In this document: in pieces, positions 1 to 51,831 of the stretch
How positions within the stretch are numbered: position 1 is the first letter of the stretch
Layout of the letters: each line of letters opens with the position of its first letter
NCBI GenBank assembly: GCA_038211045.1
Contig: JBBQWA010000001.1
Coordinates: 1-51,831 of the forward strand
Length of the DNA: 51,831 nt
Source of the DNA: Gemmatales bacterium
Lineage (GTDB): Bacteria > Planctomycetota > Planctomycetia > Gemmatales > Gemmataceae
Reading direction: 5' to 3'
The notes under the pieces: generated by a model
Told to the model about the DNA's origin: nothing
The model's input: the letters and a program-made list of their open reading frames with translations, nothing else
Databases searched by the model: none
Made by a program: the position numbers and the translations under genes

Positions 1-1846
1 AGGTGTTCCCCGTACCGACGTTGAGGGTGAATCCCGTAATGTTATTGGCGGTCAGGTTGCTTTCGTTATTGCCACCTGCCGTCGTGAAAACCGAGGAAAG
101 GTTTCGACTACCGATGAGGCCACCGAATGTCGGGCTGGATGCAACTGTGTTACCGGTGATGGTGGCTGCCGCCGTCCCCCCGTTGAAGGCAATGTTGCCA
201 CCTGCGGAACCGACATTGAGAGCACTGTTCTGGAGGGCCAGGTTGTCACCCAAAGCTAGCCTAGCACCGGTATTGATTACAGTCTCTCCGGTGAAGTCTT
301 TGGCACCTGCAAGCGTCACACGGATACCAGATGCTCCGGTTTGTCCGACAGTTAGGGTATTGGCACCAGTGACCGCGCCTCGAATCCCCAAGTTGCCGCT
401 GCTGCCAAGTGCACCGAATTTGTAGCCATTGCTGCCTGGTGTGATGGTGCCGCTGATTTCCGCCTTCGCTCCGTTGCCAGCCCAGTTGCCGAGGAAGGCG
501 TTGGGAAGGTCGGCTCCGGTGCTGCTACTGAAGTCGAAGTTGTTGGCAGTGGTAGCGGTCATCACACCGATTTCATTGGTCGTTTCAACCAAACGGTTGA
601 GGAAGGCATTATCGAGGGCGTTACGCCGGACGACAGCACCATCGGCCACCGTTATGTCACGGGATCCCACCCCGCCGCCGATACCGTTCAAGTTAATCAC
701 CCCGAAGTCCAACCTGCCTTCGCTGACAGTCGTGGTACCAGGGTAGGCGCTGGAACCGCTGGTAAGAAACAAAATACCGCCACCTTCCTTGACCAAGTTT
801 CCTGTGCCTGTGCTATTGGTGATGGCACCGGAGATGGTGGAGCGATTGAATCCAGTATTGAGGCCGGCTGGTACCAAAATGGTCCGTGTCCCGCCATTCA
901 GGTCGATGCCGCTGGAGAAGGTCGTTGCAGCTGCGTTTCCGGTGCCAGAGTCGCCCAGGAGGAATTTGCTTGGATTAAAGAATCCCGTGGCCGACCCCTC
1001 GCCTAACGCACCCCACACAACAGCGCCCAGATTGATCGTGGGCCCTGTCGTTCCTGAGCCGGCAAAGCCGCTCTCTCCGCCGAGGATTTGGACTTGGTTG
1101 TCGCCGGTACCCAAGGTTCGACTGTAGTTCGTGGCCCAAAAGAAGGAAATTACCCCGCCGTTGAGCGTCAGATTACCAGCACCGAGCGCACCCGCATCGT
1201 TGAACACCTGCATCACACCGCCATTCACGGTGACGGCCCCGGTGAAGCCCGAGTTGATACCGCCGATATTCAGCCTGCCCGAACCGTTTTTGACCAGAGC
1301 ACCCGAGCCGGAAAGAGTCACGGCCGCGTTGTTGATAATGCCAAAGTTGGTGGTGCCCGTACCATCCACGGTCAGTTGAAACCCGCCGTTGGTGATGAGG
1401 TTCGTCCCGTTGCTAGTGCTCAGCGCGGTGGCGGAGTTATTGGTCCAAGTCTGCGCCACACCGAGCGTGATCGGGCTGATGATGGATACAATACCCGAGC
1501 CGGAATTCTTCGTAATTCCGTTATTGAGTGTAATCTCTTGCCCGGCGGTGCCGAGCGTGTAGGTGCCCGTGAAGACGTTGAGCGTCAACGAGTTCACTGT
1601 CGTCGGGCTGGCGAGCGTGACAGCCCCGCCGGCGGTGTTCGGGCCACCGAAGATCGCGTCGGCACCGCTGCTCCAATCCACGTTCGTTGTGCCATCCCAC
1701 CATTGGTTCGTGTTCAACCACGCACCGCCACCGTTCGTGACACCGGCACCGGTGTTGTTGGCATCCCACGTGAGCGTCTGCGCATTCGCGCTGCTTGCGG
1801 CGGTCATCCCCGCGAGGAGGAGGAGTGTTCGAGCCATGATCTTCAT
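1..1846 (-). CDS. Secreted autotransporter-associated beta-strand-repeat (adhesin-like) protein, C-terminus cut by left window edge
   Basis: My own minus-strand translation from the ATG at 1846 gives MKIMARTLLLLAGMTAASSANAQTLTWDANNTGAGVTNGGGAWLNTNQWWDG... This is a signal peptide followed by reiterated G/T/N/A/L-rich beta-strand units (GAVTVNGGVMQV, GAGNLTLNGGVISF, GNLVKEGGGILFLTSGSSAYPGTTTVSEGRLDFG). The frame stays open to base 1, so it has no stop and is absent from the ORF track. The plus-strand ORFs listed here are low-complexity shadows. Confidence 0.8.
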   Translation of the reverse strand, partial: MKIMARTLLLLAGMTAASSANAQTLTWDANNTGAGVTNGGGAWLNTNQWWDGTTNVDWSSGADAIFGGPNTAGGAVTLASPTTVNSLTLNVFTGTYTLGTAGQEITLNNGITKNSGSGIVSIISPITLGVAQTWTNNSATALSTSNGTNLITNGGFQLTVDGTGTTNFGIINNAAVTLSGSGALVKNGSGRLNIGGINSGFTGAVTVNGGVMQVFNDAGALGAGNLTLNGGVISFFWATNYSRTLGTGDNQVQILGGESGFAGSGTTGPTINLGAVVWGALGEGSATGFFNPSKFLLGDSGTGNAAATTFSSGIDLNGGTRTILVPAGLNTGFNRSTISGAITNSTGTGNLVKEGGGILFLTSGSSAYPGTTTVSEGRLDFGVINLNGIGGGVGSRDITVADGAVVRRNALDNAFLNRLVETTNEIGVMTATTANNFDFSSSTGADLPNAFLGNWAGNGAKAEISGTITPGSNGYKFGALGSSGNLGIRGAVTGANTLTVGQTGASGIRVTLAGAKDFTGETVINTGARLALGDNLALQNSALNVGSAGGNIAFNGGTAAATITGNTVASSPTFGGLIGSRNLSSVFTTAGGNNESNLTANNITGFTLNVGTGNT

Positions 1847-1998
1847 AATCGTTCCTCTAAAGCAACAAACAGTGGAGTATTTACCAAGGTTTCGGAGAGT
1901 GCGTTGTGGGCAGTTTGTGTGCTTTAGGTGAAGTCTAACAGAGCGCGTTCACGATTCCGAGAAAATCGCTACCGTTTTTGCGCACGCCTGCAACCAAC

Positions 1999-2031
1999 AA
2001 AAAAACCGCCAACTCCCGGGGGAATTGACGG
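1999..2031 (-). terminator. Rho-independent terminator downstream of the DUF1552 gene
   Basis: The minus strand reads CCGTCAATT-CCCCCGGG-AGTTGGCGG, a 9-bp stem including two G.U pairs. It is followed directly by T7 (plus-strand A-run 1999-2005) and lies about 30 nt after the stop at 2063. Confidence 0.7.
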
Positions 2032-2062
2032 CTCGTATTTAGTCCTTTTGATCCGGCCAAAC

Positions 2063-3469
2063 TCAGCCCAAGAATTCCTTGATGGCCCCGGTTTGATCCC
2101 GCTTCATCGATTGCAAAGCCAAGTCGGGGTCGCCGTAGTGTTTGATCGGGTTGCCGTAGGCGTTCAGAACGGTGGTGTACCAGTTGCCGAGGGTCTTGTG
2201 GCCGACGTCGCCGTAGCCGGGCAGGCGGATGTAGCGCCCGGCGATATCGAGCTTGGCGTTCTTGCCCGAGAGCACGATGAACGGCCATTCGCTGCCGTTG
2301 CTGTGGTGGGTTTCGCCGTTATCGGGGAAGTAGAAGAGTGTGGTGTTATCGAACATGCTGCCGCCGGCTTCGGGCACGGCCTTGAGCCGTTTCACGATGG
2401 TATCGATGAGCTTCATGTGCTGGGTGCGAACCTTTTCGCGGACTTCGTCGGCGGTGACCGCGCCGACCGCTTTGCCGTGGCCGACGTCGTGCAGGTTCAC
2501 TTGCTCCTTTTCGATGCTCGGCAGTCCGGTGTAGATCGTACCGAGTTCATCGACGGTAAAGGTGACGACGTTCGTCATGCCCGAGATGAGCGTGGAAAGC
2601 AGAATCTCGGTGTGGCCCCATTGGCGATCGGTGGTGCTGATGTCCTCGGCGTAATACTTGGCGTCCAACTTCGGCAAGTGTTTGCGGATCACCGCGGCGA
2701 TGGCGTCCATCTTGCCGTTGCGGGTGCGGATCGCTTCGATCGATTCGCTGTAGTTGGCCAGCTTGGTCTTTTCGATTCCTTCCAACGGGGAAGCGAGGCC
2801 CGATTGGGTACCGGCGGTGAACTCCAGCACTTTGCGTTCGAGTTCGTACTTGGTTTGGTCGGCACTGTTCGCGGAAACCATCTTGAACAGTTCCCGCATC
2901 GCCACCTTGGGGGAACCGAAGGCGTAGTTCGGTTGCTGCGGCCCGCGGGCGGAGAAGCCTTTCTCGATGCCGTTGATGTTGCCGCGGGCGTTGCCGCCGC
3001 CGATGGGGAAGCAGGCCCATTCGATGTGTTCCAACGGCGAAGGGAAGAGCTAGGCCAATTCGAAATCGACGGTGGCCCACTTGATGGAACCGGGGCGTTC
3101 GTTGGCCTTGTACACGCCGAGAGACGATTGCCAGGTGTGGTGCCCGGTGGTGCACATCTTGCCGGAGAGGCCTTGGAGAATCGTCAGATTCTGCTTGTGT
3201 TCGTTCAGCGCGGCCATCCACTTCGGCAACTCGTGCTTATTCAAATCGACTTCAAAGGATTTCTTCCCCTTCTCCTTTTCCATGTCCGCCGCGCTGAGGG
3301 TCGTCGGTGGCAGCGCGTGGGGCAGCAGCCCGTTGCCTTTGTGCATGAAGATGAAGCGCATCGGGGGTTTCCCCAATTCGGTGGCACCGAACGCGCTCTG
3401 CAGCCACGGCGCGAAAGCCAAGCCGGTGGTGGAAGCGGACGCGGCCAAGAATTTTCTGCGGTTCAACAT
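2063..3469 (-). pseudogene. DUF1552-family protein with Tat-type signal, interrupted by one in-frame TAG (3050-3052)
   Basis: ORF-track entries 3050..3469 and 2063..3034 share one frame and are separated only by a TAG (plus-strand cta 3050-3052) and 5 sense codons. The N-terminus MLNRRKFLAASASTTGLAFAP looks like a twin-arginine signal. The C-terminal part (ETHHSNGSEWPFIVLSGK...LGNWYTTVLNAYG) fits DUF1552. The gene lies 13 nt downstream of its usual DUF1592-type partner. Confidence 0.75.
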
Positions 3470-3482
3470 CGGTTAGCCCCCG

Positions 3483-5981
3483 TTATTTGCGGTAGAGGAA
3501 GGAATCGGAAGTAAGAAGCGACACGATCACGGCTTTGAAGCTGCCGCCGGATTCGACGTACGCTTTGTCGGCATCGATCAGGGTTTGCGAATCCGAAAGC
3601 TTTTCGTTACGCCCCATGTAGAAGCGGAACGCGTGCCGGATGATCGATTGTCGAACGCGCTCGGATTTTGCCAAGCGATCAATCAGATCGAGGGCGTCGG
3701 TCACGTCCCCATCGAGTTTGGAATCGCCGGTGCCGCGGAGGTTGCCCCCGGCGTTCACGGGCAGGGTTTTGTAGGTGTCGGCATGGTTCTTATCCTTCGC
3801 GGAACCGACCAGATTTTCCGGGTATTCGAGGGCTTCCGCGGTGCGGAATCGGCCGAAGTCGTCGTACTTTTCGAAGGCCAACCCGAGCGGGTTCATGTGC
3901 TCGTGGCACTTCCAACATTCCTGCTTGGTGGTGGCCATTGCGAGGCGATCGCGCAGGGTTTTGTGCGGATCTTCGGGGATCTGAGCATCGACGGTGATGG
4001 GCACATCGGGCACACGGCCGGCGAGGAGTTTCTCGCGGACCCAGCGCCCCCGGCGAACCGGATCGGTCGCGGAGTTTTGGGAATGGGCGATCAGCCACGC
4101 CGGGTGGGTGAGGATGCCCTTGCGGTTATCCAAGTGGAACGGCTGCACCGGTTGGTAGTCGAGGCCGCCGACTTTCTTGTACGCGCTGTTGCGGCCCGGC
4201 GTCTCGGGCAGGCTGTAAATGGGCGAATACCAATAATGATTGCCGAACGCCCACGGGAACGTGGTGAACGGCGTGTTCCCGTTGCCGAAGGTTTGCTCGA
4301 AATGGTTCATCAATCGGGCGATGCTGTTACCGTGGTTCCCCTTGGTCTTGCCGTCCACGCCCTTGGGGTCGATGTACTGCTTCAACAGGGCCGCGTGATC
4401 CTTCGCCACTTGTTCGGGGTCTTTCCGCCAGTTGGTATCCTTCAGCGTTTCGTACACCTTGCGCCAGCCCTCAATGAGCTTCGCTCCCTTTTCGTTTTCC
4501 TGGTTGTGATAAACGTAGAATCGATCCGTGGTGAGCAGCCCGTTGAATACGTCGCGATCGCCTTCGACGATCCAAGCCACGAGCCGATCGGCTTCGTTGA
4601 TGATGTAGCCGGGCGTGCCCGCACTCCCGCGATCGGGGTTGCTGTAAATGCCGTCGCTGCGTTTGACGTCTTTGAACACCTTGAGTGCGCCGGCGTAGCC
4701 GAAGAACTCGCGGAAGAAGCGTATGATCTTCGGCTGCGCTACGACGTGCGACCTCGGGTTGCCGTTCAACGACGGATCGATGGGCCCCCGGAAATACTGT
4801 TGGTCGTTCAACAAACGGAGCACTTCGCGCTTGTAATCGTCTTTGGTGTTCAATCGCCCTTCGGCCGCGGCTTTGGCGAGTGCCGCATCGGGTCGGCGGT
4901 CGCCGAGGGCGTAGCTGATGGCGTAGCTCGCTTCTCGTGGCGTGAGCAGCTTTCGGCCGAATTCATCGGCGTTGCCGCGGCCGAACTCCAAGCGGTAAAG
5001 GAACTCCGATTCGAGCAGCACCGATACCAGCATCTGCCGGAGGCCTTCGGTGTTGCCGCCGAGATCCACGGCGGCGCGGGTGAGTTCGAGGTAGTTGGCT
5101 TGTTCCTTGATAGTGGGCTGGCGCTGCAACACGAATTCGAACTGCGCTCGAATCGCGTCGGTCAGTTCGGGGTCGGTCGGTTTGGAGGCATTCAGAACGA
5201 TCTTCTCGAACGCCGAAGGCGTCGTTTTGGGAATCCATTTGTCCTTGGGGTTCTCGAACACCCCGGCTTTGAGTTCCCCTTTCTTGATCCGCGCGGCCCA
5301 GAGTTGCTTGTTGGAAATCCACTCGGCGTTCGTGAGCATCACCAAGAGGTGGCCGCCATCGAGAACGCCGTTATCGTAATCGCGCACGCCCGATTTTTCG
5401 GGGAGCACGAACGGGTTGGTCACACCGTAGAAACCTTGTTGCGCAAGACCGGCGCGTTCCTTCGCATCGAGTTGGAAGATGTCCAATACGCGTTCGTTGA
5501 AAATCTGCGGGCTGACTAGCCAACGCCGTGCAGAGGTGAAGGCTTTATCTTTGACGGTACCGCCGAAGAGTTTGTCGTGATCGACCGAGTTGCCGTAATC
5601 GGGATAGCGGAGCTTATCTTCGAGATCGGAACCGCCCAAACGGATCACTTCGGCCCGCAACCATTCGGAGAGGAGTTTGCGTTCGGCCGTGCTCGGTTGC
5701 TTTTCCTCTTCCGGCGGCATGTCTTGAAAGTGCAATTGCTCGCGGATGTTGCCGAGCAGATCGAGCCGTGCACCGTTGCCGAGTTCGGCAATCGTATCGA
5801 ACCGTACGCTACCGTTTTGGCGCTTCTCGCCGTGGCAACCGGTACAGTAGGCGACGAGCACGGCCTTCACATCTTGGGGGATGGCTTTGCCGCCGGCCGG
5901 CACATTTTCGGCCCCCGGCGCGCGCGGTGATGCAATGAGCGGAATGAGAATGCAAAGAACGGTACGGATCGGGTACGACAT
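3483..5981 (-). CDS. DUF1592/DUF1588-type protein with planctomycete cytochrome-c-like CxxCH domain
   Basis: 832 aa with a signal peptide. It has CTGCHGEKRQNGSVRFD near the N-terminus and a second CWKCHEHMNPLG motif near the C-terminus. Size and pairing with DUF1552 are characteristic of this planctomycete family. Confidence 0.85.
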   Translation of the reverse strand: MSYPIRTVLCILIPLIASPRAPGAENVPAGGKAIPQDVKAVLVAYCTGCHGEKRQNGSVRFDTIAELGNGARLDLLGNIREQLHFQDMPPEEEKQPSTAERKLLSEWLRAEVIRLGGSDLEDKLRYPDYGNSVDHDKLFGGTVKDKAFTSARRWLVSPQIFNERVLDIFQLDAKERAGLAQQGFYGVTNPFVLPEKSGVRDYDNGVLDGGHLLVMLTNAEWISNKQLWAARIKKGELKAGVFENPKDKWIPKTTPSAFEKIVLNASKPTDPELTDAIRAQFEFVLQRQPTIKEQANYLELTRAAVDLGGNTEGLRQMLVSVLLESEFLYRLEFGRGNADEFGRKLLTPREASYAISYALGDRRPDAALAKAAAEGRLNTKDDYKREVLRLLNDQQYFRGPIDPSLNGNPRSHVVAQPKIIRFFREFFGYAGALKVFKDVKRSDGIYSNPDRGSAGTPGYIINEADRLVAWIVEGDRDVFNGLLTTDRFYVYHNQENEKGAKLIEGWRKVYETLKDTNWRKDPEQVAKDHAALLKQYIDPKGVDGKTKGNHGNSIARLMNHFEQTFGNGNTPFTTFPWAFGNHYWYSPIYSLPETPGRNSAYKKVGGLDYQPVQPFHLDNRKGILTHPAWLIAHSQNSATDPVRRGRWVREKLLAGRVPDVPITVDAQIPEDPHKTLRDRLAMATTKQECWKCHEHMNPLGLAFEKYDDFGRFRTAEALEYPENLVGSAKDKNHADTYKTLPVNAGGNLRGTGDSKLDGDVTDALDLIDRLAKSERVRQSIIRHAFRFYMGRNEKLSDSQTLIDADKAYVESGGSFKAVIVSLLTSDSFLYRK

Positions 5982-5994
5982 TGTGGCCTCGTTC

Positions 5995-7032
5995 TTATTT
6001 ACTCTTGAGCAATTCTACCATGGCTTGCCCCATGGCTTCACCCACATTCATGTACGTTTCGGCATTGCCACCGTAATGGCTGTTGCCGCTGCCGCCGAGG
6101 GACAATGGGTTGGCGTACACGGTCGCCACGTTGCCTTTGAACTCCGGATACTTGCCGCTTTTACCGTCCACGGCGAGTTGGGCATTGAGAATTTTCCCAC
6201 CGTTGCCTTCACTCCCCTTCACGGATTCCCCCAACGTGGCGAGCACGAACTTCGCGTCCGGAGATTTGAAGTCCGTGCGCAATTGTTTGATGAAGCGGAC
6301 GAGATTCTGTTCGTATCGGCCGGCGTGTGCGGGGTTGCCGCCATCCTTTTCGCCTTGCCAGAAGAAGAACCCCGCGACCTCGTATTTCGTCGCATCGGGG
6401 TAGTGCTTGCCGAGATCGGCGAGCACCTTCTTCGCATCCGCCGTGTCGTCGTCGTACTGCTTGCCGGCGTACCAAGCGATCGGCTTCGGTTCTGTGCCTT
6501 TCGCCCACGAATCGGGCGATTCTTTGTAACCGGCGTACACTTTGCCGTTTTCTTCAAACCGCTCGCTGCCCGGAGGCAAAAGATCCCATCCGAGGCTGCG
6601 GTTGCCAATGCAACTCTTGAGGATCATCACCGGGGCTTCCACGGCATTCCCCACTGCATGGCCGATGCCGAACTCCGGGCCGATAGTCTTGCAGGTTTTA
6701 ACGGTCATCCATTCGTTGTTGAGCGGGCCTTTGCCCGACATCATTCGCACGTAGCGAACATCCTTGCGTTCGGCCCACATCCCCGCATTGTCCACCAAGT
6801 AGGTGAACTTCTTCTTCTCTTTAACCGCATTCTCCAACGACACCTCGGAGCCGGTGATTTTCCCCAGCCCAACCATGTTGGACTGGCCCAACAAAATGTA
6901 GACTTGAACCGGCTTGGTCATGTCCGCCGGTTTGCCATCCGGCTTGGGCATATCCGCAGCAGTTGCAATACTCCCGAGAAGTGAGAAGGCGATAGCGCCC
7001 AGCTTGAACAGGTGTCGGGTACGAATAATCAT
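5995..7032 (-). CDS. Secreted SASA/DUF303 carbohydrate esterase (sialate O-acetylesterase-like)
   Basis: Start chosen at MIIRTRHLFKLGAIAFSLLGS (signal peptide). It carries the GQSNMVG motif and WQGEKD, which are typical of the family. It lies 13 nt upstream of the DUF1592 gene on the same strand. Confidence 0.8.
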   Translation of the reverse strand: MIIRTRHLFKLGAIAFSLLGSIATAADMPKPDGKPADMTKPVQVYILLGQSNMVGLGKITGSEVSLENAVKEKKKFTYLVDNAGMWAERKDVRYVRMMSGKGPLNNEWMTVKTCKTIGPEFGIGHAVGNAVEAPVMILKSCIGNRSLGWDLLPPGSERFEENGKVYAGYKESPDSWAKGTEPKPIAWYAGKQYDDDTADAKKVLADLGKHYPDATKYEVAGFFFWQGEKDGGNPAHAGRYEQNLVRFIKQLRTDFKSPDAKFVLATLGESVKGSEGNGGKILNAQLAVDGKSGKYPEFKGNVATVYANPLSLGGSGNSHYGGNAETYMNVGEAMGQAMVELLKSK

Positions 7033-7214
7033 TGGCGATCTCGAACTGTGGGAAAGGAGAAGCAGGCGGGAGGTAGTCAACGTTGGGTTGTGAATCCGCG
7101 ATTCGGGCGATGAGTTCGAAACATATTTCACCCCGTGTTAACTGCAACATCTTTAATATAACATCTCCCAGTAACGTTTCCGAGAAATTCGCTACCTATT
7201 TTTTGAACACAAAG

Positions 7215-8390
7215 ATGAATCAGAAACCGCGCCGCGTGGCGATCATGCTCGATCTCCAATGGCCGTATAAACGGCACGCCGACATTTTTGCCGGGACGCA
7301 GGAGTACGCCGAAAAGCACGGCTGGGATTCGATCATTGATGAATACGCCCACGATACAATTACGGCACCAGAGGGAATCGCCTTTCCCTACGATGGCATC
7401 ATCGCCCGGGCGAACGTGCACCTCGCGGTACGGGCGGCCAAACAGGGCGTGCCGGTCGTCAACGTCTGGCCGAGTTCGCCCGCCCGGCGACAGCTGCCGG
7501 GAGTATACCCCAATTCCACGGCGTCGGGCCGCCTCTTCGCCGAACACCTCGTGGCCCGGGGTTTCCGCAATTTCGCCACGCTCACTTCCACCAAGAATGT
7601 CGATCACGAACTCGAAGTGAAGGAGTTCACGCGGTTGGTGAGCCAAGCCGGATTCCCGTGCGATTCGCAACGGATCCCGCAAAACCCTTGGCAAGATCTC
7701 GCTCACTGGCGCAAGGCGCAAGGATTGATCGAACTCTGGATGGATCGTTTGAAGCCCCCGGTCGGCATGTACGTCGGCCTCGAGGGTTTGGGGCGAATGG
7801 TCGTACAGGCGTGCCACCGCCGCGGTTGGCGGGTTCCGGCGGACGTGGCCATCATCGCGGGCAAAAACGAAGAGACGCTATGCGAACACCCGCGGCCTTC
7901 GCTCACCAGCATCGAGATCGGCTACGATCGCATCGGCTACGAAGCCGCCAAGTTGCTGGACGCTCTCATGGATGGTCAACCGCCGCCGGAAAAACCGATC
8001 CACATCATGCCGAAGGGCTTGGTCGTCCGGGAATCGACCGACTTCTTCGCCGTCGAGAATGCGCTCGTGGCCTCCGCGTTGGCATACATCTCGGCGAACA
8101 GCCACCGCCATATCGGCCCCGACGATGTGGCGCGCGAAATCGGCTCCGAGACGCGGACGCTCCACAACTATTTCCGCAAGGTCTTGGATCGGCCGATCGC
8201 CACCGAAATCCGCCGCGTGCGCATCGAACGGGCCAAACGGGAACTGGCGCAAAGCAATCGGCCCCTCGCCGAGATCGCCAACGACGTCGGGTTCGGAACC
8301 ATCCAACGTCTGTACGAAGTATTTTCTCGCGAACTCGGCATCTCGCCGGGGGAATACCGCAAACAACGGCAATCGAAATCCGAAATGTGA
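7215..8390 (+). CDS. XylR-type transcriptional regulator (periplasmic-binding-protein-like sugar domain + AraC HTH)
   Basis: Start at MNQKPRRVAIMLD. The C-terminal sequence IGPDDVAREIGSETRTLHNYFRKVLDRPIATEIRRVRIERAKRELAQSNRPLAEIANDVGFGTIQRLYEVFSRELGISPGEYRK is a classical AraC/XylS double HTH. The gene is divergent from the esterase/DUF1592/DUF1552 operon. Confidence 0.85.
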   Translation: MNQKPRRVAIMLDLQWPYKRHADIFAGTQEYAEKHGWDSIIDEYAHDTITAPEGIAFPYDGIIARANVHLAVRAAKQGVPVVNVWPSSPARRQLPGVYPNSTASGRLFAEHLVARGFRNFATLTSTKNVDHELEVKEFTRLVSQAGFPCDSQRIPQNPWQDLAHWRKAQGLIELWMDRLKPPVGMYVGLEGLGRMVVQACHRRGWRVPADVAIIAGKNEETLCEHPRPSLTSIEIGYDRIGYEAAKLLDALMDGQPPPEKPIHIMPKGLVVRESTDFFAVENALVASALAYISANSHRHIGPDDVAREIGSETRTLHNYFRKVLDRPIATEIRRVRIERAKRELAQSNRPLAEIANDVGFGTIQRLYEVFSRELGISPGEYRKQRQSKSEM

Positions 8391-8535
8391 AGTGAAGCAC
8401 TTGCTTTTTGAGGCAAGAAGTGGCGATATGTCAGAGGCAGTTCTTGTCTTACCCTCTCTCCCCGTCCTGAAGCGGGACGACCCGCTCCCCGATGGGCAAG
8501 TGGATTCTGATTTGAATCAACTCATCCGACGGGCA

Positions 8536-9141
8536 CTAACCATCCACATCCGAGCGCAGGTGCAAACGGAGCTTGCGGATCGCTTTGTACTTTTCATCCG
8601 AGATGCGTTCCGGAGTCGTGCCGAGGTGGTCGGCGATTTCCGGCACCGGGTAACCTTCCGCACTCATTTCCACGATCCTCTGTTGGCGATCGCTGAGAAC
8701 CTCGGCGGCGGCCAATTTCACGCTCTCCCGGCGATCCCGCAGGTTCGCCTCGAAGCCGTTGCGGCGATCCGAAACTTCGTTCGTCAACTCCCCATGGCGT
8801 CGGTCGCGTTGCGTCCGCTTTTTCACCGCGTCGATGGCCCGGAGGAATTCCGATTTTTCCTCGCCTTCCGATTTCAACAATCCGTTCCACTTGTCCATTT
8901 GCACATTTTCTAACAGGCGGGTGAACACCTGTTGCGTGCAATCGCCCCAGCGATCCGCCGGCAGGCGGGCGTTTCGCCAGCAGGCTTGGCAGTAGCGGCT
9001 AATCTCATTGATGGCAACGCTTTGCGAAGTCGGGGCCGGGGTGGCACGCGCATCGCTCGGCCCGGCGGCGGTGCCCAGCACCATCGCGGCCATCATCCCG
9101 ACGACCCGTTTCCCATTCGCAATTGGCTTGCTCAAATCCAT
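8536..9141 (-). CDS. Sigma-70 family (ECF-like) sigma factor
   Basis: The region-4-like HTH is LSDRQQRIVEMSAEGYPVPEIADHLGTTPERISDEKYKAIRKLR. The region-2-like segment is WGDCTQQVFTRLLENV. The start at MDLSKP is uncertain. Confidence 0.65.
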   Translation of the reverse strand: MDLSKPIANGKRVVGMMAAMVLGTAAGPSDARATPAPTSQSVAINEISRYCQACWRNARLPADRWGDCTQQVFTRLLENVQMDKWNGLLKSEGEEKSEFLRAIDAVKKRTQRDRRHGELTNEVSDRRNGFEANLRDRRESVKLAAAEVLSDRQQRIVEMSAEGYPVPEIADHLGTTPERISDEKYKAIRKLRLHLRSDVDG

Positions 9142-9281
9142 CGTGAACCCCCTGTAACCACCCAATTATACACCGGACGCGTCGGCGGAGCAATATCGCC
9201 GACAAACGGGTTTGCATCCCCAGTATCGGCGCACTAGGTTCCCATACAGCAAGAATCCGGCCCTTTTGTGATGGACTGCGA

Positions 9282-10187
9282 ATGCCGGCAGACGACATCT
9301 CCATTTTAGCCAAAGGCTTGAAGAACCCGAATGGGTTACTTCGGGCCAAGGCCGCGCGCGGCTTGGCGAAGGCCGGGCCGGAGGCCAAATCGGCATTCGG
9401 TTCGCTCATCATCGCCGTCGACGACGAAGAGCAAGCGGTGCGGGAAGCCGCGGTTCAAGCGATTGGCGGGATCGGGGCCGATGCGGTTCCGACGCTGGTG
9501 GGATTATTATCGCACGGCGATAAGTACGTTCGCCGGAATGCCGTGTGGGGCTTGGGGAAACTCGGAGCCAACGCATTGCCCGCACTCCACACGCTTTGCA
9601 CCAGCTTGCTTGATAGCGATCCGCGAACCGCCTCCGGAGCGGCACAAGCCTTGGGAGCGATGGGGGCCGTCGGTGCCAAAGCGATCCCCGCCTTGGATAC
9701 CGCGATGCGGGGTGCCAACGTGGTGCTCTGCCGCTTGGCGGCGAAAGCGCTGAGCCAAATCGGGCCGCCCGCACTTCCCTCGCTATTGAAAGCGCTTCGC
9801 GATCCCGATCCGTTCGTCCGAGGCGAAGCCGCGATCTCACTCGGTTGGATGGGTGCGGAAGCGACTCCCGCCGTCTCCGCGCTGATGGCCACCATCGATT
9901 CGTTCCGGCCCAATCCGCCCACCCATCGGGCGAAGGTCACACACGCGAGTCTGCACGGCAACAGCGGAACCACCAGCAGCAAGACCGTAACGCCCCCGGC
10001 CCAGGTAGTTCCCGACGACAACGCCAGCGGCACCGATACCGCCCGCGTCTGTGCCATTCAAGCGTTGGGCCGCACCGGCCCGACCGCCGACTTGGCGGAA
10101 ACCTTGCTGGATGAAATCGCCCAAAACGAAGGGGAACCATTCAAAGGTGCGGCCATCCTTTCGCTCCGGCAAATCCGCGGGGAATAG
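9282..10187 (+). CDS. HEAT-repeat protein
   Basis: Reiterated units of about 31 aa, e.g. VREAAVQAIGGIGADAVPTLVGLL, VRRNAVWGLGKLGANALPAL and VRGEAAISLGWMGAEATPAV. Confidence 0.8.
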   Translation: MPADDISILAKGLKNPNGLLRAKAARGLAKAGPEAKSAFGSLIIAVDDEEQAVREAAVQAIGGIGADAVPTLVGLLSHGDKYVRRNAVWGLGKLGANALPALHTLCTSLLDSDPRTASGAAQALGAMGAVGAKAIPALDTAMRGANVVLCRLAAKALSQIGPPALPSLLKALRDPDPFVRGEAAISLGWMGAEATPAVSALMATIDSFRPNPPTHRAKVTHASLHGNSGTTSSKTVTPPAQVVPDDNASGTDTARVCAIQALGRTGPTADLAETLLDEIAQNEGEPFKGAAILSLRQIRGE

Positions 10188-10192
10188 GGCAA

Positions 10193-11842
10193 TCACTCCG
10201 ATAGTGGAATCCGCATCACGAACTCCGTGCCCCGGCCCACGCCGCCGTTCACGATCACATCGCCGCCGTGTTCCCGCAGTGTCTTGCGGCTGACGGGCAA
10301 ACCCAATCCGGTGCCTTTGCCGCCTTTCGTACTCACGAACGGCTTGAAGATTTCTTCCCGCTTGCCCGGCGGGATGCCGGGGCCATTATCTTCCACGGCG
10401 ATCTCGGCGAACCCTTCGACGCGCCGCACGCTCACCGTCACGCGGGGAACTTCCTCATCTTCCACGGCGTCCACGGCGTTGCTCACGATGTTCAACAGTG
10501 CCCGGTGGATGCCATCGGCATCGCACGAAACCGGCCCGAGTTCGGGAAACGCCCGAAATTCCAGTACCACACCGGCCCCGGCGGCGCGGCCGCGAATCAC
10601 ATCCAACACCTCGTTCGCCAAGCCGTTCAAGTCGGTGCTCTCGAACGCCGGTTCGCGCTCCTTGGAGAAGCTGAGCATGTCGAGAATCAGATCGTCGATC
10701 TTCGCTTGGTTCTTTTCCACGAGCCGCCAGCCCTTGGTAAGCAACTCGGCATCGAGGGAAGGCAGGCCCATGCGAACCATGTCGGAACCGAAGCGCACAC
10801 CCTGCATAATGTTCTTGATGTGATGCGATAATGCCGCGATGGTTTGCCCGATGGCCGCGAGGCGCTCGGCTTGCAGCATGCCTTGGTAGTAGCGGTTTTC
10901 TTCGATTGCGAGCGCCGCTTGGTGAGCCACGGCCACGGCCAAGCGCAGGTGATCCTCGGTGAACTTCACCGGATCGCGGCCGCCGGTCGATTTCGCCGTG
11001 GGGGCTTGCGTATCGAGGAAGAGCACGCCGACGGTATCGTGTCGGCCGCGCATCGGTACGCAGATCACCTCGCGGATTTGATGCTTGGCGATGCTCACGC
11101 CGCCGCGGAAGCGTTCGTCCACCGCGGCATCCGAAACCAGAACGCCCTGCTTATGTTCCAACACATGTTCGACCACGGTTCGGCTGATGTTCAACTCCCC
11201 CTCGGCGTTCTTCCCCCGGCTGCGCATCGCTTTGGGGGTGAGTTCGCCCGTTTCCGGATCGAGCAGCACGGCGCAACCGTGATCCCCTTCGGTGCATTTC
11301 AACACGAGATCGACGATGCGAACGAGCAGCTCCTCGACATCCAGAATATCGCTCACCGCATTCGAGGCTTCGTACATCACGGCGAGATTGGCCAACCGCT
11401 GCCGCAGGTACTCCGTTCCGGCTTGTTCGGGGTTGGCGAGAAATCGGCTGCCCTCCTCGGCGGGAACGCTCCGCAAGATGGCCGTGGCGTAATTCGGATC
11501 GGATTGCAGTACAAAGCTCGCCGTATCAAGCGTGTTCGGCGGCAGGATGTTGGTATCGTCGGTGGCGAAGAGGAAGACGGTATCGCCGACTTGGATGCGA
11601 TCGCTGTTCTTGAGGATCGCGTTGGTAGCGATGCGATCGTTCAACAGCGTGCCGTTGCCGCTGCCGAGATCGGCGAGGGTGACGGAACCATCTTTGACGA
11701 CGAGTTCGCAGTGCTTGCGGGAAGCCCGCGCATCGTCAATGGAAATCGCATTCGTGGAATGCCTGCCGACAACGGTGGTACCCGGGGCGAGTTCGAATCG
11801 CTTGCCGATGCCCGGCCCGTGAAGGATCACCAATCGCGGCAT
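10193..11842 (-). CDS. Cytoplasmic FHA-GAF-histidine kinase (no adjacent response regulator)
   Basis: N-terminal FHA domain (VVGRHSTNAISIDDARASRKHCELVVKDGSVTLADLGSGNGTLLND). A GAF-like middle region follows. The H-box is LAAIGQTIAALSHHIKNIMQGV. The HATPase N/G boxes are NIVSNAVDAV and DNGPGIPPGKREEIFKPFVSTKGGKGTGLGL. Confidence 0.9.
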   Translation of the reverse strand: MPRLVILHGPGIGKRFELAPGTTVVGRHSTNAISIDDARASRKHCELVVKDGSVTLADLGSGNGTLLNDRIATNAILKNSDRIQVGDTVFLFATDDTNILPPNTLDTASFVLQSDPNYATAILRSVPAEEGSRFLANPEQAGTEYLRQRLANLAVMYEASNAVSDILDVEELLVRIVDLVLKCTEGDHGCAVLLDPETGELTPKAMRSRGKNAEGELNISRTVVEHVLEHKQGVLVSDAAVDERFRGGVSIAKHQIREVICVPMRGRHDTVGVLFLDTQAPTAKSTGGRDPVKFTEDHLRLAVAVAHQAALAIEENRYYQGMLQAERLAAIGQTIAALSHHIKNIMQGVRFGSDMVRMGLPSLDAELLTKGWRLVEKNQAKIDDLILDMLSFSKEREPAFESTDLNGLANEVLDVIRGRAAGAGVVLEFRAFPELGPVSCDADGIHRALLNIVSNAVDAVEDEEVPRVTVSVRRVEGFAEIAVEDNGPGIPPGKREEIFKPFVSTKGGKGTGLGLPVSRKTLREHGGDVIVNGGVGRGTEFVMRIPLSE

Positions 11843-11852
11843 GTGTTACCTA

Positions 11853-12488
11853 TCATGAAATCGCAATTCCCAGGTGTTGTCGGCGGCTCACCGAAAATCG
11901 ATTGTCGAGGTACTTCGCAATGGCAGCAACCAGAATTTGCTCGGCTTGCTCTTGGGAATACTGAAGTTCTTCGACCAACTCTTTTGCACGCCCGGTGATG
12001 GCATTGGAGATGAGTTCTTTGCACAATGCATAATCCTTGACCGATGCTCCGCTTTTTGCTGGCTTGTAGGTATGAACGGACTTCAGCATTTTCGCAATCA
12101 TCGCGTTGGTCGATAAATCCGAATCTCGGATGAAGTCGAGGAAAACCGCATTGAAATAGCCATCTCCGAACTCTCGAGTGGCTTTGCGAAGAGCGGTACG
12201 CAGTCCGAGCGAAAATCGCATCGTTTCTTGTTCAACGTTTGCCGCTCGAATCTTGAAACGGATCAAACCGTTGTTCAAGTCGTCGTCCCATGAGACCGTT
12301 TCCTGAAGGGTGGCCAACCCTTTTTGCTCGAAGGACAACCGCATCTCCGGAAGTGTGGTTCCGAATGTGGTTTCCGGATTGTAAATCTCGAGAACCGCAG
12401 TACTTCCCCGATCCAATTGTTGCTTCCACGGTCGCAAACGCGGATCCGTCAGATCTTGCTTTGAACCGAAAAATGCTTGAATGGACAT
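11853..12488 (-). CDS. Hypothetical protein, no domain recognised
   Basis: 211 aa from MSIQAFFGSK; an alternative ATG at 12536 would overlap the upstream gene by 26 nt. The sequence is non-repetitive and protein-like, with no TM segment. It is visibly more A/T-rich than its flanks. It lies 22 nt after the nucleosidase gene and 10 nt before the FHA-kinase gene. Confidence 0.6.
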   Translation of the reverse strand: MSIQAFFGSKQDLTDPRLRPWKQQLDRGSTAVLEIYNPETTFGTTLPEMRLSFEQKGLATLQETVSWDDDLNNGLIRFKIRAANVEQETMRFSLGLRTALRKATREFGDGYFNAVFLDFIRDSDLSTNAMIAKMLKSVHTYKPAKSGASVKDYALCKELISNAITGRAKELVEELQYSQEQAEQILVAAIAKYLDNRFSVSRRQHLGIAIS

Positions 12489-12510
12489 GCGGGTTCCTTT
12501 CGCAGATCTG

Positions 12511-13380
12511 TTATTCCGATTGCTCGTCCCAAGCATCCATCAATAGGGATCGCAAGACGAAGTCGGCCGCATTTCTGCAGGCAAGCAACCTGTACGCATC
12601 GGAATCGCCGCTCCGATTACCGTCCGCGAAATCCGAAATCCCTTTTACTATACACCAAACCGGTTCGCCGTGTGCGCTCGATGCGGCCAGCAACCCGACT
12701 CCTTCCATTTCCCCTCCAACGATTTCCTCGGAACCGCGTGGCACATGGCGAACCAACTCATCGCGAAACCGCATGCTGCCAATCAGGGCCGCTCCGGAAA
12801 GCACGGCGCCGAAATGCAACCCATAATCACCGCGGCACTTCAGCCCTATGCGCTTGAACAATCCGACGAGGCTTTCGCTGGCTTCTTCGTGAATCGCCCT
12901 GGAATAGTCGGTAAAATAACTTTCCCCGAACAATCGTCTCGAAACGAGGGATCGTTTAATCGCTTTCACTTCGCGTGTGTCGTAATGCACGATTGCCGTC
13001 GAAACCAAGACATCGCCCGGCGATTGCATTTCAGGGTCGATTCCGAAAGCCATCCCCAACTGCACGATCCCTTGTGCCCCCGTCGCCACCCTCAATCGCA
13101 TCCCGCGCGCCGCTGTTCCCAAGTAGCCCGACGCACCCATTACGATGCGACCTTGGATTCTCGGGGGGCTGAATGCGATCACGATTTCGTTTCCAACTCT
13201 GCCGAACCAAAGATATTCCTCACCGAATGGCGATACTTTCCGCTTGATCGTTTCGTACTTGATTCCGAGTGAGTCTGCAGCCGACTTCAAGCCTTGTTCT
13301 TCGGTGGGAGTTGCCAAGAACAGAATCAAGGAACAATCATTCTTGTTTTCGATCTTTGTGGACGAAGTATCTTGATCCAT
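12511..13380 (-). CDS. PNP_UDP_1-fold (MTAN/purine nucleoside phosphorylase-like) nucleosidase
   Basis: Only the last 289 codons of ORF-track entry 12511..14217 are credible, starting at the ATG at 13380 (MDQDTSSTKIENK). Family hallmarks are present: EIVGGEMEGVGL (the EME motif) and WCIVKGISDFADG (the (R/K)xISD catalytic-Asp motif). There is also an N-terminal beta-strand, SLILFLATPTEEQG. Confidence 0.8.
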   Translation of the reverse strand: MDQDTSSTKIENKNDCSLILFLATPTEEQGLKSAADSLGIKYETIKRKVSPFGEEYLWFGRVGNEIVIAFSPPRIQGRIVMGASGYLGTAARGMRLRVATGAQGIVQLGMAFGIDPEMQSPGDVLVSTAIVHYDTREVKAIKRSLVSRRLFGESYFTDYSRAIHEEASESLVGLFKRIGLKCRGDYGLHFGAVLSGAALIGSMRFRDELVRHVPRGSEEIVGGEMEGVGLLAASSAHGEPVWCIVKGISDFADGNRSGDSDAYRLLACRNAADFVLRSLLMDAWDEQSE

Positions 13381-13421
13381 CGATATTCCACCAAGTGGAT
13401 GCGCGTATGGAGACTTAGGGG

Positions 13422-14351
13422 CTACCTCTTCTTCTCCGGAAGGAACTGGTGCAATTCTAGCCCGTTGGGGCCGAGGTAATCGTCCAAGAGTTCGATTCGC
13501 CCGCGCACGGCGACGAGTGCCAGCAGTTTGCCGATCTCTTCGCGCCACACCGTGGCCAGCCAATCGGGGTTCCCGGCGCGTTGCCGTTGATACTGTTCGA
13601 GGCGGGCGAGGAAGGCCGCGGCTTCCGCGGTGGCCAGCGAAACCCGTTCGTTCCGATACGATTCGGCCTCGGCCGAGCGGCGGAACTTCGCGGTGTTCGC
13701 CTCGTTCGCTTGGCGCTCGGCTTCCTGCGATGCTTGGTTCGTTCGCGTTCGGATGGCGGTTTGAGCCTGATTCACCGCCTCGAAGGAATCGCGCACCTCC
13801 TCCGGGGCGGCCAAGGATTCCACGGCGATTCGTTCGACGGTGATGCCGAGATTCTGGCCGGCGATTCGCTCGGGTAATCGGTCGAAGATCCATTGCGTGA
13901 GCGCCGTGCGGCCGCCGAGGGCGCGATCGACCGTGTGCGAACCGAGCCATTCCGCGGCGAGGGCTTCCGTCTCGCGTCGCAGCGCCGGTTCCACTTGATC
14001 CTTGTGAACGACGTAGTTTTCCAGTGCGGCCTCTTCGATGGCGTATTCCACGATCAATCGCGTGTTCAACAGATTTTGATCGCCGGTGAGGAACTGCCCG
14101 GAAGGCGTGAACAGCGCCTCGAAGGATTCCTCTGGGAGTACGCCGACGGCGAGTTGCTTGACGATCCGCACCCGTACGCGGTCGATGCGGTCGATGCCCC
14201 AAGGCAAGCCGATCCATAGCCCCGGCCCCGGCTTGGCCACCACGCGGCCGAACCGCCGAACCACGGCTCGTTCCTCCGGCCCCACTTGGGCGATGCCCGT
14301 GAGCAGGTAGGCGGTGACCGCGATGAACAGCAGGTAGCGGAAGCGGATCAT
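13422..14351 (-). CDS. SPFH/band-7 membrane protein, HflK-like
   Basis: Start MIRFRYLLFIAVTAYLLTGIAQV (TM helix), followed by VGPEERAVVRRFGRVVAKPGPGLWIGLPWGIDRI and a long coiled-coil tail. The ATG overlaps the upstream stop (ATGA at 14348-14351). Confidence 0.85.
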   Translation of the reverse strand: MIRFRYLLFIAVTAYLLTGIAQVGPEERAVVRRFGRVVAKPGPGLWIGLPWGIDRIDRVRVRIVKQLAVGVLPEESFEALFTPSGQFLTGDQNLLNTRLIVEYAIEEAALENYVVHKDQVEPALRRETEALAAEWLGSHTVDRALGGRTALTQWIFDRLPERIAGQNLGITVERIAVESLAAPEEVRDSFEAVNQAQTAIRTRTNQASQEAERQANEANTAKFRRSAEAESYRNERVSLATAEAAAFLARLEQYQRQRAGNPDWLATVWREEIGKLLALVAVRGRIELLDDYLGPNGLELHQFLPEKKR

Positions 14352-15283
14352 TTCCCCGCCTTCGGAGGCTCTCGCAAAAGTTTGAACAAGTCGTGGTTCA
14401 GCGAGAGGAGCAGGATATCCCGGCTCTCGCTGAGCGCGGTTTGCATCGCCTTGAGCTTCTGGAGGAAGGCGTAGAATTCCGGGTCTTTCGCGTGGGCTTC
14501 GTTGCGGAGTTGATCGGCCGTCACGTCCGCTTTGCTTTCGATCAATTGTTTCTCGGCCTTCGCATCCACTTCGACCCGGCGGCGATCCTGTTCTGCCTTC
14601 GTGATGATCTCGGCGGCCTGCTTGCGGCCATCGTTCTCGTACTCCGCCACCTTGCGGCCCCGTTCGGAACGAATGCGCTCGTAGATACTGTTCCGCACCG
14701 CCTCGGGGTAACTTAATCGGCGGATGCGCAGCGTGACGATTTCCACCCCGTACTCGGCGAGCACTTTCGCTTTCAAATCGTCGCCGAGCAATTGTTGTTG
14801 GAGCTTCTCCGCGCGGGCATCCGCTTCCGCGATCGGCTTCACCGAAATGAGTTCCTCCAGCGTGAGGCCGCTGACCACCGCCGCGATGCGACCACCGATG
14901 CGCGGCGCGAGGATCCGTTTCACCTGATCCGGCGTACCCGCGGCTTTGATGAACCGATCGGCGGCGGCCGCGTTCGGGATGCGCCACGTGATGAACGCAT
15001 CCACGGTGAGCGTCTTATCGACGGTGCCGGTGGCGGGATCTTTGGTGAGGCTTTCGGTCGCGGGCAGGTCGAACGATTGCAAACGCCGGTCGATGCGCAG
15101 CACGTTATCGATGGGCCACGGCAGCTTGAAGTGCAACCCGGCTTCGGTGGCACCATCGTACTTGGCCACCGGTTCACCGAACCGCGTGACGAAGGCGAAC
15201 TCGGCGTAATCGACGCTGTAGCAGGCCGTGCGCGCCCACAGCAACCCGAGAATGGCAATCGGAACGTATGCGAATCGGTTCAA
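14348..15283 (-). CDS. SPFH/band-7 membrane protein, HflC-like
   Basis: The TM helix FAYVPIAILGLLWARTA is followed by SVDYAEFAFVTRFGEPVAKYDG...GLHFKLPWPIDNV. The only start that retains the TM helix is the TTG at 15283, which overlaps the upstream TGA (TTGA) and has GGAGA 7 nt upstream. Confidence 0.8.
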   Translation of the reverse strand: MNRFAYVPIAILGLLWARTACYSVDYAEFAFVTRFGEPVAKYDGATEAGLHFKLPWPIDNVLRIDRRLQSFDLPATESLTKDPATGTVDKTLTVDAFITWRIPNAAAADRFIKAAGTPDQVKRILAPRIGGRIAAVVSGLTLEELISVKPIAEADARAEKLQQQLLGDDLKAKVLAEYGVEIVTLRIRRLSYPEAVRNSIYERIRSERGRKVAEYENDGRKQAAEIITKAEQDRRRVEVDAKAEKQLIESKADVTADQLRNEAHAKDPEFYAFLQKLKAMQTALSESRDILLLSLNHDLFKLLREPPKAGK

Positions 15284-18200
15284 CGTGATTCTCCAGTTGG
15301 CACCGCGAGCGGTGGCACTCTCGGCATCAATTCCGGATCGAGCAAATACAGCTTGCGCGTGCCGGGGAGCTTGTCCGCATCGATCAAAATCTTGTCCCGG
15401 GATTTCAGCACGGCCGTGATGGCTTCCAAGCCCAAGCGGAACTCGGTCAACCGTCGGCGTTCGGCCAACATCGCGGTGCGTCGGGCGTCCGCTTCCGCCG
15501 ACGGGAGTTTCTTCAACCCGGCCTCCTCGGCGTCGCTCAATGTAGTGCGGGCCGCTTGCCAATGCAGGATACCATCGCGGGCCGCCGTGGCTTCCCGCAC
15601 CTTCTGATGGGCGTCCGCCTCGGCGGTGCGGATCGTGCGTAGGGCCACTTCCTGCGAACGGGTGCGGATGCGACTCGCCTCGGCCAGCGACTCGTTCACC
15701 AGTTTATCCCGTTTCTGAATCGCCTCCGCCACGGCATGGTACTCGGCCACCACCGATTGCGGCGGATGGAGATCGTGAATCGTGAGGCCTTCCAAACGAA
15801 TCCCCAAACCATCGGGGGCGGCTTCGCTCAACCGTTCGCCGAGCTTGGCCTCAGCCGCCCGCTCGAACTCGGCGCGGCCCGCCGCCAACAGCGTTTGGAA
15901 TGGCCGTGCGGCCACGAGTTCGCGCAACACCGATTCCGCGGCACTGCGGATTGTCGCATCCGTATCTTTGTTTCCCAAAAGAAACCGCCGCGGATCGCGC
16001 ACTGTGAATCGCACGGTGGCCAGAACTTCGAGCAAGTCGCCATCGCCGGTGAGCATCAAGCTCTCATCGGTGAGCCGGGTGCTCCCTTCGGAATGGGCGC
16101 TGCCCCACGTCGCGCCCGCTTCGCCCGATTTTTGGCCGGGCAGTTTCAACTTCTCTTGTTCGATTTTCGCAACGCGGAGTTCGTTCCACTTCTCTTCGGG
16201 AAGCACGCGGAAGCCGAGTTCGACCGTGCGAATCTCGGCGGGTTTCACACGGAGGATGCTTTCCACGGGCCACGGCCAGCGGTAGTGCAACCCCGGTGCG
16301 AGTTCGTTGCGAACGTCGCCGAAGCGTTGTACGATTCCCACTTCGGCCACTTCGATTTGTGCGAAGCCCGAAGCCAACCAAAGGAGTACCCCCGCCAACG
16401 CTCCCGCTCCGAGCACGCGTTGCCAATGGTGGCCCGCCGTGTGAAGCCAATCGTCGAGGTGGACGGTGTTCATCCAACGATCGAAATCGCGGTAGCGCCG
16501 TTTCAAGCCATCGGTGTGCGGAGAGCTGCGCTCGAAGCCCAGCAAACGCATCGAATTCAACAGCACCGCGAGGGAACCGATCTGGTGGTAGATCGCACCG
16601 GCGAGCGGGGCTTTCTCGAACCAACCCGGGCTACCGGCAAAAAGCGGCCAGAGGAATCCGGTGAGTAGCACGCCGATCAGATTGACGCCGAAGCCGAACC
16701 AAACGATGTTCTGGCGGATCACCTTGGTGGTTTCCCGGCTCAATCGCACCAACAGCGGCAGCGGTCGCAGCGGTTCGCCCATCATTACGATGTCGCCCGC
16801 TTCGGCGGCGATATCGGTTCCCGTGCCGATGGCGATTCCCACTCGCGCCGAGGCGAGTGCCGGAGCATCGTTCGCACCGTCGCCCACGAATGCGGCGTTG
16901 AGGTCGTTCAGCTTCGCGGCTTTCTCGGCGGGGAGCAACCCAGCGTGCAACTCCATTTCCGGGAGGTTCGCCGCAATGGCATTCACCACGCTCGCACGAT
17001 CGCCACTGAGCAACAAGATCGGGGTGATGCCCAACGATCGCAATTCCGAAAGGACTCCCGCCGCCTCGGGGCGGACGCGATCCCGCGTACCGATGGCTCC
17101 GACGATGGTTCGATTCTTCGCTACGAGGAGTGCCGTTTGCCCGAGCGCATCGAACTCGGCGATCCAGCCATCGACATCCGTGGAGATGGGAATGCCGCGT
17201 TCGATCATCAGCGTGCGGTTGCCGATGAGCACGGGCGAACCTTCGATGGTCGCCGCGAGGCCGCGGCCGGGGAATGCCTGAAATTCTGTGGCTTCCGGCA
17301 AGTTCACACCGCGTTGCTTCGCTCCGTGCAGAATCGCCGAGGCGAGGGGGTGTTCGCTTTTGGCTTCCGCCGCAGCCGCGATGCGCAGCAGTTCCTCCGC
17401 AGATGTTCCCGCAGCGGTTCGCATCTCGCCGAGTTCGATTTTCCCTTCGGTGAGGGTGCCGGTTTTATCGAAGGCGAATGCGGATACCTGAGACAATCGT
17501 TCGAGCGATGCACCGCTTTTGATGAGGATGCCGGTACCCGCCAATCGCCCCAACGCGGCGATCACCGCTGCGGGCGTGGCCAACACCAACGGGCAAGGGC
17601 AAGCGACGACCAGCACCGCCAACGTGGGGTACATCGCCACGCGGGCCATCGCGGCGAAGCCCAACTTCTTCGCATCCGGGGTGGCTCCCCATTGTTGAAA
17701 GCCGATGTTCATTAAAAAGGTGAAGAGAGCGAGCAGCAGCACCAATGGTAGGAAATACCGTGCAAGGCGATCCGCTTGCCGTTCGCCAACGGACTTCTCT
17801 CGGATCGCTTTCGCCGTGAGTTCGATCATCTGCCCGGCCACGGTACTCCGCTGGACTTGCCGGGCTTCCACCGTCAGCGAACCGTGCGGGATGAGGCTGC
17901 CCGCGAGCACGGCATCGCCGGGGGATTTCTCCACGGGTTGGCTTTCGCCCGTGAGCGAACTTGTATCCACGGCGGCCGTGCCTTCGATCACGATGCCATC
18001 GATGGGAATCTTTCCGCCGGGCTTGATGCGTACGAGGTCGCCGATCCGCACATCTTCGGTTAGGGTTCGAATTTCTTGCCCGTCGCGGAGTACCCAACAG
18101 CGCTGGGGGAAGAGCGTGTTCAGATTGACGAGCGAGCGTTGCGTGCGGTCGAAGGTGAAGGCTTCCAAGCATTCGCCCACAAGGCCGATCACCACCACTT

Positions 18201-18534
18201 CGGCCGCCACGAGTGGCTCGCCGAGGAGAATCGCGGCGATGCAAGCGACGGCGATGGCCAAATCGGCCCCGAGTTTTCCTTCGGACAGGTGTTCGAGCGA
18301 TCCGTAGAGGGCGCGGGCACCGCCGAGCACGGCGGCGAGGAGCGCGTAGCGCATGCCGAGGAGATCGCGCTTCTCCCAAGTCGGAGTCGGGGCGCCCTGA
18401 TCAGTGAGCCAACGTGCGAACAACGGCCAAAGGTCGGCGACGAGCAGGAACAGCAGTAGCCCGGTGAAAGAATAGAGGCCGAGGTTCGACCGCGTGCGGA
18501 AAGGGCTTTCTTGTGGCTCGAATGAACGGTGCAT
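15280..18534 (-). CDS. P1B-type (CPC) heavy-metal P-type ATPase fused in frame to a C-terminal SPFH/HflK-like domain
   Basis: 1084 aa from MHRSFEPQ. ATPase motifs: SLTGESQP, ACPCPLVLATP, FDKTGTLT, SEHPLASAI and VGDGANDAPALA. There is no HMA domain. From about 16422 downward comes an extra TM helix (VLGAGALAGVLLWLASGF), then IEVAEVGIVQRFGDVRNELAPGLHYRWPWPVESI (SPFH) and a coiled-coil tail. There is no stop codon between the two modules. Confidence 0.85.
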   Translation of the reverse strand: MHRSFEPQESPFRTRSNLGLYSFTGLLLFLLVADLWPLFARWLTDQGAPTPTWEKRDLLGMRYALLAAVLGGARALYGSLEHLSEGKLGADLAIAVACIAAILLGEPLVAAEVVVIGLVGECLEAFTFDRTQRSLVNLNTLFPQRCWVLRDGQEIRTLTEDVRIGDLVRIKPGGKIPIDGIVIEGTAAVDTSSLTGESQPVEKSPGDAVLAGSLIPHGSLTVEARQVQRSTVAGQMIELTAKAIREKSVGERQADRLARYFLPLVLLLALFTFLMNIGFQQWGATPDAKKLGFAAMARVAMYPTLAVLVVACPCPLVLATPAAVIAALGRLAGTGILIKSGASLERLSQVSAFAFDKTGTLTEGKIELGEMRTAAGTSAEELLRIAAAAEAKSEHPLASAILHGAKQRGVNLPEATEFQAFPGRGLAATIEGSPVLIGNRTLMIERGIPISTDVDGWIAEFDALGQTALLVAKNRTIVGAIGTRDRVRPEAAGVLSELRSLGITPILLLSGDRASVVNAIAANLPEMELHAGLLPAEKAAKLNDLNAAFVGDGANDAPALASARVGIAIGTGTDIAAEAGDIVMMGEPLRPLPLLVRLSRETTKVIRQNIVWFGFGVNLIGVLLTGFLWPLFAGSPGWFEKAPLAGAIYHQIGSLAVLLNSMRLLGFERSSPHTDGLKRRYRDFDRWMNTVHLDDWLHTAGHHWQRVLGAGALAGVLLWLASGFAQIEVAEVGIVQRFGDVRNELAPGLHYRWPWPVESILRVKPAEIRTVELGFRVLPEEKWNELRVAKIEQEKLKLPGQKSGEAGATWGSAHSEGSTRLTDESLMLTGDGDLLEVLATVRFTVRDPRRFLLGNKDTDATIRSAAESVLRELVAARPFQTLLAAGRAEFERAAEAKLGERLSEAAPDGLGIRLEGLTIHDLHPPQSVVAEYHAVAEAIQKRDKLVNESLAEASRIRTRSQEVALRTIRTAEADAHQKVREATAARDGILHWQAARTTLSDAEEAGLKKLPSAEADARRTAMLAERRRLTEFRLGLEAITAVLKSRDKILIDADKLPGTRKLYLLDPELMPRVPPLAVPTGESR

Positions 18535-18655
18535 GGGAGATTCCGGCACCGGGGGAAAAGAACCGAGGGGTGCCGTCAGGCTATCGGTTGAAGGGTGGGC
18601 GTCAAGCGAACGGGCGGGCGTGATATAATTGCGGTGCACCCACGGGGAACTGCCG

Positions 18656-19405
18656 ATGCCGATCCACAACTGGAAAAAAGTCGATGCGGGGATCTTCCAC
18701 GATTTCCATCAACGCTGGTGTATCACCATCGGCGATGCGTTGAATGCCGCATTGCCGCCGGATCATTACGCGTTGATCGAACAAAGCTTAGTGAAAGATG
18801 ACCGGGGCCGTTTCGGCCCGGATGTTCTCACGCTGCACACCGGCGGCGATGGATCAACTCCTTTTGAAGGTTCCGGCGGTACCGCATTGCTCGCCCCGGC
18901 GCCCAAATTGGCCAACGTTGTGTTTTCGGACGCCGAGTACTACCGCCGAAAGAAGAACGTGATCGCAATACGACACGTCAGCGACGACCGCATCGTGGCG
19001 TCGATCGAGTTGGTTTCGCCGGGGAACAAATCGGGGAACCGGGCGGTTGCCGATTTCGTGACGAAAGCGTGCGAGCTGTTGATCCGCGGCATCCATCTAA
19101 TGATCGTCGATCTGTTTCCACCCACGCCGCGAGTTCCGATGGGTATTCAAGCCGCGATTTGGATGGAACTGGAAGAGGAAGAGGCCGAGCCGTTGCCGGA
19201 GGGGAAGGATCGTGTGGCGGTGAGTTACGAGTGCCTTGATGGCGGTGTTCGCGGGTATGTGGAACCGATCGGCTTGGGGGAACCGCTGCCCGATATGCCG
19301 ATCTTCCTCCGGCCCGACGGCTGCGTGATGGTGCCGCTGGAAAAAACGTATTCCTCGGCTTTCTCGACGGTACCCGCACGGTGGCGCCGGGTGATCGAAG
19401 ATTGA
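18656..19405 (+). CDS. DUF4058-family protein
   Basis: The N-terminus is MPIHNWKKVDAGIFHDFHQRW. The core IELVSPGNKSG...GIHLMIVDLFPP resembles the IEILSPxNK...EIDLL signature of DUF4058. Confidence 0.7.
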   Translation: MPIHNWKKVDAGIFHDFHQRWCITIGDALNAALPPDHYALIEQSLVKDDRGRFGPDVLTLHTGGDGSTPFEGSGGTALLAPAPKLANVVFSDAEYYRRKKNVIAIRHVSDDRIVASIELVSPGNKSGNRAVADFVTKACELLIRGIHLMIVDLFPPTPRVPMGIQAAIWMELEEEEAEPLPEGKDRVAVSYECLDGGVRGYVEPIGLGEPLPDMPIFLRPDGCVMVPLEKTYSSAFSTVPARWRRVIED

Positions 19406-19458
19406 ATTCGTGATCGATATGGACTCAAGGTCGAACTGTACTGAAGGCGAACGGAACC

Positions 19459-21777
19459 ATGAACGAAACTCTTCCCCCGGCCCCGCACCCGGAACCCGCG
19501 GCGGGCATGGGCGCCCTCTGGTCGAGCTTCAAACACATCGTGCAGAATCGCGGCGTTCTCCGCAACGTGCGATCGCTCTTCCGGGTGAATCAACCCGATG
19601 GTTTCGATTGCCCCGGCTGCGCCTGGCCCGATCCGAAAGAGGCATCCAAGCTAGGCGAATACTGCGAGAACGGCGTGAAAGCCGTGGCCTTCGAGACGAC
19701 CGCCAAACGGGTGACGCCCGAGTTCTTCGCCGCGCATTCCGTCGGCTGGTTGCGGCAACAGACCGGTCACTGGCTGGAAAATCAAGGGCGGCTCACGCAC
19801 CCGATGAAGTACAACCGAGCGAGCGACCGTTACGAAGCCATCGCATGGGAAGAGGCGTTCGCCCTCATCGGAACGCATTTGAAATCGTTGAAATCCCCGG
19901 GCGACGCGATCTTCTACACCTCCGGGCGAACCGGCAACGAAGCGGCGTTCCTCTACCAACTCTTCGCCCGCCGCTTCGGCACGAACAACTTGCCCGATTG
20001 TTCGAACATGTGCCACGAGAGCAGTGGCGCCGCCATGCTGCCCACACTCGGCGTGGGCAAAGGCACCGTCACGCTCGAGGATTTCGAGCACGCGGAGGCC
20101 ATCTTCGTGATCGGACAGAACCCCGGCACCAACCACCCGCGCATGCTCACCGAACTCGAGAATGCTTCCAAGCGCGGAGCGAAGATCGTCACGTTCAACC
20201 CGCTGCGCGAACCGGGCTTGGTGAGCTTCACCCACCCGAAGCACCCCCTGAGTACCCTGCTGCAGCGCGGCACGCCGATCAGCACCCACTACTACCAAGT
20301 GCAAATCGGCGGCGACCTCGCGGCCCTCACCGGGATGTGCAAGTATCTGTTGGAAGAACGTGGCGATTGTTTGGATCGGGCTTTCATCGCCTCGGAAACT
20401 GCCGGGTTCGATGCGTTTGAACAATCCATGAAAGCCGCGGATTGGGCCACCATTGAAGTGCAATCGGGTTTGAGCCGAACGCAGTTGGTCGAAGCCGCGG
20501 AAGTGTACGCAAAGGCGAAGAGCACGATCATCTGCTGGGCGATGGGCCTCACGCAACACAAACACGCGGTGGCCACCATTCAAATGGTGGTGAATCTGTT
20601 GCTCCTCTGCGGCAACATCGGCCGTGCGGGTGCGGGCGCTTGCCCGGTGCGCGGGCACTCGAATGTGCAGGGGGATCGCACCATGGGAATCGTCGAACGC
20701 CCGAGCGCGGCGTTCAACGAATCGCTGCACCGGGTGTTCGGGTTTGAACCGCCGCAGCACCACGGGCACGATGTTGTGGGGGCGATCAACGCGATGGCCG
20801 AAGGCCCCGGCAAGGTGTTCCTCGGCTTGGGGGGGAACTTCGCCGCGGCCACGCCCGATACCGAATTCACAGAAAAAGCCTTGGAACGCTGCGAACTCAC
20901 GGTTCACATCAGCACCAAATTGAATCGCAGCCACCTCGTGATGGGAAAGCAGGCCCTCATTCTGCCGTGCCTCGGCCGAAGCGAAATCGATGTGCAAGCG
21001 ACCGGCCCGCAGAAGGTAACCGTCGAAGATTCGATGAGCATGGTTCATGCCTCGCAGGGGAAGAACCCACCCGCTTCGGAACATTTGAAATCCGAAGTCG
21101 CCATCGTTTGCGGCATCGCCGAGGCGGTATTCTCACCCTCTCTCCTCGAAGGAGAGGGTGGCGGTGAGCGGAGCGAAATGCGGGGAGAGGGGGAAATCGA
21201 GTGGGGGGAGTTTCAGAACGATTACCGCATCATCCGGGCCAAGATCGCGGAGACGCTACCCGCGTTGTTTGAGAATTACGAAGAACGCCTGAACGTTCCG
21301 GGCGGCTTCTACCTCGGCAACTCGGCCCGCGATCGCCGATGGGCAACGCCCAACGCTAAGGCGAATTTCACCCCCCACGCGATCGCGGATCTCACCCTCC
21401 CACCCGGGCAATTGCGATTGATGACGATCCGCAGCCACGATCAGTTCAACACCACGGTGTACGACCTGAACGACCGTTACCGCGGCATCCACGGTACCCG
21501 CATGGTGATCTTCCTCCATGCGCAAGACATCGCGGAACGCGGATTGAAGGAAGGCGATACGGTCACGCTGACGAGCCACACGAAGGAAGACGGGTTGGCG
21601 CGTTCGGCCCCCGGTTTCCGCGTCGTGGCGTACGACATCCCCATCGGCTGCTCGGCCGCGTACTTCCCGGAAACGAACGGTTTGGTATCGAAGGATTCGT
21701 TCGCGGAGGTGAGCCGCACGCCGCTCTCGAAGTTCATCCCGATCACGGTGGCGAAGTCGCCGAGCGCGCTTGGCTAA
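19459..21777 (+). CDS. FdhF/YdeP-family molybdopterin oxidoreductase
   Basis: 772 aa. The N-terminal sequence FRVNQPDGFDCPGCAWPDPKE...YCENGVKAVAFE is characteristic of YdeP-like enzymes. Molybdopterin-binding and C-terminal barrel regions are present. Confidence 0.9.
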   Translation: MNETLPPAPHPEPAAGMGALWSSFKHIVQNRGVLRNVRSLFRVNQPDGFDCPGCAWPDPKEASKLGEYCENGVKAVAFETTAKRVTPEFFAAHSVGWLRQQTGHWLENQGRLTHPMKYNRASDRYEAIAWEEAFALIGTHLKSLKSPGDAIFYTSGRTGNEAAFLYQLFARRFGTNNLPDCSNMCHESSGAAMLPTLGVGKGTVTLEDFEHAEAIFVIGQNPGTNHPRMLTELENASKRGAKIVTFNPLREPGLVSFTHPKHPLSTLLQRGTPISTHYYQVQIGGDLAALTGMCKYLLEERGDCLDRAFIASETAGFDAFEQSMKAADWATIEVQSGLSRTQLVEAAEVYAKAKSTIICWAMGLTQHKHAVATIQMVVNLLLLCGNIGRAGAGACPVRGHSNVQGDRTMGIVERPSAAFNESLHRVFGFEPPQHHGHDVVGAINAMAEGPGKVFLGLGGNFAAATPDTEFTEKALERCELTVHISTKLNRSHLVMGKQALILPCLGRSEIDVQATGPQKVTVEDSMSMVHASQGKNPPASEHLKSEVAIVCGIAEAVFSPSLLEGEGGGERSEMRGEGEIEWGEFQNDYRIIRAKIAETLPALFENYEERLNVPGGFYLGNSARDRRWATPNAKANFTPHAIADLTLPPGQLRLMTIRSHDQFNTTVYDLNDRYRGIHGTRMVIFLHAQDIAERGLKEGDTVTLTSHTKEDGLARSAPGFRVVAYDIPIGCSAAYFPETNGLVSKDSFAEVSRTPLSKFIPITVAKSPSALG
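21132..21193. repeat. Imperfect palindromic G/C-rich element lying in frame inside the YdeP-family gene
   Basis: The sequence ctcaccctctctcc-tcgaa-ggagagggtggcggtgag is followed by ggggagaggggg. It encodes SPSLLEGEGGGERSEMRGEGE. The 11-mer accctctctcc recurs in the intergenic region at 8451. Confidence 0.6.
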
Positions 21778-21830
21778 GGTACCCAGTAGTAGCGGGCGGG
21801 GAGAGGGGTAAACGAATTCCGCCGTTCGCC

Positions 21831-23126
21831 TCACGGGGTAGCTGCGGGCCTCTGCTCTCCGTAAGGGGCCGTGAAGTAATCGAACATGATCCGCCGGTTC
21901 TCTTCGGTATCGAACTTCACGCGGATGTAGGCGGCCTTGCCCTGTTGGTTGTAACTTACCGATTGCAAGAACTCGCCCCACGTCTTCTTCATGCCGACGA
22001 TGGAAAGATTCGTCCGCATGTAATTGGGGGCATTGGATTCGTCCCCTTTGCCGAGCGGGCCTTCCTGCATGGCCTTCAGCAGCTCCTTGGCTTCGTTGGA
22101 CGTGGCGCATTCGATCCCGGCTCCGCAGCGCAAGCCGTTGCTCCCGAACGTAGACCAAAGGGCGAGGGTGGGCGCGGCTTTCGTGAGGTTGGCCAACTTC
22201 GTCATTTCTTTGTCTTGCGCCGTCACGTCGCCCAACGCGGTGAAGAATGTCTTCTCAGAGCCGACGGATCGAATGATCGTCCAGAAGTGCGACTTGAGGG
22301 CGAGCTTGCCGACGTCGCCGATTTTCTTGTTCATGGCCTCGGCGGGTTTGTTCACCGCGAGATTCGCGGCCTCGGCCGCGGCCACGCCGTTGAGATCGTT
22401 CCGGGTGACCACGATCAGATTGCTCGTGGGGCAATCGACCACGGTGCCTCGGAGGAACGGGAGTTCGTTGCCCGCATCGAAGGCGTAGAAAGTGCGGCCC
22501 CCCGGATCTTTCGCGGTGCGGATGTTCTCGATCCCACCCACCTTGTTCCGATCGTAACGATCCTTGATCCGGAAGAGGTAGAGTTCCACCCCGGATCCGC
22601 GAACGCCCCCGGAGCGGGCGATGATGAGGTAACCCAGCTTTTCCACGTTCACGCCCAAACCCTTGGCGATCACGGCGAAGCCGTCTTGCATTTCTTGGGT
22701 GTACACGGTGGCCACTTCCCCTTTGTAGCCGGGCATCTTCCGCATCTGTTCGAGGTTCACCCCGCGGATGACGGGATAACTCTCGGGCACCACGGCGATC
22801 AAATCTTCGACCCGGGCCGCCCGGTTCAAGATGAACCAGATCCCGCCGAGGGCGAAGATGAGCGCCAACATGGCTCCGCCGACGATGCCCAAGAGGGCGA
22901 ATTCGTTCATGAATTCGCGGGCTTGCGTTTCCACGACCTTGCCCTTCTTCCCCTTCTTGATCGGCTTCGATTCGTCCGGCGGTTTGACCTTCGGTTCTTC
23001 CGACGTGCTGTTCCGCACCGGGAACTCGGTTCCGCACTTCGGGCAATCGATCATCGTGCCGACGGGTGGTGAGGCATCGAGGCGGAGCTTGGCCTGGCAC
23101 GACGGGCAACGCAGTACGACGGACAT
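21831..23126 (-). CDS. Zinc-ribbon (MJ0042-like) single-pass membrane protein, function unknown
   Basis: N-terminal RCPSCQAKLRL...DCPKCGTEFPV, a Lys-rich linker, a TM helix (FALLGIVGGAMLALIFALGGIWFIL), then a roughly 330-aa domain. Confidence 0.7.
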   Translation of the reverse strand: MSVVLRCPSCQAKLRLDASPPVGTMIDCPKCGTEFPVRNSTSEEPKVKPPDESKPIKKGKKGKVVETQAREFMNEFALLGIVGGAMLALIFALGGIWFILNRAARVEDLIAVVPESYPVIRGVNLEQMRKMPGYKGEVATVYTQEMQDGFAVIAKGLGVNVEKLGYLIIARSGGVRGSGVELYLFRIKDRYDRNKVGGIENIRTAKDPGGRTFYAFDAGNELPFLRGTVVDCPTSNLIVVTRNDLNGVAAAEAANLAVNKPAEAMNKKIGDVGKLALKSHFWTIIRSVGSEKTFFTALGDVTAQDKEMTKLANLTKAAPTLALWSTFGSNGLRCGAGIECATSNEAKELLKAMQEGPLGKGDESNAPNYMRTNLSIVGMKKTWGEFLQSVSYNQQGKAAYIRVKFDTEENRRIMFDYFTAPYGEQRPAATP

Positions 23127-23350
23127 AGGGAAACCCCGAGCGAATGGGTCGATGTGAGAAAGTGTATCGCGCCGAACGGATGCACGCCAGAAGGACGCGG
23201 AGGTATGTGTTGCTGTCGGTCAGGAATCGAATGCCAATGTTTTCCCCGAGCGGCGGGCGTGCGCCCTCCGCTGCGATTCTGCCCTGCCTTCTCCGCCGCG
23301 CTGCGCCATACAACAACGGGGTTCCCTTTCTACAACGGGGTGGCGAAGCG

Positions 23351-24205
23351 ATGGCGACCCAAGTTTGGATCAACGGCCAATACTTCGACAAATACGAAGC
23401 CAAGGTTTCGGTTTACGATCACGGCTTTCTCTACGGCGACGGCGTGTTCGAGGGCATCCGCATCTATGCCGGAAAGGTATTCAAACACCGCGAACACATC
23501 GAACGCCTCTACGATTCCGCCAAGGCTATTGCGCTCCACATTCCGATGACCCCGGAAGCGTTGATGAAGGCCGTGGAAGCGGCGGTGGCCCACAACGCGA
23601 AGGTGGAAGGCTACATCCGCCTCGTGGTGAGCCGCGGCGCCGGTTCCTTGGGCTTGGATCCGCGCAAGTGCGAACCCCAGATCATCATCATCGTGGACGA
23701 AATCAGCCTCTACCCCAAGGAACTCTACGAGAGCGGCTTGGAGATCATTACGGCCAGCACCATCCGCAACCACCCCAACGCGCTGAGCCCGCGGGTGAAA
23801 TCGCTCAACTATTTGAACAACATTCTCGCCAAGATCGAAGCGATCCGCGCCGGTTGCCTCGAAGCGATCATGCTGAACCACGTGGGGAACGTGGCCGAAT
23901 GCACCGCCGATAATCTCTTCATCGTGAAGCGCGGCACCCTGAAAACCCCGCCCACCGACGCCGGTATCCTCGAAGGAGTCACGCGGAACTTCGTGATGGA
24001 ACTCGCCGCGAAGTCCGGCGTGCCCGTGCAAGAAGTGAACCTCACCCGTTACGACATTTACAGCGCGGACGAAATGTTCCTCACCGGCTCCGGGGCGGAG
24101 ATCATCGCCGTGACGAAGGTGGACGATCGCACCATCGGCGACGGCACACAAGGCCCGACCACCCGGAAACTCCGCGAACTGTTCGCCAAGGCCGTCCGGG
24201 AGTGA
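23351..24205 (+). CDS. ilvE: Branched-chain amino acid aminotransferase (class IV)
   Basis: Start MATQVWINGQYF. Motifs: HGFLYGDGVFEGIRIY, VSRGAGSLGLDP, the catalytic-Lys region RVKSLNYLNNILAK, and EMFLTGSGAEI. Confidence 0.9.
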   Translation: MATQVWINGQYFDKYEAKVSVYDHGFLYGDGVFEGIRIYAGKVFKHREHIERLYDSAKAIALHIPMTPEALMKAVEAAVAHNAKVEGYIRLVVSRGAGSLGLDPRKCEPQIIIIVDEISLYPKELYESGLEIITASTIRNHPNALSPRVKSLNYLNNILAKIEAIRAGCLEAIMLNHVGNVAECTADNLFIVKRGTLKTPPTDAGILEGVTRNFVMELAAKSGVPVQEVNLTRYDIYSADEMFLTGSGAEIIAVTKVDDRTIGDGTQGPTTRKLRELFAKAVRE

Positions 24206-24315
24206 TGCGAATCCGCTGATCGCGCTCCCCCCAAACGGATCAAACGGATTTCCTTCCCCCGTTCCATCGGCGGCCTTTCAAATACACTAGCGGTTCACCA
24301 TTCCGGAGAATTGCC

Positions 24316-25743
24316 ATGCTGCCGAATAGCGCCGACAACGCCTTGAAAGTGGATACGCACAATAAGGCGTTGCGCATCAACATGGATGCCCGGCGGTACG
24401 GTACGCTCGCCGAGATCGGCGCCGGCCAAGAAGTGGCCCGTTGGTTCTTCCGGGTCGGCGGGGCGGCCGGCACCGTGGCCAAGAGTATGTCCGCGTACGA
24501 CATGACCGTGAGCGACGCCATCTATGGCGAAGCCACCCGCTACGTCAGCCGGGAACGCCTCGAAGCGATGCTCCAACACGAGCACTCGCTCAATCTCGAA
24601 CGGCTCTCCGATGGCCGCGGCGATAGCACCGCGTTCTACGCGTTCGCCGATACCGTCAGCGCCCGCAACTACCAAGGCACCAACGAATGCCACGGCTGGA
24701 TGGGCGTGCGCTACCAAGTGTACCCGCGCGACGAAGACAGCCAGATCATCATCCATTTCCGCTTGCTCGATAACACGAACATTCTCCAGCAAGAAGCCAT
24801 CGGCATCCTCGGCGTCAACCTGATGTTCGGCGCGTTCACCTTGCACCACGAAGCCGATCAGTTGATCCAATCGCTGCACGATAACCTCGGCCCGGCCCGC
24901 GTCGAAGTGGACATGATCGAGTTCAGCGGCATCGGCTACCGCGCCATCGATAACCGCATCATGAGTTTGAACCTCGTGCAGCGCGGCCTCAGCAAAGCGG
25001 CGATGTTCGGCCCGGATGGCAAAGTCCTTTTGCCCAGCGATGTCTTCTACAAACGCCCCGTGCTCGTCGAACGCGGCAGCTTCCGCCCAGTCACCAAGGT
25101 GAACCTCGATATCCTCCGCGCGGCCAAGGAATCCTTCGCCGCGCGCTTGCCCGCCGAGGATCGCGAACGGATCGTGTGCGTGGCCGAACTCACCATGCGC
25201 AATTTGAACGACGGGAACGCCAGCCCCAACATCCGCGACTTCCTCAGCCGCGCGGATGTTCTCTCCGCGGCCGGATTGACGGTGCTGGTATCCGATTACT
25301 TCGAGTTTTACCGCTTGGCGAGTTTCCTCCGGAACATGACGCCGAAGCCGTTGGGCTTGGCCATGGGCGCCGTAACCATCCCGGAAATCTTCAACCCGGA
25401 ATACTACGCCACATTGGAAGGGGGCCTGCTGGAATCGATCGGTCGCTTGTTCAAAGGCGACATGACACTGTTCATCTACCCGTACTGCGATAGAGTCACG
25501 GGCAATCTGACGACGGTGGAATCGATGGAACTCCCGCCGATCGCAAAGCCGTTGTACGATTATGTGAATCAAACGAACCAGTTGGTTTCGCTCGAAAACC
25601 ACGATCCGACGTGCGCCCGGATCGATAGCCGCGATGTGCTCAAGAAGATCGCGTCCGGCGATACGAGTTGGGAGGAGATGGTGCCGCCGGCGATCGTGGA
25701 ACTCATCAAAGAGCGCAACCTCTTCGGGCACAAGAAGAGGTGA
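24316..25743 (+). CDS. Conserved cytoplasmic protein of unknown function
   Basis: 475-aa clean ORF with blocks that look conserved (YDMTVSDAIYGEATRYVS, NECHGWMGVRYQ, IIHFRLLDNTNILQQEAIGILGVNLMFGAF, GDTSWEEMVPPAIVELIKERNLFG). I cannot assign a family. Confidence 0.8.
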   Translation: MLPNSADNALKVDTHNKALRINMDARRYGTLAEIGAGQEVARWFFRVGGAAGTVAKSMSAYDMTVSDAIYGEATRYVSRERLEAMLQHEHSLNLERLSDGRGDSTAFYAFADTVSARNYQGTNECHGWMGVRYQVYPRDEDSQIIIHFRLLDNTNILQQEAIGILGVNLMFGAFTLHHEADQLIQSLHDNLGPARVEVDMIEFSGIGYRAIDNRIMSLNLVQRGLSKAAMFGPDGKVLLPSDVFYKRPVLVERGSFRPVTKVNLDILRAAKESFAARLPAEDRERIVCVAELTMRNLNDGNASPNIRDFLSRADVLSAAGLTVLVSDYFEFYRLASFLRNMTPKPLGLAMGAVTIPEIFNPEYYATLEGGLLESIGRLFKGDMTLFIYPYCDRVTGNLTTVESMELPPIAKPLYDYVNQTNQLVSLENHDPTCARIDSRDVLKKIASGDTSWEEMVPPAIVELIKERNLFGHKKR

Positions 25744-25793
25744 CCGGCCTTCGCTCCCGCACCCCGCGCGATACAATTCCAACGTTGGTGATC

Positions 25794-25866
25794 GCCCTCG
25801 TAGCTCAGGGGATAGAGCACGGGTTTCCTAAACTCGGGGTCGCTGGTTCGAATCCAGCCTTGGGCA
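25794..25866 (+). tRNA. tRNA-Arg (anticodon CCT)
   Basis: Hand-folded cloverleaf: acceptor GCCCTCG, D-arm GCTC-AGGGGATA-GAGC, anticodon arm CGGGT-TTCCTAA-ACTCG, variable loop GGGTC, T-arm GCTGG-TTCGAAT-CCAGC, 3' acceptor CTTGGGC plus A73. No CCA is encoded. Pairs 5-68 (T.T) and 6-67 (C.T) are mismatched. Confidence 0.75.
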
Positions 25867-25945
25867 TTATCGAAGCCTTGTCTTTGCGTTCGTTCCCGCG
25901 AATAGATGGTTCCACCCGAGCGGTAGGCGTAAGCCCGTAGAAGAA

Positions 25946-27259
25946 TCAGTGGGCCGTGCGGTGTTTCTTGGCCCGATGGGCACGGACGGAATGCGGAAAC
26001 AACTGTTCGAGATTCAACGTGCCGTACTCGTTGAACGGCCATTCGGCGGCTTCGCCTTGCACTTCCGTACCGGGAATGGTCTTGCAATCGTCCAACAGCG
26101 GCGCGGTGATCCAGAGGTGTTCGACTTCCAGCGTGTTGGGAATGATGGCCAATCGCACTTTGTCGAAGTCGGGCTGCCAGCAAGTATCCACGGAGGCTTC
26201 GATACATTCGCGGTCGGTGCCGAAGGCGATGGGGAGTTTGCTTCGCCAGAGGAAGCGTGCGGTGAGGTTGTTCATTTCAAAAGGACGGCTCCAGATCGAT
26301 TTCAACGCTTTGGCGGTGGTGAGGTCGGCGATGCCGATGCCGGTGCCGTTGCCGTCCGAATCGGGGGAGATGTCCAAACACGCCATGCGGGTGATGCTGG
26401 GTTTGTTGGTTTCCATGTGCGGGTGGGCTTCGATGAGCAGCCGGCCGACCACGTTGGGATCCATACCGGCGCCGGAGTAGTTCTTGCCGCTTTCGCCGAC
26501 GATCAACACGTCGAGTTGGTCGAACGGGATGCGGCCCATGAGTTGGAAGGCTTCTTTCAGCAACTTCGGCTCATGATCGAGGACGCGCTCGTTGGGCACG
26601 ATTTCGAGGCGGGCGGTTTGCTCCTTGGCATTCTCAAGTATGGCAAGCGCTCCGAGGAACTTCGTCTCCTTCAGGATTACTTTCACCGTCTCGGGCATCA
26701 TCTCGCGGAGGCCGCGCACGCCGAAGCGGTGGTGCTGATCGGCCCCGTGGCGTTTGCCCAACCCGATCACAAGCATCTTCACGATGCCGCTTTCGTAGTC
26801 GCCGCGGAAATCGGTGTGCGGCTTCACCCGGCTGACGGTGACCACGCCATCGGCGCCGAAGGCGTGTTGATCCCACCAGACCGGTTCGCCCCAGGAATTG
26901 GTGCCGATTTGCTTCGGTTCCATCTCGCACTTCACCGGCACGCCGAGGCTGGCTTCATCGATGTTGTAATGTGAAAGGAGGCTGCGTTGGCCGTCGTTGG
27001 TGGCACCGCCGTGGGAACCCATGGCTGCGACGACGAACGGCTCGGCGCCGAAAGCCTTCATGGCATCGACGGTCGCCTTCGCCAAGATGCCGTGGTTCTT
27101 GATGCCGCGGCTGCCGCAGCCCACAGCGATCTTCATGCCGGGGAGGATGCGGGCCGCGACGGGCGATTCTTTCCACACGCGCCGGGCTTCGCCATACACG
27201 TCTTCCACGGCGGGTTGCGGGGCAGTCTGGCGGACGGGCAGGATTTTGGGGAGGTTCAT
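25946..27259 (-). CDS. LarA-like / DUF2088 (lactate racemase N-terminal domain) family protein
   Basis: 437 aa. The segment IAVGCGSRGI...AAMGSHGGATNDGQ and the overall length resemble the nickel-pincer racemase-like DUF2088 family. Assigned from memory only. Confidence 0.65.
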   Translation of the reverse strand: MNLPKILPVRQTAPQPAVEDVYGEARRVWKESPVAARILPGMKIAVGCGSRGIKNHGILAKATVDAMKAFGAEPFVVAAMGSHGGATNDGQRSLLSHYNIDEASLGVPVKCEMEPKQIGTNSWGEPVWWDQHAFGADGVVTVSRVKPHTDFRGDYESGIVKMLVIGLGKRHGADQHHRFGVRGLREMMPETVKVILKETKFLGALAILENAKEQTARLEIVPNERVLDHEPKLLKEAFQLMGRIPFDQLDVLIVGESGKNYSGAGMDPNVVGRLLIEAHPHMETNKPSITRMACLDISPDSDGNGTGIGIADLTTAKALKSIWSRPFEMNNLTARFLWRSKLPIAFGTDRECIEASVDTCWQPDFDKVRLAIIPNTLEVEHLWITAPLLDDCKTIPGTEVQGEAAEWPFNEYGTLNLEQLFPHSVRAHRAKKHRTAH

Positions 27260-27366
27260 ATGGGGCGGGTGTGGGGTAAGAACTATGGGTCAGGCCACAG
27301 TGGAGTGGGCGGCGGAACCGCGCTAGTTTCGGGCGAGGGTGTTTCCGGCACGCTCTCGGCACTCGT

Positions 27367-27767
27367 TTAAGGTCGGCCGAATGGCCGGAGATCGACCCGG
27401 CCAATTTCTTTTTCCTTCTCCCGAAGGTAGCGGCACATGGCGCCTCGACTCGCTTTCGCATGTTGGGATTGGCGAGGTGGGCACAGTTCCAAGTTAGTAA
27501 GTATTCTACAGCATGAACCGCGACGTGAGCGATTTGAACGGCGTCTACCTCTGCGTTCGACGGAAACGGAACACCGGCGGTTAGCACAATGGCCAACTCG
27601 TCCACTTGTTCTGTAGTGGTCAACAACGAAACATCCGCGATTGCCGCGAGTCGGGCCGCCGCTGCCCTGGGATGAACGCTTGCGCATTCCCGGATCACGA
27701 GTTCGGGCCAGAGCCTCGATTTGGGCAGTCCCTTGTCGATGTCGCACAGTTTCACTACTCTTTCCAT
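27367..27767 (-). pseudogene. Remnant of a PIN-like (VapC-type) toxin gene, N-terminally truncated and probably frameshifted
   Basis: The block DAVQIAHVAVHAVEYLLTWNCAHLANPNMRKRVEA matches the C-terminal signature (D..HIA.A...G.DYLLTWNC.HIAN) of a PIN family common in cyanobacteria and planctomycetes. The N-terminal acidic PIN residues are missing. After about 27445 this frame runs 300 nt into the LarA-like gene. A second frame (...AMCRYLREKEKEIGRVDLRPFGRP*) stops at 27367. Confidence 0.4.
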
Positions 27768-27880
27768 TGCTGAGATTGAGTCTCAGAATCAAACCCGATC
27801 AGCCTGCTTTGCCAGCCGAGTAGTGGACCGCCTCCCTATTGCCAGCAATGCGGCTCACTTTATTCAAGGAGTGCTGCCCC

Positions 27881-28840
<960 letters not shown>

Positions 28841-29078
28841 CTCTGGGGAACGATACCGGCCAAGGGAGGCGTTGCCGCTGTGAATCCCGGATTGTTCACC
28901 TTCGTCGGCGGCAAGGGCCTGAGCGTGATCGGCAAGTTGGCGGACGCCCTCGGCTACCTCCGCAATCAGCAAGGGCGGATAAAAGGGACGGAGAAATTAA
29001 TTGCAAACCATGTCGCACACCTTAAGTCTTCGAGCAGAGCGCTCCGCTCGAAAACTCGCGTCGCGGCTAAACAACACA

Positions 29079-30131
29079 TTACGGCAACGGGATCGACTTG
29101 AGCGAATAGCTCTTATCTTCCGCCTGAACGAGGATCAGCGCTCGCTCGGCGTCGAGCCGATCGAGGTGCATCACGCCGACGAGTTCCTTGATTGTCTCGT
29201 ATTTCGTGCCTTCGGTTCCGCTTTTCACGGGCTTCTCGATCCCGGCGGCGGAGGCCATCCCCTCCGTCGGCATCTTCATCACGCCGCGGGCGCTGTTGGC
29301 GATCAACAACCATTCCTTGTTGTCCTTGTTGTACACGATCATGTCGAGGGGCTTGTTGCGGTTGCCGAGTTCGGCGATGGTGGTGCCCTTCACTTTGGTA
29401 CCGGGCTTCAACTCGCTCACGGGTACGCGAACGAGCGGGGTGCAGGTGTACGCGGCCAGCAGGTAATCGGCGGCGCCGATCTTCAACGGGGTGAAGGTTT
29501 GAATGGGAGACTTGGTTTCGAGCTTGCCGTGGGCGCCGTGAAAGATTTCGATGCTGCTCCCTTTGTCCACGTCCTTGAACGGGTACGGAATCACGCGGAG
29601 GGTGCTAGAGAACTCTTCGTTCGAGAGGCCCGCGACCACGACCTTGCCTTCGACGTAGCCGATACTGGTGATCGAAGTTTGCTTGGTTTTATCGTTCGCG
29701 CCGTTGAGTTGGGCCACGGCGAAGGAAACGTCCTTCAGCGGGAACTCGGCCATTTTGCCATCGCGGGTCAGTTTCACGATCATCGAACCGCCACCGGCCC
29801 CTTGGCGGGTGACCGCGAGGTAAACGTTGCCGGAGGCGGGGTTCGCGCGAACGTCTTTGATTTGTACGTTGGCGGCGGTGGTGCCCATCATGTTGGCGAT
29901 CTTTTCATCGATCTTCTCGATGGCGATGTTGTCTTTACCGCCGGGGGCGGTATCGCCGGTATCCACGGCGACGATGGTGGCAGTGGTGGGATCGGCGAGG
30001 AAGAGAACGCCGTTGGGGCCGAAGGCGAGTGCGGTGATCGATTTGACTTCGGGGGTGCCTTTGGCGAAGTCGGCGGCGAAGCCGCTGCCTCCGAGGGCGA
30101 GGGCCGCAATGGCCGCGAGCAAGGTACGCAT
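29079..30131 (-). CDS. Secreted hypothetical protein (beta-rich)
   Basis: Start MRTLLAAIAALALGGSGFAADF (signal peptide). 350 aa, non-repetitive, no motif recognised. Confidence 0.7.
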   Translation of the reverse strand: MRTLLAAIAALALGGSGFAADFAKGTPEVKSITALAFGPNGVLFLADPTTATIVAVDTGDTAPGGKDNIAIEKIDEKIANMMGTTAANVQIKDVRANPASGNVYLAVTRQGAGGGSMIVKLTRDGKMAEFPLKDVSFAVAQLNGANDKTKQTSITSIGYVEGKVVVAGLSNEEFSSTLRVIPYPFKDVDKGSSIEIFHGAHGKLETKSPIQTFTPLKIGAADYLLAAYTCTPLVRVPVSELKPGTKVKGTTIAELGNRNKPLDMIVYNKDNKEWLLIANSARGVMKMPTEGMASAAGIEKPVKSGTEGTKYETIKELVGVMHLDRLDAERALILVQAEDKSYSLKSIPLP

Positions 30132-30236
30132 GGGAAACTCCTCGGAGAAAGAACGCCGGGCCGCACCCGGGGAACTCCCATCATGGAGCGCCGGGGCTTT
30201 GGAATCAAATGAGAATTCGCACATTCTTGAATCGAC

Positions 30237-31346
30237 TTACTTTGAGCGGCGTTTCCGCAATCGCAACGCGACACCAGCCAAAGCGCATATCCCGAGAATG
30301 GATGCCGGTTCTGGAATCGGTTGGATTGCGAGTTGGGCGTAATAGCCACTGTTCGCCACGGTATCAATGTAAGCCCCATTCAGGTCGTAGCGATTGATCG
30401 AGCCGGCTCGCCCGACCTGTTCGTTGCCCAAGTTCGCCACCCACGCCTTGCCGGTGCTGTCGAAGACGATGTCCGAAGGGAAGTCCAGTTGGGCGGTGAT
30501 GAAGTTGCTCAAGAAGGCCCCGGTGACGGAATCGTACTTCCGCACCGTGTTGCCGATGGTATCCACCACATAGAGGAAGCCGTCCGGGCCAAACTTCGCC
30601 GCAGAGGCCGAAAAAAGATTTGTTCCGGCCGCGTTCCCTTCCGGCGTAGTGGCGTTGGCGATGAACACGCTCGAAATTCCCGTGGAAGGATCGTAGCGCG
30701 TCACTTGCCCCGGCGTGCCGCCACTTCCATTACCGAAGTTGCTGAAGCCGACGCTGCTGATGAACAGCGATCCGGCGAACGGGGAACCCACGGGGGCAAC
30801 GGTGATCCCAGCCGGTTGAGTCTGATTCGATACTACGGTAGAAGCGTATACCGGCGATCCCGGTACGTTCCCGGTGGAAGTGAACGTGTAACGATCTAAT
30901 GCCCCGCTATCGGGTGCGGCTTGCAACCCGACGAAGCGACTGACGTACAAGGTGTTGCCCACGAATGCCAAGCCGGCCGGTGCCACGGTCGGCCCGCCTG
31001 TTGTCCCCGGCGTCAAGTTGGCGTAGGCCGTCGTGGCTCCGCTGGTCGTATTGACCCGCAAAATTTCGTTCGTATTCCGGCTGGAAACGTAAAGGAAGCC
31101 ATCCGGCCCGAGTATCATCCCGGAGGCCGCCGTCACCGCGAGCGTGGCCACGGGGGTAACCGTGGGGTTTTCCAAAGCGATCGGTACCGTGAACGAAGTA
31201 ATCGCACTCGGCGAGGCAAACTGCGGCGGGAACACCGAGGAAGTGATCGCGTAAACGAGTTCCTGAGCCGGTGTCGCCGTAGAATGAACCAACGTAAGGG
31301 CAAATGACAAGATAATGGCTCGAACGAATCGATGGGAGCGGATCAT
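30237..31346 (-). CDS. PEP-CTERM-anchored secreted beta-propeller-like protein
   Basis: Signal peptide MIRSHRFVRAIILSFALTLVHS. It has repeated LYV(S/V)..-type blades. The C-terminal PEPASILGICALAGVALRLRKRRSK is a PEP-CTERM sorting signal. Confidence 0.85.
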   Translation of the reverse strand: MIRSHRFVRAIILSFALTLVHSTATPAQELVYAITSSVFPPQFASPSAITSFTVPIALENPTVTPVATLAVTAASGMILGPDGFLYVSSRNTNEILRVNTTSGATTAYANLTPGTTGGPTVAPAGLAFVGNTLYVSRFVGLQAAPDSGALDRYTFTSTGNVPGSPVYASTVVSNQTQPAGITVAPVGSPFAGSLFISSVGFSNFGNGSGGTPGQVTRYDPSTGISSVFIANATTPEGNAAGTNLFSASAAKFGPDGFLYVVDTIGNTVRKYDSVTGAFLSNFITAQLDFPSDIVFDSTGKAWVANLGNEQVGRAGSINRYDLNGAYIDTVANSGYYAQLAIQPIPEPASILGICALAGVALRLRKRRSK

Positions 31347-31437
31347 GGTCAGGTGGCCTCAAATAGGAAATAAAACACTGGAAGGTGGGTCCGGGCGATC
31401 CATCGTCGTGCTTGGCACACTGCAAGAATTAGGGGCT

Positions 31438-32517
31438 TTGTGCAGTTCGTCAAGCGGCGGGAACACCCAATCGGCTCATACCTCGGCCGGGCGCCGCGCT
31501 TTCACCCTAATCGAACTTTTGGTGGTCATCGCCATCATCGCCCTTCTCATCGGCTTATTGCTCCCCGCCGTTCAGAAAGTGCGCTCCGCGGCTTCTCGGT
31601 TGCAATGTCAGAACAATTTCAAGCAACTCGGCCTCGCCATGCACAACCACGAGTTGGCCATTGGACGACTGCCCACGGCGTTCCCGGCGAATCCGCCACC
31701 CCCTTACGACACCGGCTTTCCCTACTACCACACTTGGAGTGCGCTCGCCCAACTCACGCCCTTCCTCGAACAGACCAACGTGTACAACGCAATGAATCTG
31801 AATGTGCCGCTTTACGACCCGGCGAGCTTCCTGATCTTCCAAGAGAACCGTTTCGCAGTCGGCCAACTGGTGAAGATCTTCCTATGCCCTGCGGATAATG
31901 GATTACCCCTCGGCGGGGGCTACGGAGTCGATCCGCTGGGGCCGACGAATTACGCGGTGTGCGTCGGTAGCGGTACGACCAATGGGGCGCCGCCGTTCGG
32001 TTCCCCTTGGGGTGCCGATGGCCTCTTCCGCGCCCGCGACGCCGTGAAGCTCGGCGAAGTTTCCGACGGCCTCTCGAACACCGCCGCGATGGGCGAATCG
32101 ACACTCGGCGAAGGCACCGAAGGGGCCTTGGGCGCGATGCCGGCCGCTGCTTCAAAAGTATATGCGACATTGAACATCGGCGTGCCATTGACCGACGCGA
32201 ATTGCAAAGCGGCCACCCGTTGGAACGGCGACAAACGCCGGGGGTTCCTTTGGGCCACCGGGGAAATTCGGAGCGGTTCGTACAACCATTACTTGAAGCC
32301 GAACGATCCGCAATTCGATTGTGTCACGAACCTCGTGGCGGCCAAGCCACAAACGTTCACGGCCATCGGTTTCAAAGCGGCCCGCAGTTTGCATTCCGGC
32401 GGCGTGAACGTGCTCTTCGGCGATGGTTCCGTCCGTTCGATCCGGGATTCCGTGAGCTTGGAAACTTGGCGTGCCATGGCCACTCGCGCCGGGCGAGAAG
32501 TGATCGCGGACGAGTGA
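31438..32517 (+). CDS. DUF1559 protein with prepilin-type N-terminus
   Basis: [54 protein letters not shown], plus C-terminal VLFGDGSVRSI. The start is uncertain: TTG at 31438 is chosen, and the ATG alternatives at 31315 and 31345 would overlap the divergent gene. Confidence 0.8.
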   Translation: MCSSSSGGNTQSAHTSAGRRAFTLIELLVVIAIIALLIGLLLPAVQKVRSAASRLQCQNNFKQLGLAMHNHELAIGRLPTAFPANPPPPYDTGFPYYHTWSALAQLTPFLEQTNVYNAMNLNVPLYDPASFLIFQENRFAVGQLVKIFLCPADNGLPLGGGYGVDPLGPTNYAVCVGSGTTNGAPPFGSPWGADGLFRARDAVKLGEVSDGLSNTAAMGESTLGEGTEGALGAMPAAASKVYATLNIGVPLTDANCKAATRWNGDKRRGFLWATGEIRSGSYNHYLKPNDPQFDCVTNLVAAKPQTFTAIGFKAARSLHSGGVNVLFGDGSVRSIRDSVSLETWRAMATRAGREVIADE

Positions 32518-32596
32518 ATGAACCGGCCGTAATTGCCTCGATTCAGCTTCGCCCGAGCATCCGATTCGGGGTGGTATCTCCACAGAGAATCATGCG

Positions 32597-32908
32597 ATGG
32601 TGAAGAACATCTACGGCTATTCATGGTGGGCCATCGCCGCCGTAGTGTTGAATTGGCCGTGGATGAACTTGCTCGCTTTCGCACTGTGGGAAATTCACGT
32701 CAACAAGAGTCCGGGCGCCGGATTGTTTTTCATACTACCAATCATGGCGTGGAGCGTTACGTCGCTGCTGGTGTTCGCCTGTTGGGAGCGAACGATCTGG
32801 AAGACGAGAACTTATCCGAACCTCAAGGGTCGCGGGTTGGCCTACACGGGTGTTACCATCGCAGCGGGCGGGTTGATGTTCGCAATTGTCTACTTCGTGA
32901 TATTGTAA
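32597..32908 (+). CDS. Small multi-pass membrane protein, hypothetical
   Basis: 103 aa with three or four hydrophobic helices (WWAIAAVVLNWPWMNLLAFALW, LFFILPIMAWSVTSLLVFAC, VTIAAGGLMFAIVYFVIL). It is A/T-richer than neighbouring genes and lies 4 nt upstream of the next gene. Confidence 0.5.
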   Translation: MVKNIYGYSWWAIAAVVLNWPWMNLLAFALWEIHVNKSPGAGLFFILPIMAWSVTSLLVFACWERTIWKTRTYPNLKGRGLAYTGVTIAAGGLMFAIVYFVIL

Positions 32909-32912
32909 GTTC

Positions 32913-33512
32913 ATGACCACCGTCGCCGGAATGCCGTATTCGATCCTCGAACGCATGGAGCGGGCCGTGCTGAAAGTCTACGAACGCTTATTACGTAGCA
33001 CCTCGGCATTGAACCGGGCCCGGATACCCTATGCCGTGGTCGGTGGGCATGCGGTCGCGTCGTGGGTGGCAACGGTCGATGAAGGGGCGGTGCGGAATAC
33101 CCGTGATGTCGATCTGCTGGTGAGGCGCGAGGATTTGCTAGCGATTACCGTTGCCCTGGAAGCGGTCGGCTTCGTGCGCGCCGAAGTGATGGACGTGACG
33201 ATGTTCCGCGACGGCGAGGATGGTAAGCCGAGCGAATCGATACATCTGCTGTTTACCGGGGAAAAGGTGAAAACCGAGTACCCATTCCCGAACCCGGCAA
33301 TGAAGACGGTGGACGATCCCGCCGACTACAAAGTCCTCGAATTAAAAGAATTGCTCGTGATGAAATTGCTCTCGTACCGCGACAAAGATAAGACGCATAT
33401 TCGGGATTTGATAGGTCAGCAGTTGATCGACTACGACTGGTTGCCTCGCCTTCCAGAACCGCTGGCCGGACGGTTGAAAGCGATCCTCGACAACCCCGAA
33501 ACGAACAATTAA
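32913..33512 (+). CDS. Nucleotidyltransferase-fold protein (NTP_transf_5 / AbiEii-like minimal NTase)
   Basis: The sequence AVVGGHAVASWV...RNTRDVDLLVRREDLLAITVALEAVGF fits the G[GS]-x(n)-DxD(LLV) polymerase-beta-type NTase signature. Confidence 0.6.
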   Translation: MTTVAGMPYSILERMERAVLKVYERLLRSTSALNRARIPYAVVGGHAVASWVATVDEGAVRNTRDVDLLVRREDLLAITVALEAVGFVRAEVMDVTMFRDGEDGKPSESIHLLFTGEKVKTEYPFPNPAMKTVDDPADYKVLELKELLVMKLLSYRDKDKTHIRDLIGQQLIDYDWLPRLPEPLAGRLKAILDNPETNN

Positions 33513-34807
33513 AGCCCTTTCCCGCGTTGCTTCTCCAACCCTCGGCAGGCTTTTCGCAATCGGCGGATGCCCTCCGCAATTTGCTCGGGGGAACTCACGC
33601 CGAAGCTCAAACGCACTTCGTTCTTCGGGATGTTTCCGAATTCGTCCGGAACGTGGCCGAACTGACCGGGGACGTACAAAACCCCTTCCGCGAGGGCGCG
33701 TTCGACCAGCGGGCCATGATCTCCGGCGTCGAAGTCGGCCGGAAAGCTGAGCCACACGTAGAGGCCGCCACGCGGGTGCGTCCAGCGCACTTCGGGCCAA
33801 TCGGCGAATTCTTGTTCGAGGCTGCGCAGCATCGCTTGTGCCTTCTTGCGGTACACTTCGCGCAGCGACAGCACGTGCCGGGCGTACGCCCCGTTCTCAA
33901 TCAGGCGTGAAAGAATGTGCTGGGCGAGGTTCGAGGATCCGAAATCGTGGTTCCCTTTCAAATGGCAGATCGGCGCTACGAGTTCGCGCGGAACGATGGC
34001 GAAGCCCGTCTTCAACCCCGGTGCGCACGGCTTGCTGAACGTACTCGTGTAGATCACGTACTCGTTCGACGGGTCGAACGATTTGACGCTGGGCAGATCG
34101 ATTCCTTCGTAGCGCAGTTCGCGGTACGCGGCGTCTTCGAGAATCAGAATGCGGTGCGACCGGCCGAATTCCTTGGCGATTTCCACGAGTTTCGGCCGGC
34201 GATCCGCCGCGAGCGTCAACCCGGTCGGGTTCTGGAAGTAATCGACGGTGTAGATGAGCTTCACCCTAGGCAGCTCACCGGCCGCTTCCAGCCGGTGAAG
34301 CAAGGCTTCGAGTTCGTCCATCCGCATTCCGCCGTCGTCCATGGGCACGCTGTACACTTTCACCCCTTGGCTTTGCAGCACGCCGTGGTAGACGAAGTAC
34401 GAAGGGGCTTCGCAGATCACGATGTCGCCGACGTCGAAGAGCGCTTCGCCGAGGAGGTAGAGGAGTTGTTGCGAACCGGTGGTGAGGATTACATCATCCG
34501 GCGAAAGCCCACCCGCTGCGGCGGGCGGGGTGTTGTCCCCCATCAACACCATCTCCAGCACCTGCGAACGCAGCTTCGGGTACCCCTGCGTGCTGCCGTA
34601 TTGCAGCGCCGCCTTGGAAGCCGTGGGATCGGCCATCATCGCTTGAACCGCCGCCGAAATATCGTTCGACGGGAAGCACGATTCATCGACCAACCCGGCG
34701 GCCAAGGAAATCAACCCCGGCGTGCTGATCGCCTTCTGGATGAAATACGAGATCGGCGAAGCGGAGGTTCGGTTGGCTTGCGAGGAGAGCGAGAGCGGCG
34801 CGGTCAT
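33509..34807 (-). CDS. PLP-dependent class I/II aminotransferase (2-aminoadipate/MocR-type catalytic domain)
   Basis: Start MTAPLSLSSQ. Motifs: ISLAAGLVDESCFP, the YGSTQGYPKLR motif, and the PLP-lysine motif YTSTFSKPCAPGLKTGF. Its stop overlaps the convergent stop of the NTase gene. Confidence 0.85.
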   Translation of the reverse strand: MTAPLSLSSQANRTSASPISYFIQKAISTPGLISLAAGLVDESCFPSNDISAAVQAMMADPTASKAALQYGSTQGYPKLRSQVLEMVLMGDNTPPAAAGGLSPDDVILTTGSQQLLYLLGEALFDVGDIVICEAPSYFVYHGVLQSQGVKVYSVPMDDGGMRMDELEALLHRLEAAGELPRVKLIYTVDYFQNPTGLTLAADRRPKLVEIAKEFGRSHRILILEDAAYRELRYEGIDLPSVKSFDPSNEYVIYTSTFSKPCAPGLKTGFAIVPRELVAPICHLKGNHDFGSSNLAQHILSRLIENGAYARHVLSLREVYRKKAQAMLRSLEQEFADWPEVRWTHPRGGLYVWLSFPADFDAGDHGPLVERALAEGVLYVPGQFGHVPDEFGNIPKNEVRLSFGVSSPEQIAEGIRRLRKACRGLEKQRGKGL

Positions 34808-35127
34808 GGCAATCTCGGCGTGGGTGGAAACGAAAAAAGCCCCGGAGAAGCTCCGGGGCCGTGTGCAATTATCAACACTCGGAACCCGGAAGCTATGGAA
34901 TGGCAACGGCCGCAATTCCTGCGGCGGCACGAGCGGCAGCGACCACGGCGAAATTCGCCGCGAGGGTTTGCCGGAGTTCGTAACGTTGGGCCATGGCTCG
35001 CCGAGAAAGAGTATCGAGATTGAGAAGTCTACACGCGCTTTCCGGCTTGGCAAGGCGAATTCCCGCGTAAGAAAACCTCGGCGAACGTGTTCCAATACCA
35101 TTCCATACCGCTCGGAGTTTCCGCACT

Positions 35128-35934
35128 ATGCCCCGCATTCCCTTCGCACTCGCTTTGTGTTTCGGGCTTTTCGCCCACGCTTCGGCCCGCTCGGCGGAGC
35201 CGCTGGCCGAGAAAACCTGGAAGGTCGATGGCGTCGAACGCAAAGCACTCGTTCACGCCCCGTTGCAATATTCGAACACAGCTCCTCTCGTGTTCGTTTT
35301 CCACGGCCACGGTGGCACCGCCATGAACGCTTCGCGAAGCTTCGGCATTCACACGATCTGGCCCGAGGCGGTCGTAGTTTACCCTCAAGGGTTGAACACT
35401 CCCGGCAAGCTCACCGATCCCGAAGGCAAGAAACCGGGCTGGCAATCGAACAAAGGAAGCCAAGAGGATCGCGATCTAAAATTCTTCGACACCATGCTCG
35501 CGGGGTTGAAGAAGGATCACAAGATCGACGACAAACGAATCTACTCCACCGGTCACTCCAACGGCGGCGGCTTCACCTACTTGCTTTGGGCGCAGCGCCA
35601 CGAAGTCTTCGCGGCGATGGCCCCCTCGGCGGCCGCGGCGGGATACGCCAAGGATTTGAAGCCGCTTTCGGCCATGCACCTCGGCGGCGAGAAGGATCCG
35701 CTCGTGGTGTTCGCAGTCATGCAGAAGCCGACGATGGAAGCCGTGAAGAAAGTGAATGGCTGCGAAACCGAGGGCAAGGAATGGGCGAAGTCCGGCGACC
35801 TCGTCGGCACGCAGTACGCCTCGAAAACCGGCACGCCGTTCGTCGCATTGGTCTCGCCTACCGGCACGCACACCTTCTCCAAGGAGGCCCCGGAGTTGAT
35901 CGTCAAGTTCTTCAAGGAACATGCGAAGAAATAG
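35128..35934 (+). CDS. Secreted esterase, PHB-depolymerase/LpqC family
   Basis: Signal peptide, PLVFVFHGHGGT, and the nucleophile elbow YSTGHSNGGGFTY. Confidence 0.85.
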   Translation: MPRIPFALALCFGLFAHASARSAEPLAEKTWKVDGVERKALVHAPLQYSNTAPLVFVFHGHGGTAMNASRSFGIHTIWPEAVVVYPQGLNTPGKLTDPEGKKPGWQSNKGSQEDRDLKFFDTMLAGLKKDHKIDDKRIYSTGHSNGGGFTYLLWAQRHEVFAAMAPSAAAAGYAKDLKPLSAMHLGGEKDPLVVFAVMQKPTMEAVKKVNGCETEGKEWAKSGDLVGTQYASKTGTPFVALVSPTGTHTFSKEAPELIVKFFKEHAKK

Positions 35935-35989
35935 AAAAGCCCACCCGAATGTTCGGGCAGGCTTTCTGGGGATACGAGCAACTCTCGGA

Positions 35990-36988
35990 TTATTTCTTGG
36001 CGGTGGCGGTAACCGGGACGATCACGGTGGGCATTTCTTTGCTGTCGGTCATGATTTCGAGCTTGCGGGTGAGCATACCGAGTTCGCCGAGCTTCACGTT
36101 CACGTTGAGGATATGCGTAGCGCGGGAACCTTCGGTGACGGACTTCACTGTGATTTTCTCATCCGTTCCCTTCACTTCGAGCACTTTGAAAGGGGTTTGA
36201 CTTTGCAGCAGGATTTGCCGGGGTGCGGCTTCTTGATCCATGACCACGTCGCCGAACTTGAGTTCCACCGGCTCGGCGGCGATCGGCGAGTTCACCAACA
36301 CGCTCACGGGAATCCGGAGCTTGTCGATGCCCGAAGCGTTGGTGGTGAGGATCACATCGGACATCCAATTGCCGAGGGGGCAATCGGGCTTCAATGTGGC
36401 CGTCACTTCGTACACCACTTCGTTCCCCTTGCGGGCGAATTCTTTGAATTCGACGCCGACGAACTTGCCGGTGCTGAGGGCTTGGGTGACTTGCCAAGAG
36501 GGTTGACCGAACAGCGTGACTTTCATCGAAGCTTTGCCACTCGCCCCCGTGCCGACCGTGCCGAAGCGGAGGGACTCTGGGGAGAAGAAGAGATCTTCGC
36601 GGGCAACTGTGGTGACGCGGGTAACCACTTCTTCGGCGAAAGGCGAAAGGAACGGCACACTCACGGTAACGGTTTTCGTCACGCCGCGTTGTTGGTTCGG
36701 AATCTTTTTGGTGTCCATGTACGCGATGAGGTAGGTCGTTTCGCCGGGGGCAAGCGTGGCTTTCATCAGCGTTGCGGAAACGCAACCGCAGCCGATGCGC
36801 GGCGTGCCCATCGTCACGGTGTTGCCACTCGTGTTTTTGATGGCGAAGTAGTGGGTGAGCACCGGGCCGATGGGGCTGGTGCCGAAGTCTTTGGTTGTTT
36901 CCGTGAAGTATTTCGGCGCTTGTGCCGCAGCTTGGCCGACGGCCGCCACGAGTAACGCCACCCCAAAAATTGCACGTCTCATGGTCAT
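35990..36988 (-). CDS. DUF1573 domain protein (secreted)
   Basis: Signal peptide MTMRRAIFGVALLVAAVGQAAA, followed by KDFGTSPIGPVLTHYFAIKNTSGNTVTMGTPRIGCGCVSA, the DUF1573 signature. Confidence 0.85.
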   Translation of the reverse strand: MTMRRAIFGVALLVAAVGQAAAQAPKYFTETTKDFGTSPIGPVLTHYFAIKNTSGNTVTMGTPRIGCGCVSATLMKATLAPGETTYLIAYMDTKKIPNQQRGVTKTVTVSVPFLSPFAEEVVTRVTTVAREDLFFSPESLRFGTVGTGASGKASMKVTLFGQPSWQVTQALSTGKFVGVEFKEFARKGNEVVYEVTATLKPDCPLGNWMSDVILTTNASGIDKLRIPVSVLVNSPIAAEPVELKFGDVVMDQEAAPRQILLQSQTPFKVLEVKGTDEKITVKSVTEGSRATHILNVNVKLGELGMLTRKLEIMTDSKEMPTVIVPVTATAKK

Positions 36989-37204
36989 TCTCCCGTTGTA
37001 TTTTGCCCGGTTGAGCGGTCGCTCCCCAGAATCGACACGCATCATCCGTACCAATTCACTCTAGCAGGCCCCCGAGTGTTTCAACATCAGCAATTTGTCG
37101 AAGTTGTTCAAACTCACTCGGAGGGCATCCCATCGCGTTCGGTGGAACCCACAATGTTTCCCCGATCGCATTCACCGTAACCCAATGGAGCATCCATAGA
37201 TTGC

Positions 37205-37930
37205 TTATCGGTGAGCGAGTACCGCCACATCGACTTGCGCCGCACCCCCGGCAAGAATTGCCACACTTGCCGCGTCCGCAGTCGCGCCAGTCGTAAGAAC
37301 GTCGTCGATTAGCAGAATCCGCAATCCGTTCAATCGTCGGCCATTTGCGGGGCGGAACGCATCTTTCAGATTCTCACGGCGCTCGGTGGGCGAGATCCCC
37401 GACTGTTGCAGTGTGGATTTCACGCGGCGAATCACACCTTTGCGCAATGGGATTCCCAACCCTTTGGCCACGCCGCGGGCAATGGATTCGGCTTGATTGA
37501 ACCCCCGGGCGAATCGCTTTTTCCAATGCAAAGGGATCGGTACCACCTCTTGCGGCTGGGATTTCATCAGGGTTTCTCGGCGGGCCGAAGCCCAAACCCA
37601 CCCGACCACCTCGGCAAGAGTTTCCCCAGCACGCTGTTTCATTTGCAGAATCACATCCCGGAGTTCGCCATCGTACACGCCCAAGCGCTGCGCGGATGCG
37701 AAATGGAACTTTTGAGCGTGGCAGCGCAGGCAACCGCCACTCGCATCGGCGTGCGGGCCGATGGTGGTACTGCAGCGCGGGCAGCACGAATGTCGGTCGG
37801 TCGTGAGAGCTTCCGTGCAGGATTCGCACAGGCATACGCTGGAATCGGTGGGTCGATCGCAATGCAAACATCGCCGGGGCCACACGGCATCCGCCGCTGA
37901 AAGCAAAGTATCCGTGACGATGCGGAGCAT
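37205..37930 (-). CDS. comF: ComF family phosphoribosyltransferase-like protein
   Basis: N-terminal Cys-rich zinc finger (CLHC...CESC...CPRC...CLRC) and a C-terminal PRPP loop (ILLIDDVLTTGATA). Confidence 0.9.
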   Translation of the reverse strand: MLRIVTDTLLSAADAVWPRRCLHCDRPTDSSVCLCESCTEALTTDRHSCCPRCSTTIGPHADASGGCLRCHAQKFHFASAQRLGVYDGELRDVILQMKQRAGETLAEVVGWVWASARRETLMKSQPQEVVPIPLHWKKRFARGFNQAESIARGVAKGLGIPLRKGVIRRVKSTLQQSGISPTERRENLKDAFRPANGRRLNGLRILLIDDVLTTGATADAASVAILAGGAAQVDVAVLAHR

Positions 37931-37949
37931 GTTGAACGCCTTTAGAGGA

Positions 37950-38300
37950 TCACGTCGTAAGCAGCTTCAACGCCTCTTCCTCGGAACGGACTGGAAGTTG
38001 CTTAGCTTGATAGTCTGGAGTGAAAACAAAACATCGCCCATTTGCCAAGTCGAATATGTTGTCGCCCAATACCAATGTGTTCGGTGTTCCGTCGAGATCC
38101 GGAATTCGGTATGGGATTAACGTCCCATCATTTTCATCAACTCGGAATTCACCATCTAGGGCCGGATGCTCCATTCCATTTTCAAGCTGGTTTGCACTGT
38201 GCTCGACATTTCCGAGATAGGTGCCTTTATGTAAGAGTATGACAATTTCGTCTCCAAGCTCCTTGCCCACTTTGAAGATCATAATGGCGCCGTTATCCAT
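37950..38300 (-). CDS. Small hypothetical protein (A/T-rich orphan)
   Basis: 116-aa ORF lying 19 nt upstream of comF. It is markedly A/T-richer than its surroundings. No motif recognised. Confidence 0.45.
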   Translation of the reverse strand: MDNGAIMIFKVGKELGDEIVILLHKGTYLGNVEHSANQLENGMEHPALDGEFRVDENDGTLIPYRIPDLDGTPNTLVLGDNIFDLANGRCFVFTPDYQAKQLPVRSEEEALKLLTT

Positions 38301-38476
38301 GTCATTTTCCCACTATGTATTGATTTTCTGCCCAACCTGCAATTCGTCTGTAAAGCAGTCTGCCTACAAGTCCTCTGCGGATTGAAGACAGCCTAGCCTA
38401 CGTTTTACCGCACAGCAATGGGCTGACGCTGCCGCTTTTGGCAAAAACACCCACCCTTACTGTCGATCATTATCTG

Positions 38477-40081
38477 TCACGCGCTCTTGCGCTCAGCGGG
38501 ATGGAGCTTCAGCCCCTGTGGGGCGGCGGGAAGTGAAACGGTGAACCGGGAAGGGTGCTTGGAAGTGGGGGCGAATCGCACATCGCCGCCGTGGGCACGC
38601 AGGGTGCGCCACGCGATCGGCAAACCGAGGCCGCGACCGCGGCCCGCTTCGCGACCCGAGAAGAATGGATCAAACAAGTGCGGCAGCGCTTCCGGGGCGG
38701 GGCCGGGGCCGCTGTCGGTAATCGCGAACTCGACGGCATCCCCGGCATCCCGCCCGGCGAGGTGAACCCAACCGCCCGGCCCGGCGGCTTCCAACGCATT
38801 GCGAACCACGTGGCCGAGTGCGATCCGTAATTGTTGGGCATCCCCGAGGATGGTGCCGGAGGCACCCGCAATCTCCAAGGTTGCGCCGCGGGCTTCCGCC
38901 TCGGGTTCCAACTCTTTGCGAACCGCATCTAGCAAAGAATCGGCCCGGAGCAATTCACGGTGCGGCGGTGTGGGCCGGGCGAACTGCCGGGTGCCGTGGA
39001 GAATCTCGTGGATGCGCTTGGTCTGGCGGAGGATCGTGGCGAGTTGGGTCTGGTATTCCGGATCGGGATCGAGATTCTTCAAAAGTTGAACATTCCCCGC
39101 GATCACGGCCAACGGGTTGTTGATCTCGTGGCTCGCCCCGGCGGCGAACTCGGCCAAGCTCGCCAACTTCGCATCGCGCAGGGCGAGTTCGAAATCGGAT
39201 CGGGAATTAGCCAAGGTTTGAACCAGTTCGTCGATGCGGTCTTCCGCCGCGAGTAATCGTTCCGCACCGCTCTTAGATAGGGCCTTCGCCGTCATCCGCA
39301 ATAATCGGGGCAACAGCATCGCATCGATGTTCGAGAATGCTGCGATATCGGGAACCGGTTCCTCCGCGAATGCGGCCCACTCCGAGACTTCGCCTTCGAA
39401 GGGCGAAGCGAGGCCGATCGGTTCGCCGTGGGCTTCGGCCAGTTGAATCGCCGCACGCACCACGCGGATCAATCCGACGGGTGCACCCAGCCTCACAGCA
39501 TCGTCGATGCCGAGTTCCGGATAGCCGATCGTGGCGATGAGCCATTCGGGCATTCGCCAACGTTGCAGCAATCGCCGGGTGAGTGCCGGGGAATCTTCCC
39601 CAATGTACCAAGGGAGGGGCGCCAACAGCGCGGCGGCGGAAGCGGCATCGGCGGAACAAAGATCCGAATGTTGGGCGATACGATGGGCAATGCGGGAGGC
39701 GTGAAGCCCCAAACGGTGAGCTGTGGGTTGTTGGGGAAGTTCGGTAGAATCGAGTTCCCAGAGTCGGGCCGCCGTTTCAAAGAGCCACGGCTGAGCGAAT
39801 GTGGGAGCATCCAACGCGAAGGAATCGGGCCGGGGTGTCGGCCGCGAAAAGCGGAGGATGTGGAGTACGAGTCCAGGATCGGCGAGAACCGTTCCGAGAT
39901 CGGGAGTGGAATCGGTGAGGGCGAGCAGAGCCGCCACCGAGGGCCGCAGCCAAGGTTTGGCGAGTACCGGCGTGGAACCGCGAACACCGGAATTCACCGC
40001 TTGCCCCTTTATTGTCATTGCGAAGGTTGAACCGCGATGCAAAATTGCGCATCGCGGTTCAGCAGGATCGCAAATCGGCAC
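38477..40081 (-). CDS. Sensor histidine kinase (cytoplasmic, unrecognised N-terminal sensor region)
   Basis: H-box EFAAGASHEINNPLAVIAGNVQLL. The HATPase region is HVVRNALEAAG...ITDSGPGP...PFFSGREAGRGRGLGL. The GTG at 40081 lies 6 nt after the regulator stop; an alternative ATG is at 40018. Confidence 0.85.
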   Translation of the reverse strand: MPICDPAEPRCAILHRGSTFAMTIKGQAVNSGVRGSTPVLAKPWLRPSVAALLALTDSTPDLGTVLADPGLVLHILRFSRPTPRPDSFALDAPTFAQPWLFETAARLWELDSTELPQQPTAHRLGLHASRIAHRIAQHSDLCSADAASAAALLAPLPWYIGEDSPALTRRLLQRWRMPEWLIATIGYPELGIDDAVRLGAPVGLIRVVRAAIQLAEAHGEPIGLASPFEGEVSEWAAFAEEPVPDIAAFSNIDAMLLPRLLRMTAKALSKSGAERLLAAEDRIDELVQTLANSRSDFELALRDAKLASLAEFAAGASHEINNPLAVIAGNVQLLKNLDPDPEYQTQLATILRQTKRIHEILHGTRQFARPTPPHRELLRADSLLDAVRKELEPEAEARGATLEIAGASGTILGDAQQLRIALGHVVRNALEAAGPGGWVHLAGRDAGDAVEFAITDSGPGPAPEALPHLFDPFFSGREAGRGRGLGLPIAWRTLRAHGGDVRFAPTSKHPSRFTVSLPAAPQGLKLHPAERKSA

Positions 40082-40087
40082 GGCGGA

Positions 40088-40669
40088 TCAGGCCACCGCC
40101 GCCAATTCCATATCCAAGAGTCGGCACATCTTGTCCATGAGCATTTCGATGTCGAACGGCTTGCGTTCGAAATCGTCGGCTCCGGCCAGCTTCAACTCTT
40201 GTATCTTGTCGTCTTCCACCATCCCGCTGATGCAGATGATCCGAACTTCTTCCAAGCTCGGATCGCTCCGCACCCGCATACAGACTTCCTTACCGTTAAT
40301 ATCGGGCAGCATGACGTCCAACAGCATGATGTCCGGGCGGTACTCTTTCACCATCATACCGGCGTCGAAGCCGTTGGCCGCGATGCGGACTTCGAAGCGG
40401 CCATCGACTTCGAGGAGCTTGGCGGTCGATTCGACCAAGTCGATGTCGTCGTCCACGAGCAAGACTTTGCGCTTGCCGGATTCGAGGGCATCGGTGGGGA
40501 TGTTGTTGTCCCGCATGAACTTGTAGAGCAGTTCGCGGGGGATGCGTCGGAACTTGGAGCCGGGGACGCGGAAACCTTTGAGCTGGCCGTTGTCGAAACA
40601 GCGAATAATGGTCTGCTGGCTCACTTTGCAGATCTTCGCGGCTTCGCCCGTCGTGAACACCGTCTTCAT
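40088..40669 (-). CDS. Response regulator with N-terminal excisionase/MerR-type HTH (HTH_17) and C-terminal receiver
   Basis: The HTH is FTTGEAAKICKVSQQTIIRCFDNGQLKGFRVPGSKFRRIPRELL. The receiver is KVLLVDDDIDL...PDIMLLDVMLPDINGKEV...KP. Confidence 0.85.
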   Translation of the reverse strand: MKTVFTTGEAAKICKVSQQTIIRCFDNGQLKGFRVPGSKFRRIPRELLYKFMRDNNIPTDALESGKRKVLLVDDDIDLVESTAKLLEVDGRFEVRIAANGFDAGMMVKEYRPDIMLLDVMLPDINGKEVCMRVRSDPSLEEVRIICISGMVEDDKIQELKLAGADDFERKPFDIEMLMDKMCRLLDMELAAVA

Positions 40670-41731
40670 ACGTTCATCCTTGCCACCGGGAATTAACCGG
40701 CTCGCATGAAGGAAACCCTTTCCGCGTCGGCGTCCATCGCCGGGCGTGTGGGGTAGGGACCATCCTTGGCACGGTTGACCGCACCGACCTATTCTACCCA
40801 GAGTACTTAACCTTGGGCAATCTGAACAGGGAGGGCGATATCGGGTGTCGAATCCGCACCGGCTAACTGGCGAACGATCGCGGTTTGGGCAATCGGCGCA
40901 AGTCGGCGCGACCGAAGTATAACTTGGCGCTGGGCTGTGTCAACAGTTCCCTGCTCGGCTCCGTTCGGAAGTTGCTCGAATACCGAATCGCCCGTTCCTT
41001 AGAACCGGGATTCTTCCGCGAGAATTCCCAACCTCGCCAAACCGCCATTCGACAATCCAGATTCGTGCCGGGCGCCGCCTCGCTGAAAGCTCGGGTGCCC
41101 CGCCGTGGCAGTTCGAACATCAAACCGCGCCATTCACGGCATTCGCCAAAGGTTCGCCCTCGCGGGTTTCCCCCTCGGCTGTGGGAAGCCCCATAACGAG
41201 TCTTTTCGGATAAAGCAACGGGAACTACCGAACCCGCCGGGGCGTTGCCAGTCGCGTGAATTACCATGCCGAGGCTGGGGAATGTCTAACGTGCGGGGGT
41301 GTGAGCGAAGCGAACCACCGGGCGAGCCGGGTTGTGTCAGCACCCGGAGGGAAGGAAGTGAACCATCCCGATGCTGCGCGACGCTGAATCCGAAGACGTG
41401 GAATGCAATCGGCTCAATCCGTCGTTAGAACGACGACGGTGGAGGACTGCTATTTTCATTCAACTTCGGTGGACCAAAGGCGGTTCGGGCTCTGATACGC
41501 TCATTAGCAGCTTCCGTGTGTACGGCTCGAAGCACTCGGGATGATGACCTAGACCCGAAGTGCAGACCACCTGCCCGTCCCGCACCCAAGCGACCTCGCC
41601 AATCCTATGTAGCAGGCCAGCGTACACTGGGCACTCGACCACGACCAGAAGTAGGAGTGACGGGAAAGATCCCCTTTCACTTACCCCCTCGGCATGCATG
41701 GAGTTTTCGGCAAAGAGGGCTTCGTAGCAAC

Positions 41732-42847
41732 TCAATATCCTTGCTGAGCGATGATGTCGCCCCAATGGGCGGCGATCTTGGCCCGCTGTTCGCCCGTAAT
41801 CTGGTATTTGTTGGTCTCGTAGCTTTTGTTCCGGGCCGCGTATTCTTCCAGCTTCGGCCGCACATCCTCGAAGCCTTCTAACTTCAAACCCTCGTAAATC
41901 TTTTGCATGTTCCCCACCAGATCGGTTACGAATTCCTCGTACCGCACCTCGATGAGATTCCCGGCGGGAATACTCGCCTTCGCCGCTTCGTAACTCTCGT
42001 GGATGGTGCGGAACTCGCGGAACACCTTGGCTTCGAGGGCCTCGGATTGCACCGGCGTTTGAAAGCCGTGCTTCTTCCCCAAGCTCATCCAAAGGTTCAG
42101 CGTGCTGGCGAAGAGCGTGACCGGATCGCGCACCAGATGCACGAACTTCGCATTCGGAAACAACTCCAACAACACCGGCACGCGGGCCGTGTGCGGCGGC
42201 GACTTCATCACCAACCGCCGGGCATCGGCGTACCCAAGCGACTGCACGAAGCGGAAGAAAATCCGCTTCCAACGATCCCGCTCGCGGGGCGCGAGGCCTT
42301 GGAGGTTCAGCGAACCGGGATCGAGCGACGGCCGATTGGGGAACGCGAAATCGGTGTAGGTACTCGGCGCCCCGAGCAAAGCGAGGGCGAATTCATCTTC
42401 GTGGGGGCGCTGCCAGCCTTGGGCCATGTTGTCCATGGGCCGCTTCTCGGGCAGCAGAAAGTTCCCGTACTTTTCGATCACCCCTTCGCTCAAGAGAAAA
42501 TGGCACGGCTCGAAACATTGCAGCGTGGTGGGGTAGGCGTGGCGCGAATCGAGGATCAACAACTCGTGCAACAGCGTGGTGCCGGTGCGCCAGTGCCCGA
42601 GCACGAAGATCGGCGCCTCGGGCAACGGCGTTCGGCGAATACCTTCGCCGTGGAGGCCGAGTTGTAACCATCGCAAAATCGTTTGCATGAAAGATACCAC
42701 CGTCACTACGGCGGCGATGTACAGGTACTTCGGCTCGACGGCGAAGCGATTGCGGGCCAGCAACCGCAGCCACGTGAAGAAATCGCAGCCTTCCCAGACG
42801 CGCGGGGCCCACTCGCGCCGGGCCGGTGATGGTGAATTGGAAGTCAT
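41732..42847 (-). CDS. Sulfotransferase family protein
   Basis: PAPS 5'-phosphosulfate-binding loop FVLGHWRTGTTLLHELL, plus the later segment RLVMKSPPHTARVPVLLELFPNAKFVHLVRDP. Confidence 0.85.
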   Translation of the reverse strand: MTSNSPSPARREWAPRVWEGCDFFTWLRLLARNRFAVEPKYLYIAAVVTVVSFMQTILRWLQLGLHGEGIRRTPLPEAPIFVLGHWRTGTTLLHELLILDSRHAYPTTLQCFEPCHFLLSEGVIEKYGNFLLPEKRPMDNMAQGWQRPHEDEFALALLGAPSTYTDFAFPNRPSLDPGSLNLQGLAPRERDRWKRIFFRFVQSLGYADARRLVMKSPPHTARVPVLLELFPNAKFVHLVRDPVTLFASTLNLWMSLGKKHGFQTPVQSEALEAKVFREFRTIHESYEAAKASIPAGNLIEVRYEEFVTDLVGNMQKIYEGLKLEGFEDVRPKLEEYAARNKSYETNKYQITGEQRAKIAAHWGDIIAQQGY

Positions 42848-43047
42848 TCGCCTAATGAATGGGAATTGCGGGCGCGGGCAAGCCCGTTCACGCAGTGGGC
42901 AGTGGAATGGGTTCCTCCGTCAATCCACGCTTTTTGAATCGGCGGTATCCCAACACGGTGAGGAACGTCATGCCGAAGAGCAGGCCGGTGTTGTGGCCCC
43001 GACCATCACCCGCTGGAGACAAGGATGTCCGAACGCGCACCATCGGT

Positions 43048-43665
43048 TCACTTCTTCGCTTCCACCGTGAGCTTGATCGGAGCGCTCGTGATCGCGACGA
43101 TCCCGAAGCCCTCTTGCTTCTTCGAGCCTTCGGGAGCCGGGGAGACACCCGTTTTCAGCACCGCCGCGAGTTCGTACTCCCCCGGCTTCGTCCAGTAGGT
43201 GGATTTCGAGATGCCCCGCATGCCCCCGCTCAAGCTGGCGATGGGCAACTCCAAGGTCTTGCCCGCAGCGATTTCCACCGCCACCGGAATGCGGAATTCC
43301 ATGGTCATGGCCAAAGGCGGCTCGATCTGCTTCACGCCCGGCCCGGTGAGTTGGAATTCGAGGGTCACGGGGTCCCCGGTTTTCCAGATTTGGATCGCAT
43401 TCTCGCAGGTGTTGGTAATCACGAGCGTCAATTCCACGGCGGGAGCTTTCGGGGCGCGGATCTTACCTTTGCCCGCCTCGGCAAGCATCTTTTCGTAGTC
43501 GTCGCTACTCATGCCGCCGAGGTCGAGTGCGTACTTGGTGGCCTTCGCTTCGATAGTGGCTTTCAAGGGGGTGCCCTTCGGTGAAACCGAACCGGTTTTG
43601 GGTTCGTCGGCGATTGCCGGGGAAATGGCGATGGCGATGGCGAACAGAGAGAAGGCGGAACGCAT
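43048..43665 (-). CDS. Secreted hypothetical protein
   Basis: Signal peptide MRSAFSLFAIAIAISPAIA. 205 aa, beta-rich, no motif recognised. Confidence 0.65.
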   Translation of the reverse strand: MRSAFSLFAIAIAISPAIADEPKTGSVSPKGTPLKATIEAKATKYALDLGGMSSDDYEKMLAEAGKGKIRAPKAPAVELTLVITNTCENAIQIWKTGDPVTLEFQLTGPGVKQIEPPLAMTMEFRIPVAVEIAAGKTLELPIASLSGGMRGISKSTYWTKPGEYELAAVLKTGVSPAPEGSKKQEGFGIVAITSAPIKLTVEAKK

Positions 43666-43788
43666 GGAGGGCCTCGTTTCATTCGTGAAGGTAAAAATAA
43701 CCTACGGGAATCGAACACTTCGATAAAGACGTTGCTCGCAGGGGAATCGATTGCGATGAACCGGGTGCGACAATCTTTTCGGGCAAGA

Positions 43789-43972
43789 CACCCCCCCTCC
43801 CGTCCGAACTTCGTTCGGCCGACCTCCCCCACAAGGCCCACAAGGGGGGAGGTGGGTCTGATTGGTCAATGACGATGCACTAATTAATACACTGCCACAC
43901 TCTTCACCTCCCCCCTTGTGGGGGAGGTCGTCGGTCGAGCGCAGCGAGAACGGCGGGTGGGGGGTTGGGTGC
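43789..43972. repeat. MITE/REP-like long imperfect inverted repeat with nested hairpins around an A/T-rich core
   Basis: The left arm (43789-43853) contains hairpins CCGAAC-ttc-GTTCGG and ACCTCCCCC-n14-GGGGGAGGT. The right arm (43906-43972) contains ACCTCCCCC-cttgt-GGGGGAGGT followed by cgggtggggggttgggtg, which mirrors gacaccccccctcccg on the left. The 52-nt core is A/T-rich (attggtcaatgacgatgcactaattaatacact). Confidence 0.7.
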
Positions 43973-44053
43973 CAGAAAACTTTAGCATACCCGAAGAATG
44001 AAGAACCGGAGGAGCAAGCAATCCTCCGCCGAGCCGATATAATTCTGTCGCCC

Positions 44054-44866
44054 ATGCAAAACGTCACCCTCGCCTGCTTCGGCCTCAGTTACCTGCTGGC
44101 CTTACTCTTGGAACTCGCCCGGCTGAAATGGCCCAAACCCGGCCTGCGCACCACCGGGTTGATCCTCGGCGGGGCCGGGTTGTTCGCCCATTCTTGGTTC
44201 CTCGCCGTTCACCAACCCTCCCCGGCCACCGCATACGGGGCACTCCTCGCCGTGGCGTGGGTGTTGGGGATCTTCTACTTGTACGGTTCGCTGCACCACG
44301 CCAAGCGGGCGTGGGCGATCTTCGTTCTGCCGTTCGTTCTCGCATTGGTCGGTTTAGCGTTCGTGCTCGTATCCACGGATGCCGATGCGCAAAGCTTCGC
44401 CTTGGAATCCGGCCAACGCTTCTGGGGTGCCGCGCACGGAATCTTGATCTTGCTCGCATCGGTGGGAGTGTGCGTGGGGGCCATCGCCAGCGTGATGTAC
44501 CTGATTCAAGCCCGGCGGTTGCGGAAGAAGTTGAACCCGCTGGGCGGCGTGAAAATGCTGAGCCTCGAACGGTTGGAGTCGATGAACCGCCGGGCGATCA
44601 ACGCCGCGTTTCCGCTGCTCTCGGTGGGGTTGCTCATCGGCGTGCTGTTGTTGAAATCCGAGAATGTGATCACGCCCGATTGGTTTTCGTTGAAGGTGCT
44701 CGGCACGGTGGGCATTTGGATCGTCTTCCTCGTGCTCCTGTATATGCGGTACGCAGTCCATTTGCCCGGCCGCCGTTTGGCGATGCTCACGATCTTCTCG
44801 CTGGTGCTCGTGGTGGCGGTTCTGATCGCGGATCATTCCTTCGCCCGCCGGGGGGAATCGCCGTGA
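44054..44866 (+). CDS. Cytochrome c assembly family (HemX/CcsA-like) membrane protein
   Basis: Start MQNVTLACFGLSYLLALLLE. It is polytopic with W/H-containing helices. It lies immediately upstream of and overlaps hemA, the arrangement seen for hemX in other bacteria. Confidence 0.7.
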   Translation: MQNVTLACFGLSYLLALLLELARLKWPKPGLRTTGLILGGAGLFAHSWFLAVHQPSPATAYGALLAVAWVLGIFYLYGSLHHAKRAWAIFVLPFVLALVGLAFVLVSTDADAQSFALESGQRFWGAAHGILILLASVGVCVGAIASVMYLIQARRLRKKLNPLGGVKMLSLERLESMNRRAINAAFPLLSVGLLIGVLLLKSENVITPDWFSLKVLGTVGIWIVFLVLLYMRYAVHLPGRRLAMLTIFSLVLVVAVLIADHSFARRGESP

Positions 44867-46137
44867 ACCTCCGCGTGATCGGTTGTAATTTCCGCACGGC
44901 GGCGGTCGAATTGCGGGAAAAGCTGGCTTTCGACGATGCCAAGCGGGAACGGGCACTTTTGGAACTCTCCGCGCGCTACGGCTGCGAATGCGTGCTGCTC
45001 AGCACTTGCAACCGGGTGGAACTCACCGTGGCCGGCGGCGGCGAAGATTTCCCCTTCGATACCGCGATGGCAGCCGAGTTCCTCGGGGAAATCCACGGCT
45101 TGTCCGCGGCCGATATTCGGCCACTGTTGTACGAACACGCGAAAGAAGCCGGGGTGAAGCATTTGGCCCGCGTGACCGGCAGCCTCGATTCGCTGATCGT
45201 GGGGGAAGGCCAAATCGCCGGGCAAGTGAAGGATGCGTTCGAGGCGGCCCGCCGCCTGGGTACCACCGGGCCGCTGTTGAATACGCTGTTCCATCACACG
45301 CTGCGGGTGGCCAAACGCATCCGTACCGAAACCGGCATCGCCTCCGGGCACGTTTCCGTTTCCAGCGTCGCCGTCGATTACGTCAAACAAGTGTTCGATA
45401 CCTTCCACGATAAAACCGTGCTCATTATCGGTGCGGGGAAAATGGCACGGCTCACGCTCAAACACTTGCAATCGCTCAAACCCCGGCAGATTCTCGTGAC
45501 CAATCGGAGCTTGTCCAAGGCGATCGAAGTGGCGGATGCTTGCGGGGGAATGCCCGTGCCGTGGCAGGAACTCGACGACGCCCTCGCCAAAGCCGATATC
45601 GCACTCAGCACCACGGGGGCGCCGGAACCGATCATGCCGCGGAAGCGCTTCGTAGAAAAAGTGCAACCGAAGCGGCACAAGGGCACGCTGGTGGTTCTCG
45701 ATATCGCCGTGCCACGCGATTTCGATCCCGCCATCCACGACGGCGACCGCGTGTGTTTGTTCAACATCGACGATCTGATGCGCATCCGAGAACAAACCAT
45801 CGCCCAACGGCAGAAGTACCTCGCACCGGCCGAAGCGATCGTGAATGCGGAGGTGAAGAAATTCACCGATGAATGGAACCGCCGCAAGAGCGGCCCGATG
45901 ATTCAACAACTCCGGCAGGAAGTGGACAAGGTTCGCGCCGCGGTACTCGAACCGCTGTTGGGCAAGCTCAACGGCAAGCTGACCCCGGCGGAGAAGGAAT
46001 CGATCGAAGCGGCGTTCCGCCTCTTCCAGAACAAGTTGCTGCACGGCCCGATCTCGGCGCTCAACGATGCCGGGATCGAAGGGGAATCCCGCCGCATGCT
46101 CGAAGCCGTTCAAAAGCTGTTCGGATTGAAGGGGTAA
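44863..46137 (+). CDS. hemA: Glutamyl-tRNA reductase
   Basis: The GTG start overlaps the upstream stop (GTGA). Motifs: LSTCNRVEL (active-site Cys), SLIVGEGQIAGQVK, and the NADPH loop LIIGAGKMARL. Confidence 0.9.
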   Translation: MNLRVIGCNFRTAAVELREKLAFDDAKRERALLELSARYGCECVLLSTCNRVELTVAGGGEDFPFDTAMAAEFLGEIHGLSAADIRPLLYEHAKEAGVKHLARVTGSLDSLIVGEGQIAGQVKDAFEAARRLGTTGPLLNTLFHHTLRVAKRIRTETGIASGHVSVSSVAVDYVKQVFDTFHDKTVLIIGAGKMARLTLKHLQSLKPRQILVTNRSLSKAIEVADACGGMPVPWQELDDALAKADIALSTTGAPEPIMPRKRFVEKVQPKRHKGTLVVLDIAVPRDFDPAIHDGDRVCLFNIDDLMRIREQTIAQRQKYLAPAEAIVNAEVKKFTDEWNRRKSGPMIQQLRQEVDKVRAAVLEPLLGKLNGKLTPAEKESIEAAFRLFQNKLLHGPISALNDAGIEGESRRMLEAVQKLFGLKG

Positions 46138-46333
46138 CCGTGCTTGCCGAACGGCGGCCCGCCCTACATACCCAGTGGAATTTCACACCTGACGATTGTT
46201 CGCCCGACGCGGCAGCGAGGGCTTCCAGTGCGAAGAATTTGTCGAATTTGAAGTCGACGTTCTGGAAGCCCTCGTTGCCGCGTCGGGCTAACAGTAACAT
46301 TAACCTCACCATCGCACCGCCCGAGGATCGCCC

Positions 46334-47833
46334 GTGAAACTTCCCGTGCTCGCACTCGCCATCGCGTTTGCCGTTGTTCGCCAAGCTCCGGCTCAGGATC
46401 CGAGCCAACTGCTGCCGCTGTTCCCGAACGAGGTGAACTCGATCGCGGTGGTGAATGTGGCCGGGATTCTCGCCAGCCCGCGGGCCGTGAAGGAAGGTTG
46501 GACGAAGCTCGAGCACACGGAATACCTGGCCGGGGCCGTGCCGGTGAACCCGTCGGTCGAACGGATGATGCTGGCGAAAGAGTTCGTGCCGAGCCGGCCG
46601 AACAAGAACTGGCCGATGTCGATCGCGCCGTTGAAGAATGCGGTGAACATCGAGAAGTTCGCCAAGGCGTACCACGGGGAGGTGATCGACGTATCGGATA
46701 CCAAGGCCGCGCTCATCGGCACGGATAAGTACGCCGTGGCCGTGAAGCCGAACATCCTCGGCGTGCTCCAGGCAAGCAACAAGCAGGAAGCCGCCCGTTG
46801 GGTTCGGTACGCGAAGGATGCCAGCGGCAGCAAGCAGCCCGCTTACATAAACGCTGCGGTGAACGGCCACGCCAAATCCCACCACATCATGCTGGCAATT
46901 TCCACCGCGGATTTGCTCGACACCCAGAACGTCGGCGTGGCCATCGCCACCAGCAAGGTGCTGGAGAACGCCGAGGCCGCGAAGGACATTCAAGCGTTCT
47001 TCGCCAAGATGCGCGGCCTGCGGGCGATGATCATGGTGCGCGACACCGGCCTCACGGTCGATCTCTACCTCGAATCGGTTTGGACGGCCAAGCCCGATCC
47101 CGCTTTCCTCAAGGCGTTCGTCGCCGAGTGGCTCAACCACTACGGCGCCTTCCTCGAAGATTTCCCCGCCGCCAGCGTGGCCGTGGCCGAGGGAATCGCC
47201 CACATCAGTTTCAAAATCACCGACCCCGAGTTGGCCCGCGTGATGGGCCTATTCCTGCCGCCGCTTTCAAACGTGAGCGAAGAGAACAGCCTGACCGTGA
47301 CGCCCGCCGGGGTTTCCCCCGAAACCACGGGTAAGTACTACCGCACGGTGAACAAGATCGTCGACGACCTCGCCAAGCAGGCGAAGTCCGACAAGGTGCT
47401 GACCGCCCAGGATTACAAGAAGTATTCGCTCTGGTACGAAACCGCGGCGACCAAGATCGAAACCCTTTCGATCCTCGGCGTCGATCCCGCGGTGGCGAAC
47501 TACGGTTTGGGCACGGGGGCGCGCCTCCACAGCATCGCCGATTCCTTGAAAGGTGTGCCCGTGGCCGCCGACGCGCTGACAACGCAATCGTACAGCTACC
47601 GCTATTCGACCGTAGAGATGTACTTCAACGGCCGCATCTTCCTCCCGGTGGTGAACCCGTTTAACACCAACTCGAACTACAACGAGATTCAAGGCAAGAT
47701 CGATCAAACGGTGGTGCAAGACGAAGAGAATCGCAAGAAGCTCTTGGCGAGTATCGAGCGGGAACGCTCGAACGTCCGCCAGGCTTTCGCCGAGAAACAC
47801 AAGGTGGACATCGACACCCCGCCGAAACGGTAG
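46334..47833 (+). CDS. Secreted hypothetical protein
   Basis: GTG start and signal peptide MKLPVLALAIAFAVVRQAPAQ. 499 aa, non-repetitive. It ends 5 nt before the DUF559 gene. Confidence 0.75.
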   Translation: MKLPVLALAIAFAVVRQAPAQDPSQLLPLFPNEVNSIAVVNVAGILASPRAVKEGWTKLEHTEYLAGAVPVNPSVERMMLAKEFVPSRPNKNWPMSIAPLKNAVNIEKFAKAYHGEVIDVSDTKAALIGTDKYAVAVKPNILGVLQASNKQEAARWVRYAKDASGSKQPAYINAAVNGHAKSHHIMLAISTADLLDTQNVGVAIATSKVLENAEAAKDIQAFFAKMRGLRAMIMVRDTGLTVDLYLESVWTAKPDPAFLKAFVAEWLNHYGAFLEDFPAASVAVAEGIAHISFKITDPELARVMGLFLPPLSNVSEENSLTVTPAGVSPETTGKYYRTVNKIVDDLAKQAKSDKVLTAQDYKKYSLWYETAATKIETLSILGVDPAVANYGLGTGARLHSIADSLKGVPVAADALTTQSYSYRYSTVEMYFNGRIFLPVVNPFNTNSNYNEIQGKIDQTVVQDEENRKKLLASIERERSNVRQAFAEKHKVDIDTPPKR

Positions 47834-47838
47834 CTGTT

Positions 47839-48954
47839 ATGGAAGATTCCCCGGCAACGGAGCAGTTTCTCCAACGCCAGGCTTCTCGCCGATCGGCGGG
47901 GATACCCACGGTGGATGTTCTCGTCGGCCCGGTGGGCCTCGCCCGCCGCGCATCGAAGCGGTTCCACATCCATCGACCAATACGCGAAATTTCGGGGGAA
48001 CCGTGGCTGCCATTGCACGGGTTCTTGTCGCAACACGAACAGCAATTCCTCACGGCAGCTCTCGATTACTTGGCCCATCGCGGCGGCCGCGATCCGGAGC
48101 AATTCCAACGCGATTGGGCGAACAAGACGGAAGCGGATCGGAACGCTTTCTGGCAAACGCTCGCCCCCGAATCCGGCGACGACCTGCTGCGGAAGTCCAT
48201 GCAGCCGGGCGAACGCCCCCCCGAAGATATTCGCCCGCTGGTACAACTGAAGCTGCCGGGGTTCGCTTGGCCGGCTCTGTTCACCGTGCCCACTTCACGG
48301 GAAGACATACTGCGGTGGGGTTCGTTCGCGTTGGCAGAACCGCACCTCACCGTGTCGTTGGCAATATCGGAATTGCTCTGGCAGGAGTTCCGGCGAAGTG
48401 CGGGGAGTTCGCGGGCCGAAGCGGTTTTGTTCGAAGGGGAATTCCGATTGCCGCTGATGCCGCATGCGGAAGTGGAACGGGCCTTAATGGCCGGGGGAGT
48501 TCCGGAAGCCGTGGCCCGCGGGCTTTCCGCAGTGGCGGCGGATGCAGAGACTATCGCCGAGACCTTGCGCCTGTACCACGAGACGGCGACCCCGCCCGCC
48601 ACACCGGAATCCGACAGTCGTGCCCGCAGTGCTGCCGAGCAATACTTGTTCGATCGTTTGCAAGATTTGGCCGAAACCGCAGGTCGCTTCGAGCTGAACC
48701 CAACGATGGATTTCCACTTCCGAACCCGCCGCGCGGAAATCGACATGGTTTGCCGGGATCCGAAAATCGCCATCGAAGTGGACGGTTACTACCACTTCCG
48801 CGACGACGACGGCTACCGCCGGGATCGCGAGAAAGATTGGGTGTTGCAGAAGCGGGGGTTCCTCGTATTACGATTTCTGGCCGAGGATGTGACTCGCCAT
48901 TGGGATGAGATACGCGATCGGATTATGGAAGCCCTGCAAAGGAGCGAACGATGA
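47839..48954 (+). CDS. Protein with unrecognised N-terminal region (~270 aa) and C-terminal DUF559 (Vsr-like PD-(D/E)xK endonuclease) domain
   Basis: The C-terminal sequence SAAEQYLFDRLQDL...FELNPTMDFHFRTRRAEIDMVCRDPKIAIEVDGYYHFRDDDGYRRDREKDWVLQKRGFLVLRFLAEDV matches the DUF559 pattern (D-x(n)-IE.DG..H...D..R...L...G..VLRF...DV). Confidence 0.8.
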   Translation: MEDSPATEQFLQRQASRRSAGIPTVDVLVGPVGLARRASKRFHIHRPIREISGEPWLPLHGFLSQHEQQFLTAALDYLAHRGGRDPEQFQRDWANKTEADRNAFWQTLAPESGDDLLRKSMQPGERPPEDIRPLVQLKLPGFAWPALFTVPTSREDILRWGSFALAEPHLTVSLAISELLWQEFRRSAGSSRAEAVLFEGEFRLPLMPHAEVERALMAGGVPEAVARGLSAVAADAETIAETLRLYHETATPPATPESDSRARSAAEQYLFDRLQDLAETAGRFELNPTMDFHFRTRRAEIDMVCRDPKIAIEVDGYYHFRDDDGYRRDREKDWVLQKRGFLVLRFLAEDVTRHWDEIRDRIMEALQRSER

Positions 48955-50150
48955 CGGATACCGTGGAAACCCCGGAAGAACAACCGGCCGCAACGCCGGC
49001 ACCGATGAAAACGTTGAACGAGCATGTCAAGGAGATCATCGCGGCGGCCCCCAAGAAGGTGGCTTTCAAGGCGTTGAAGACCGCTTTGAAAAACGCGGGC
49101 GTGCCCACGACGGGCAAGGCCCGCGTGACCGATGCGGAAATTGAAGTCGCACTCGAGGCCGAGGGTATTTTCCAACATCCGCCGAAGAAGGAAGGCGGCA
49201 AGCCGGAATACTGGCACGCGAGATTCAAGTCTGCCGAGGAAATAGCCGCCGAGAAGGCGGCCAAGATCGCCGAAGCCCAGGCGAAGAAGGAAGCGGATGC
49301 GATCGAGAAGAAACGCCTCGCAGACGAAGCCAAAGTAGCCAAGGCAGCCGAGGCGAAGGCAAAGAAGGAGGCTGAGAAGGCACAGAAGCTTGCGGAGGCT
49401 GAGGAAAAGAAACGCCTCGCCGATGGAGTGAAGGCGGAGAAGAAACGCCTCGCCGAGGAAGCGAAGTTGAAAAAGGTCGGGGAGAAGCTTCGGGTGAAGG
49501 TTGACGGACTTGGCGATGCTCCCGTTCCGCTTTCCAAGTTGGGCAAACCCACTGTTAAGGCTGGCCCGGAAGCCGCCGCCGAGTTCGAACGTGTGTTGAA
49601 GGATTTGGTTGACAAGAAAAGACTGTTTGAACACAAGGGCGGCAAGTACGGCAAGATTGCGCCTCCGCCGCCGCCAGTTCCCAAGCAATGGTTCGAAGCA
49701 ACCCCGGCCAAGAAAGCACTCGACGCACTCGCCAAGGCAGCGAAAAAAGTCTTGGACATTAACGGCGCAACAGCGGATTATGTGTTGGACTTCGTACGCC
49801 GTGCATTGGACGAACCTGCAAACCCTAATCCGGTGCTTATCGCGGAATTGGACTTGGAGACATTTGCCAAGCGGGTTCTGGCAATTGCCGCGACAATCGA
49901 AAACGACGCCAAGCCCTATCCGGGAAAGGTGTATATCGCGGCCGCTTGGCATGCCACGCAACGGGATGCAGTGTTTCCCAAAATGACAATTGATGAATTC
50001 AAACGTCAACTGGTGGAAGCGAACCGGCAGCAACTGCTCGAATTGAGCCAAGCCACGGAAGTCCAAGACATGGACAAAAAACTACTCGAAGAATCCAAGA
50101 CTTTGCAGAACCAAACGACCTTCCAATTTCTCCGCACCGATGGAGTGTAA
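48951..50150 (+). CDS. Lys/Glu/Ala-rich coiled-coil repeat protein, function unknown
   Basis: The ATG overlaps the upstream stop (ATGA at 48951-48954). The central region AAEKAAKIAEAQAKKEADAIEKKRLADEAKVAKAAEAKAKKEAEKAQKLAEAEEKKRLADGVKAEKKRLAEEAKLKK is flanked by ordinary globular-looking N- and C-terminal parts. Confidence 0.75.
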   Translation: MTDTVETPEEQPAATPAPMKTLNEHVKEIIAAAPKKVAFKALKTALKNAGVPTTGKARVTDAEIEVALEAEGIFQHPPKKEGGKPEYWHARFKSAEEIAAEKAAKIAEAQAKKEADAIEKKRLADEAKVAKAAEAKAKKEAEKAQKLAEAEEKKRLADGVKAEKKRLAEEAKLKKVGEKLRVKVDGLGDAPVPLSKLGKPTVKAGPEAAAEFERVLKDLVDKKRLFEHKGGKYGKIAPPPPPVPKQWFEATPAKKALDALAKAAKKVLDINGATADYVLDFVRRALDEPANPNPVLIAELDLETFAKRVLAIAATIENDAKPYPGKVYIAAAWHATQRDAVFPKMTIDEFKRQLVEANRQQLLELSQATEVQDMDKKLLEESKTLQNQTTFQFLRTDGV

Positions 50151-50153
50151 GTC

Positions 50154-51831
50154 ATGGTTTCCAGCGTGAAAGAGGAGGATTCAACGAAAATGGATCACAT
50201 CGTCGATGCACGGTTGAAAGCGTTTCTCTCCCCGAACTCCCCGGAGATTTTCCACAGTGTGGCGACGCCGACCGCCATGTGGCGGCCGGATCCCTTCGAC
50301 ATCGATTCGATCCACTCCAAGGCGCGCGAGGCTTTCGCAAAGGTGTTAGCACGGGCGGGGCGTACGCACGCTCCTCCTTCGGGATCCGTGCTGGTGCTGC
50401 TAGGGGATGCGGGAAGTGGAAAGACACACCTCATGCGGGCATTCCGCAACCAGACACACACCTCAGGGAATGGCTATTGTGGCTACATGCAGATGACGAC
50501 CGAAACGGGCAGTTATTCCCGGTACATGCTCAACAATCTAATCTCCGATTTGGAGAAACCCCACACACCGGAAAGTACACGTACGAGTTTGAATCGATTA
50601 TCGTCATCGTTGCTGGAGAAAGTACCGGGTTTGAGCCAAAAAGATCGGGAACAATTTCGCGACGGCCCGGGGGAGGTTTCCGAGTTGGCCGATGAATATG
50701 TTGATCGCCTGAAAGAGTTGCCGGAATTTGGAACCTGCGACTTGTACTTGCTCCGGATTCTCATGCACCTAGAACGCAATGATAACAAAGTTCGTAGTCG
50801 TGCTCTCATGTGGCTGCGTTGCTTGGAAATGAAGGCGACCGACCGGCATTGGATCGGCGAAGCGGTGGCCAGAACTGACGATGCAGATCCCGATCGAACG
50901 ATACGGCATCTCGCCGAAATCATGCGGGCCGCGAGTGGATCGCCATTGGTATTGCTCATCGATCAACTCGAAGACATGAGCAAACAGGATCGGCCGACGG
51001 AGCGATTCCGCAAGATTGTGGATGCGATCACCGCATTGGCCGATCAGAATTCGAACGTCGTCGTGGTGATGGCCTGCCTAGAAGATTACTTCCGCTTGAA
51101 TGAAAAAGAGATTGGAACCGCCAAGCAACAACGCTTGATGAACGATCCACCGCCCGTCATCATGCGAGCGAGTCGCTCGGTGGCAGATATTCGGGCGATG
51201 GCAGTTAACCGTTTGCAATACCTTTACGACGAAGCGGGGGTCGAAGGCAATTTCAAGGATACGCTGTACCCTTTCTCCGAAAAAGACATTGCGGAACTCG
51301 CCGGGATTTCACCCCGGGAAGTATTGTTGAATTTCTTGCGGCACCATCAGCGCTGTATTTCGGAAGGCTGTTGGATCCAACCCTGGGTTGGGAAGAATCC
51401 ACCAATTATAAATGCCGATTCGCTCACTCCCATTTGGAATGACTTCTTCAACGGCTTCACCTTTTCCCCGGATGAACTCGACGAAGAAAATGAATATGCT
51501 GCGGCCATTGCCTCGGCGGTGCGGAACATCGCGCCGGAACTCCCCGAAGGTAACCACTTCGGCACACCGCAATCGGATGGCCGATATCTCGAACTCGAGC
51601 TTCAACAACCCGATGATGGCATCGCCAAGCTCCTCGTGGCGGTCTGCAATAAAGGCGGCCAAGGTCGCGGTTTGCTAAACGAGTTGATCGACGTGGAGAA
51701 GCGTGCCGGAGACATTCCGGTTTCCATTGTTCGGACGATCAACTTCCCGCGAACCGGCCAAGCGTTGGAAAAGCTCGGCAAAATGCTGAAGCAACAAGGC
51801 CGTTCCGTGGTCATTCCCGATTCCGATTGGC
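50154..51831 (+). CDS. P-loop NTPase (AAA/STAND-like), C-terminus cut by right window edge
   Basis: My own translation from the ATG at 50154, 3 nt after the upstream stop: MVSSVKEEDSTKMDHIVDARLKAF... Walker A is VLVLLGDAGSGKTHLMRAF (nt ~50403-50426). Walker B is SPLVLLIDQLEDM. A sensor-like strand NVVVVMACLEDYF follows. The frame is open to the last base, so it is absent from the ORF track. Confidence 0.8.
   Translation, partial: MVSSVKEEDSTKMDHIVDARLKAFLSPNSPEIFHSVATPTAMWRPDPFDIDSIHSKAREAFAKVLARAGRTHAPPSGSVLVLLGDAGSGKTHLMRAFRNQTHTSGNGYCGYMQMTTETGSYSRYMLNNLISDLEKPHTPESTRTSLNRLSSSLLEKVPGLSQKDREQFRDGPGEVSELADEYVDRLKELPEFGTCDLYLLRILMHLERNDNKVRSRALMWLRCLEMKATDRHWIGEAVARTDDADPDRTIRHLAEIMRAASGSPLVLLIDQLEDMSKQDRPTERFRKIVDAITALADQNSNVVVVMACLEDYFRLNEKEIGTAKQQRLMNDPPPVIMRASRSVADIRAMAVNRLQYLYDEAGVEGNFKDTLYPFSEKDIAELAGISPREVLLNFLRHHQRCISEGCWIQPWVGKNPPIINADSLTPIWNDFFNGFTFSPDELDEENEYAAAIASAVRNIAPELPEGNHFGTPQSDGRYLELELQQPDDGIAKLLVAVCNKGGQGRGLLNELIDVEKRAGDIPVSIVRTINFPRTGQALEKLGKMLKQQGRSVVIPDSDW

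Follow-up and report, generated by a model that had tools for sequence, protein, structure and literature searches.

The window, that is, the whole stretch of 51,831 nt that was analysed, carries on its minus strand a gene encoding a stand-alone PNP-fold nucleosidase (hereafter PNP) and, directly downstream, a second gene (hereafter the partner). The features of this locus are the following:

13380..12511, minus strand: PNP gene, 289 aa plus stop codon; putative effector or toxin
13297..13302, minus strand: codons of Glu27-Glu28, at the strand-1/helix-1 junction of the AF2 secondary structure
12717..12700, minus strand: GGEMEG motif, residues 222-227; ribose-binding Met-Glu element, invariant in the family
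12645..12619, minus strand: KGISDFADG motif, residues 246-254, at least 90% conserved; the codon of the catalytic Asp250 is at 12631-12633
12489..12510, minus strand: spacer of 22 nt, with an SD-like AAAGGA ahead of the partner ATG, as read from the sequence
12488..11853, minus strand: partner gene, 211 aa plus stop codon; putative cognate regulator (inhibitor or sensor)

The coordinates, the minus strand and the 22-nt spacing between the genes of the 289-aa and 211-aa proteins agree with those of the initial annotation. The start codon of the PNP gene was backed by a 99%-identical protein of the same length (P0055) and by the family alignment. No convincing promoter or terminator was found when the window was scanned.

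The G+C content of the two-gene unit is 0.522, against 0.596 for the whole window. This 1.5-kb pair is the G+C minimum among all the 1528-nt windows that can be taken from the stretch, lying 3.5 SD under their mean. The GC3 values of the two genes are 0.61 and 0.55, compared with 0.63–0.77 in their neighbours. The lower G+C of the pair with respect to the flanking genes, which had been claimed for this locus, was also observed in 33 of 40 other loci, with a mean difference of 3.9 points. In the window, SPFH genes are located upstream of the pair and a gene encoding an FHA-GAF histidine kinase downstream of it. Salvage genes are absent from this neighbourhood, as expected from the original description of a pair outside any purine or methionine salvage setting, and no defence genes were found among the SPFH genes and the histidine kinase. 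In addition, the window showed neither flanking repeats nor an adjacent tRNA as marks of a mobile element.

The PNP matched the Pfam family PNP_UDP_1 (PF01048) over residues 19–272 (E=7.9e-11, 42.2 bits against a cut-off of 25.1). Pfam gave no second domain, which supports the proposal that the 289-aa protein consists of this fold alone and is fused to no receiver, cyclase-sensing domain or NTPase. The AF2 model of the protein had a pLDDT of 85, and its top Foldseek matches in the PDB were MTANs (E=1e-14, TM 0.74–0.79). E224-M225-E226 and S249-D250 aligned with E172-M173-E174 and S196-D197 of E. coli MtnN, respectively; GGEMEG also aligned with the EMEG of the PDB MTANs, and KGISDFADG with RAISDVAD of MtnN. 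Asp197 of MtnN is the general acid, the catalytic Asp serving for N7 protonation. Both the MtnN alignment and the conservation within the family confirmed that the two hallmark motifs are intact and that the catalytic Asp is present. E27 shows no variation among 38 homologues, in which the conservation of E28 is at least 90%; across the family, E27, GGEME and D250 are invariant or almost so. Glu27 is presumably the water-activating Glu, as the counterpart of MtnN Glu12, in a part of the protein that hhalign left unaligned.

Several comparisons bear on whether this nucleosidase is of a housekeeping or an effector type. The PNP scored 36.8 bits on the NCBIfam MtnN model (NF004079), below the cut-off of 169. 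With hhalign, the family profile matched PNP domains fused to NACHT, WD40, HEAT and other large proteins with 100% probability (E=4e-42), and E. coli MtnN with 19% probability. The same profile gave 62–117 bits with NACHT/AAA/WD40/HEAT-fused PNP domains, whereas the best solved MTAN reached 27.5. Within the PNP family, the PADLOC models for the CBASS PN-effector and for PDC-M60C matched 36 and 37 of the 38 members, respectively. Additionally, L126 harbours, apart from the pair, a separate canonical PNP among housekeeping genes (E=7e-100 to PDB 4m1e), and this canonical protein scored −1.5 bits on the HMM of the pair-type PNP family. The clustering with housekeeping MTANs or PNPs that had been foreseen as an argument against an effector role was found neither in the MtnN score nor in the hhalign, PADLOC or L126 comparisons. 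As judged from these profiles, the PNP of the pair is a non-housekeeping enzyme akin to effector-type PNP domains. It is probably a member of the "immune" branch of PNP/MTAN-fold proteins, from which come the ATP-nucleosidase effectors Cap17 of CBASS and DtcC of Detocs and those of NLR-like/Avs proteins. The NLR-fused PNP domains and the PADLOC models served as proxies for this branch, and membership of the Cap17/DtcC clade itself is proposed on these proxies. A gene of Enhygromyxa salina DSM 15201 appears in a supplementary table of genomes and gene identifiers, taken here as the list of the clade, and could not be matched to L034 (Rousset et al., 2023, 10.1101/2023.01.24.525353).

The 211-aa partner had been described as an unrecognisable orphan. 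The second term did not hold, as the protein has 54 close homologues, and its family comprises about 372 clusters when grouped at 50% identity. The first one did, since no match was obtained in any family or fold library searched. The partner of the window had no consistent match in Pfam, NCBIfam, PADLOC or PHROGs, and a sequence-profile search of the PDB gave none. The searches of Pfam and PADLOC with 77 diverse partner homologues were empty or inconsistent, and none of these 77 proteins had a Pfam domain of the HTH, RHH or AbrB type. A single match to the PADLOC "gop" model (E=0.034) was discarded, as it was absent from the other homologues. The AF2 model of the partner had a pLDDT of 87 and a pTM of 0.83, and Foldseek found no match to it in the PDB or in BFVD at E≤1e-3. 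By sequence and predicted fold, the partner is a new protein family. Its length is 205–215 aa across the family, and five polar residues (W67, E88, R91, D195 and R197) are nearly invariant. This fixed length and these residues would also be compatible with an enzyme or a ligand-binding protein. The distant relatives are longer. Some relatives of the partner, the would-be sensors, carry variable C-terminal extensions, and the extensions of the long partners had no match in Pfam, PADLOC or the PDB. PIN-like DTN and TGD motifs were seen by eye in the extension of the L119 partner, which is an unconfirmed impression.

The association between the two genes was followed in both directions. The partner was located directly downstream in all 51 genome loci that carry a PNP of the family type, save L031 and L054. 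Conversely, the 29 metagenome loci with a partner had the PNP upstream wherever upstream DNA exists, with the exception of L091 and L092. Effector swapping beside partner homologues was looked for without success, and a PNP gene also precedes the longer partners of the distant relatives. The intergenic gap in 31 intact pairs lay between −17 and +37 nt, and L052 alone, at −125 nt, fell outside this range; the commonest gap was 22–25 nt, and GGAG-type sites were usually present ahead of the partner ATG. Pairwise identities of the PNPs and of the partners were correlated (r=0.90 over 36 pairs), and the mean pairwise identity was 38.6% for the partner and 48.5% for the PNP, the partner diverging faster. 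The two genes are an obligate pair and they co-evolve. An apparent natural PNP-partner fusion in L040 was rejected; the true C-terminus of the PNP is in another frame, indicating a frameshift in a nanopore MAG.

This fixed pair recurs in about 100 loci, mostly of planctomycetes. Its hosts are Planctomycetota, Myxococcota, Lentisphaeria and one Armatimonadota MAG; GCA_011064615.1 and NC_019892.1 are examples of genomes that have it, and Aquisphaera insulae and Singulisphaera acidiphila possess orthologues of the PNP. Two loci per genome were present in four genomes, and in the three in which the copies were comparable the PNPs shared 46–64% identity. The partner is rare, patchy and confined to loci with this PNP; it is therefore not a core gene, and being one would have spoken against the initial annotation. 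No conserved third gene was found among 55 loci, and the pair is autonomous. Flanking genes vary from lineage to lineage, and salvage or biosynthetic genes occurred in none of about 60 contexts. An unmistakable defence island was only found at L119, which holds a distant homologue and has the order Mrr / HsdM / AbiEi / AbiEii / PNP / partner / HsdS / HsdR, most planctomycete loci having ordinary neighbours. L123 and L122 have an integrase and an IrrE-like gene in their vicinity, and PemK, PIN, YafQ and MazE genes are found 1–10 kb away in L001, L004, L124, L125 and L126. The synteny of the pair is not kept phylum-wide, but two sub-lineages do keep it, with the pair lying within ordinary operons, from which it follows that the module can be a long-term resident. 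The pair was absent from the pattern scans of IMG/VR, the search of INPHARED with the PNP gave no match, and the only match of the PNP in PLSDB was one distant PNP on a Rhizobium plasmid. Given the stable synteny and the outcome of these searches, the pair is not demonstrably mobile.

The gene that follows the pair in the window also had to be considered. The FHA-GAF histidine kinase gene (11842..10193) starts 10 nt past the stop codon of the partner on the same strand, and Detocs links a kinase to a PNP effector (10.1101/2023.01.24.525353), an arrangement that would suit a Detocs-like system with this kinase controlling the nucleosidase. However, a homologue of the kinase lies near the pair in one other locus only (L057, at about 2 kb), and none is conserved in the 55 loci. 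Because the PNP has no receiver domain and there is no conserved linkage, this reading, to which we give almost no credit, is effectively refuted. A functional link of the pair to the adjacent kinase or to the SPFH genes was likewise discarded, as the PNP lacks a receiver and the neighbours are not conserved.

Purifying selection acts on both genes: dN/dS is 0.14 in the PNP gene and 0.22 in the partner gene, and a flanking gene has 0.027. Disruption affected the PNP alone in about 10 loci and the partner alone in about three, an asymmetry that is not significant (binomial p about 0.13) and that comes from a set in which many loci are from nanopore MAGs. The interruptions of the PNP in L047, L048 and L053 remain in the same frame and were read as in-frame stops. 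In L031 the PNP is apparently intact and the partner is truncated, which speaks against an antitoxin role in which the partner would be indispensable.

These data can be confronted with a metabolic function, in which the nucleosidase would act on an unusual nucleoside or nucleotide and the partner would be an accessory enzyme or a binding protein for the product or the substrate. The MTAN-like catalytic machinery, the purifying selection on both genes, the constant length of the partner with its nearly invariant residues, the stable synteny within ordinary operons of two sub-lineages and the fact that the pair was not found on phages or plasmids would all agree with such a specialised pair. 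However, no salvage or biosynthetic genes and no conserved third gene accompany it in the contexts studied, it occurs rarely and patchily, with genomes that have more than one divergent copy, its G+C is consistently below that of the flanks, pseudogenes are frequent, the PNP has affinity to effector-type rather than housekeeping domains, and one homologue lies within a defence island. A metabolic role is, in our judgement, quite improbable.

Another reading is that of a plain chromosomal toxin-antitoxin pair for addiction or persistence, with the PNP as toxin, the partner as proteinaceous antitoxin and no dedicated anti-phage role. It would account for two co-directional genes with tight spacing, for the orphan partners without PNP (L091 and L092), for the faster evolution of the partner, for the further toxin-antitoxin genes close by in some loci and for a PNP broken more often than its partner, this last being the non-significant difference given above. 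Furthermore, the isolated PNP domain of DtcC is highly toxic in E. coli (10.1101/2023.01.24.525353). However, the partner has no recognisable DNA-binding domain, an apparently intact PNP stands beside a truncated partner in L031, the nearest PNP relatives are effector domains of immune-type STAND proteins, and L119 lies within an R-M/AbiE island. We consider an addiction role unlikely. The toxin-antitoxin and the abortive-infection readings overlap heavily, and only the biological role differs between them.

Toxin-then-immunity gene order is typical of polymorphic toxin loci, and the pair could in principle encode an interbacterial toxin and its immunity protein in that order. The toxin gene comes first, the small downstream gene evolves faster and several divergent copies are possible per genome. 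Nevertheless, the PNP consists of the catalytic domain and about 17 variable N-terminal residues only, Pfam shows no domain for secretion or delivery, be it PAAR, Rhs, LXG or another, and the flanks contain no recurring secretion-system genes. The probability of this explanation is very low.

The explanation that we prefer, to which we give slightly better than an even chance, is that the two genes form a toxin/regulator conflict module, most likely an abortive-infection (anti-phage) one, acting by depletion of adenine nucleotides. Its substrate, the physical interaction between both proteins, the direction of the regulation and the anti-phage role are what we infer, and the events might proceed as follows. 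The partner, co-transcribed from 22 nt downstream, would bind the nucleosidase and gate it. In the uninfected cell the partner would hold the enzyme inactive, and infection or stress would remove or alter the partner, the enzyme being then freed. The freed enzyme would cut the N-glycosidic bond of ATP, dATP or a related adenine nucleotide. Energy and the nucleotide pool would be drained in this way and phage replication would stop. As to the direction of the control, we lean towards the partner being an inhibitor rather than an activator. A more specific form of this abortive-infection module, which we propose tentatively and regard as possible rather than probable, is an undescribed minimal immune system in which a 210-aa sensor of infection with a new fold would directly gate a free-standing Cap17-like ATP nucleosidase.

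ATP nucleosidases of the PNP fold were recognised recently as immune effectors, and bacteria, fungi and animals have them in common. To our knowledge, all those described so far are domains that are either fused to an elaborate sensor or driven by the signal of one. If this more specific form is correct, no simpler control module would be known for the PNP effector domain that bacteria have in common with NLR-type immune proteins of fungi and animals. The pair would be a free-standing version of the effector under the control of one small protein whose fold has no known match, and it would offer a minimal and tractable system for learning how a PNP effector is restrained and then set free. A defence or toxin-antitoxin family with its centre in Planctomycetota would be gained as well, and the immune repertoire of this phylum has so far been charted poorly. 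Structure determination and the discovery of the trigger would both find a clean target in the partner family.

Comparison of the pair with known systems was made at the level of both proteins and of gene layout. MtnN/Pfs enzymes are the closest PDB structures to the PNP (TM 0.74–0.79) and their catalytic motifs align with it, but identity is 16–22%, the pair is not in a salvage context, and compared with MtnN the PNP is extended at its N-terminus, carries an insertion near residues 138–165 and has a long C-terminal helix. DarTG is a toxin-first defence module of the toxin-antitoxin type, chromosomal and patchy, with an enzyme toxin followed by its neutraliser. The pair shares with it the two-gene, toxin-first layout, but the chemistry of the toxin differs and the partner has no macrodomain, HTH or known antitoxin fold. 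Adjacent co-oriented genes inherited as a unit are a feature both of type II toxin-antitoxin systems and of this pair, whereas the antitoxin DNA-binding domain of the former is absent from the partner (77 homologues). The CD-NTase and the cyclic-nucleotide sensor domain of CBASS are absent here, the PNP being single-domain and no third gene being conserved. Detocs (DtcA kinase, DtcB buffer and DtcC REC-PNP) also has a PNP effector in a small operon; however, the PNP of the pair has no receiver, DtcB is missing and the kinase is no conserved companion of the two genes. The best PADLOC match of the PNP was PDC-M60C (E=2e-8), in which about 110 C-terminal residues of the PNP correspond to positions 290–397 of 407. 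The match is confined to this C-terminal half of the fold, PDC-M60C is longer and is part of a three-gene candidate system, and the partner had no match to the PDC-M60 models. The early remark that no described system could be matched to this architecture stands, since the literature searched described no stand-alone PNP with such a partner, one 2026 preprint mentioning PNP domains aside. [quoted passage not shown] The PNP of the pair resembles them in its PNP_UDP_1/MTAN-like fold and in its Glu-Met-Glu and Ser-Asp catalytic elements. Nevertheless, Cap17-like domains are fused to a sensor or receiver (SAVED-type, STAND NTPase or REC) or are partnered with pAgo, whereas here the PNP is a free-standing protein of 270–300 aa whose sole constant companion is the 205–215-aa partner.

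The region from 11853 to 13380 had been described in the initial annotation as a two-gene islet of low G+C content, and its coordinates and the 22-nt spacer were borne out. The nucleosidase gene (PNP) and the gene of its partner are surrounded by ordinary genes:

13422, reverse strand: stop codon of the SPFH-type gene upstream of the pair, on the same strand as it
13380..12511, reverse strand: PNP gene, first of two co-directional genes, encoding a 289-aa protein
Between the PNP and partner genes, reverse strand: 22-nt intergenic spacer with a Shine-Dalgarno-like AAAGGA
12488..11853, reverse strand: partner gene, second of the two, encoding a 211-aa protein
10193-11842, reverse strand: FHA-GAF histidine kinase gene, starting at 11842

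Both start codons agree with the N-termini of the family alignments and with database proteins of the same length, P0055 for the PNP (99% identical, 289 aa) and P0001 for the partner (100% identical, 211 aa). The G+C content of the 1528-nt pair was 0.522 versus 0.596 for the whole window, the minimum among windows of that size and 3.5 SD under their mean. GC3 was 0.61 for the PNP and 0.55 for the partner, the five neighbouring genes having values of 0.63-0.77. The compositional deviation also holds elsewhere: flanking DNA exceeded the pair in G+C at 33 of 40 loci, with a mean difference of 3.9 points and a maximum of 13 points in Singulisphaera acidiphila. As read from its translation, the histidine kinase carries FHA at its N-terminus and a GAF-like region in the middle. 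Its start lies 10 nt past the partner stop codon, but a Detocs-like control of the PNP by this kinase is scarcely credible, given that the PNP lacks a receiver domain and that the adjacency of a kinase is not conserved at other loci.

Other features of the window were also recorded. From translation only, a 1129-aa ORF (15280-18669, reverse strand) would encode a P-type ATPase of the heavy-metal type whose C-terminal third is SPFH/band-7-like, and it is followed by two more SPFH (HflK/HflC-like) genes (14348-15562 and 13422-~14350, both reverse strand). Such an ATPase-SPFH fusion is unusual. The 500-nt bin of lowest G+C (0.478) was 38001-38500, and a 116-aa ORF at 37950-38300 (reverse strand), with a ComF-like phosphoribosyltransferase gene on one side and a further histidine kinase gene on the other, might be one more small gene gained by acquisition. 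In the last ~2 kb (49500-51831) the G+C content fell to 0.50-0.55.

The PNP had been regarded as a stand-alone fold with both hallmark motifs intact. Indeed, PNP_UDP_1 was its sole Pfam domain (residues 19-272, E=7.9e-11), and the AlphaFold model obtained from 38 homologues (pLDDT 85) was closest to solved MTA/SAH nucleosidases (Foldseek E ~1e-14, TM 0.74-0.79, identity 16-22%). On alignment with MtnN, the housekeeping MTA/SAH nucleosidase of E. coli, G222-G-E-M-E-G227 corresponded to E172-M173-E174 and K246-G-I-S-D250 to R-A-I-S196-D197, and the GGEMEG and KGISD motifs were invariant or nearly so across the family. Glu27, located where strand 1 passes into helix 1, was invariant, and from family conservation and the AlphaFold secondary structure we infer that it would take the place of the water-activating Glu12 of MtnN. 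The machinery is predicted to be of the hydrolytic N-ribosyl nucleosidase type.

Judging from sequence affinities, the PNP is not a housekeeping enzyme. It scored 36.8 bits with the NCBIfam MtnN equivalog (cut-off 169), the hhalign probability between its family and MtnN was 19%, and no solved structure, whatever its kind, exceeded 27.5 bits with the family profile. The distant relatives recovered by a motif-seeded genome scan were PNP domains within large proteins; those checked combined a NACHT or AAA NTPase with WD40, HEAT or pentapeptide repeats in an NLR/Avs-like architecture. These domains gave 62-117 bits on the family HMM, and their alignment matched the family profile with 100% probability (hhalign E=4e-42, 249 columns). 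In addition, the PADLOC models of the CBASS "PN-superfamily" effector and of PDC-M60C matched 36 and 37 of the 38 family members, respectively. A useful internal control was found at locus L126, where a canonical purine nucleoside phosphorylase located 6 kb from the pair, between dnaE and ileS, matched PDB 4m1e with E=7e-100 and scored -1.5 bits on the family HMM. In short pAgo systems, DRT8 and Avs/NLR-like proteins, as in CBASS (Cap17) and Detocs (DtcC), ATP-nucleosidase effectors come from one distinct PNP clade, and the isolated PNP domain of DtcC is highly toxic (Rousset et al., 10.1101/2023.01.24.525353). By proxy, through the NLR-like PNP domains and the PADLOC models, the PNP would belong to this clade.

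The partner had been considered an unrecognisable orphan, of which only the first term was sustained. A first search gave 54 homologues (40-55% identity, nearly all of 205-215 aa), and 372 clusters were retrieved when 1.84 billion representatives were searched with a profile. The window partner matched no family in Pfam, NCBIfam, PHROG or PADLOC, no family recurred when 77 homologues were compared with Pfam and PADLOC, and the family profile had no match among PDB sequences. Its AlphaFold model was confident (pLDDT 87, pTM 0.83), built of an N-terminal helix, a sheet of three strands and a bundle of ~8 helices, and no PDB or BFVD structure resembled it at E<=1e-3. The motifs WDDDLN, REFGDGYFN and YLDERFSVSxRR are strongly conserved in the family. 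Among 77 diverse members W67 and R91 were invariant, and P16, L75, E88, G108, L171, L175, Y177, D195, R197 and F198 were conserved in at least 90%. In a few homologues the C-terminus is extended by 120-340 residues, in which no domain could be recognised.

The two genes are an obligate and autonomous unit. When one genome per GTDB species was scanned with the PNP alignment, the partner lay directly downstream in the 51 loci with a PNP above ~190 bits, with two exceptions, L031 and L054, the latter being a fragment. L031 (6010-7142) is the sole clear case of a PNP without partner: the PNP is apparently intact (GGEMEG and KGISDFADE), and the partner, of which an N-terminal remnant is left, is truncated by a convergent gene whose 541-aa product is methyltransferase-like by translation alone. 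Conversely, when metagenomes were scanned with the partner, a PNP preceded it at every locus that had upstream DNA, except at the related loci L091 and L092; in L091 IS200/RAYT-like remnants stand in place of the PNP. By eye, the ORF upstream of the orphan partner in L091 (region 244-723 and 1706-2368) is an IS200/RAYT-type transposase fragment. The longest and most distant partner homologues were likewise preceded by a PNP, so that there was no sign of effector swapping. The intergenic distance ranged from -17 to +37 nt, mostly 22-25 nt and usually with a GGAG-type site, with an outlier of -125 nt (L052). Pairwise identities of both proteins correlated in 36 intact pairs (r=0.90), the partner diverging faster (mean 38.6% versus 48.5% for the PNP). 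At the closest pair of loci, the PNP had a dN/dS of 0.14 and the partner one of 0.22, compared with 0.027 in the DUF1552 gene beside them; purifying selection acts on both, but they evolve several-fold faster than this neighbour. Clustering of flanking ORFs from 55 loci revealed no third conserved gene. Just downstream of the intact pair, L110 (5652-5912) and L111 (3497-3757), both reverse strand, contain part of a second partner gene in inverted orientation, covering profile positions 151-211, which suggests a past duplication or rearrangement.

The ~50 loci of the genome scan were mostly from Planctomycetota (Pirellulales, Gemmatales, Isosphaerales, Planctomycetales and Phycisphaerae), others being from Myxococcota (including the isolate Enhygromyxa salina), Lentisphaeria, a Capsulimonadaceae MAG and a MAG labelled Alcaligenaceae. 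Four genomes, including the isolate Aquisphaera insulae, had two loci; in three the PNP copies were 46-64% identical and in the fourth the second copy was degraded. Flanking genes vary from lineage to lineage, and synteny is kept inside two sub-lineages. In the first, the order DUF1592-type gene, PNP, partner, DUF1552 was found in L010, L013 and L101, and in L025, L103 and L117, with an upstream side that was a contig end or outside the check, the pair is again followed by this DUF1552 gene; the DUF1552 proteins of these six loci are 72-98% identical. DUF1592/DUF1588-type and DUF1552 genes are usually adjacent in Planctomycetota, and in this sub-lineage (L010, 3274-8723, and the other loci) the pair is wedged between a DUF1592/DUF1588-type (PSD) gene and the DUF1552 gene with gaps of 0-4 nt. 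In the second, a radical-SAM gene lies upstream of the pair (L041, L044, L047, L055). Because synteny is conserved in these sub-lineages, the module can persist long-term and is not merely hopping. A specialised metabolic pair is improbable given the patchy, multi-copy distribution, the atypical composition, the frequent decay, the absence of associated pathway genes and the affinity of the PNP to effector PNP domains.

A conflict-type context was clear at one locus, L119, whose defence island (1-10762) has the order Mrr, HsdM, AbiEi, AbiEii, PNP, partner, HsdS, HsdR. Its PNP scored 245 bits on the family HMM, and its partner has 541 aa, with a 340-aa C-terminal extension without match in Pfam, PADLOC or PDB. 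This extension opens with VIFDTNAY and closes with FITGDREI, by eye reminiscent of a PIN domain, a resemblance that is unconfirmed. Weaker signals were an integrase adjoining L123, an IrrE-like peptidase near L122, and PemK, PIN, YafQ or MazE genes at 1-10 kb in five of nine annotated planctomycete contexts. Pattern scans of IMG/VR with both alignments found no pair, and a search of INPHARED with the PNP as the only query gave no match. The same query in PLSDB gave one distant C-terminal PNP domain, on plasmid pA of Rhizobium etli CIAT 652 (L118, 4960-6510). This effector-type domain, which scored 101 bits with the family HMM, belongs to a 516-aa "hypothetical protein", followed by three co-directional hypothetical genes, and Mesorhizobium loci L061 and L075 encode similar proteins of ~550-620 aa; these may represent another uncharacterised PNP-effector system. 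Three IMG/VR contigs classed as viral (L086, L087, L088) carry distant PNP domains (61-84 bits with the family HMM) in ORFs of ~600 codons. An interbacterial toxin with its immunity protein is very improbable, the PNP having neither a delivery domain nor a secretion context.

Taken together, the pair is somewhat more probably than otherwise a toxin/regulator module whose output would be adenine-nucleotide hydrolysis, presumably with an anti-phage role. A plain TA or addiction pair, which departs from this explanation in biological role only, is rather unlikely. In the simplest reading the partner would bind the PNP and control the enzyme, because an isolated PNP domain of the immune type is toxic, the PNP of the window consists of little else than such a domain, with every catalytic residue present, and the partner is the sole constant companion. 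The direction of this control may be either of two. A partner acting as inhibitor is favoured by the gene order, toxin first, by the orphan partners of L091 and L092, which survive without a PNP, and by the more frequent disruption of the PNP (alone in ~10 loci versus ~3 for the partner alone), an asymmetry that is not significant (p ~0.13) and comes from assemblies many of which are nanopore MAGs. In three of the PNP cases, all from one syntenic lineage (L047, L048, L053), the gene is interrupted in the same reading frame, which we read as in-frame stops. On the other hand, the apparently intact PNP beside the truncated partner of L031 and the variable C-terminal extensions that some partners carry on a constant ~205-aa core lean towards a sensor or activator.

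Finally, the effector is of a known kind. The initial annotation had matched the two-gene architecture to no described system, and neither PADLOC-DB v2 nor the searchable literature has a counterpart of the fixed arrangement, of the family of the partner or of its fold.

Follow-up and report, generated by a model that had tools for sequence, protein, structure and literature searches.

We have analyzed a gene cluster in a 51,831-nucleotide stretch of DNA from a Gemmatales bacterium (contig JBBQWA010000001.1; this whole stretch is referred to as the window), in which a heavy-metal pump and an HflK-like SPFH module are encoded as a single polypeptide. The locus probably specifies a divalent-metal (most likely Zn2+-like) P1B pump built into its own HflK/HflC-type SPFH scaffold. 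To our knowledge FtsH is the one well-defined bacterial SPFH client; the roles of most bacterial SPFH proteins, and the membrane proteins that they organise, are an open question. In this locus a natural fusion writes the client into the polypeptide, so that an HflK/C-type assembly can be read as having a metal pump for its cargo.

The fused gene occupies positions 15280..18534 of the minus strand as one uninterrupted frame of 1084 codons. It encodes a P1B ATPase, a linker, a transmembrane (TM) helix and the HflK-like SPFH module, termed K1 because it takes position 1 among the SPFH modules of the cluster. The minus-strand frame is open over 18669..15280, and the ATG at 18534, which gives a protein of 1084 aa, is favoured as the start because the N-terminal pattern MHR-x-F...PF is kept in 120 homologues. 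Pfam detects E1-E2_ATPase (residues 141-332, 1.2e-48), HAD hydrolase (351-563, 5.9e-25) and Band_7 (726-952, 1.6e-17), and no HMA domain. An earlier note, made by reading the sequence, had claimed an ATPase and an SPFH part in one frame and had proposed a Band_7 search of residues ~720-1084; the open frame and the three domains bear it out on both points. The AF2 monomer model (pLDDT 77.7) displays the TM, SPFH and long-helix layout of HflK/C-type cage subunits. The DNA is high in GC, and its other frames contain many long spurious ORFs.

The ATPase module (residues 1-668, 16531..18534, minus strand) has eight TM helices and the A, P and N domains, as judged by Pfam and Foldseek. Its signature motifs were all located on the minus strand, with verified coordinates: TGES (17941-17952), DKTGT (17455-17469), SEHP (17347-17358), GDGANDAP (16861-16884) and the CPC metal-site motif in TM6 (M4; C312-P313-C314, 17593..17601), which is invariant in 35 fusions. 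The earlier description of a complete CPC-type ATPase without an HMA domain is thus correct. The fold matches ZntA (4umw) and sCoaT (7qbz) with target-normalised Foldseek TM-scores of 0.82 and 0.81, and also CopA; solved P1B ATPases were matched in the sequence search as well. DKTGT, TGES, HP, GDGxNDxP and a CPx/xPC motif before the P domain are all present and the fused protein passes TIGR01525 (523 bits, cut-off 346), so that the window pump is a P1B (heavy-metal) P-type ATPase.

The choice of metal was examined at the second membrane motif, H650-Q-I-G-S654 in TM8 (M6; 16573..16587, minus strand), which was aligned with CopA, ZntA and the ATPases of the proteobacterial cassettes described below. 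The M6 ligand position is His in the window pump, Met in E. coli CopA and Asp in E. coli ZntA. The HQ pair is found in 116 of 120 close homologues, and H650, Q651, S654 and N660 are invariant. Assignment to P1B-1 (Cu+/Ag+; CPC with YN in M5 and MxxSS in M6) was rejected: M5 lacks YN, HQIGS stands where CopA has MALSS, and the TIGR01511 score of 371 is below the cut-off of 397. The ZntA-type P1B-2 group (CPC with a conserved Lys in M5 and DxG in M6) was rejected as well, with His in place of the ZntA Asp and no M5 Lys. The broader IB2_Cd subfamily model, TIGR01512, is passed by the fused protein (393.9 versus 313.5). P1B-4 and P1B-6-like pumps have His in M6, within HEGxT or HNx[ST], and in M4 either SPC (P1B-4) or SCA (P1B-6) (PMC13460109). 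In the alignment the window motif H650-Q-I-G-S stands opposite HNxST in the cassette ATPases; the window pump has CPC in M4 and Q, rather than N or E, as the second residue of the M6 motif, and by sequence it seems to be a separate CPC + HQxGS variant. Cu+ is a less likely substrate than a divalent metal, probably a Zn-like one, because of the M6 His, the pass on the IB2_Cd model, the failure on the Cu subfamily model and the absence of YN and MxxSS; the Zn-type HxxxD sites of the CDF partners and the His-rich N-termini of the cassette ATPases (both below) point the same way. The label 'Cu+-exporting ATPase' carried by homologues in the databases is doubtful, since the P1B-1 signature is lacking. 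P1B ATPases and CDFs generally export, and on this ground we infer transport from the cytoplasm to the periplasm.

A basic linker (residues 669-703, 16426..16530, minus strand), rich in Arg and Lys and modelled by AF2 with helices at 672-690 and 693-702, follows the pump. P-type ATPase topology puts the segment after the last pump helix in the cytoplasm, and the linker is accordingly placed there. The ninth TM helix (residues 704-721 by hydropathy and as an AF2 helix; 16372..16425, minus strand) aligns with the TM region of E. coli HflK (residues 79-100), which makes it the counterpart of the one TM anchor that HflK has. Linker and ninth helix are conserved among homologous fusions. The SPFH domain and its coiled-coil tail (residues 722-1084, 15283..16371, minus strand) are presumably periplasmic. 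AF2 predicts long helices at 926-997 (72 residues) and 1012-1045 in the tail, and the alignment with E. coli HflK runs from the TM helix through the first of these, in agreement with the extra TM helix and HflK-like SPFH/coiled-coil tail originally proposed. The module matches the HflK chains 7vhp and 7vhq with E 1e-16, and the solved structures that it matched were confined to HflK chains from the HflK/C-FtsH complex.

The K1 module contains an insertion of about 50 residues (772-822, 16069..16221, minus strand) that ends in W810-G-S-A-H814 (16093-16107) and has no counterpart in E. coli HflK. The WxxxH motif occurs in 118 of 120 close fusions, in 26 of 28 distant ATPase fusions, in 8 of 10 CDF fusions and in all 120 proteobacterial K1 proteins, against a chance expectation of ~0.05 per protein, roughly estimated from how frequent Trp and His usually are. 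The insertion is absent from K2 (below) and from the canonical HflK proteins compared. It marks position-1 modules and supports their orthology.

Two SPFH genes lie downstream on the minus strand. ORF2 (14348..15283, 311 aa, TTG start; Band_7 4.7e-25) is HflC-like and takes position 2; ORF3 (13422..14351, 309 aa; Band_7 1.1e-16) is a second HflK-like protein in position 3, here K2. Each start overlaps the preceding stop by 4 nt (TTGA at 15283-15280 between the fused gene and ORF2, ATGA at 14351-14348 between ORF2 and ORF3), and equal overlaps occur in orthologous operons; on these two genes and their overlaps Pfam, NCBIfam and the sequence agree with the earlier reading. With Band_7 scores of 64.5, 89.1 and 61.8 bits (PF01145 cut-off 23.6), the fused module, ORF2 and ORF3 are members of the SPFH/Band_7 superfamily. 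Membership of the HflK and HflC equivalogs was rejected for all three by the NCBIfam cut-offs: on TIGR01933 (HflK, cut-off 159.4) the fused module reaches 115.5 bits and ORF3 117, and ORF2 is a near miss on TIGR01932 (HflC, 125.2 versus 134.4) with a match that runs end to end, from position 9 to position 317 of the 318 in the profile. A crude NJ tree places the position-2 proteins with HflC, and those of positions 1 and 3 with HflK. Orthologues of ORF2 were found in loci L005-L009. An FHA-GAF-HisKA-like-HATPase_c protein (10193..11842, minus strand; Pfam) is encoded directly after the ORF3 equivalent in the close relatives L005, L006 and L007 and is found in 5 of the 15 full cassettes among the species loci; it is a possible regulator of the operon.

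The fusion is well conserved. The best 120 database clusters (53-99% identity) are all full length with all three Pfam domains, and altogether more than 120 protein clusters and 80 species-level loci, most of them from Gemmataceae, have an unbroken fusion. In the survey of orthologous loci that had been called for, 78 of the 80 species-representative loci still include sequence upstream, and in every one of these the ATPase is contiguous with the SPFH part; the other two, L027 and L077, start inside the match. Distant full-length ATPase::SPFH fusions, down to 28% identity, occur in Abditibacteriota, Ca. Sumerlaeota and other Planctomycetota, one of them followed by two Band_7 genes. The partner genes are facultative in the family. 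Among the 48 Gemmataceae-level loci with enough downstream sequence to be informative, 15 have both partners, 10 only the HflC-like gene and 23 the fusion alone; Fimbriiglobus ruber is one with neither partner. The three-SPFH operon first noted here therefore stands for the window and does not hold as a constant feature of the family, and a three-component ring is not obligatory.

Apart from ATPase + Band_7, just one architecture, Cation_efflux + Band_7, occurred among the best 150 of the 1.84 billion representatives. These fusions of SPFH relatives to Zn-type CDF transporters, a new observation here, were found in Ca. Alcyoniella australis, Ca. Tritonobacter lacicola and metagenomic relatives, where the database label is only 'HflK'. 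They share with the window the K1-type SPFH module with WxxxH, the predicted topology and the two downstream Band_7 genes (3/3 examined). They differ in that the transporter is not an ATP-driven pump but a six-TM CDF (cation-diffusion-facilitator) domain with HxxxD in both TM2 and TM5, and Pfam finds no cytoplasmic C-terminal ZT_dimer domain in them. In CDF proteins an HxxxD/HxxxD (HD-HD) arrangement is a Zn-type site.

An unfused form, K1-C-K2-P1B ATPase with overlapping genes, is present in Klebsiella (pYD-K10_1), Rhizobium, Burkholderia and Pseudomonas cichorii. As in the window, the order is K-like/C-like/K-like, K1 has WxxxH and the CPC ATPase has an M6 His; unlike in the window, the pump has a gene of its own at the end of the operon. 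K1 in these operons carries an unrelated polytopic N-terminal domain of ~230-300 aa, without a Pfam match or similarity to CDF. Their ATPases, with an HNx[ST] motif and a His-rich N-terminus, share ~30-33% identity with the window pump; the window ATPase is 33% identical to them versus 37-39% to generic P1B ATPases, and the pump modules of fusion and cassette may have been recruited independently. By published architecture alone, the operon appears to match PA2439-PA2435 (PaFlo5-7 + HmtA) of P. aeruginosa. For that cluster, induction under zinc limitation has been reported (PMC4542158, PMC11761036, PMC13086221): a znuA mutant shows increases of 5.6- to 14.4-fold for PA2435 (HmtA) and PA2437-PA2439 (PMC4542158, Table 2), which are raised at the protein level under Zn depletion as well (PMC11761036). 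The three papers offer no mechanism, and the one from 2026 on SPFH proteins leaves the ATPase unmentioned (PMC13086221). Induction of this cluster by zinc depletion, and the report of HmtA as an importer (PMC4542158, PMC10393844), conflict with simple detoxifying efflux.

The K1-C-K2 order with overlapping genes thus occurs in at least four phyla and three transporter arrangements. We define a metal-transporter SPFH trio as a WxxxH K1 joined to or co-encoded with a metal transporter, a C-like protein and a K-like protein without the insertion; the window contains such a trio. The suggestion that an SPFH assembly is here dedicated to an ion transporter is strongly reinforced by the CDF fusions and the proteobacterial P1B operons. 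The accompanying statement that no such system had been described holds for the fusion, for which our literature search found no paper, and fails for the unfused three-SPFH + P1B operon, which is widespread in Proteobacteria and has its architectural counterpart in the published PA2435-PA2439 cluster. The recurrence of the trio with metal transporters in several phyla points to a dedicated metal-transport scaffold of a kind not described before.

We propose that the SPFH and coiled-coil part, carried across the membrane by the ninth helix, lies in the periplasm and so has the orientation of HflK. K1 would alternate with the HflC-like protein, as HflK does with HflC, and free K2 would fill further K positions, so that K1, the C-like protein and K2 build a ring or cage that sits on the cytoplasmic membrane at its periplasmic side, with several pumps tethered to it. 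Both this cage and stoichiometric co-assembly may be proposed from homology and the gene overlaps; the earlier note put them too strongly. Such a scaffold would hold the pump in a delimited membrane patch and may stabilise it and control its turnover. It may also confine released metal beside the K1-specific W-x3-H loop. Against the proposal stand the scores of all three SPFH proteins below the HflK/HflC cut-offs, the many loci that lack one or both partners, the distance between the window ATPase and the cassette ATPases, and the zinc-depletion response of the P. aeruginosa cluster.

Other explanations were weighed against this proposal. The system could serve high-affinity uptake or allocation of metal under limitation, like HmtA, by import or by delivery of scarce Zn or Cu to periplasmic or membrane clients. 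The response of the P. aeruginosa cluster to Zn shortage argues for this, as do the CPC and M6 His common to cassette and fused ATPases and a rise in cellular Zn and Cu on HmtA overexpression, as cited in PMC10393844. However, the same source calls the importer claim in need of confirmation and reports that Zur does not bind the hmtA promoter (PMC10393844). The P. aeruginosa link is moreover one of architecture, and between the window ATPase and those of the cassettes there is no specific relationship. CDF transporters, the interchangeable partner, have a Zn-type HD-HD site and belong to a family of exporters, and on balance we regard uptake as rather unlikely.

A second explanation makes FtsH the centre: the SPFH proteins would be ordinary HflK/HflC modulators, and through the fusion the pump would be docked in the quality-control cage of FtsH-HflK/C, perhaps as a means of regulating pump turnover. 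HflK and HflC are indeed the best named NCBIfam matches, solved-structure matches were confined to HflK chains of the HflK/C-FtsH complex, canonical HflK and HflC nest among cassette proteins in the crude NJ tree, and the 52-kb window has no other SPFH gene. All three proteins nevertheless score below the equivalog cut-offs, the position-1 insertion is clade-specific and lacking in HflK, and P. aeruginosa keeps its three-SPFH operon beside a separate canonical hfq-hflX-hflK-hflC operon (PMC13086221). Neither Pfam nor record annotation calls ftsH in the examined loci (fusions, CDF fusions and proteobacterial operons), and the recurrent partner is always a metal transporter; we give this explanation little credence. 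An equally improbable alternative is that the SPFH module acts in cis or as a homo-oligomer, a regulatory or anchoring tail that clusters pumps, with dispensable SPFH neighbours and no closed cage. Some SPFH proteins do form homo-oligomers, and the loci with the fusion alone (23 of 48) or with a single partner (10 of 48) fit this, but the K1-C-K2 order and overlaps are kept across phyla and transporter types, and the K-like and C-like identities match the hetero-alternating HflK/C design. That the fusion is an assembly error, frameshift or gene-calling artefact joining two genes is scarcely credible: apart from the spurious ORFs of high-GC DNA nothing was found in its favour, the same single ORF occurs in independent NCBI, JGI, ENA and Logan assemblies, including those of isolates such as Fimbriiglobus ruber and Telmatocola sphagniphila, and the junction itself is conserved.

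A bolder version of the proposed scaffold, which we consider improbable, is a closed periplasmic vault of K1, C and K2, with up to a dozen tethered pumps moving Zn2+ or a related metal into its lumen and W-x3-H as the receiving site. If true, it would be a metal-loading or sequestering nanocompartment on the cytoplasmic membrane, and SPFH cages would gain a physiological role that is new for them. Export-type transporters would then also be compatible with the zinc-limitation induction in Pseudomonas, scarce metal being passed to extracytoplasmic clients.

The dedicated scaffold, as preferred here, has several consequences. The CDF fusions and unfused proteobacterial operons make the pairing of transporter and SPFH general across phyla and not the curiosity of one lineage, and they supply a testable reason for the co-induction of PA2437-PA2439 with HmtA in P. 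aeruginosa. The fused locus offers structural biologists a self-labelled complex. Annotation of such proteins as 'Cu+-exporting ATPase' or 'FtsH protease modulator HflK' is argued against.

Three further known systems can be compared with the window. E. coli HflK/HflC-FtsH (PDB 7VHP, 7WI3) has the same single TM anchor, SPFH domain and long coiled-coil helices, and its K-like and C-like paralogues are likewise encoded side by side; the window differs in the covalent joining of a K-like subunit to a transporter, in its third (second K-like) paralogue, in the lack of a linked ftsH gene, in scores below the HflK/HflC equivalog cut-offs and, for K1, in the WxxxH insertion. The PacL-CtpC/G/V 'effluxosomes' of M. 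tuberculosis are also dedicated membrane scaffolds co-encoded with P1B ATPases; without PacL proteins the pumps are neither stable nor clustered in membrane domains, and CtpC combines CPC with a His motif of P1B-6-like type (PMC13460109). Unlike the SPFH modules of the window, PacL proteins are small, unfused, non-SPFH DUF1490 proteins that bind cytoplasmic metal-binding domains and lack a periplasmic cage-type architecture. Eukaryotic stomatin cages that enclose the transporters AQP1 and UT-B are a structural precedent for an SPFH assembly with a transporter client (PMC13041759); they are non-covalent, homo-oligomeric and monotopic on the cytoplasmic face, whereas in the window the client is part of the scaffold polypeptide itself.

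The frame of the fused gene is open on the minus strand from 18669 to 15280. An ATG at 18534 gives a protein of 1084 aa, and this start is fixed by the conservation of the N-terminal region (MHR-x-F...PF) in 120 homologues. The motifs TGES, ACPCPLVLATP, DKTGT, SEHP and GDGANDAP, listed for the ATPase in an earlier note on this DNA, were each verified at their own coordinates. Pfam also agrees with that note's reading of a P1B pump joined to an SPFH domain, since E1-E2_ATPase (residues 141-332, E = 1.2e-48), HAD hydrolase (351-563, 5.9e-25) and Band_7 (726-952, 1.6e-17) all match one protein; no HMA domain was found in it by Pfam. Although the pump lacks the HMA domain, its extreme N-terminus is kept across fusions: within codons 1-11 (18502-18534), M1, H2, R3, P11 and F12 vary little or not at all among 35-120 fusions. 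This motif may represent a minimal metal-binding or regulatory element.

In the AF2 model of the fused protein (pLDDT 77.7) the pump part is a standard P1B pump, with target-normalised TM-scores of 0.82 to ZntA and 0.81 to sCoaT. Beyond it lie a basic linker with two short helices (residues 669-703), a ninth TM helix (704-721), an SPFH domain with a low-confidence insert (724-923), a 72-residue helix (926-997) and a second helix (1012-1045) leading into a disordered tail. E. coli HflK aligns with the C-terminal module from its own TM helix onward, but has no counterpart to a stretch of ~48 residues in that module. P-type ATPases have their C-terminal end on the cytoplasmic side; the ninth helix should thus put the SPFH part in the periplasm, in the same orientation as HflK.

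The fusion is well conserved. In a search of 5.8 billion proteins, each of the best 120 clusters (53-99% identity, 1023-1163 aa) carries the three domains; the isolate Fimbriiglobus ruber is among the matches, as is, at a greater distance, the isolate Telmatocola sphagniphila. When one genome for each species was scanned with a C-terminal alignment (A3), whose reach ended at Gemmataceae-level relatives, 96 relatives came up. The best 80 of these 96 are almost all Gemmataceae, of the genera Fimbriiglobus, Limnoglobus, Gemmata, Frigoriglobus and Urbifossiella, and the ATPase part is contiguous with the SPFH part in 78 of the 78 loci among them that retain upstream sequence; L027 and L077 begin inside the match and were left out of this count. 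The uninterrupted frame described earlier is intact across 120 clusters and 78 species loci, which for practical purposes rules out an assembly artefact. When the C-terminal module by itself was used in an exhaustive HMMER search, more full-length ATPase fusions came up in Abditibacteriota, Ca. Sumerlaeota and other Planctomycetota, with identities as low as 28%. Several MAG records with typical Gemmataceae-type fusions (L021, L030, L043, L092 and L047) have 'uncultured Alcaligenaceae bacterium' or 'Bacteroidales bacterium' as their title, which is probably mislabelling or mis-binning.

The HflK-like module of the fusion (K1) is followed by two separate SPFH genes. ORF2 (15283-14348, minus strand, 311 aa), here termed C, can be aligned with the HflC model from one end to the other, and the best named NCBIfam match of ORF3 (14351-13422, minus strand, 309 aa), here K2, is HflK; the identities proposed from sequence in the earlier note are borne out by these alignments. 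The start/stop overlaps that it pointed out, TTGA and ATGA, are real in the window and are repeated in orthologous operons. Identity among the three SPFH modules of the window is only 23-39% over partial alignments, and they are, to judge from their sequences, old paralogues. The partner genes are facultative within Gemmataceae. Both C and K2 are kept in 15 of the 48 Gemmataceae loci whose downstream sequence reaches 2.6 kb or more, C only in 10 (checked by eye in one, L023), and the fusion stands alone in 23; it also lacks partner genes in F. ruber and in the homologous protein P0120. The claim of a three-SPFH operon thus holds for the window, but not as a constant feature.

Several other genes are found near the cassette, by which we mean a metal-transporter-linked K1 followed by C and K2. 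In close relatives a gene for an FHA-GAF-HATPase_c protein lies directly downstream of the full cassette, adjoining ORF3, whereas the copy in the window (10193-11842, minus strand) is parted from ORF3 by a two-gene insert (11853-13293, minus strand) with a GC of 0.52 against ~0.60-0.63 around it. The products of the insert are a 227-aa protein without any family match and a 260-aa PNP_UDP_1-like protein with weak PADLOC matches (PDC-M60C, 1.8e-8; PN-superfamily effector, 8.9e-7); the insert appears to be a small islet, either mobile or defence-related. FHA domains recur beside the cassette: downstream of Gemmataceae cassettes there is a gene for an FHA-GAF-HisKA-like-HATPase_c protein, and a very distant cassette is immediately preceded by one for a protein of 182 aa that has FHA alone (L009, 5871-6419). 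These proteins may provide a regulatory link via phospho-threonine signalling. Just upstream of the fusion, some Gemmataceae cassettes have genes for a ~222-aa protein, weakly matching the putatively metal-binding YHS domain, and for a DUF481 protein (L006, 4608-5282; L007, 5237-5905 and 4246-5085), both absent from the window. A DUF4058 gene and a gene for a 772-aa molybdopterin oxidoreductase (18629-21777, plus strand) are divergent from the fused gene and recur in the 74%-identical relative L005. Promoter and terminator scans gave counts equal to the shuffle expectation, and an Rfam scan found only a tRNA.

The same SPFH trio recurs with two other metal-transporter arrangements. Among the best 150 representatives of the C-terminal module, the sole architecture beyond ATPase fusions and fragments is Cation_efflux (CDF) plus Band_7, in proteins of 570-620 aa. 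All three CDF fusions with readable context are followed by two ~300-aa Band_7 genes, mostly overlapping, and the CDF part at L008 has HxxxD in both TM2 and TM5. The second arrangement is an unfused cassette of Proteobacteria, with the pump as a separate gene. A search with ORF2 picked up an operon on a Klebsiella aerogenes plasmid, with the order 'HflK' (568 aa), HflC, 'HflK', P-type ATPase, the first protein having a polytopic N-terminus and Band_7. Such K1-C-K2-ATPase operons are also found in Rhizobium, Burkholderia and Pseudomonas cichorii, and a K1 profile search matched P. cichorii, P. citrulli and P. putida but not P. aeruginosa. The pump of the unfused cassette has CPC and an M6 H-N-x-S-T, with a His-rich N-terminus in the Klebsiella and Rhizobium copies; the Klebsiella ATPase has chromosomal homologues in many Enterobacterales.

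At the place held by the transporter in fusions, proteobacterial K1 proteins carry a polytopic N-terminal domain of 230-300 aa (K1 genes at L011, 5085-6791; L093, 5479-7497; L094, 5182-7077; L095, 7001-8950). This domain has no Pfam match, and homology with the CDF membrane domain was rejected (hhalign probability 0.5%). A specific kinship between the fused and cassette pumps was also set aside, as a neighbour-joining tree does not resolve how the fused clade, the cassette clade and ZntA are related. In a tblastn search of plasmids the whole fusion matched generic P1B ATPases only (37-39% identity). A plasmid locus of Azospirillum is an ordinary hflK-hflC-degQ rather than a cassette and served as outgroup only.

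Position-1 SPFH modules, whether ATPase-fused, CDF-fused or proteobacterial K1, have in common an insertion ending in W-x3-H. The motif is present in 118/120 close fusions, 26/28 distant ATPase fusions, 8/10 CDF fusions and 120/120 proteobacterial K1 proteins; it was not found in position-3 proteins or in HflK of E. coli or Azospirillum. In a simple neighbour-joining tree position 2 clusters with HflC and positions 1 and 3 with HflK, the ATPase-fused and CDF-fused modules being intermixed. The shared insertion and this grouping across transporter arrangements point to [transporter-linked K1][C][K2] as the unit, an old cassette in which the transporter is exchanged or split off.

The fused protein scores above the cut-offs of the general P1B model and of the 'IB2_Cd' subfamily but below that of the copper subfamily. 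At the M6 ligand position the fused pump has His (H650-Q-I-G-S) where E. coli CopA and ZntA align with Met and Asp, respectively, and neither the Cu+ signature (YN, MxxSS) nor that of ZntA (K, DxG) is found. The common database label 'Cu+-exporting ATPase' is unsupported. Across 35 fusions there is no variation at C312, P313, C314, Q608, N609, N618, H650, Q651, S654 and N660, and the M6 HQ is present in 116/120 close fusions. A divalent metal, most likely Zn-like, is suggested as the substrate by three things: the Cys2-His site, the CDF partner and the His-richness of the pumps in the unfused operons. One distant metagenomic fusion, P0229, has CSC in place of CPC in M4, a motif that has been assigned to the little-understood P1B-7 subgroup (PMC13460109).

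The pump is covalently linked to an HflK-like module and its co-encoding with C-like and K-like paralogues is conserved. We consider it reasonably probable that C alternates with K1 and K2, in the manner of HflC with HflK, in a ring or cage that lies on the periplasmic side and would bear tethered pumps. Such an assembly would stabilise and confine the pump, and perhaps also released metal, with transport directed outward. The earlier note's observation is confirmed, while its interpretation, an SPFH cage dedicated to an ion transporter, is supported only in part. A system for the uptake or allocation of metal when it is limiting seems rather unlikely, but is suggested by data from Pseudomonas. 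In P. aeruginosa, PA2435 (HmtA) and PA2437-PA2439, the latter annotated as HflC and HflK family, show joint up-regulation when znuA is mutated and when zinc is depleted (PMC4542158; PMC11761036). HmtA has been reported as a Zn/Cu importer, a view that later reviewers treat with caution (PMC10393844). The presumed equivalence of PA2435-PA2439 to the P. cichorii and Klebsiella operon is drawn from published gene order and annotation. The uptake reading concerns direction and is compatible with a scaffold. We think it improbable that the SPFH tail acts in cis or as a homo-oligomer without a hetero-cage, and doubt that the complex is an FtsH-centred one for quality control.

The present analysis adds the CDF fusions, the unfused operons and the W-x3-H marker shared by position-1 modules, all beyond the earlier note. 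The system is valuable in that its client is known from the fusion itself, in an association that spans phyla and transporter classes. Our literature search found no published description of a fusion between SPFH and either a P1B ATPase or a CDF. A 2026 study named the three SPFH proteins of this P. aeruginosa cluster PaFlo5-7 and noted that their genes form one operon, which P. aeruginosa shares with P. syringae and P. knackmussii; it makes no mention of the ATPase (PMC13086221). For P1B pumps, the PacL scaffolds ('effluxosomes') of M. tuberculosis are a functional analogue, although unrelated in sequence (PMC13460109). The system described here joins two known kinds, the SPFH scaffold with a client and the scaffolded P1B pump.

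Follow-up and report, generated by a model that had tools for sequence, protein, structure and literature searches.

A translationally coupled three-gene cassette of predicted Orc/CDC6 - HerA/FtsK capture type in a Gemmatales genome

Organization of the locus

The window analyzed here, i.e. the whole stretch of 51,831 nucleotides from a Gemmatales bacterium (assembly GCA_038211045.1, contig JBBQWA010000001.1, positions 1 to 51,831), ends in three consecutive genes on the forward strand: g1 (47839-48954, 371 aa), g2 (48951-50150, 399 aa) and the 5' part of g3, which runs from 50154 to the window end at 51831 (559 codons without a stop, of about 1060–1100). The first-pass annotation, made from the sequence alone, had described three start-on-stop open reading frames, and both the ORF listing and the junction letters agree. 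The g1/g2 junction reads CGATGACG and contains an ATGA overlap (48951-48954), while a gap of 3 nt (GTC) separates the stop of g2 (TAA, 50148-50150) from the ATG of g3 at 50154. The 5-nt spacing from an upstream gene for a secreted protein was also correct: this 499-aa ORF stops with a TAG at 47831-47833 and g1 starts at 47839. No terminator-like site was found on the plus strand within the cassette. Overlaps of 4 nt are common across the family (28 of 52 g1-g2 junctions, 30 of 74 g2-g3 junctions) and the gene order recurs in dozens of loci, in agreement with the translational coupling proposed earlier; g1-g2-g3 is a translationally coupled operon kept as a unit. The region had been described as more A/T-rich than the window (GC 0.596), which holds for g2 (0.559) and the part of g3 in the window (0.542), 4–6 points under the window value, but not for g1 (0.614).

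Domain architecture of the three proteins

The g1 protein has homologues of about 400 aa (943 matches) and could be modeled with AlphaFold2 at a mean pLDDT of 92.6. Its N-terminal part, earlier left as unrecognized, models over aa 1-250 (47839 to 48588, plus strand) as an AAA+-like alpha/beta fold with a helical lid. Foldseek searches of the PDB matched it to the Walker-type ATPase PAby2304 (2qen, E 5e-4) and to HslU, ORC/Cdc6, MuB and RdrA, and a weak hhalign match to the AAA+ domain of g3 (E 0.055) aligned equivalent strands. The P-loop position reads GPVGLARRAS in g1 and GPIGAGxxTW in the family consensus, the lysine being absent from both, and the family also lacks the conserved acid at the Walker B position. 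On the strength of the model, this region can confidently be predicted to adopt an AAA+-like fold without ATPase motifs and, because the Walker A lysine and the Walker B acids are missing, to be catalytically dead.

The C-terminal part of g1 (48676 to 48942, plus strand) is the Vsr-like DUF559 PD-(D/E)xK nuclease domain already recognized in the first reading. Pfam PF04480 matches aa 301-367 (E 2.5e-10, 40.6 bits against a cutoff of 20.6) and structure 3hrl superposes on the domain with a TM score of 0.80 (normalised to the target), aligning D302, E313, D315 and H319; the domain also resembles the homing endonuclease I-Bth0305I (3r3p). The nuclease motif EIDMVC...IAIEVDGYYH is encoded at 48736-48795 on the plus strand. 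E300, D302, E313, D315 and H319 are invariant in the 57 sequences aligned, i.e. the catalytic residues are not degenerate, and the nuclease site is, judging from this alignment, intact. We predict g1 to be a candidate effector in which a dead AAA+-like domain is fused to a Vsr/DUF559 nuclease.

The g3 product had been read as a P-loop NTPase cut by the window end. It is indeed truncated, but it is not a simple NTPase, since an Orc1/Cdc6-type AAA+ module is joined to an ATPase of HerA/FtsK type. Intact orthologues in isolate genomes are single ORFs of 1062–1099 aa, and the HerA/FtsK half of g3 lies past the window end. The system therefore does continue beyond the window, as had been suspected, with the second half of g3 but not with further genes, none being conserved downstream. 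The fragment in the window exceeds the Pfam cutoffs for AAA_16 (39.3 bits), AAA_22, nSTAND1 and BrxC_BrxD, and the best Foldseek matches of its model (pLDDT 88.7) are archaeal and eukaryotic Orc1/Cdc6 proteins, with the N-terminus of BrxC (9zll, E 6.5e-3) also among them. The Walker motifs noted before are located in the translation, Walker A (GDAGSGKT, aa 84-91 with K90) at 50403 to 50426 and Walker B (LLIDQLED, aa 267-274) at 50952 to 50975, both on the plus strand. Among 60 homologues, G84, G87, G89, K90, T91, Q271 and E273 are invariant, and D270 and D274 nearly so.

After the AAA+ core of g3 there is a middle alpha/beta domain (aa 445-553, 51486 to 51812, plus strand) with a modeled topology of alpha-beta-beta-beta-alpha-beta (H445-462, E473-475, E478-484, E490-497, H506-518, E523-527). 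No D...(D/E)xK motif is conserved in it, strand 3 reading VCNK, VCDK or LCQK, and sequence searches of the PDB and Pfam gave no matches. By its modeled topology only, this domain is a candidate inactive restriction-endonuclease-like (iREase) insert. The C-terminal half, examined in the orthologues, resembles HerA (YjgR 11kk, 1.2e-11) and also matches 8wiv and 8xau, chains of Sir2-HerA/DUF4297-HerA type. The PADLOC mad8 profile and the PADLOC HerA models each match 44/44 full-length members (best mad8 E 1.1e-24; profile positions 10-287 of 314 in the first g3 member), and Walker A (GGxGSGKTT) and Walker B (LFDEAD) motifs of this half are conserved in the family. Judged by these motifs, g3 is a polypeptide of ~1080 aa with two intact ATPase sites, one in an Orc1/Cdc6-like AAA+ module and one in a HerA/FtsK-like module.

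The g2 product had been taken for a K/E/A-rich coiled-coil protein, possibly an adaptor. The low-complexity segment is real (aa 91-180, 49221 to 49490, plus strand, 72% K+E+A), but it is specific to the lineage: K+E makes up 48% of the best 60-aa window of g2, the corresponding family median being 20% and the second-highest value 27%, and the segment is common only to close relatives (P0236-P0238), so that by sequence comparison it is a local peculiarity. The family itself is not one of coiled-coil adaptors but is diverged and probably consists of winged-helix (wHTH) DNA-binding proteins, as suggested by weak profile matches that are confined to wHTH folds (DtxR 8pvt, E 0.004, MarR and S19e); a Pfam Mrr_N match was found in three members, and a PADLOC search of 56 members gave none. 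Its best-conserved part is the C-terminal domain (aa ~296-399, 49836 to 50147, plus strand), to which BLASTP alignments of g2 with the middle genes of four other loci (L001-L004) are confined and where near-invariant residues include F305, W333, K351, D369, S382 and H392. This domain recurs in 406 representative clusters at E<=1e-3, some of the relatives being fused to receiver domains or lying inside an LPD3 polyvalent protein.

Distribution, genomic neighborhood and possible roles

Relatives of g3 are encoded by 219 of 185,579 species representatives (~0.1%), and 80 related loci were analyzed in detail. About 60 of them carry the trio in identical order. By family, g2 was present in 87 loci, where it lies directly 5' of g3, g3 in 85 and g1 in 61–63, with order and strand constant; no fourth gene is conserved, and the only other shared families are lineage-specific neighbors. 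The hosts belong to Planctomycetota, Myxococcota, Cyanobacteria, Nitrosomonas, Chromatiales and Chloroflexota, a spread that indicates horizontal transfer. The three families are linked across several phyla rather than scattered, one of the points on which the first-pass annotation had made its reading depend. Pairwise distances of the three proteins are correlated (r = 0.86–0.91, 24 loci) and g1, g2 and g3 co-diverge as a unit, with mean pairwise identities of 32% for g1 and 35% for g2. In about 13–15 loci with sufficient upstream DNA, g2 and g3 are intact and g1 is missing, so the nuclease is not strictly needed for selection on g2-g3.

We read the region, with fair but far from full confidence, as a cassette of three genes that is complete in itself and belongs to the predicted "Orc/CDC6 - HerA/FtsK capture" type, most likely a chromosomal system against invaders such as phages and plasmids. 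A role in defense is plausible from the logic of the domains. Proximity to known defense islands, proposed as a check, did not emerge: in a set of 148 proteins that flank the cassette at 38 loci, even the commonest PADLOC families matched only three proteins each and were generic kinase and helicase models, so that the flanks are not enriched in known defense genes and give no sign of an island. Pfam identified SodC, sigma factors, sugar enzymes and a few toxin-antitoxin genes in them. The flanks are unrelated between lineages; the upstream secreted-protein gene, for example, is shared with one near-identical relative only (L005) and falls outside the conserved cassette. Core synteny is likewise absent around g3, which is not a housekeeping NTPase.

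These ordinary chromosomal neighbors would also suit an accessory DNA-repair or processing complex, either a bacterial analogue of the HerA-NurA end-resection pair or a Vsr-like mismatch nicking machine, in which the DUF559 nuclease would be fed with DNA by the HerA motor, which the Orc-like module would load at lesions or stalled forks. HerA is paired with a nuclease in archaeal and bacterial HerA-NurA, the PDB entry closest in sequence to the HerA half is E. coli YjgR, which is HerA-like and chromosomally encoded, and the host bacteria have large genomes and a complex lifestyle. Moreover, the cassette keeps a stable location in lineages such as Isosphaeraceae and Singulisphaera, less variable than is typical of defense genes, and copies were not found on plasmids (distant HerA-domain matches only), in phage genomes or in IMG/VR contigs. 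We nevertheless consider a repair function unlikely, given that occurrence in ~0.1% of species representatives from unrelated phyla is unfit for a core repair role, that GC content is atypical in the window, that g1 and g2 diverge fast, that the nearest profile of the HerA half is Mad8, from a validated defense system, and that NurA, Mre11 and Rad50 are not conserved nearby.

The same absence from plasmid, phage and IMG/VR collections speaks against a module, domesticated or decaying, that belongs to an integrated mobile element and serves propagation of the element and not host defense, as does the lack, across the 80 loci, of any integrase, relaxase, capsid or conjugation gene conserved alongside the cassette. 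Such a module would consist of an Orc/Cdc6-like initiator, an FtsK/HerA-like transfer or packaging pump, a DNA-binder and a homing-type nuclease. Its attraction is that ATPases of Orc/Cdc6 and FtsK/HerA type are characteristic of modules for replication and transfer, that the DUF559 domain is like that of I-Bth0305I, that the LPD3 polyvalent protein with the g2 C-terminal domain is typical of conjugative elements and phages, that one copy (L001) adjoins an IS91 transposase, an integrase and toxin-antitoxin genes, and that neighborhoods of this kind combine mobile-element and defense features (PMC10853773). On balance we regard this origin as quite unlikely.

Proposed mechanism and comparison with known systems

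As a capture system, the cassette might work as follows. The winged-helix protein g2 and the Orc/Cdc6 module of g3 would bind and mark the DNA substrate, and ATP-dependent assembly of this module would recruit g1 through its pseudo-AAA+ domain, much as BREX has BrxB, an inactive STAND protein, in association with BrxC and PglZ; this g1-g3 interaction is one that we purely infer (hhalign E 0.055). The HerA/FtsK ring would then translocate, or "capture", the foreign DNA, which the DUF559 nuclease would nick or cleave. No methyltransferase is conserved nearby, and discrimination between self and non-self would therefore rest on the form or entry state of the DNA and not on its modification.

Neither g1 nor g2 is covered by a PADLOC v2 model or gave a match, and the g3 fragment gave only weak BrxD and mad8 matches. 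That the cassette belongs to BREX or MADS in reduced or atypical form, linked to modification and with its other components elsewhere in the genome, is very improbable: although the g3 fragment scores 26.0 bits with Pfam BrxC_BrxD, over the cutoff of 22.2, has weak NCBIfam and PADLOC BrxD matches and resembles the BrxC N-terminus, and although the HerA half matches mad8 strongly and mad3 weakly (11/44), the BrxD score is far under the NCBIfam cutoff (22 against 350 bits), PglZ, methyltransferase, Mad6 kinase and Mad7 are not conserved within 10 kb in the 80 loci, and the MADS detection model demands Mad6, Mad7 and Mad8 together.

The partial likenesses are nevertheless informative. The eight genes of the MADS operon include those for a methyltransferase, a specificity subunit and a kinase, and Mad8 is required for phage resistance; the cassette shares the Mad8-like HerA/FtsK module, but fuses it to an Orc/Cdc6 ATPase and has no conserved counterpart of those three partners. 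With BREX it has in common an AAA+ scaffold ATPase of the Orc/Cdc6 clade, paired with an inactive AAA+/STAND-like protein and an effector (PMC12839542). Unlike BREX, it lacks PglZ, the BrxX methyltransferase and BrxA, in its effector the inactive AAA+-like domain is joined directly to a DUF559 nuclease, its ATPase has an extra HerA motor, and g1 has no sequence similarity to BrxB (PADLOC, zero matches). Sir2-HerA and DUF4297-HerA also combine a hexameric ATPase of the HerA family with an effector, whereas here the effector is a Vsr/DUF559 nuclease, HerA is fused to the Orc/Cdc6 ATPase and there is an obligatory third protein, g2. DndFGH/DptFGH follow a similar logic of HerA/FtsK motor (a domain of DndH), wHTH recognition protein (DndG, with a triple wHTH) and nuclease, and PADLOC DndH models match 8/44 g3 members, with DptH (7es4) a weak PDB match (E 0.17). 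However, DndH is far larger with other domains, the cassette has neither a phosphorothioate modification module nor a DndF kinase, and g2 showed no detectable similarity to DndG.

The first-pass annotation could not assign the trio to BREX, DISARM, Lamassu, Gabija or Septu; this was borne out, but the cassette does map to a described class. The capture class was predicted computationally (Nucleic Acids Res 2024, sections 22 and 26; PMC10853773) from mobile neighborhoods that combine an Orc/CDC6 ATPase and an iREase insert with an active REase and with HerA/FtsK and wHTH domains, to which some add a fast-evolving multi-wHTH protein. A capture mechanism was proposed for it, along with the sharing of features between mobile elements and defense systems (PMC10853773), and the class has been restated in work that documents the inactive-STAND logic of BrxB (PMC12839542). 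Two differences stand out: the text of PMC10853773 names two active REase families, one shared with AbiJ, and does not contain the terms Vsr or DUF559, nor does it describe a nuclease fused to a dead AAA+-like domain as in g1. In having an alpha/beta domain of REase topology after the AAA+ core, a separate nuclease of active-type PD-(D/E)xK fold, a diverged partner protein with wHTH signals, and a mobile, patchy distribution with no modification enzyme, the cassette matches the class as described in the text of that paper.

Layout and distribution of the three-gene cassette

The last genes of the window lie packed on the plus strand: a nuclease gene (g1, 47839–48954, 371 aa), a diverged partner gene (g2, 48951–50150, 399 aa) and an ATPase gene (g3, 50154 to the window end, 559 codons, open), henceforth referred to as the cassette. 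The g1/g2 junction is an ATGA overlap (48951–48954), 3 nt separate g2 from g3 ahead of 50154, AAGGAG and GGAG motifs precede the start codons of g2 and g3 by 8–12 nt, and no terminator-like site was detected on the plus strand within the cassette. The ORF list and the sequence bear out the three co-directional ORFs and the junctions described in the first-pass annotation, which had also considered the genes A/T-rich relative to the window (GC 0.596). This holds for g2 (0.559) and g3 (0.542) only, since g1 (0.614) lies above the average. Just one more 1-kb bin of the window has a GC content as low; the lowest bin (12001–13000, 0.522 versus about 0.60) falls below even g3. The sole tRNA gene of the window, a tRNA-Arg (CCT) at 25794–25866, is distant from the cassette. 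Only 5 nt upstream of g1 ends a 499-aa ORF (46334–47833) with a signal-peptide-like N-terminus (MKLPVLALAIAFAVVRQAPAQ) and without Pfam, NCBIfam or PADLOC matches. It may be co-transcribed with g1. Shared only with L005, a near-identical contig (96% identical), this secreted-protein gene does not belong to the cassette.

Homologues of g3 and g1 sit on common contigs in the protein database, where a word-indexed search recovered only three relatives of g2. Among loci L001–L004, a planctomycete contig of 3 Mb, Singulisphaera sp. GP187 and a Caldilineaceae MAG carry the genes in the order nuclease, middle gene, ATPase; the first gene of L002 encodes an unrelated 591-aa protein. With each species represented by a single genome, g3 relatives were confirmed in 219 of 185,579 species, and 80 loci were retained. 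The hosts are mainly Gemmataceae, Isosphaeraceae and other Planctomycetota, together with Myxococcota (Archangium gephyra, complete genome), Cyanobacteria (Vacuolonema LEGE 07170), Nitrosomonas mobilis, N. communis and Chromatiales. Cultured strains carrying the three-gene version are Singulisphaera acidiphila DSM 18658 and the A. gephyra, N. mobilis and Vacuolonema strains. The cassette also lies on a 3.4-kb contig labelled as a Mycobacterium sp. MAG (L021, NZ_JBKQQD010000399.1). At 61% protein identity this copy is nearer to the g3 of the window than the majority of those from planctomycetes, and the contig is probably planctomycete DNA that was mis-binned.

All-against-all clustering of every ORF from 87 loci placed g2 in 87 of them, g3 in 85 and g1 in 61 (63 by HMM), with constant gene order and strand. 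Within 10 kb it yielded no further shared family beyond lineage-specific neighbours, so that the expectation of additional genes beyond the window was not borne out; the candidates for a fourth gene (clusters 4–11) proved to be either shadow ORFs of GC-rich sequence or neighbours restricted to a lineage, for instance SodC and a dTDP-sugar epimerase. A 4-nt overlap is the commonest junction, both between g1 and g2 (28/52) and between g2 and g3 (30/74). Pairwise distances among the three proteins correlate (r = 0.86–0.91, 24 loci), and the genes therefore travel and diverge together, g1 and g2 diverging faster than g3 (mean pairwise identity 35% for g2 versus 44% for g3).

Individual neighbourhoods vary. 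L001 is the sole examined locus that resembles a mobile or defence island, with toxin-antitoxin genes (Phd/YefM, HTH_37, PIN, AbiEii), an IS91-family transposase and a phage-type integrase around the cassette (L001:6400–7700 and 13200–22550). In two Singulisphaera loci the cassette is followed on its 3' side (L036:14209–18697, L003:14826–19308) by genes for a protein of about 620–630 aa with a weak HATPase_c_3 match and a TPR protein of about 860–900 aa, which may form another conflict-type pair; in GP187 an IS110 transposase lies between this pair and the cassette.

Domain composition of the three products

The structure model of the g1 product is very confident (pLDDT 92.6). Its C-terminal domain is a Vsr/DUF559 nuclease (Pfam E 2.5e-10) that matches 3hrl (TM 0.80, rmsd 3.1 Å over 106 columns) and also the catalytic domain of I-Bth0305I, and a search for viral folds returned generic DUF559/Vsr nucleases only. 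The D ... ExD ... H active-site pattern is present on this Vsr-like fold: D302, E313, D315 and H319 are retained in the 3hrl alignment and, with E300, are invariant in 57 homologues. Degenerate catalytic residues, named in the first-pass annotation as grounds for dropping its defence interpretation, are thus not what the family displays. The N-terminal 250 residues resemble AAA+ ATPases in fold searches (2qen, HslU, ORC/Cdc6, MuB, RdrA), and a weak profile match links them to g3 (E 0.055), with equivalent strands aligned. Since the family alignment lacks both the P-loop lysine and a conserved Walker B acid, we read this domain as a pseudo-ATPase.

About 13–15 loci with sufficient upstream DNA lack g1 and keep an intact g2-g3 pair. 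What is left of g1 at L030:2166–2420 and L009:8746–8961 is a short C-terminal stretch (HMM positions about 367–414) directly 5' of g2, suggesting that at least some of these losses are secondary deletions that left g2 and g3 untouched. An alternative effector was sought in ten g1-less loci and rejected; their upstream ORFs share nothing, being Tim44-like, a helicase C-terminal fragment or devoid of matches.

The g2 product has no Pfam, NCBIfam or PADLOC v2 match. The profile of its family gives weak matches that all correspond to winged-helix folds (DtxR at 0.004, MarR, S19e), and Pfam Mrr_N matches 3 of 56 members; homology to g1 was considered and a comparison revealed none. What is best conserved is the C-terminal part, 100 residues or so, for which an exhaustive search produced 406 representative clusters. 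This domain recurs together with a response-regulator receiver domain in some proteins of 570–740 aa and inside one 1420-aa LPD3 (large polyvalent) protein (database entries P0244, P0245, P0246, P0249, P0253, P0269 and P0254), a recurrence that points to a binding module portable between proteins. The segment rich in K, E and A is confined to the lineage of the window, and for this reason the earlier label of coiled-coil adaptor misdescribes the g2 family.

Only the first half of g3, up to aa 559, lies in the window. Orthologues in isolate genomes (S. acidiphila, Singulisphaera Ch08, A. gephyra, strain CJuql4, N. mobilis, Vacuolonema, Tautonia, Aquisphaera) are single ORFs of 1062–1099 aa that combine two ATPases. 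The N-terminal half exceeds the Pfam cutoffs for AAA_16, AAA_22, nSTAND1 and BrxC_BrxD, its Walker A (K90) and Walker B (DQLED) motifs are invariant among homologues, and the top 14 Foldseek matches of its model (pLDDT 88.7) are Orc1/Cdc6/ORC subunits from archaea and eukaryotes (E 4.5e-5 to 2.7e-3, prob 1.0), with the N-terminus of BrxC from BREX ranking lower. After the AAA+ lid, a middle domain (aa 445–553) is modelled with an alpha-beta-beta-beta-alpha-beta topology; it presents neither a conserved acidic/lysine catalytic motif among homologues nor any match to nuclease or other families in profile searches, and on its modelled topology looks like a candidate, not a proven, inactive restriction-endonuclease-like insert. 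The C-terminal half, known from the orthologues, is preceded by a helical segment and a linker rich in proline; it is an ATPase of the HerA/FtsK type with both Walker motifs conserved. Its profile matches YjgR (1.2e-11) and other solved HerA-family chains, PADLOC mad8 (best 1.1e-24) and HerA models match all 44 full-length members, and DndH models match a few of them.

Many database entries for g3 are shorter (600–980 aa) and end in arginine-rich, out-of-frame sequence, and many copies from MAGs are broken into 2–4 ORFs, with breakpoints that vary in position within the HerA half or linker (L001:10001–13155, L002:10001–13163, L004:1572–4752, L008, L024, L033, L049 and others). Two genes or a programmed frameshift as the general state of g3 were rejected, given the single ORF of the isolates and the origin of the splits mostly in long-read MAG assemblies. 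Most breaks are, for the same reason, probably frameshift errors of long-read assembly, the alternative being frequent real inactivation of the HerA half. In Singulisphaera sp. GP187 (L037:12010–12040) the split comes from a 1-nt difference in a G-run (GGGGG versus GGGGGG/GGGGGA; compare L036 and L050) in the stretch encoding the HerA Walker A motif (LGGTGSGKT), the same motif at which P0045, from another assembly, leaves the frame. This split may reflect an error in sequencing, a mutation that inactivates the gene, or phase variation prone to slippage.

Readings of cassette function

The first-pass annotation had interpreted the trio as a defence operon; the packed arrangement is confirmed and the defence interpretation partly supported. 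We lean towards an anti-invader system of the capture type, a class defined by Orc/CDC6 and HerA/FtsK ATPases, and hold it to be somewhat likely. Counted in favour are the domain composition and the homology that the HerA half shows with Mad8, HerA and DndH, as well as the patchy cross-phylum distribution, the atypical GC, the faster divergence of g1 and g2, the occasional decay (loss of g1, one frameshift in an isolate) and the surroundings of the L001 copy (toxin-antitoxin genes, IS91 transposase, integrase). Counted against defence is that the 148 flanking proteins show no enrichment in known defence genes, that the cassette neighbours are ordinary chromosomal genes, that its location is stable within some lineages and that intact g2-g3 pairs exist without the nuclease gene. 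That no plasmid, phage or IMG/VR copy was found also counts against defence. An accessory complex for DNA repair or processing is an unlikely reading, and a module of mobile elements we consider slightly less probable again than a repair complex. Either of these two would make the cassette of ordinary interest.

Within the capture-type reading, a more specific and rather doubtful proposal is a functional defence system, as yet unnamed, in which the dead AAA+-like domain of g1 serves as a decoy subunit bringing the nuclease to the g3 oligomer. The domain would slot into or cap this Orc/Cdc6-type oligomer, cleavage would be licensed by ATP-driven assembly on invader DNA, and the fused HerA motor would reel the DNA in. 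The result would be a two-motor, modification-independent restriction machine found largely in Planctomycetota, Myxococcota and Cyanobacteria, and its pairing of pseudo-ATPase and effector would have an origin separate from that of BrxB-PglZ in BREX. If the cassette is a defence system, it would provide an experimentally tractable example of a class otherwise known only as a comparative-genomics prediction, would show an AAA+ ATPase of the initiator type working with a DNA pump inside a single polypeptide, a nuclease controlled via a dead ATPase domain and invader DNA recognized without a modification module, and would enlarge the immune repertoire known from Planctomycetota and Myxococcota, which has been little studied.

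Relationship to validated and predicted systems

Named systems were considered and set aside. The PADLOC run proposed earlier, made with v2 alongside NCBIfam and Pfam, left g1 and g2 unmatched in PADLOC and gave only weak BrxD/mad8 matches for the g3 fragment. As for BREX, Pfam BrxC_BrxD scores 26.0 bits for g3 (cutoff 22.2) and NCBIfam BrxD 22 (cutoff 350), and the N-terminus of BrxC (9zll) aligns to the g3 model with E 6.5e-3 and a TM of about 0.3, whereas the PglZ phosphatase and the BrxX/PglX methyltransferase are absent from the shared families (80 loci, 10 kb) and from the listed flanks. The experimentally validated MADS contains Mad8 and needs a methyltransferase besides Mad6–8, and its published detection model makes the Mad6 kinase, Mad7 and Mad8 mandatory; the cassette has the Mad8-like domain only, and with kinase-type matches in just 3 of the 148 flanking proteins a kinase is not conserved beside it. 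A reduced relative of BREX or MADS is highly improbable. Sir2-HerA and DUF4297-HerA differ in their effectors, neither of which is among the conserved neighbours of the cassette, g1 and g2 being without PADLOC matches, and the defining partners of DndFGH are missing beside it. With the STAND NTPases (AVAST/nSTAND) the similarity is limited to aa 244–315 of g3, covered by Pfam nSTAND1 (29.0 versus 27.1 bits); the fold search puts Orc1/Cdc6 above NLR/STAND proteins, and where C-terminal sensor repeats would be expected g3 has a HerA ATPase and not a TPR or WD40 sensor.

[quoted passage not shown] Inactive STAND/Orc-like proteins (BrxB) are documented as partners of BrxC and PglZ (PMC12839542). 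Vsr, DUF559 and the fusion of a nuclease to a dead AAA+ domain are absent from both texts, and the text of the supplement to PMC10853773, as far as it was available to us, does not name the genera found here; the pseudo-AAA+ domain on the nuclease appears to be an undescribed feature. The cassette is of this computationally predicted, experimentally untested kind. Its g3 supplies an AAA+ ATPase of the Orc/CDC6 clade (Foldseek, Pfam AAA_16, Walker motifs) and, in the orthologues that extend beyond the reach of the window, HerA/FtsK in the same polypeptide; the g1 DUF559 domain, although missing in about 13–15 loci, is predicted to be an active REase-fold nuclease within the operon. For the iREase, which lies between the AAA+ core and a C-terminal wHTH in the capture systems, the g3 middle domain offers a likeness of topology without a sequence match, and for the wHTH domains g2 offers its weak profile matches. 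The cassette fits every listed feature of the capture systems, tentatively in the case of the iREase and the wHTH.
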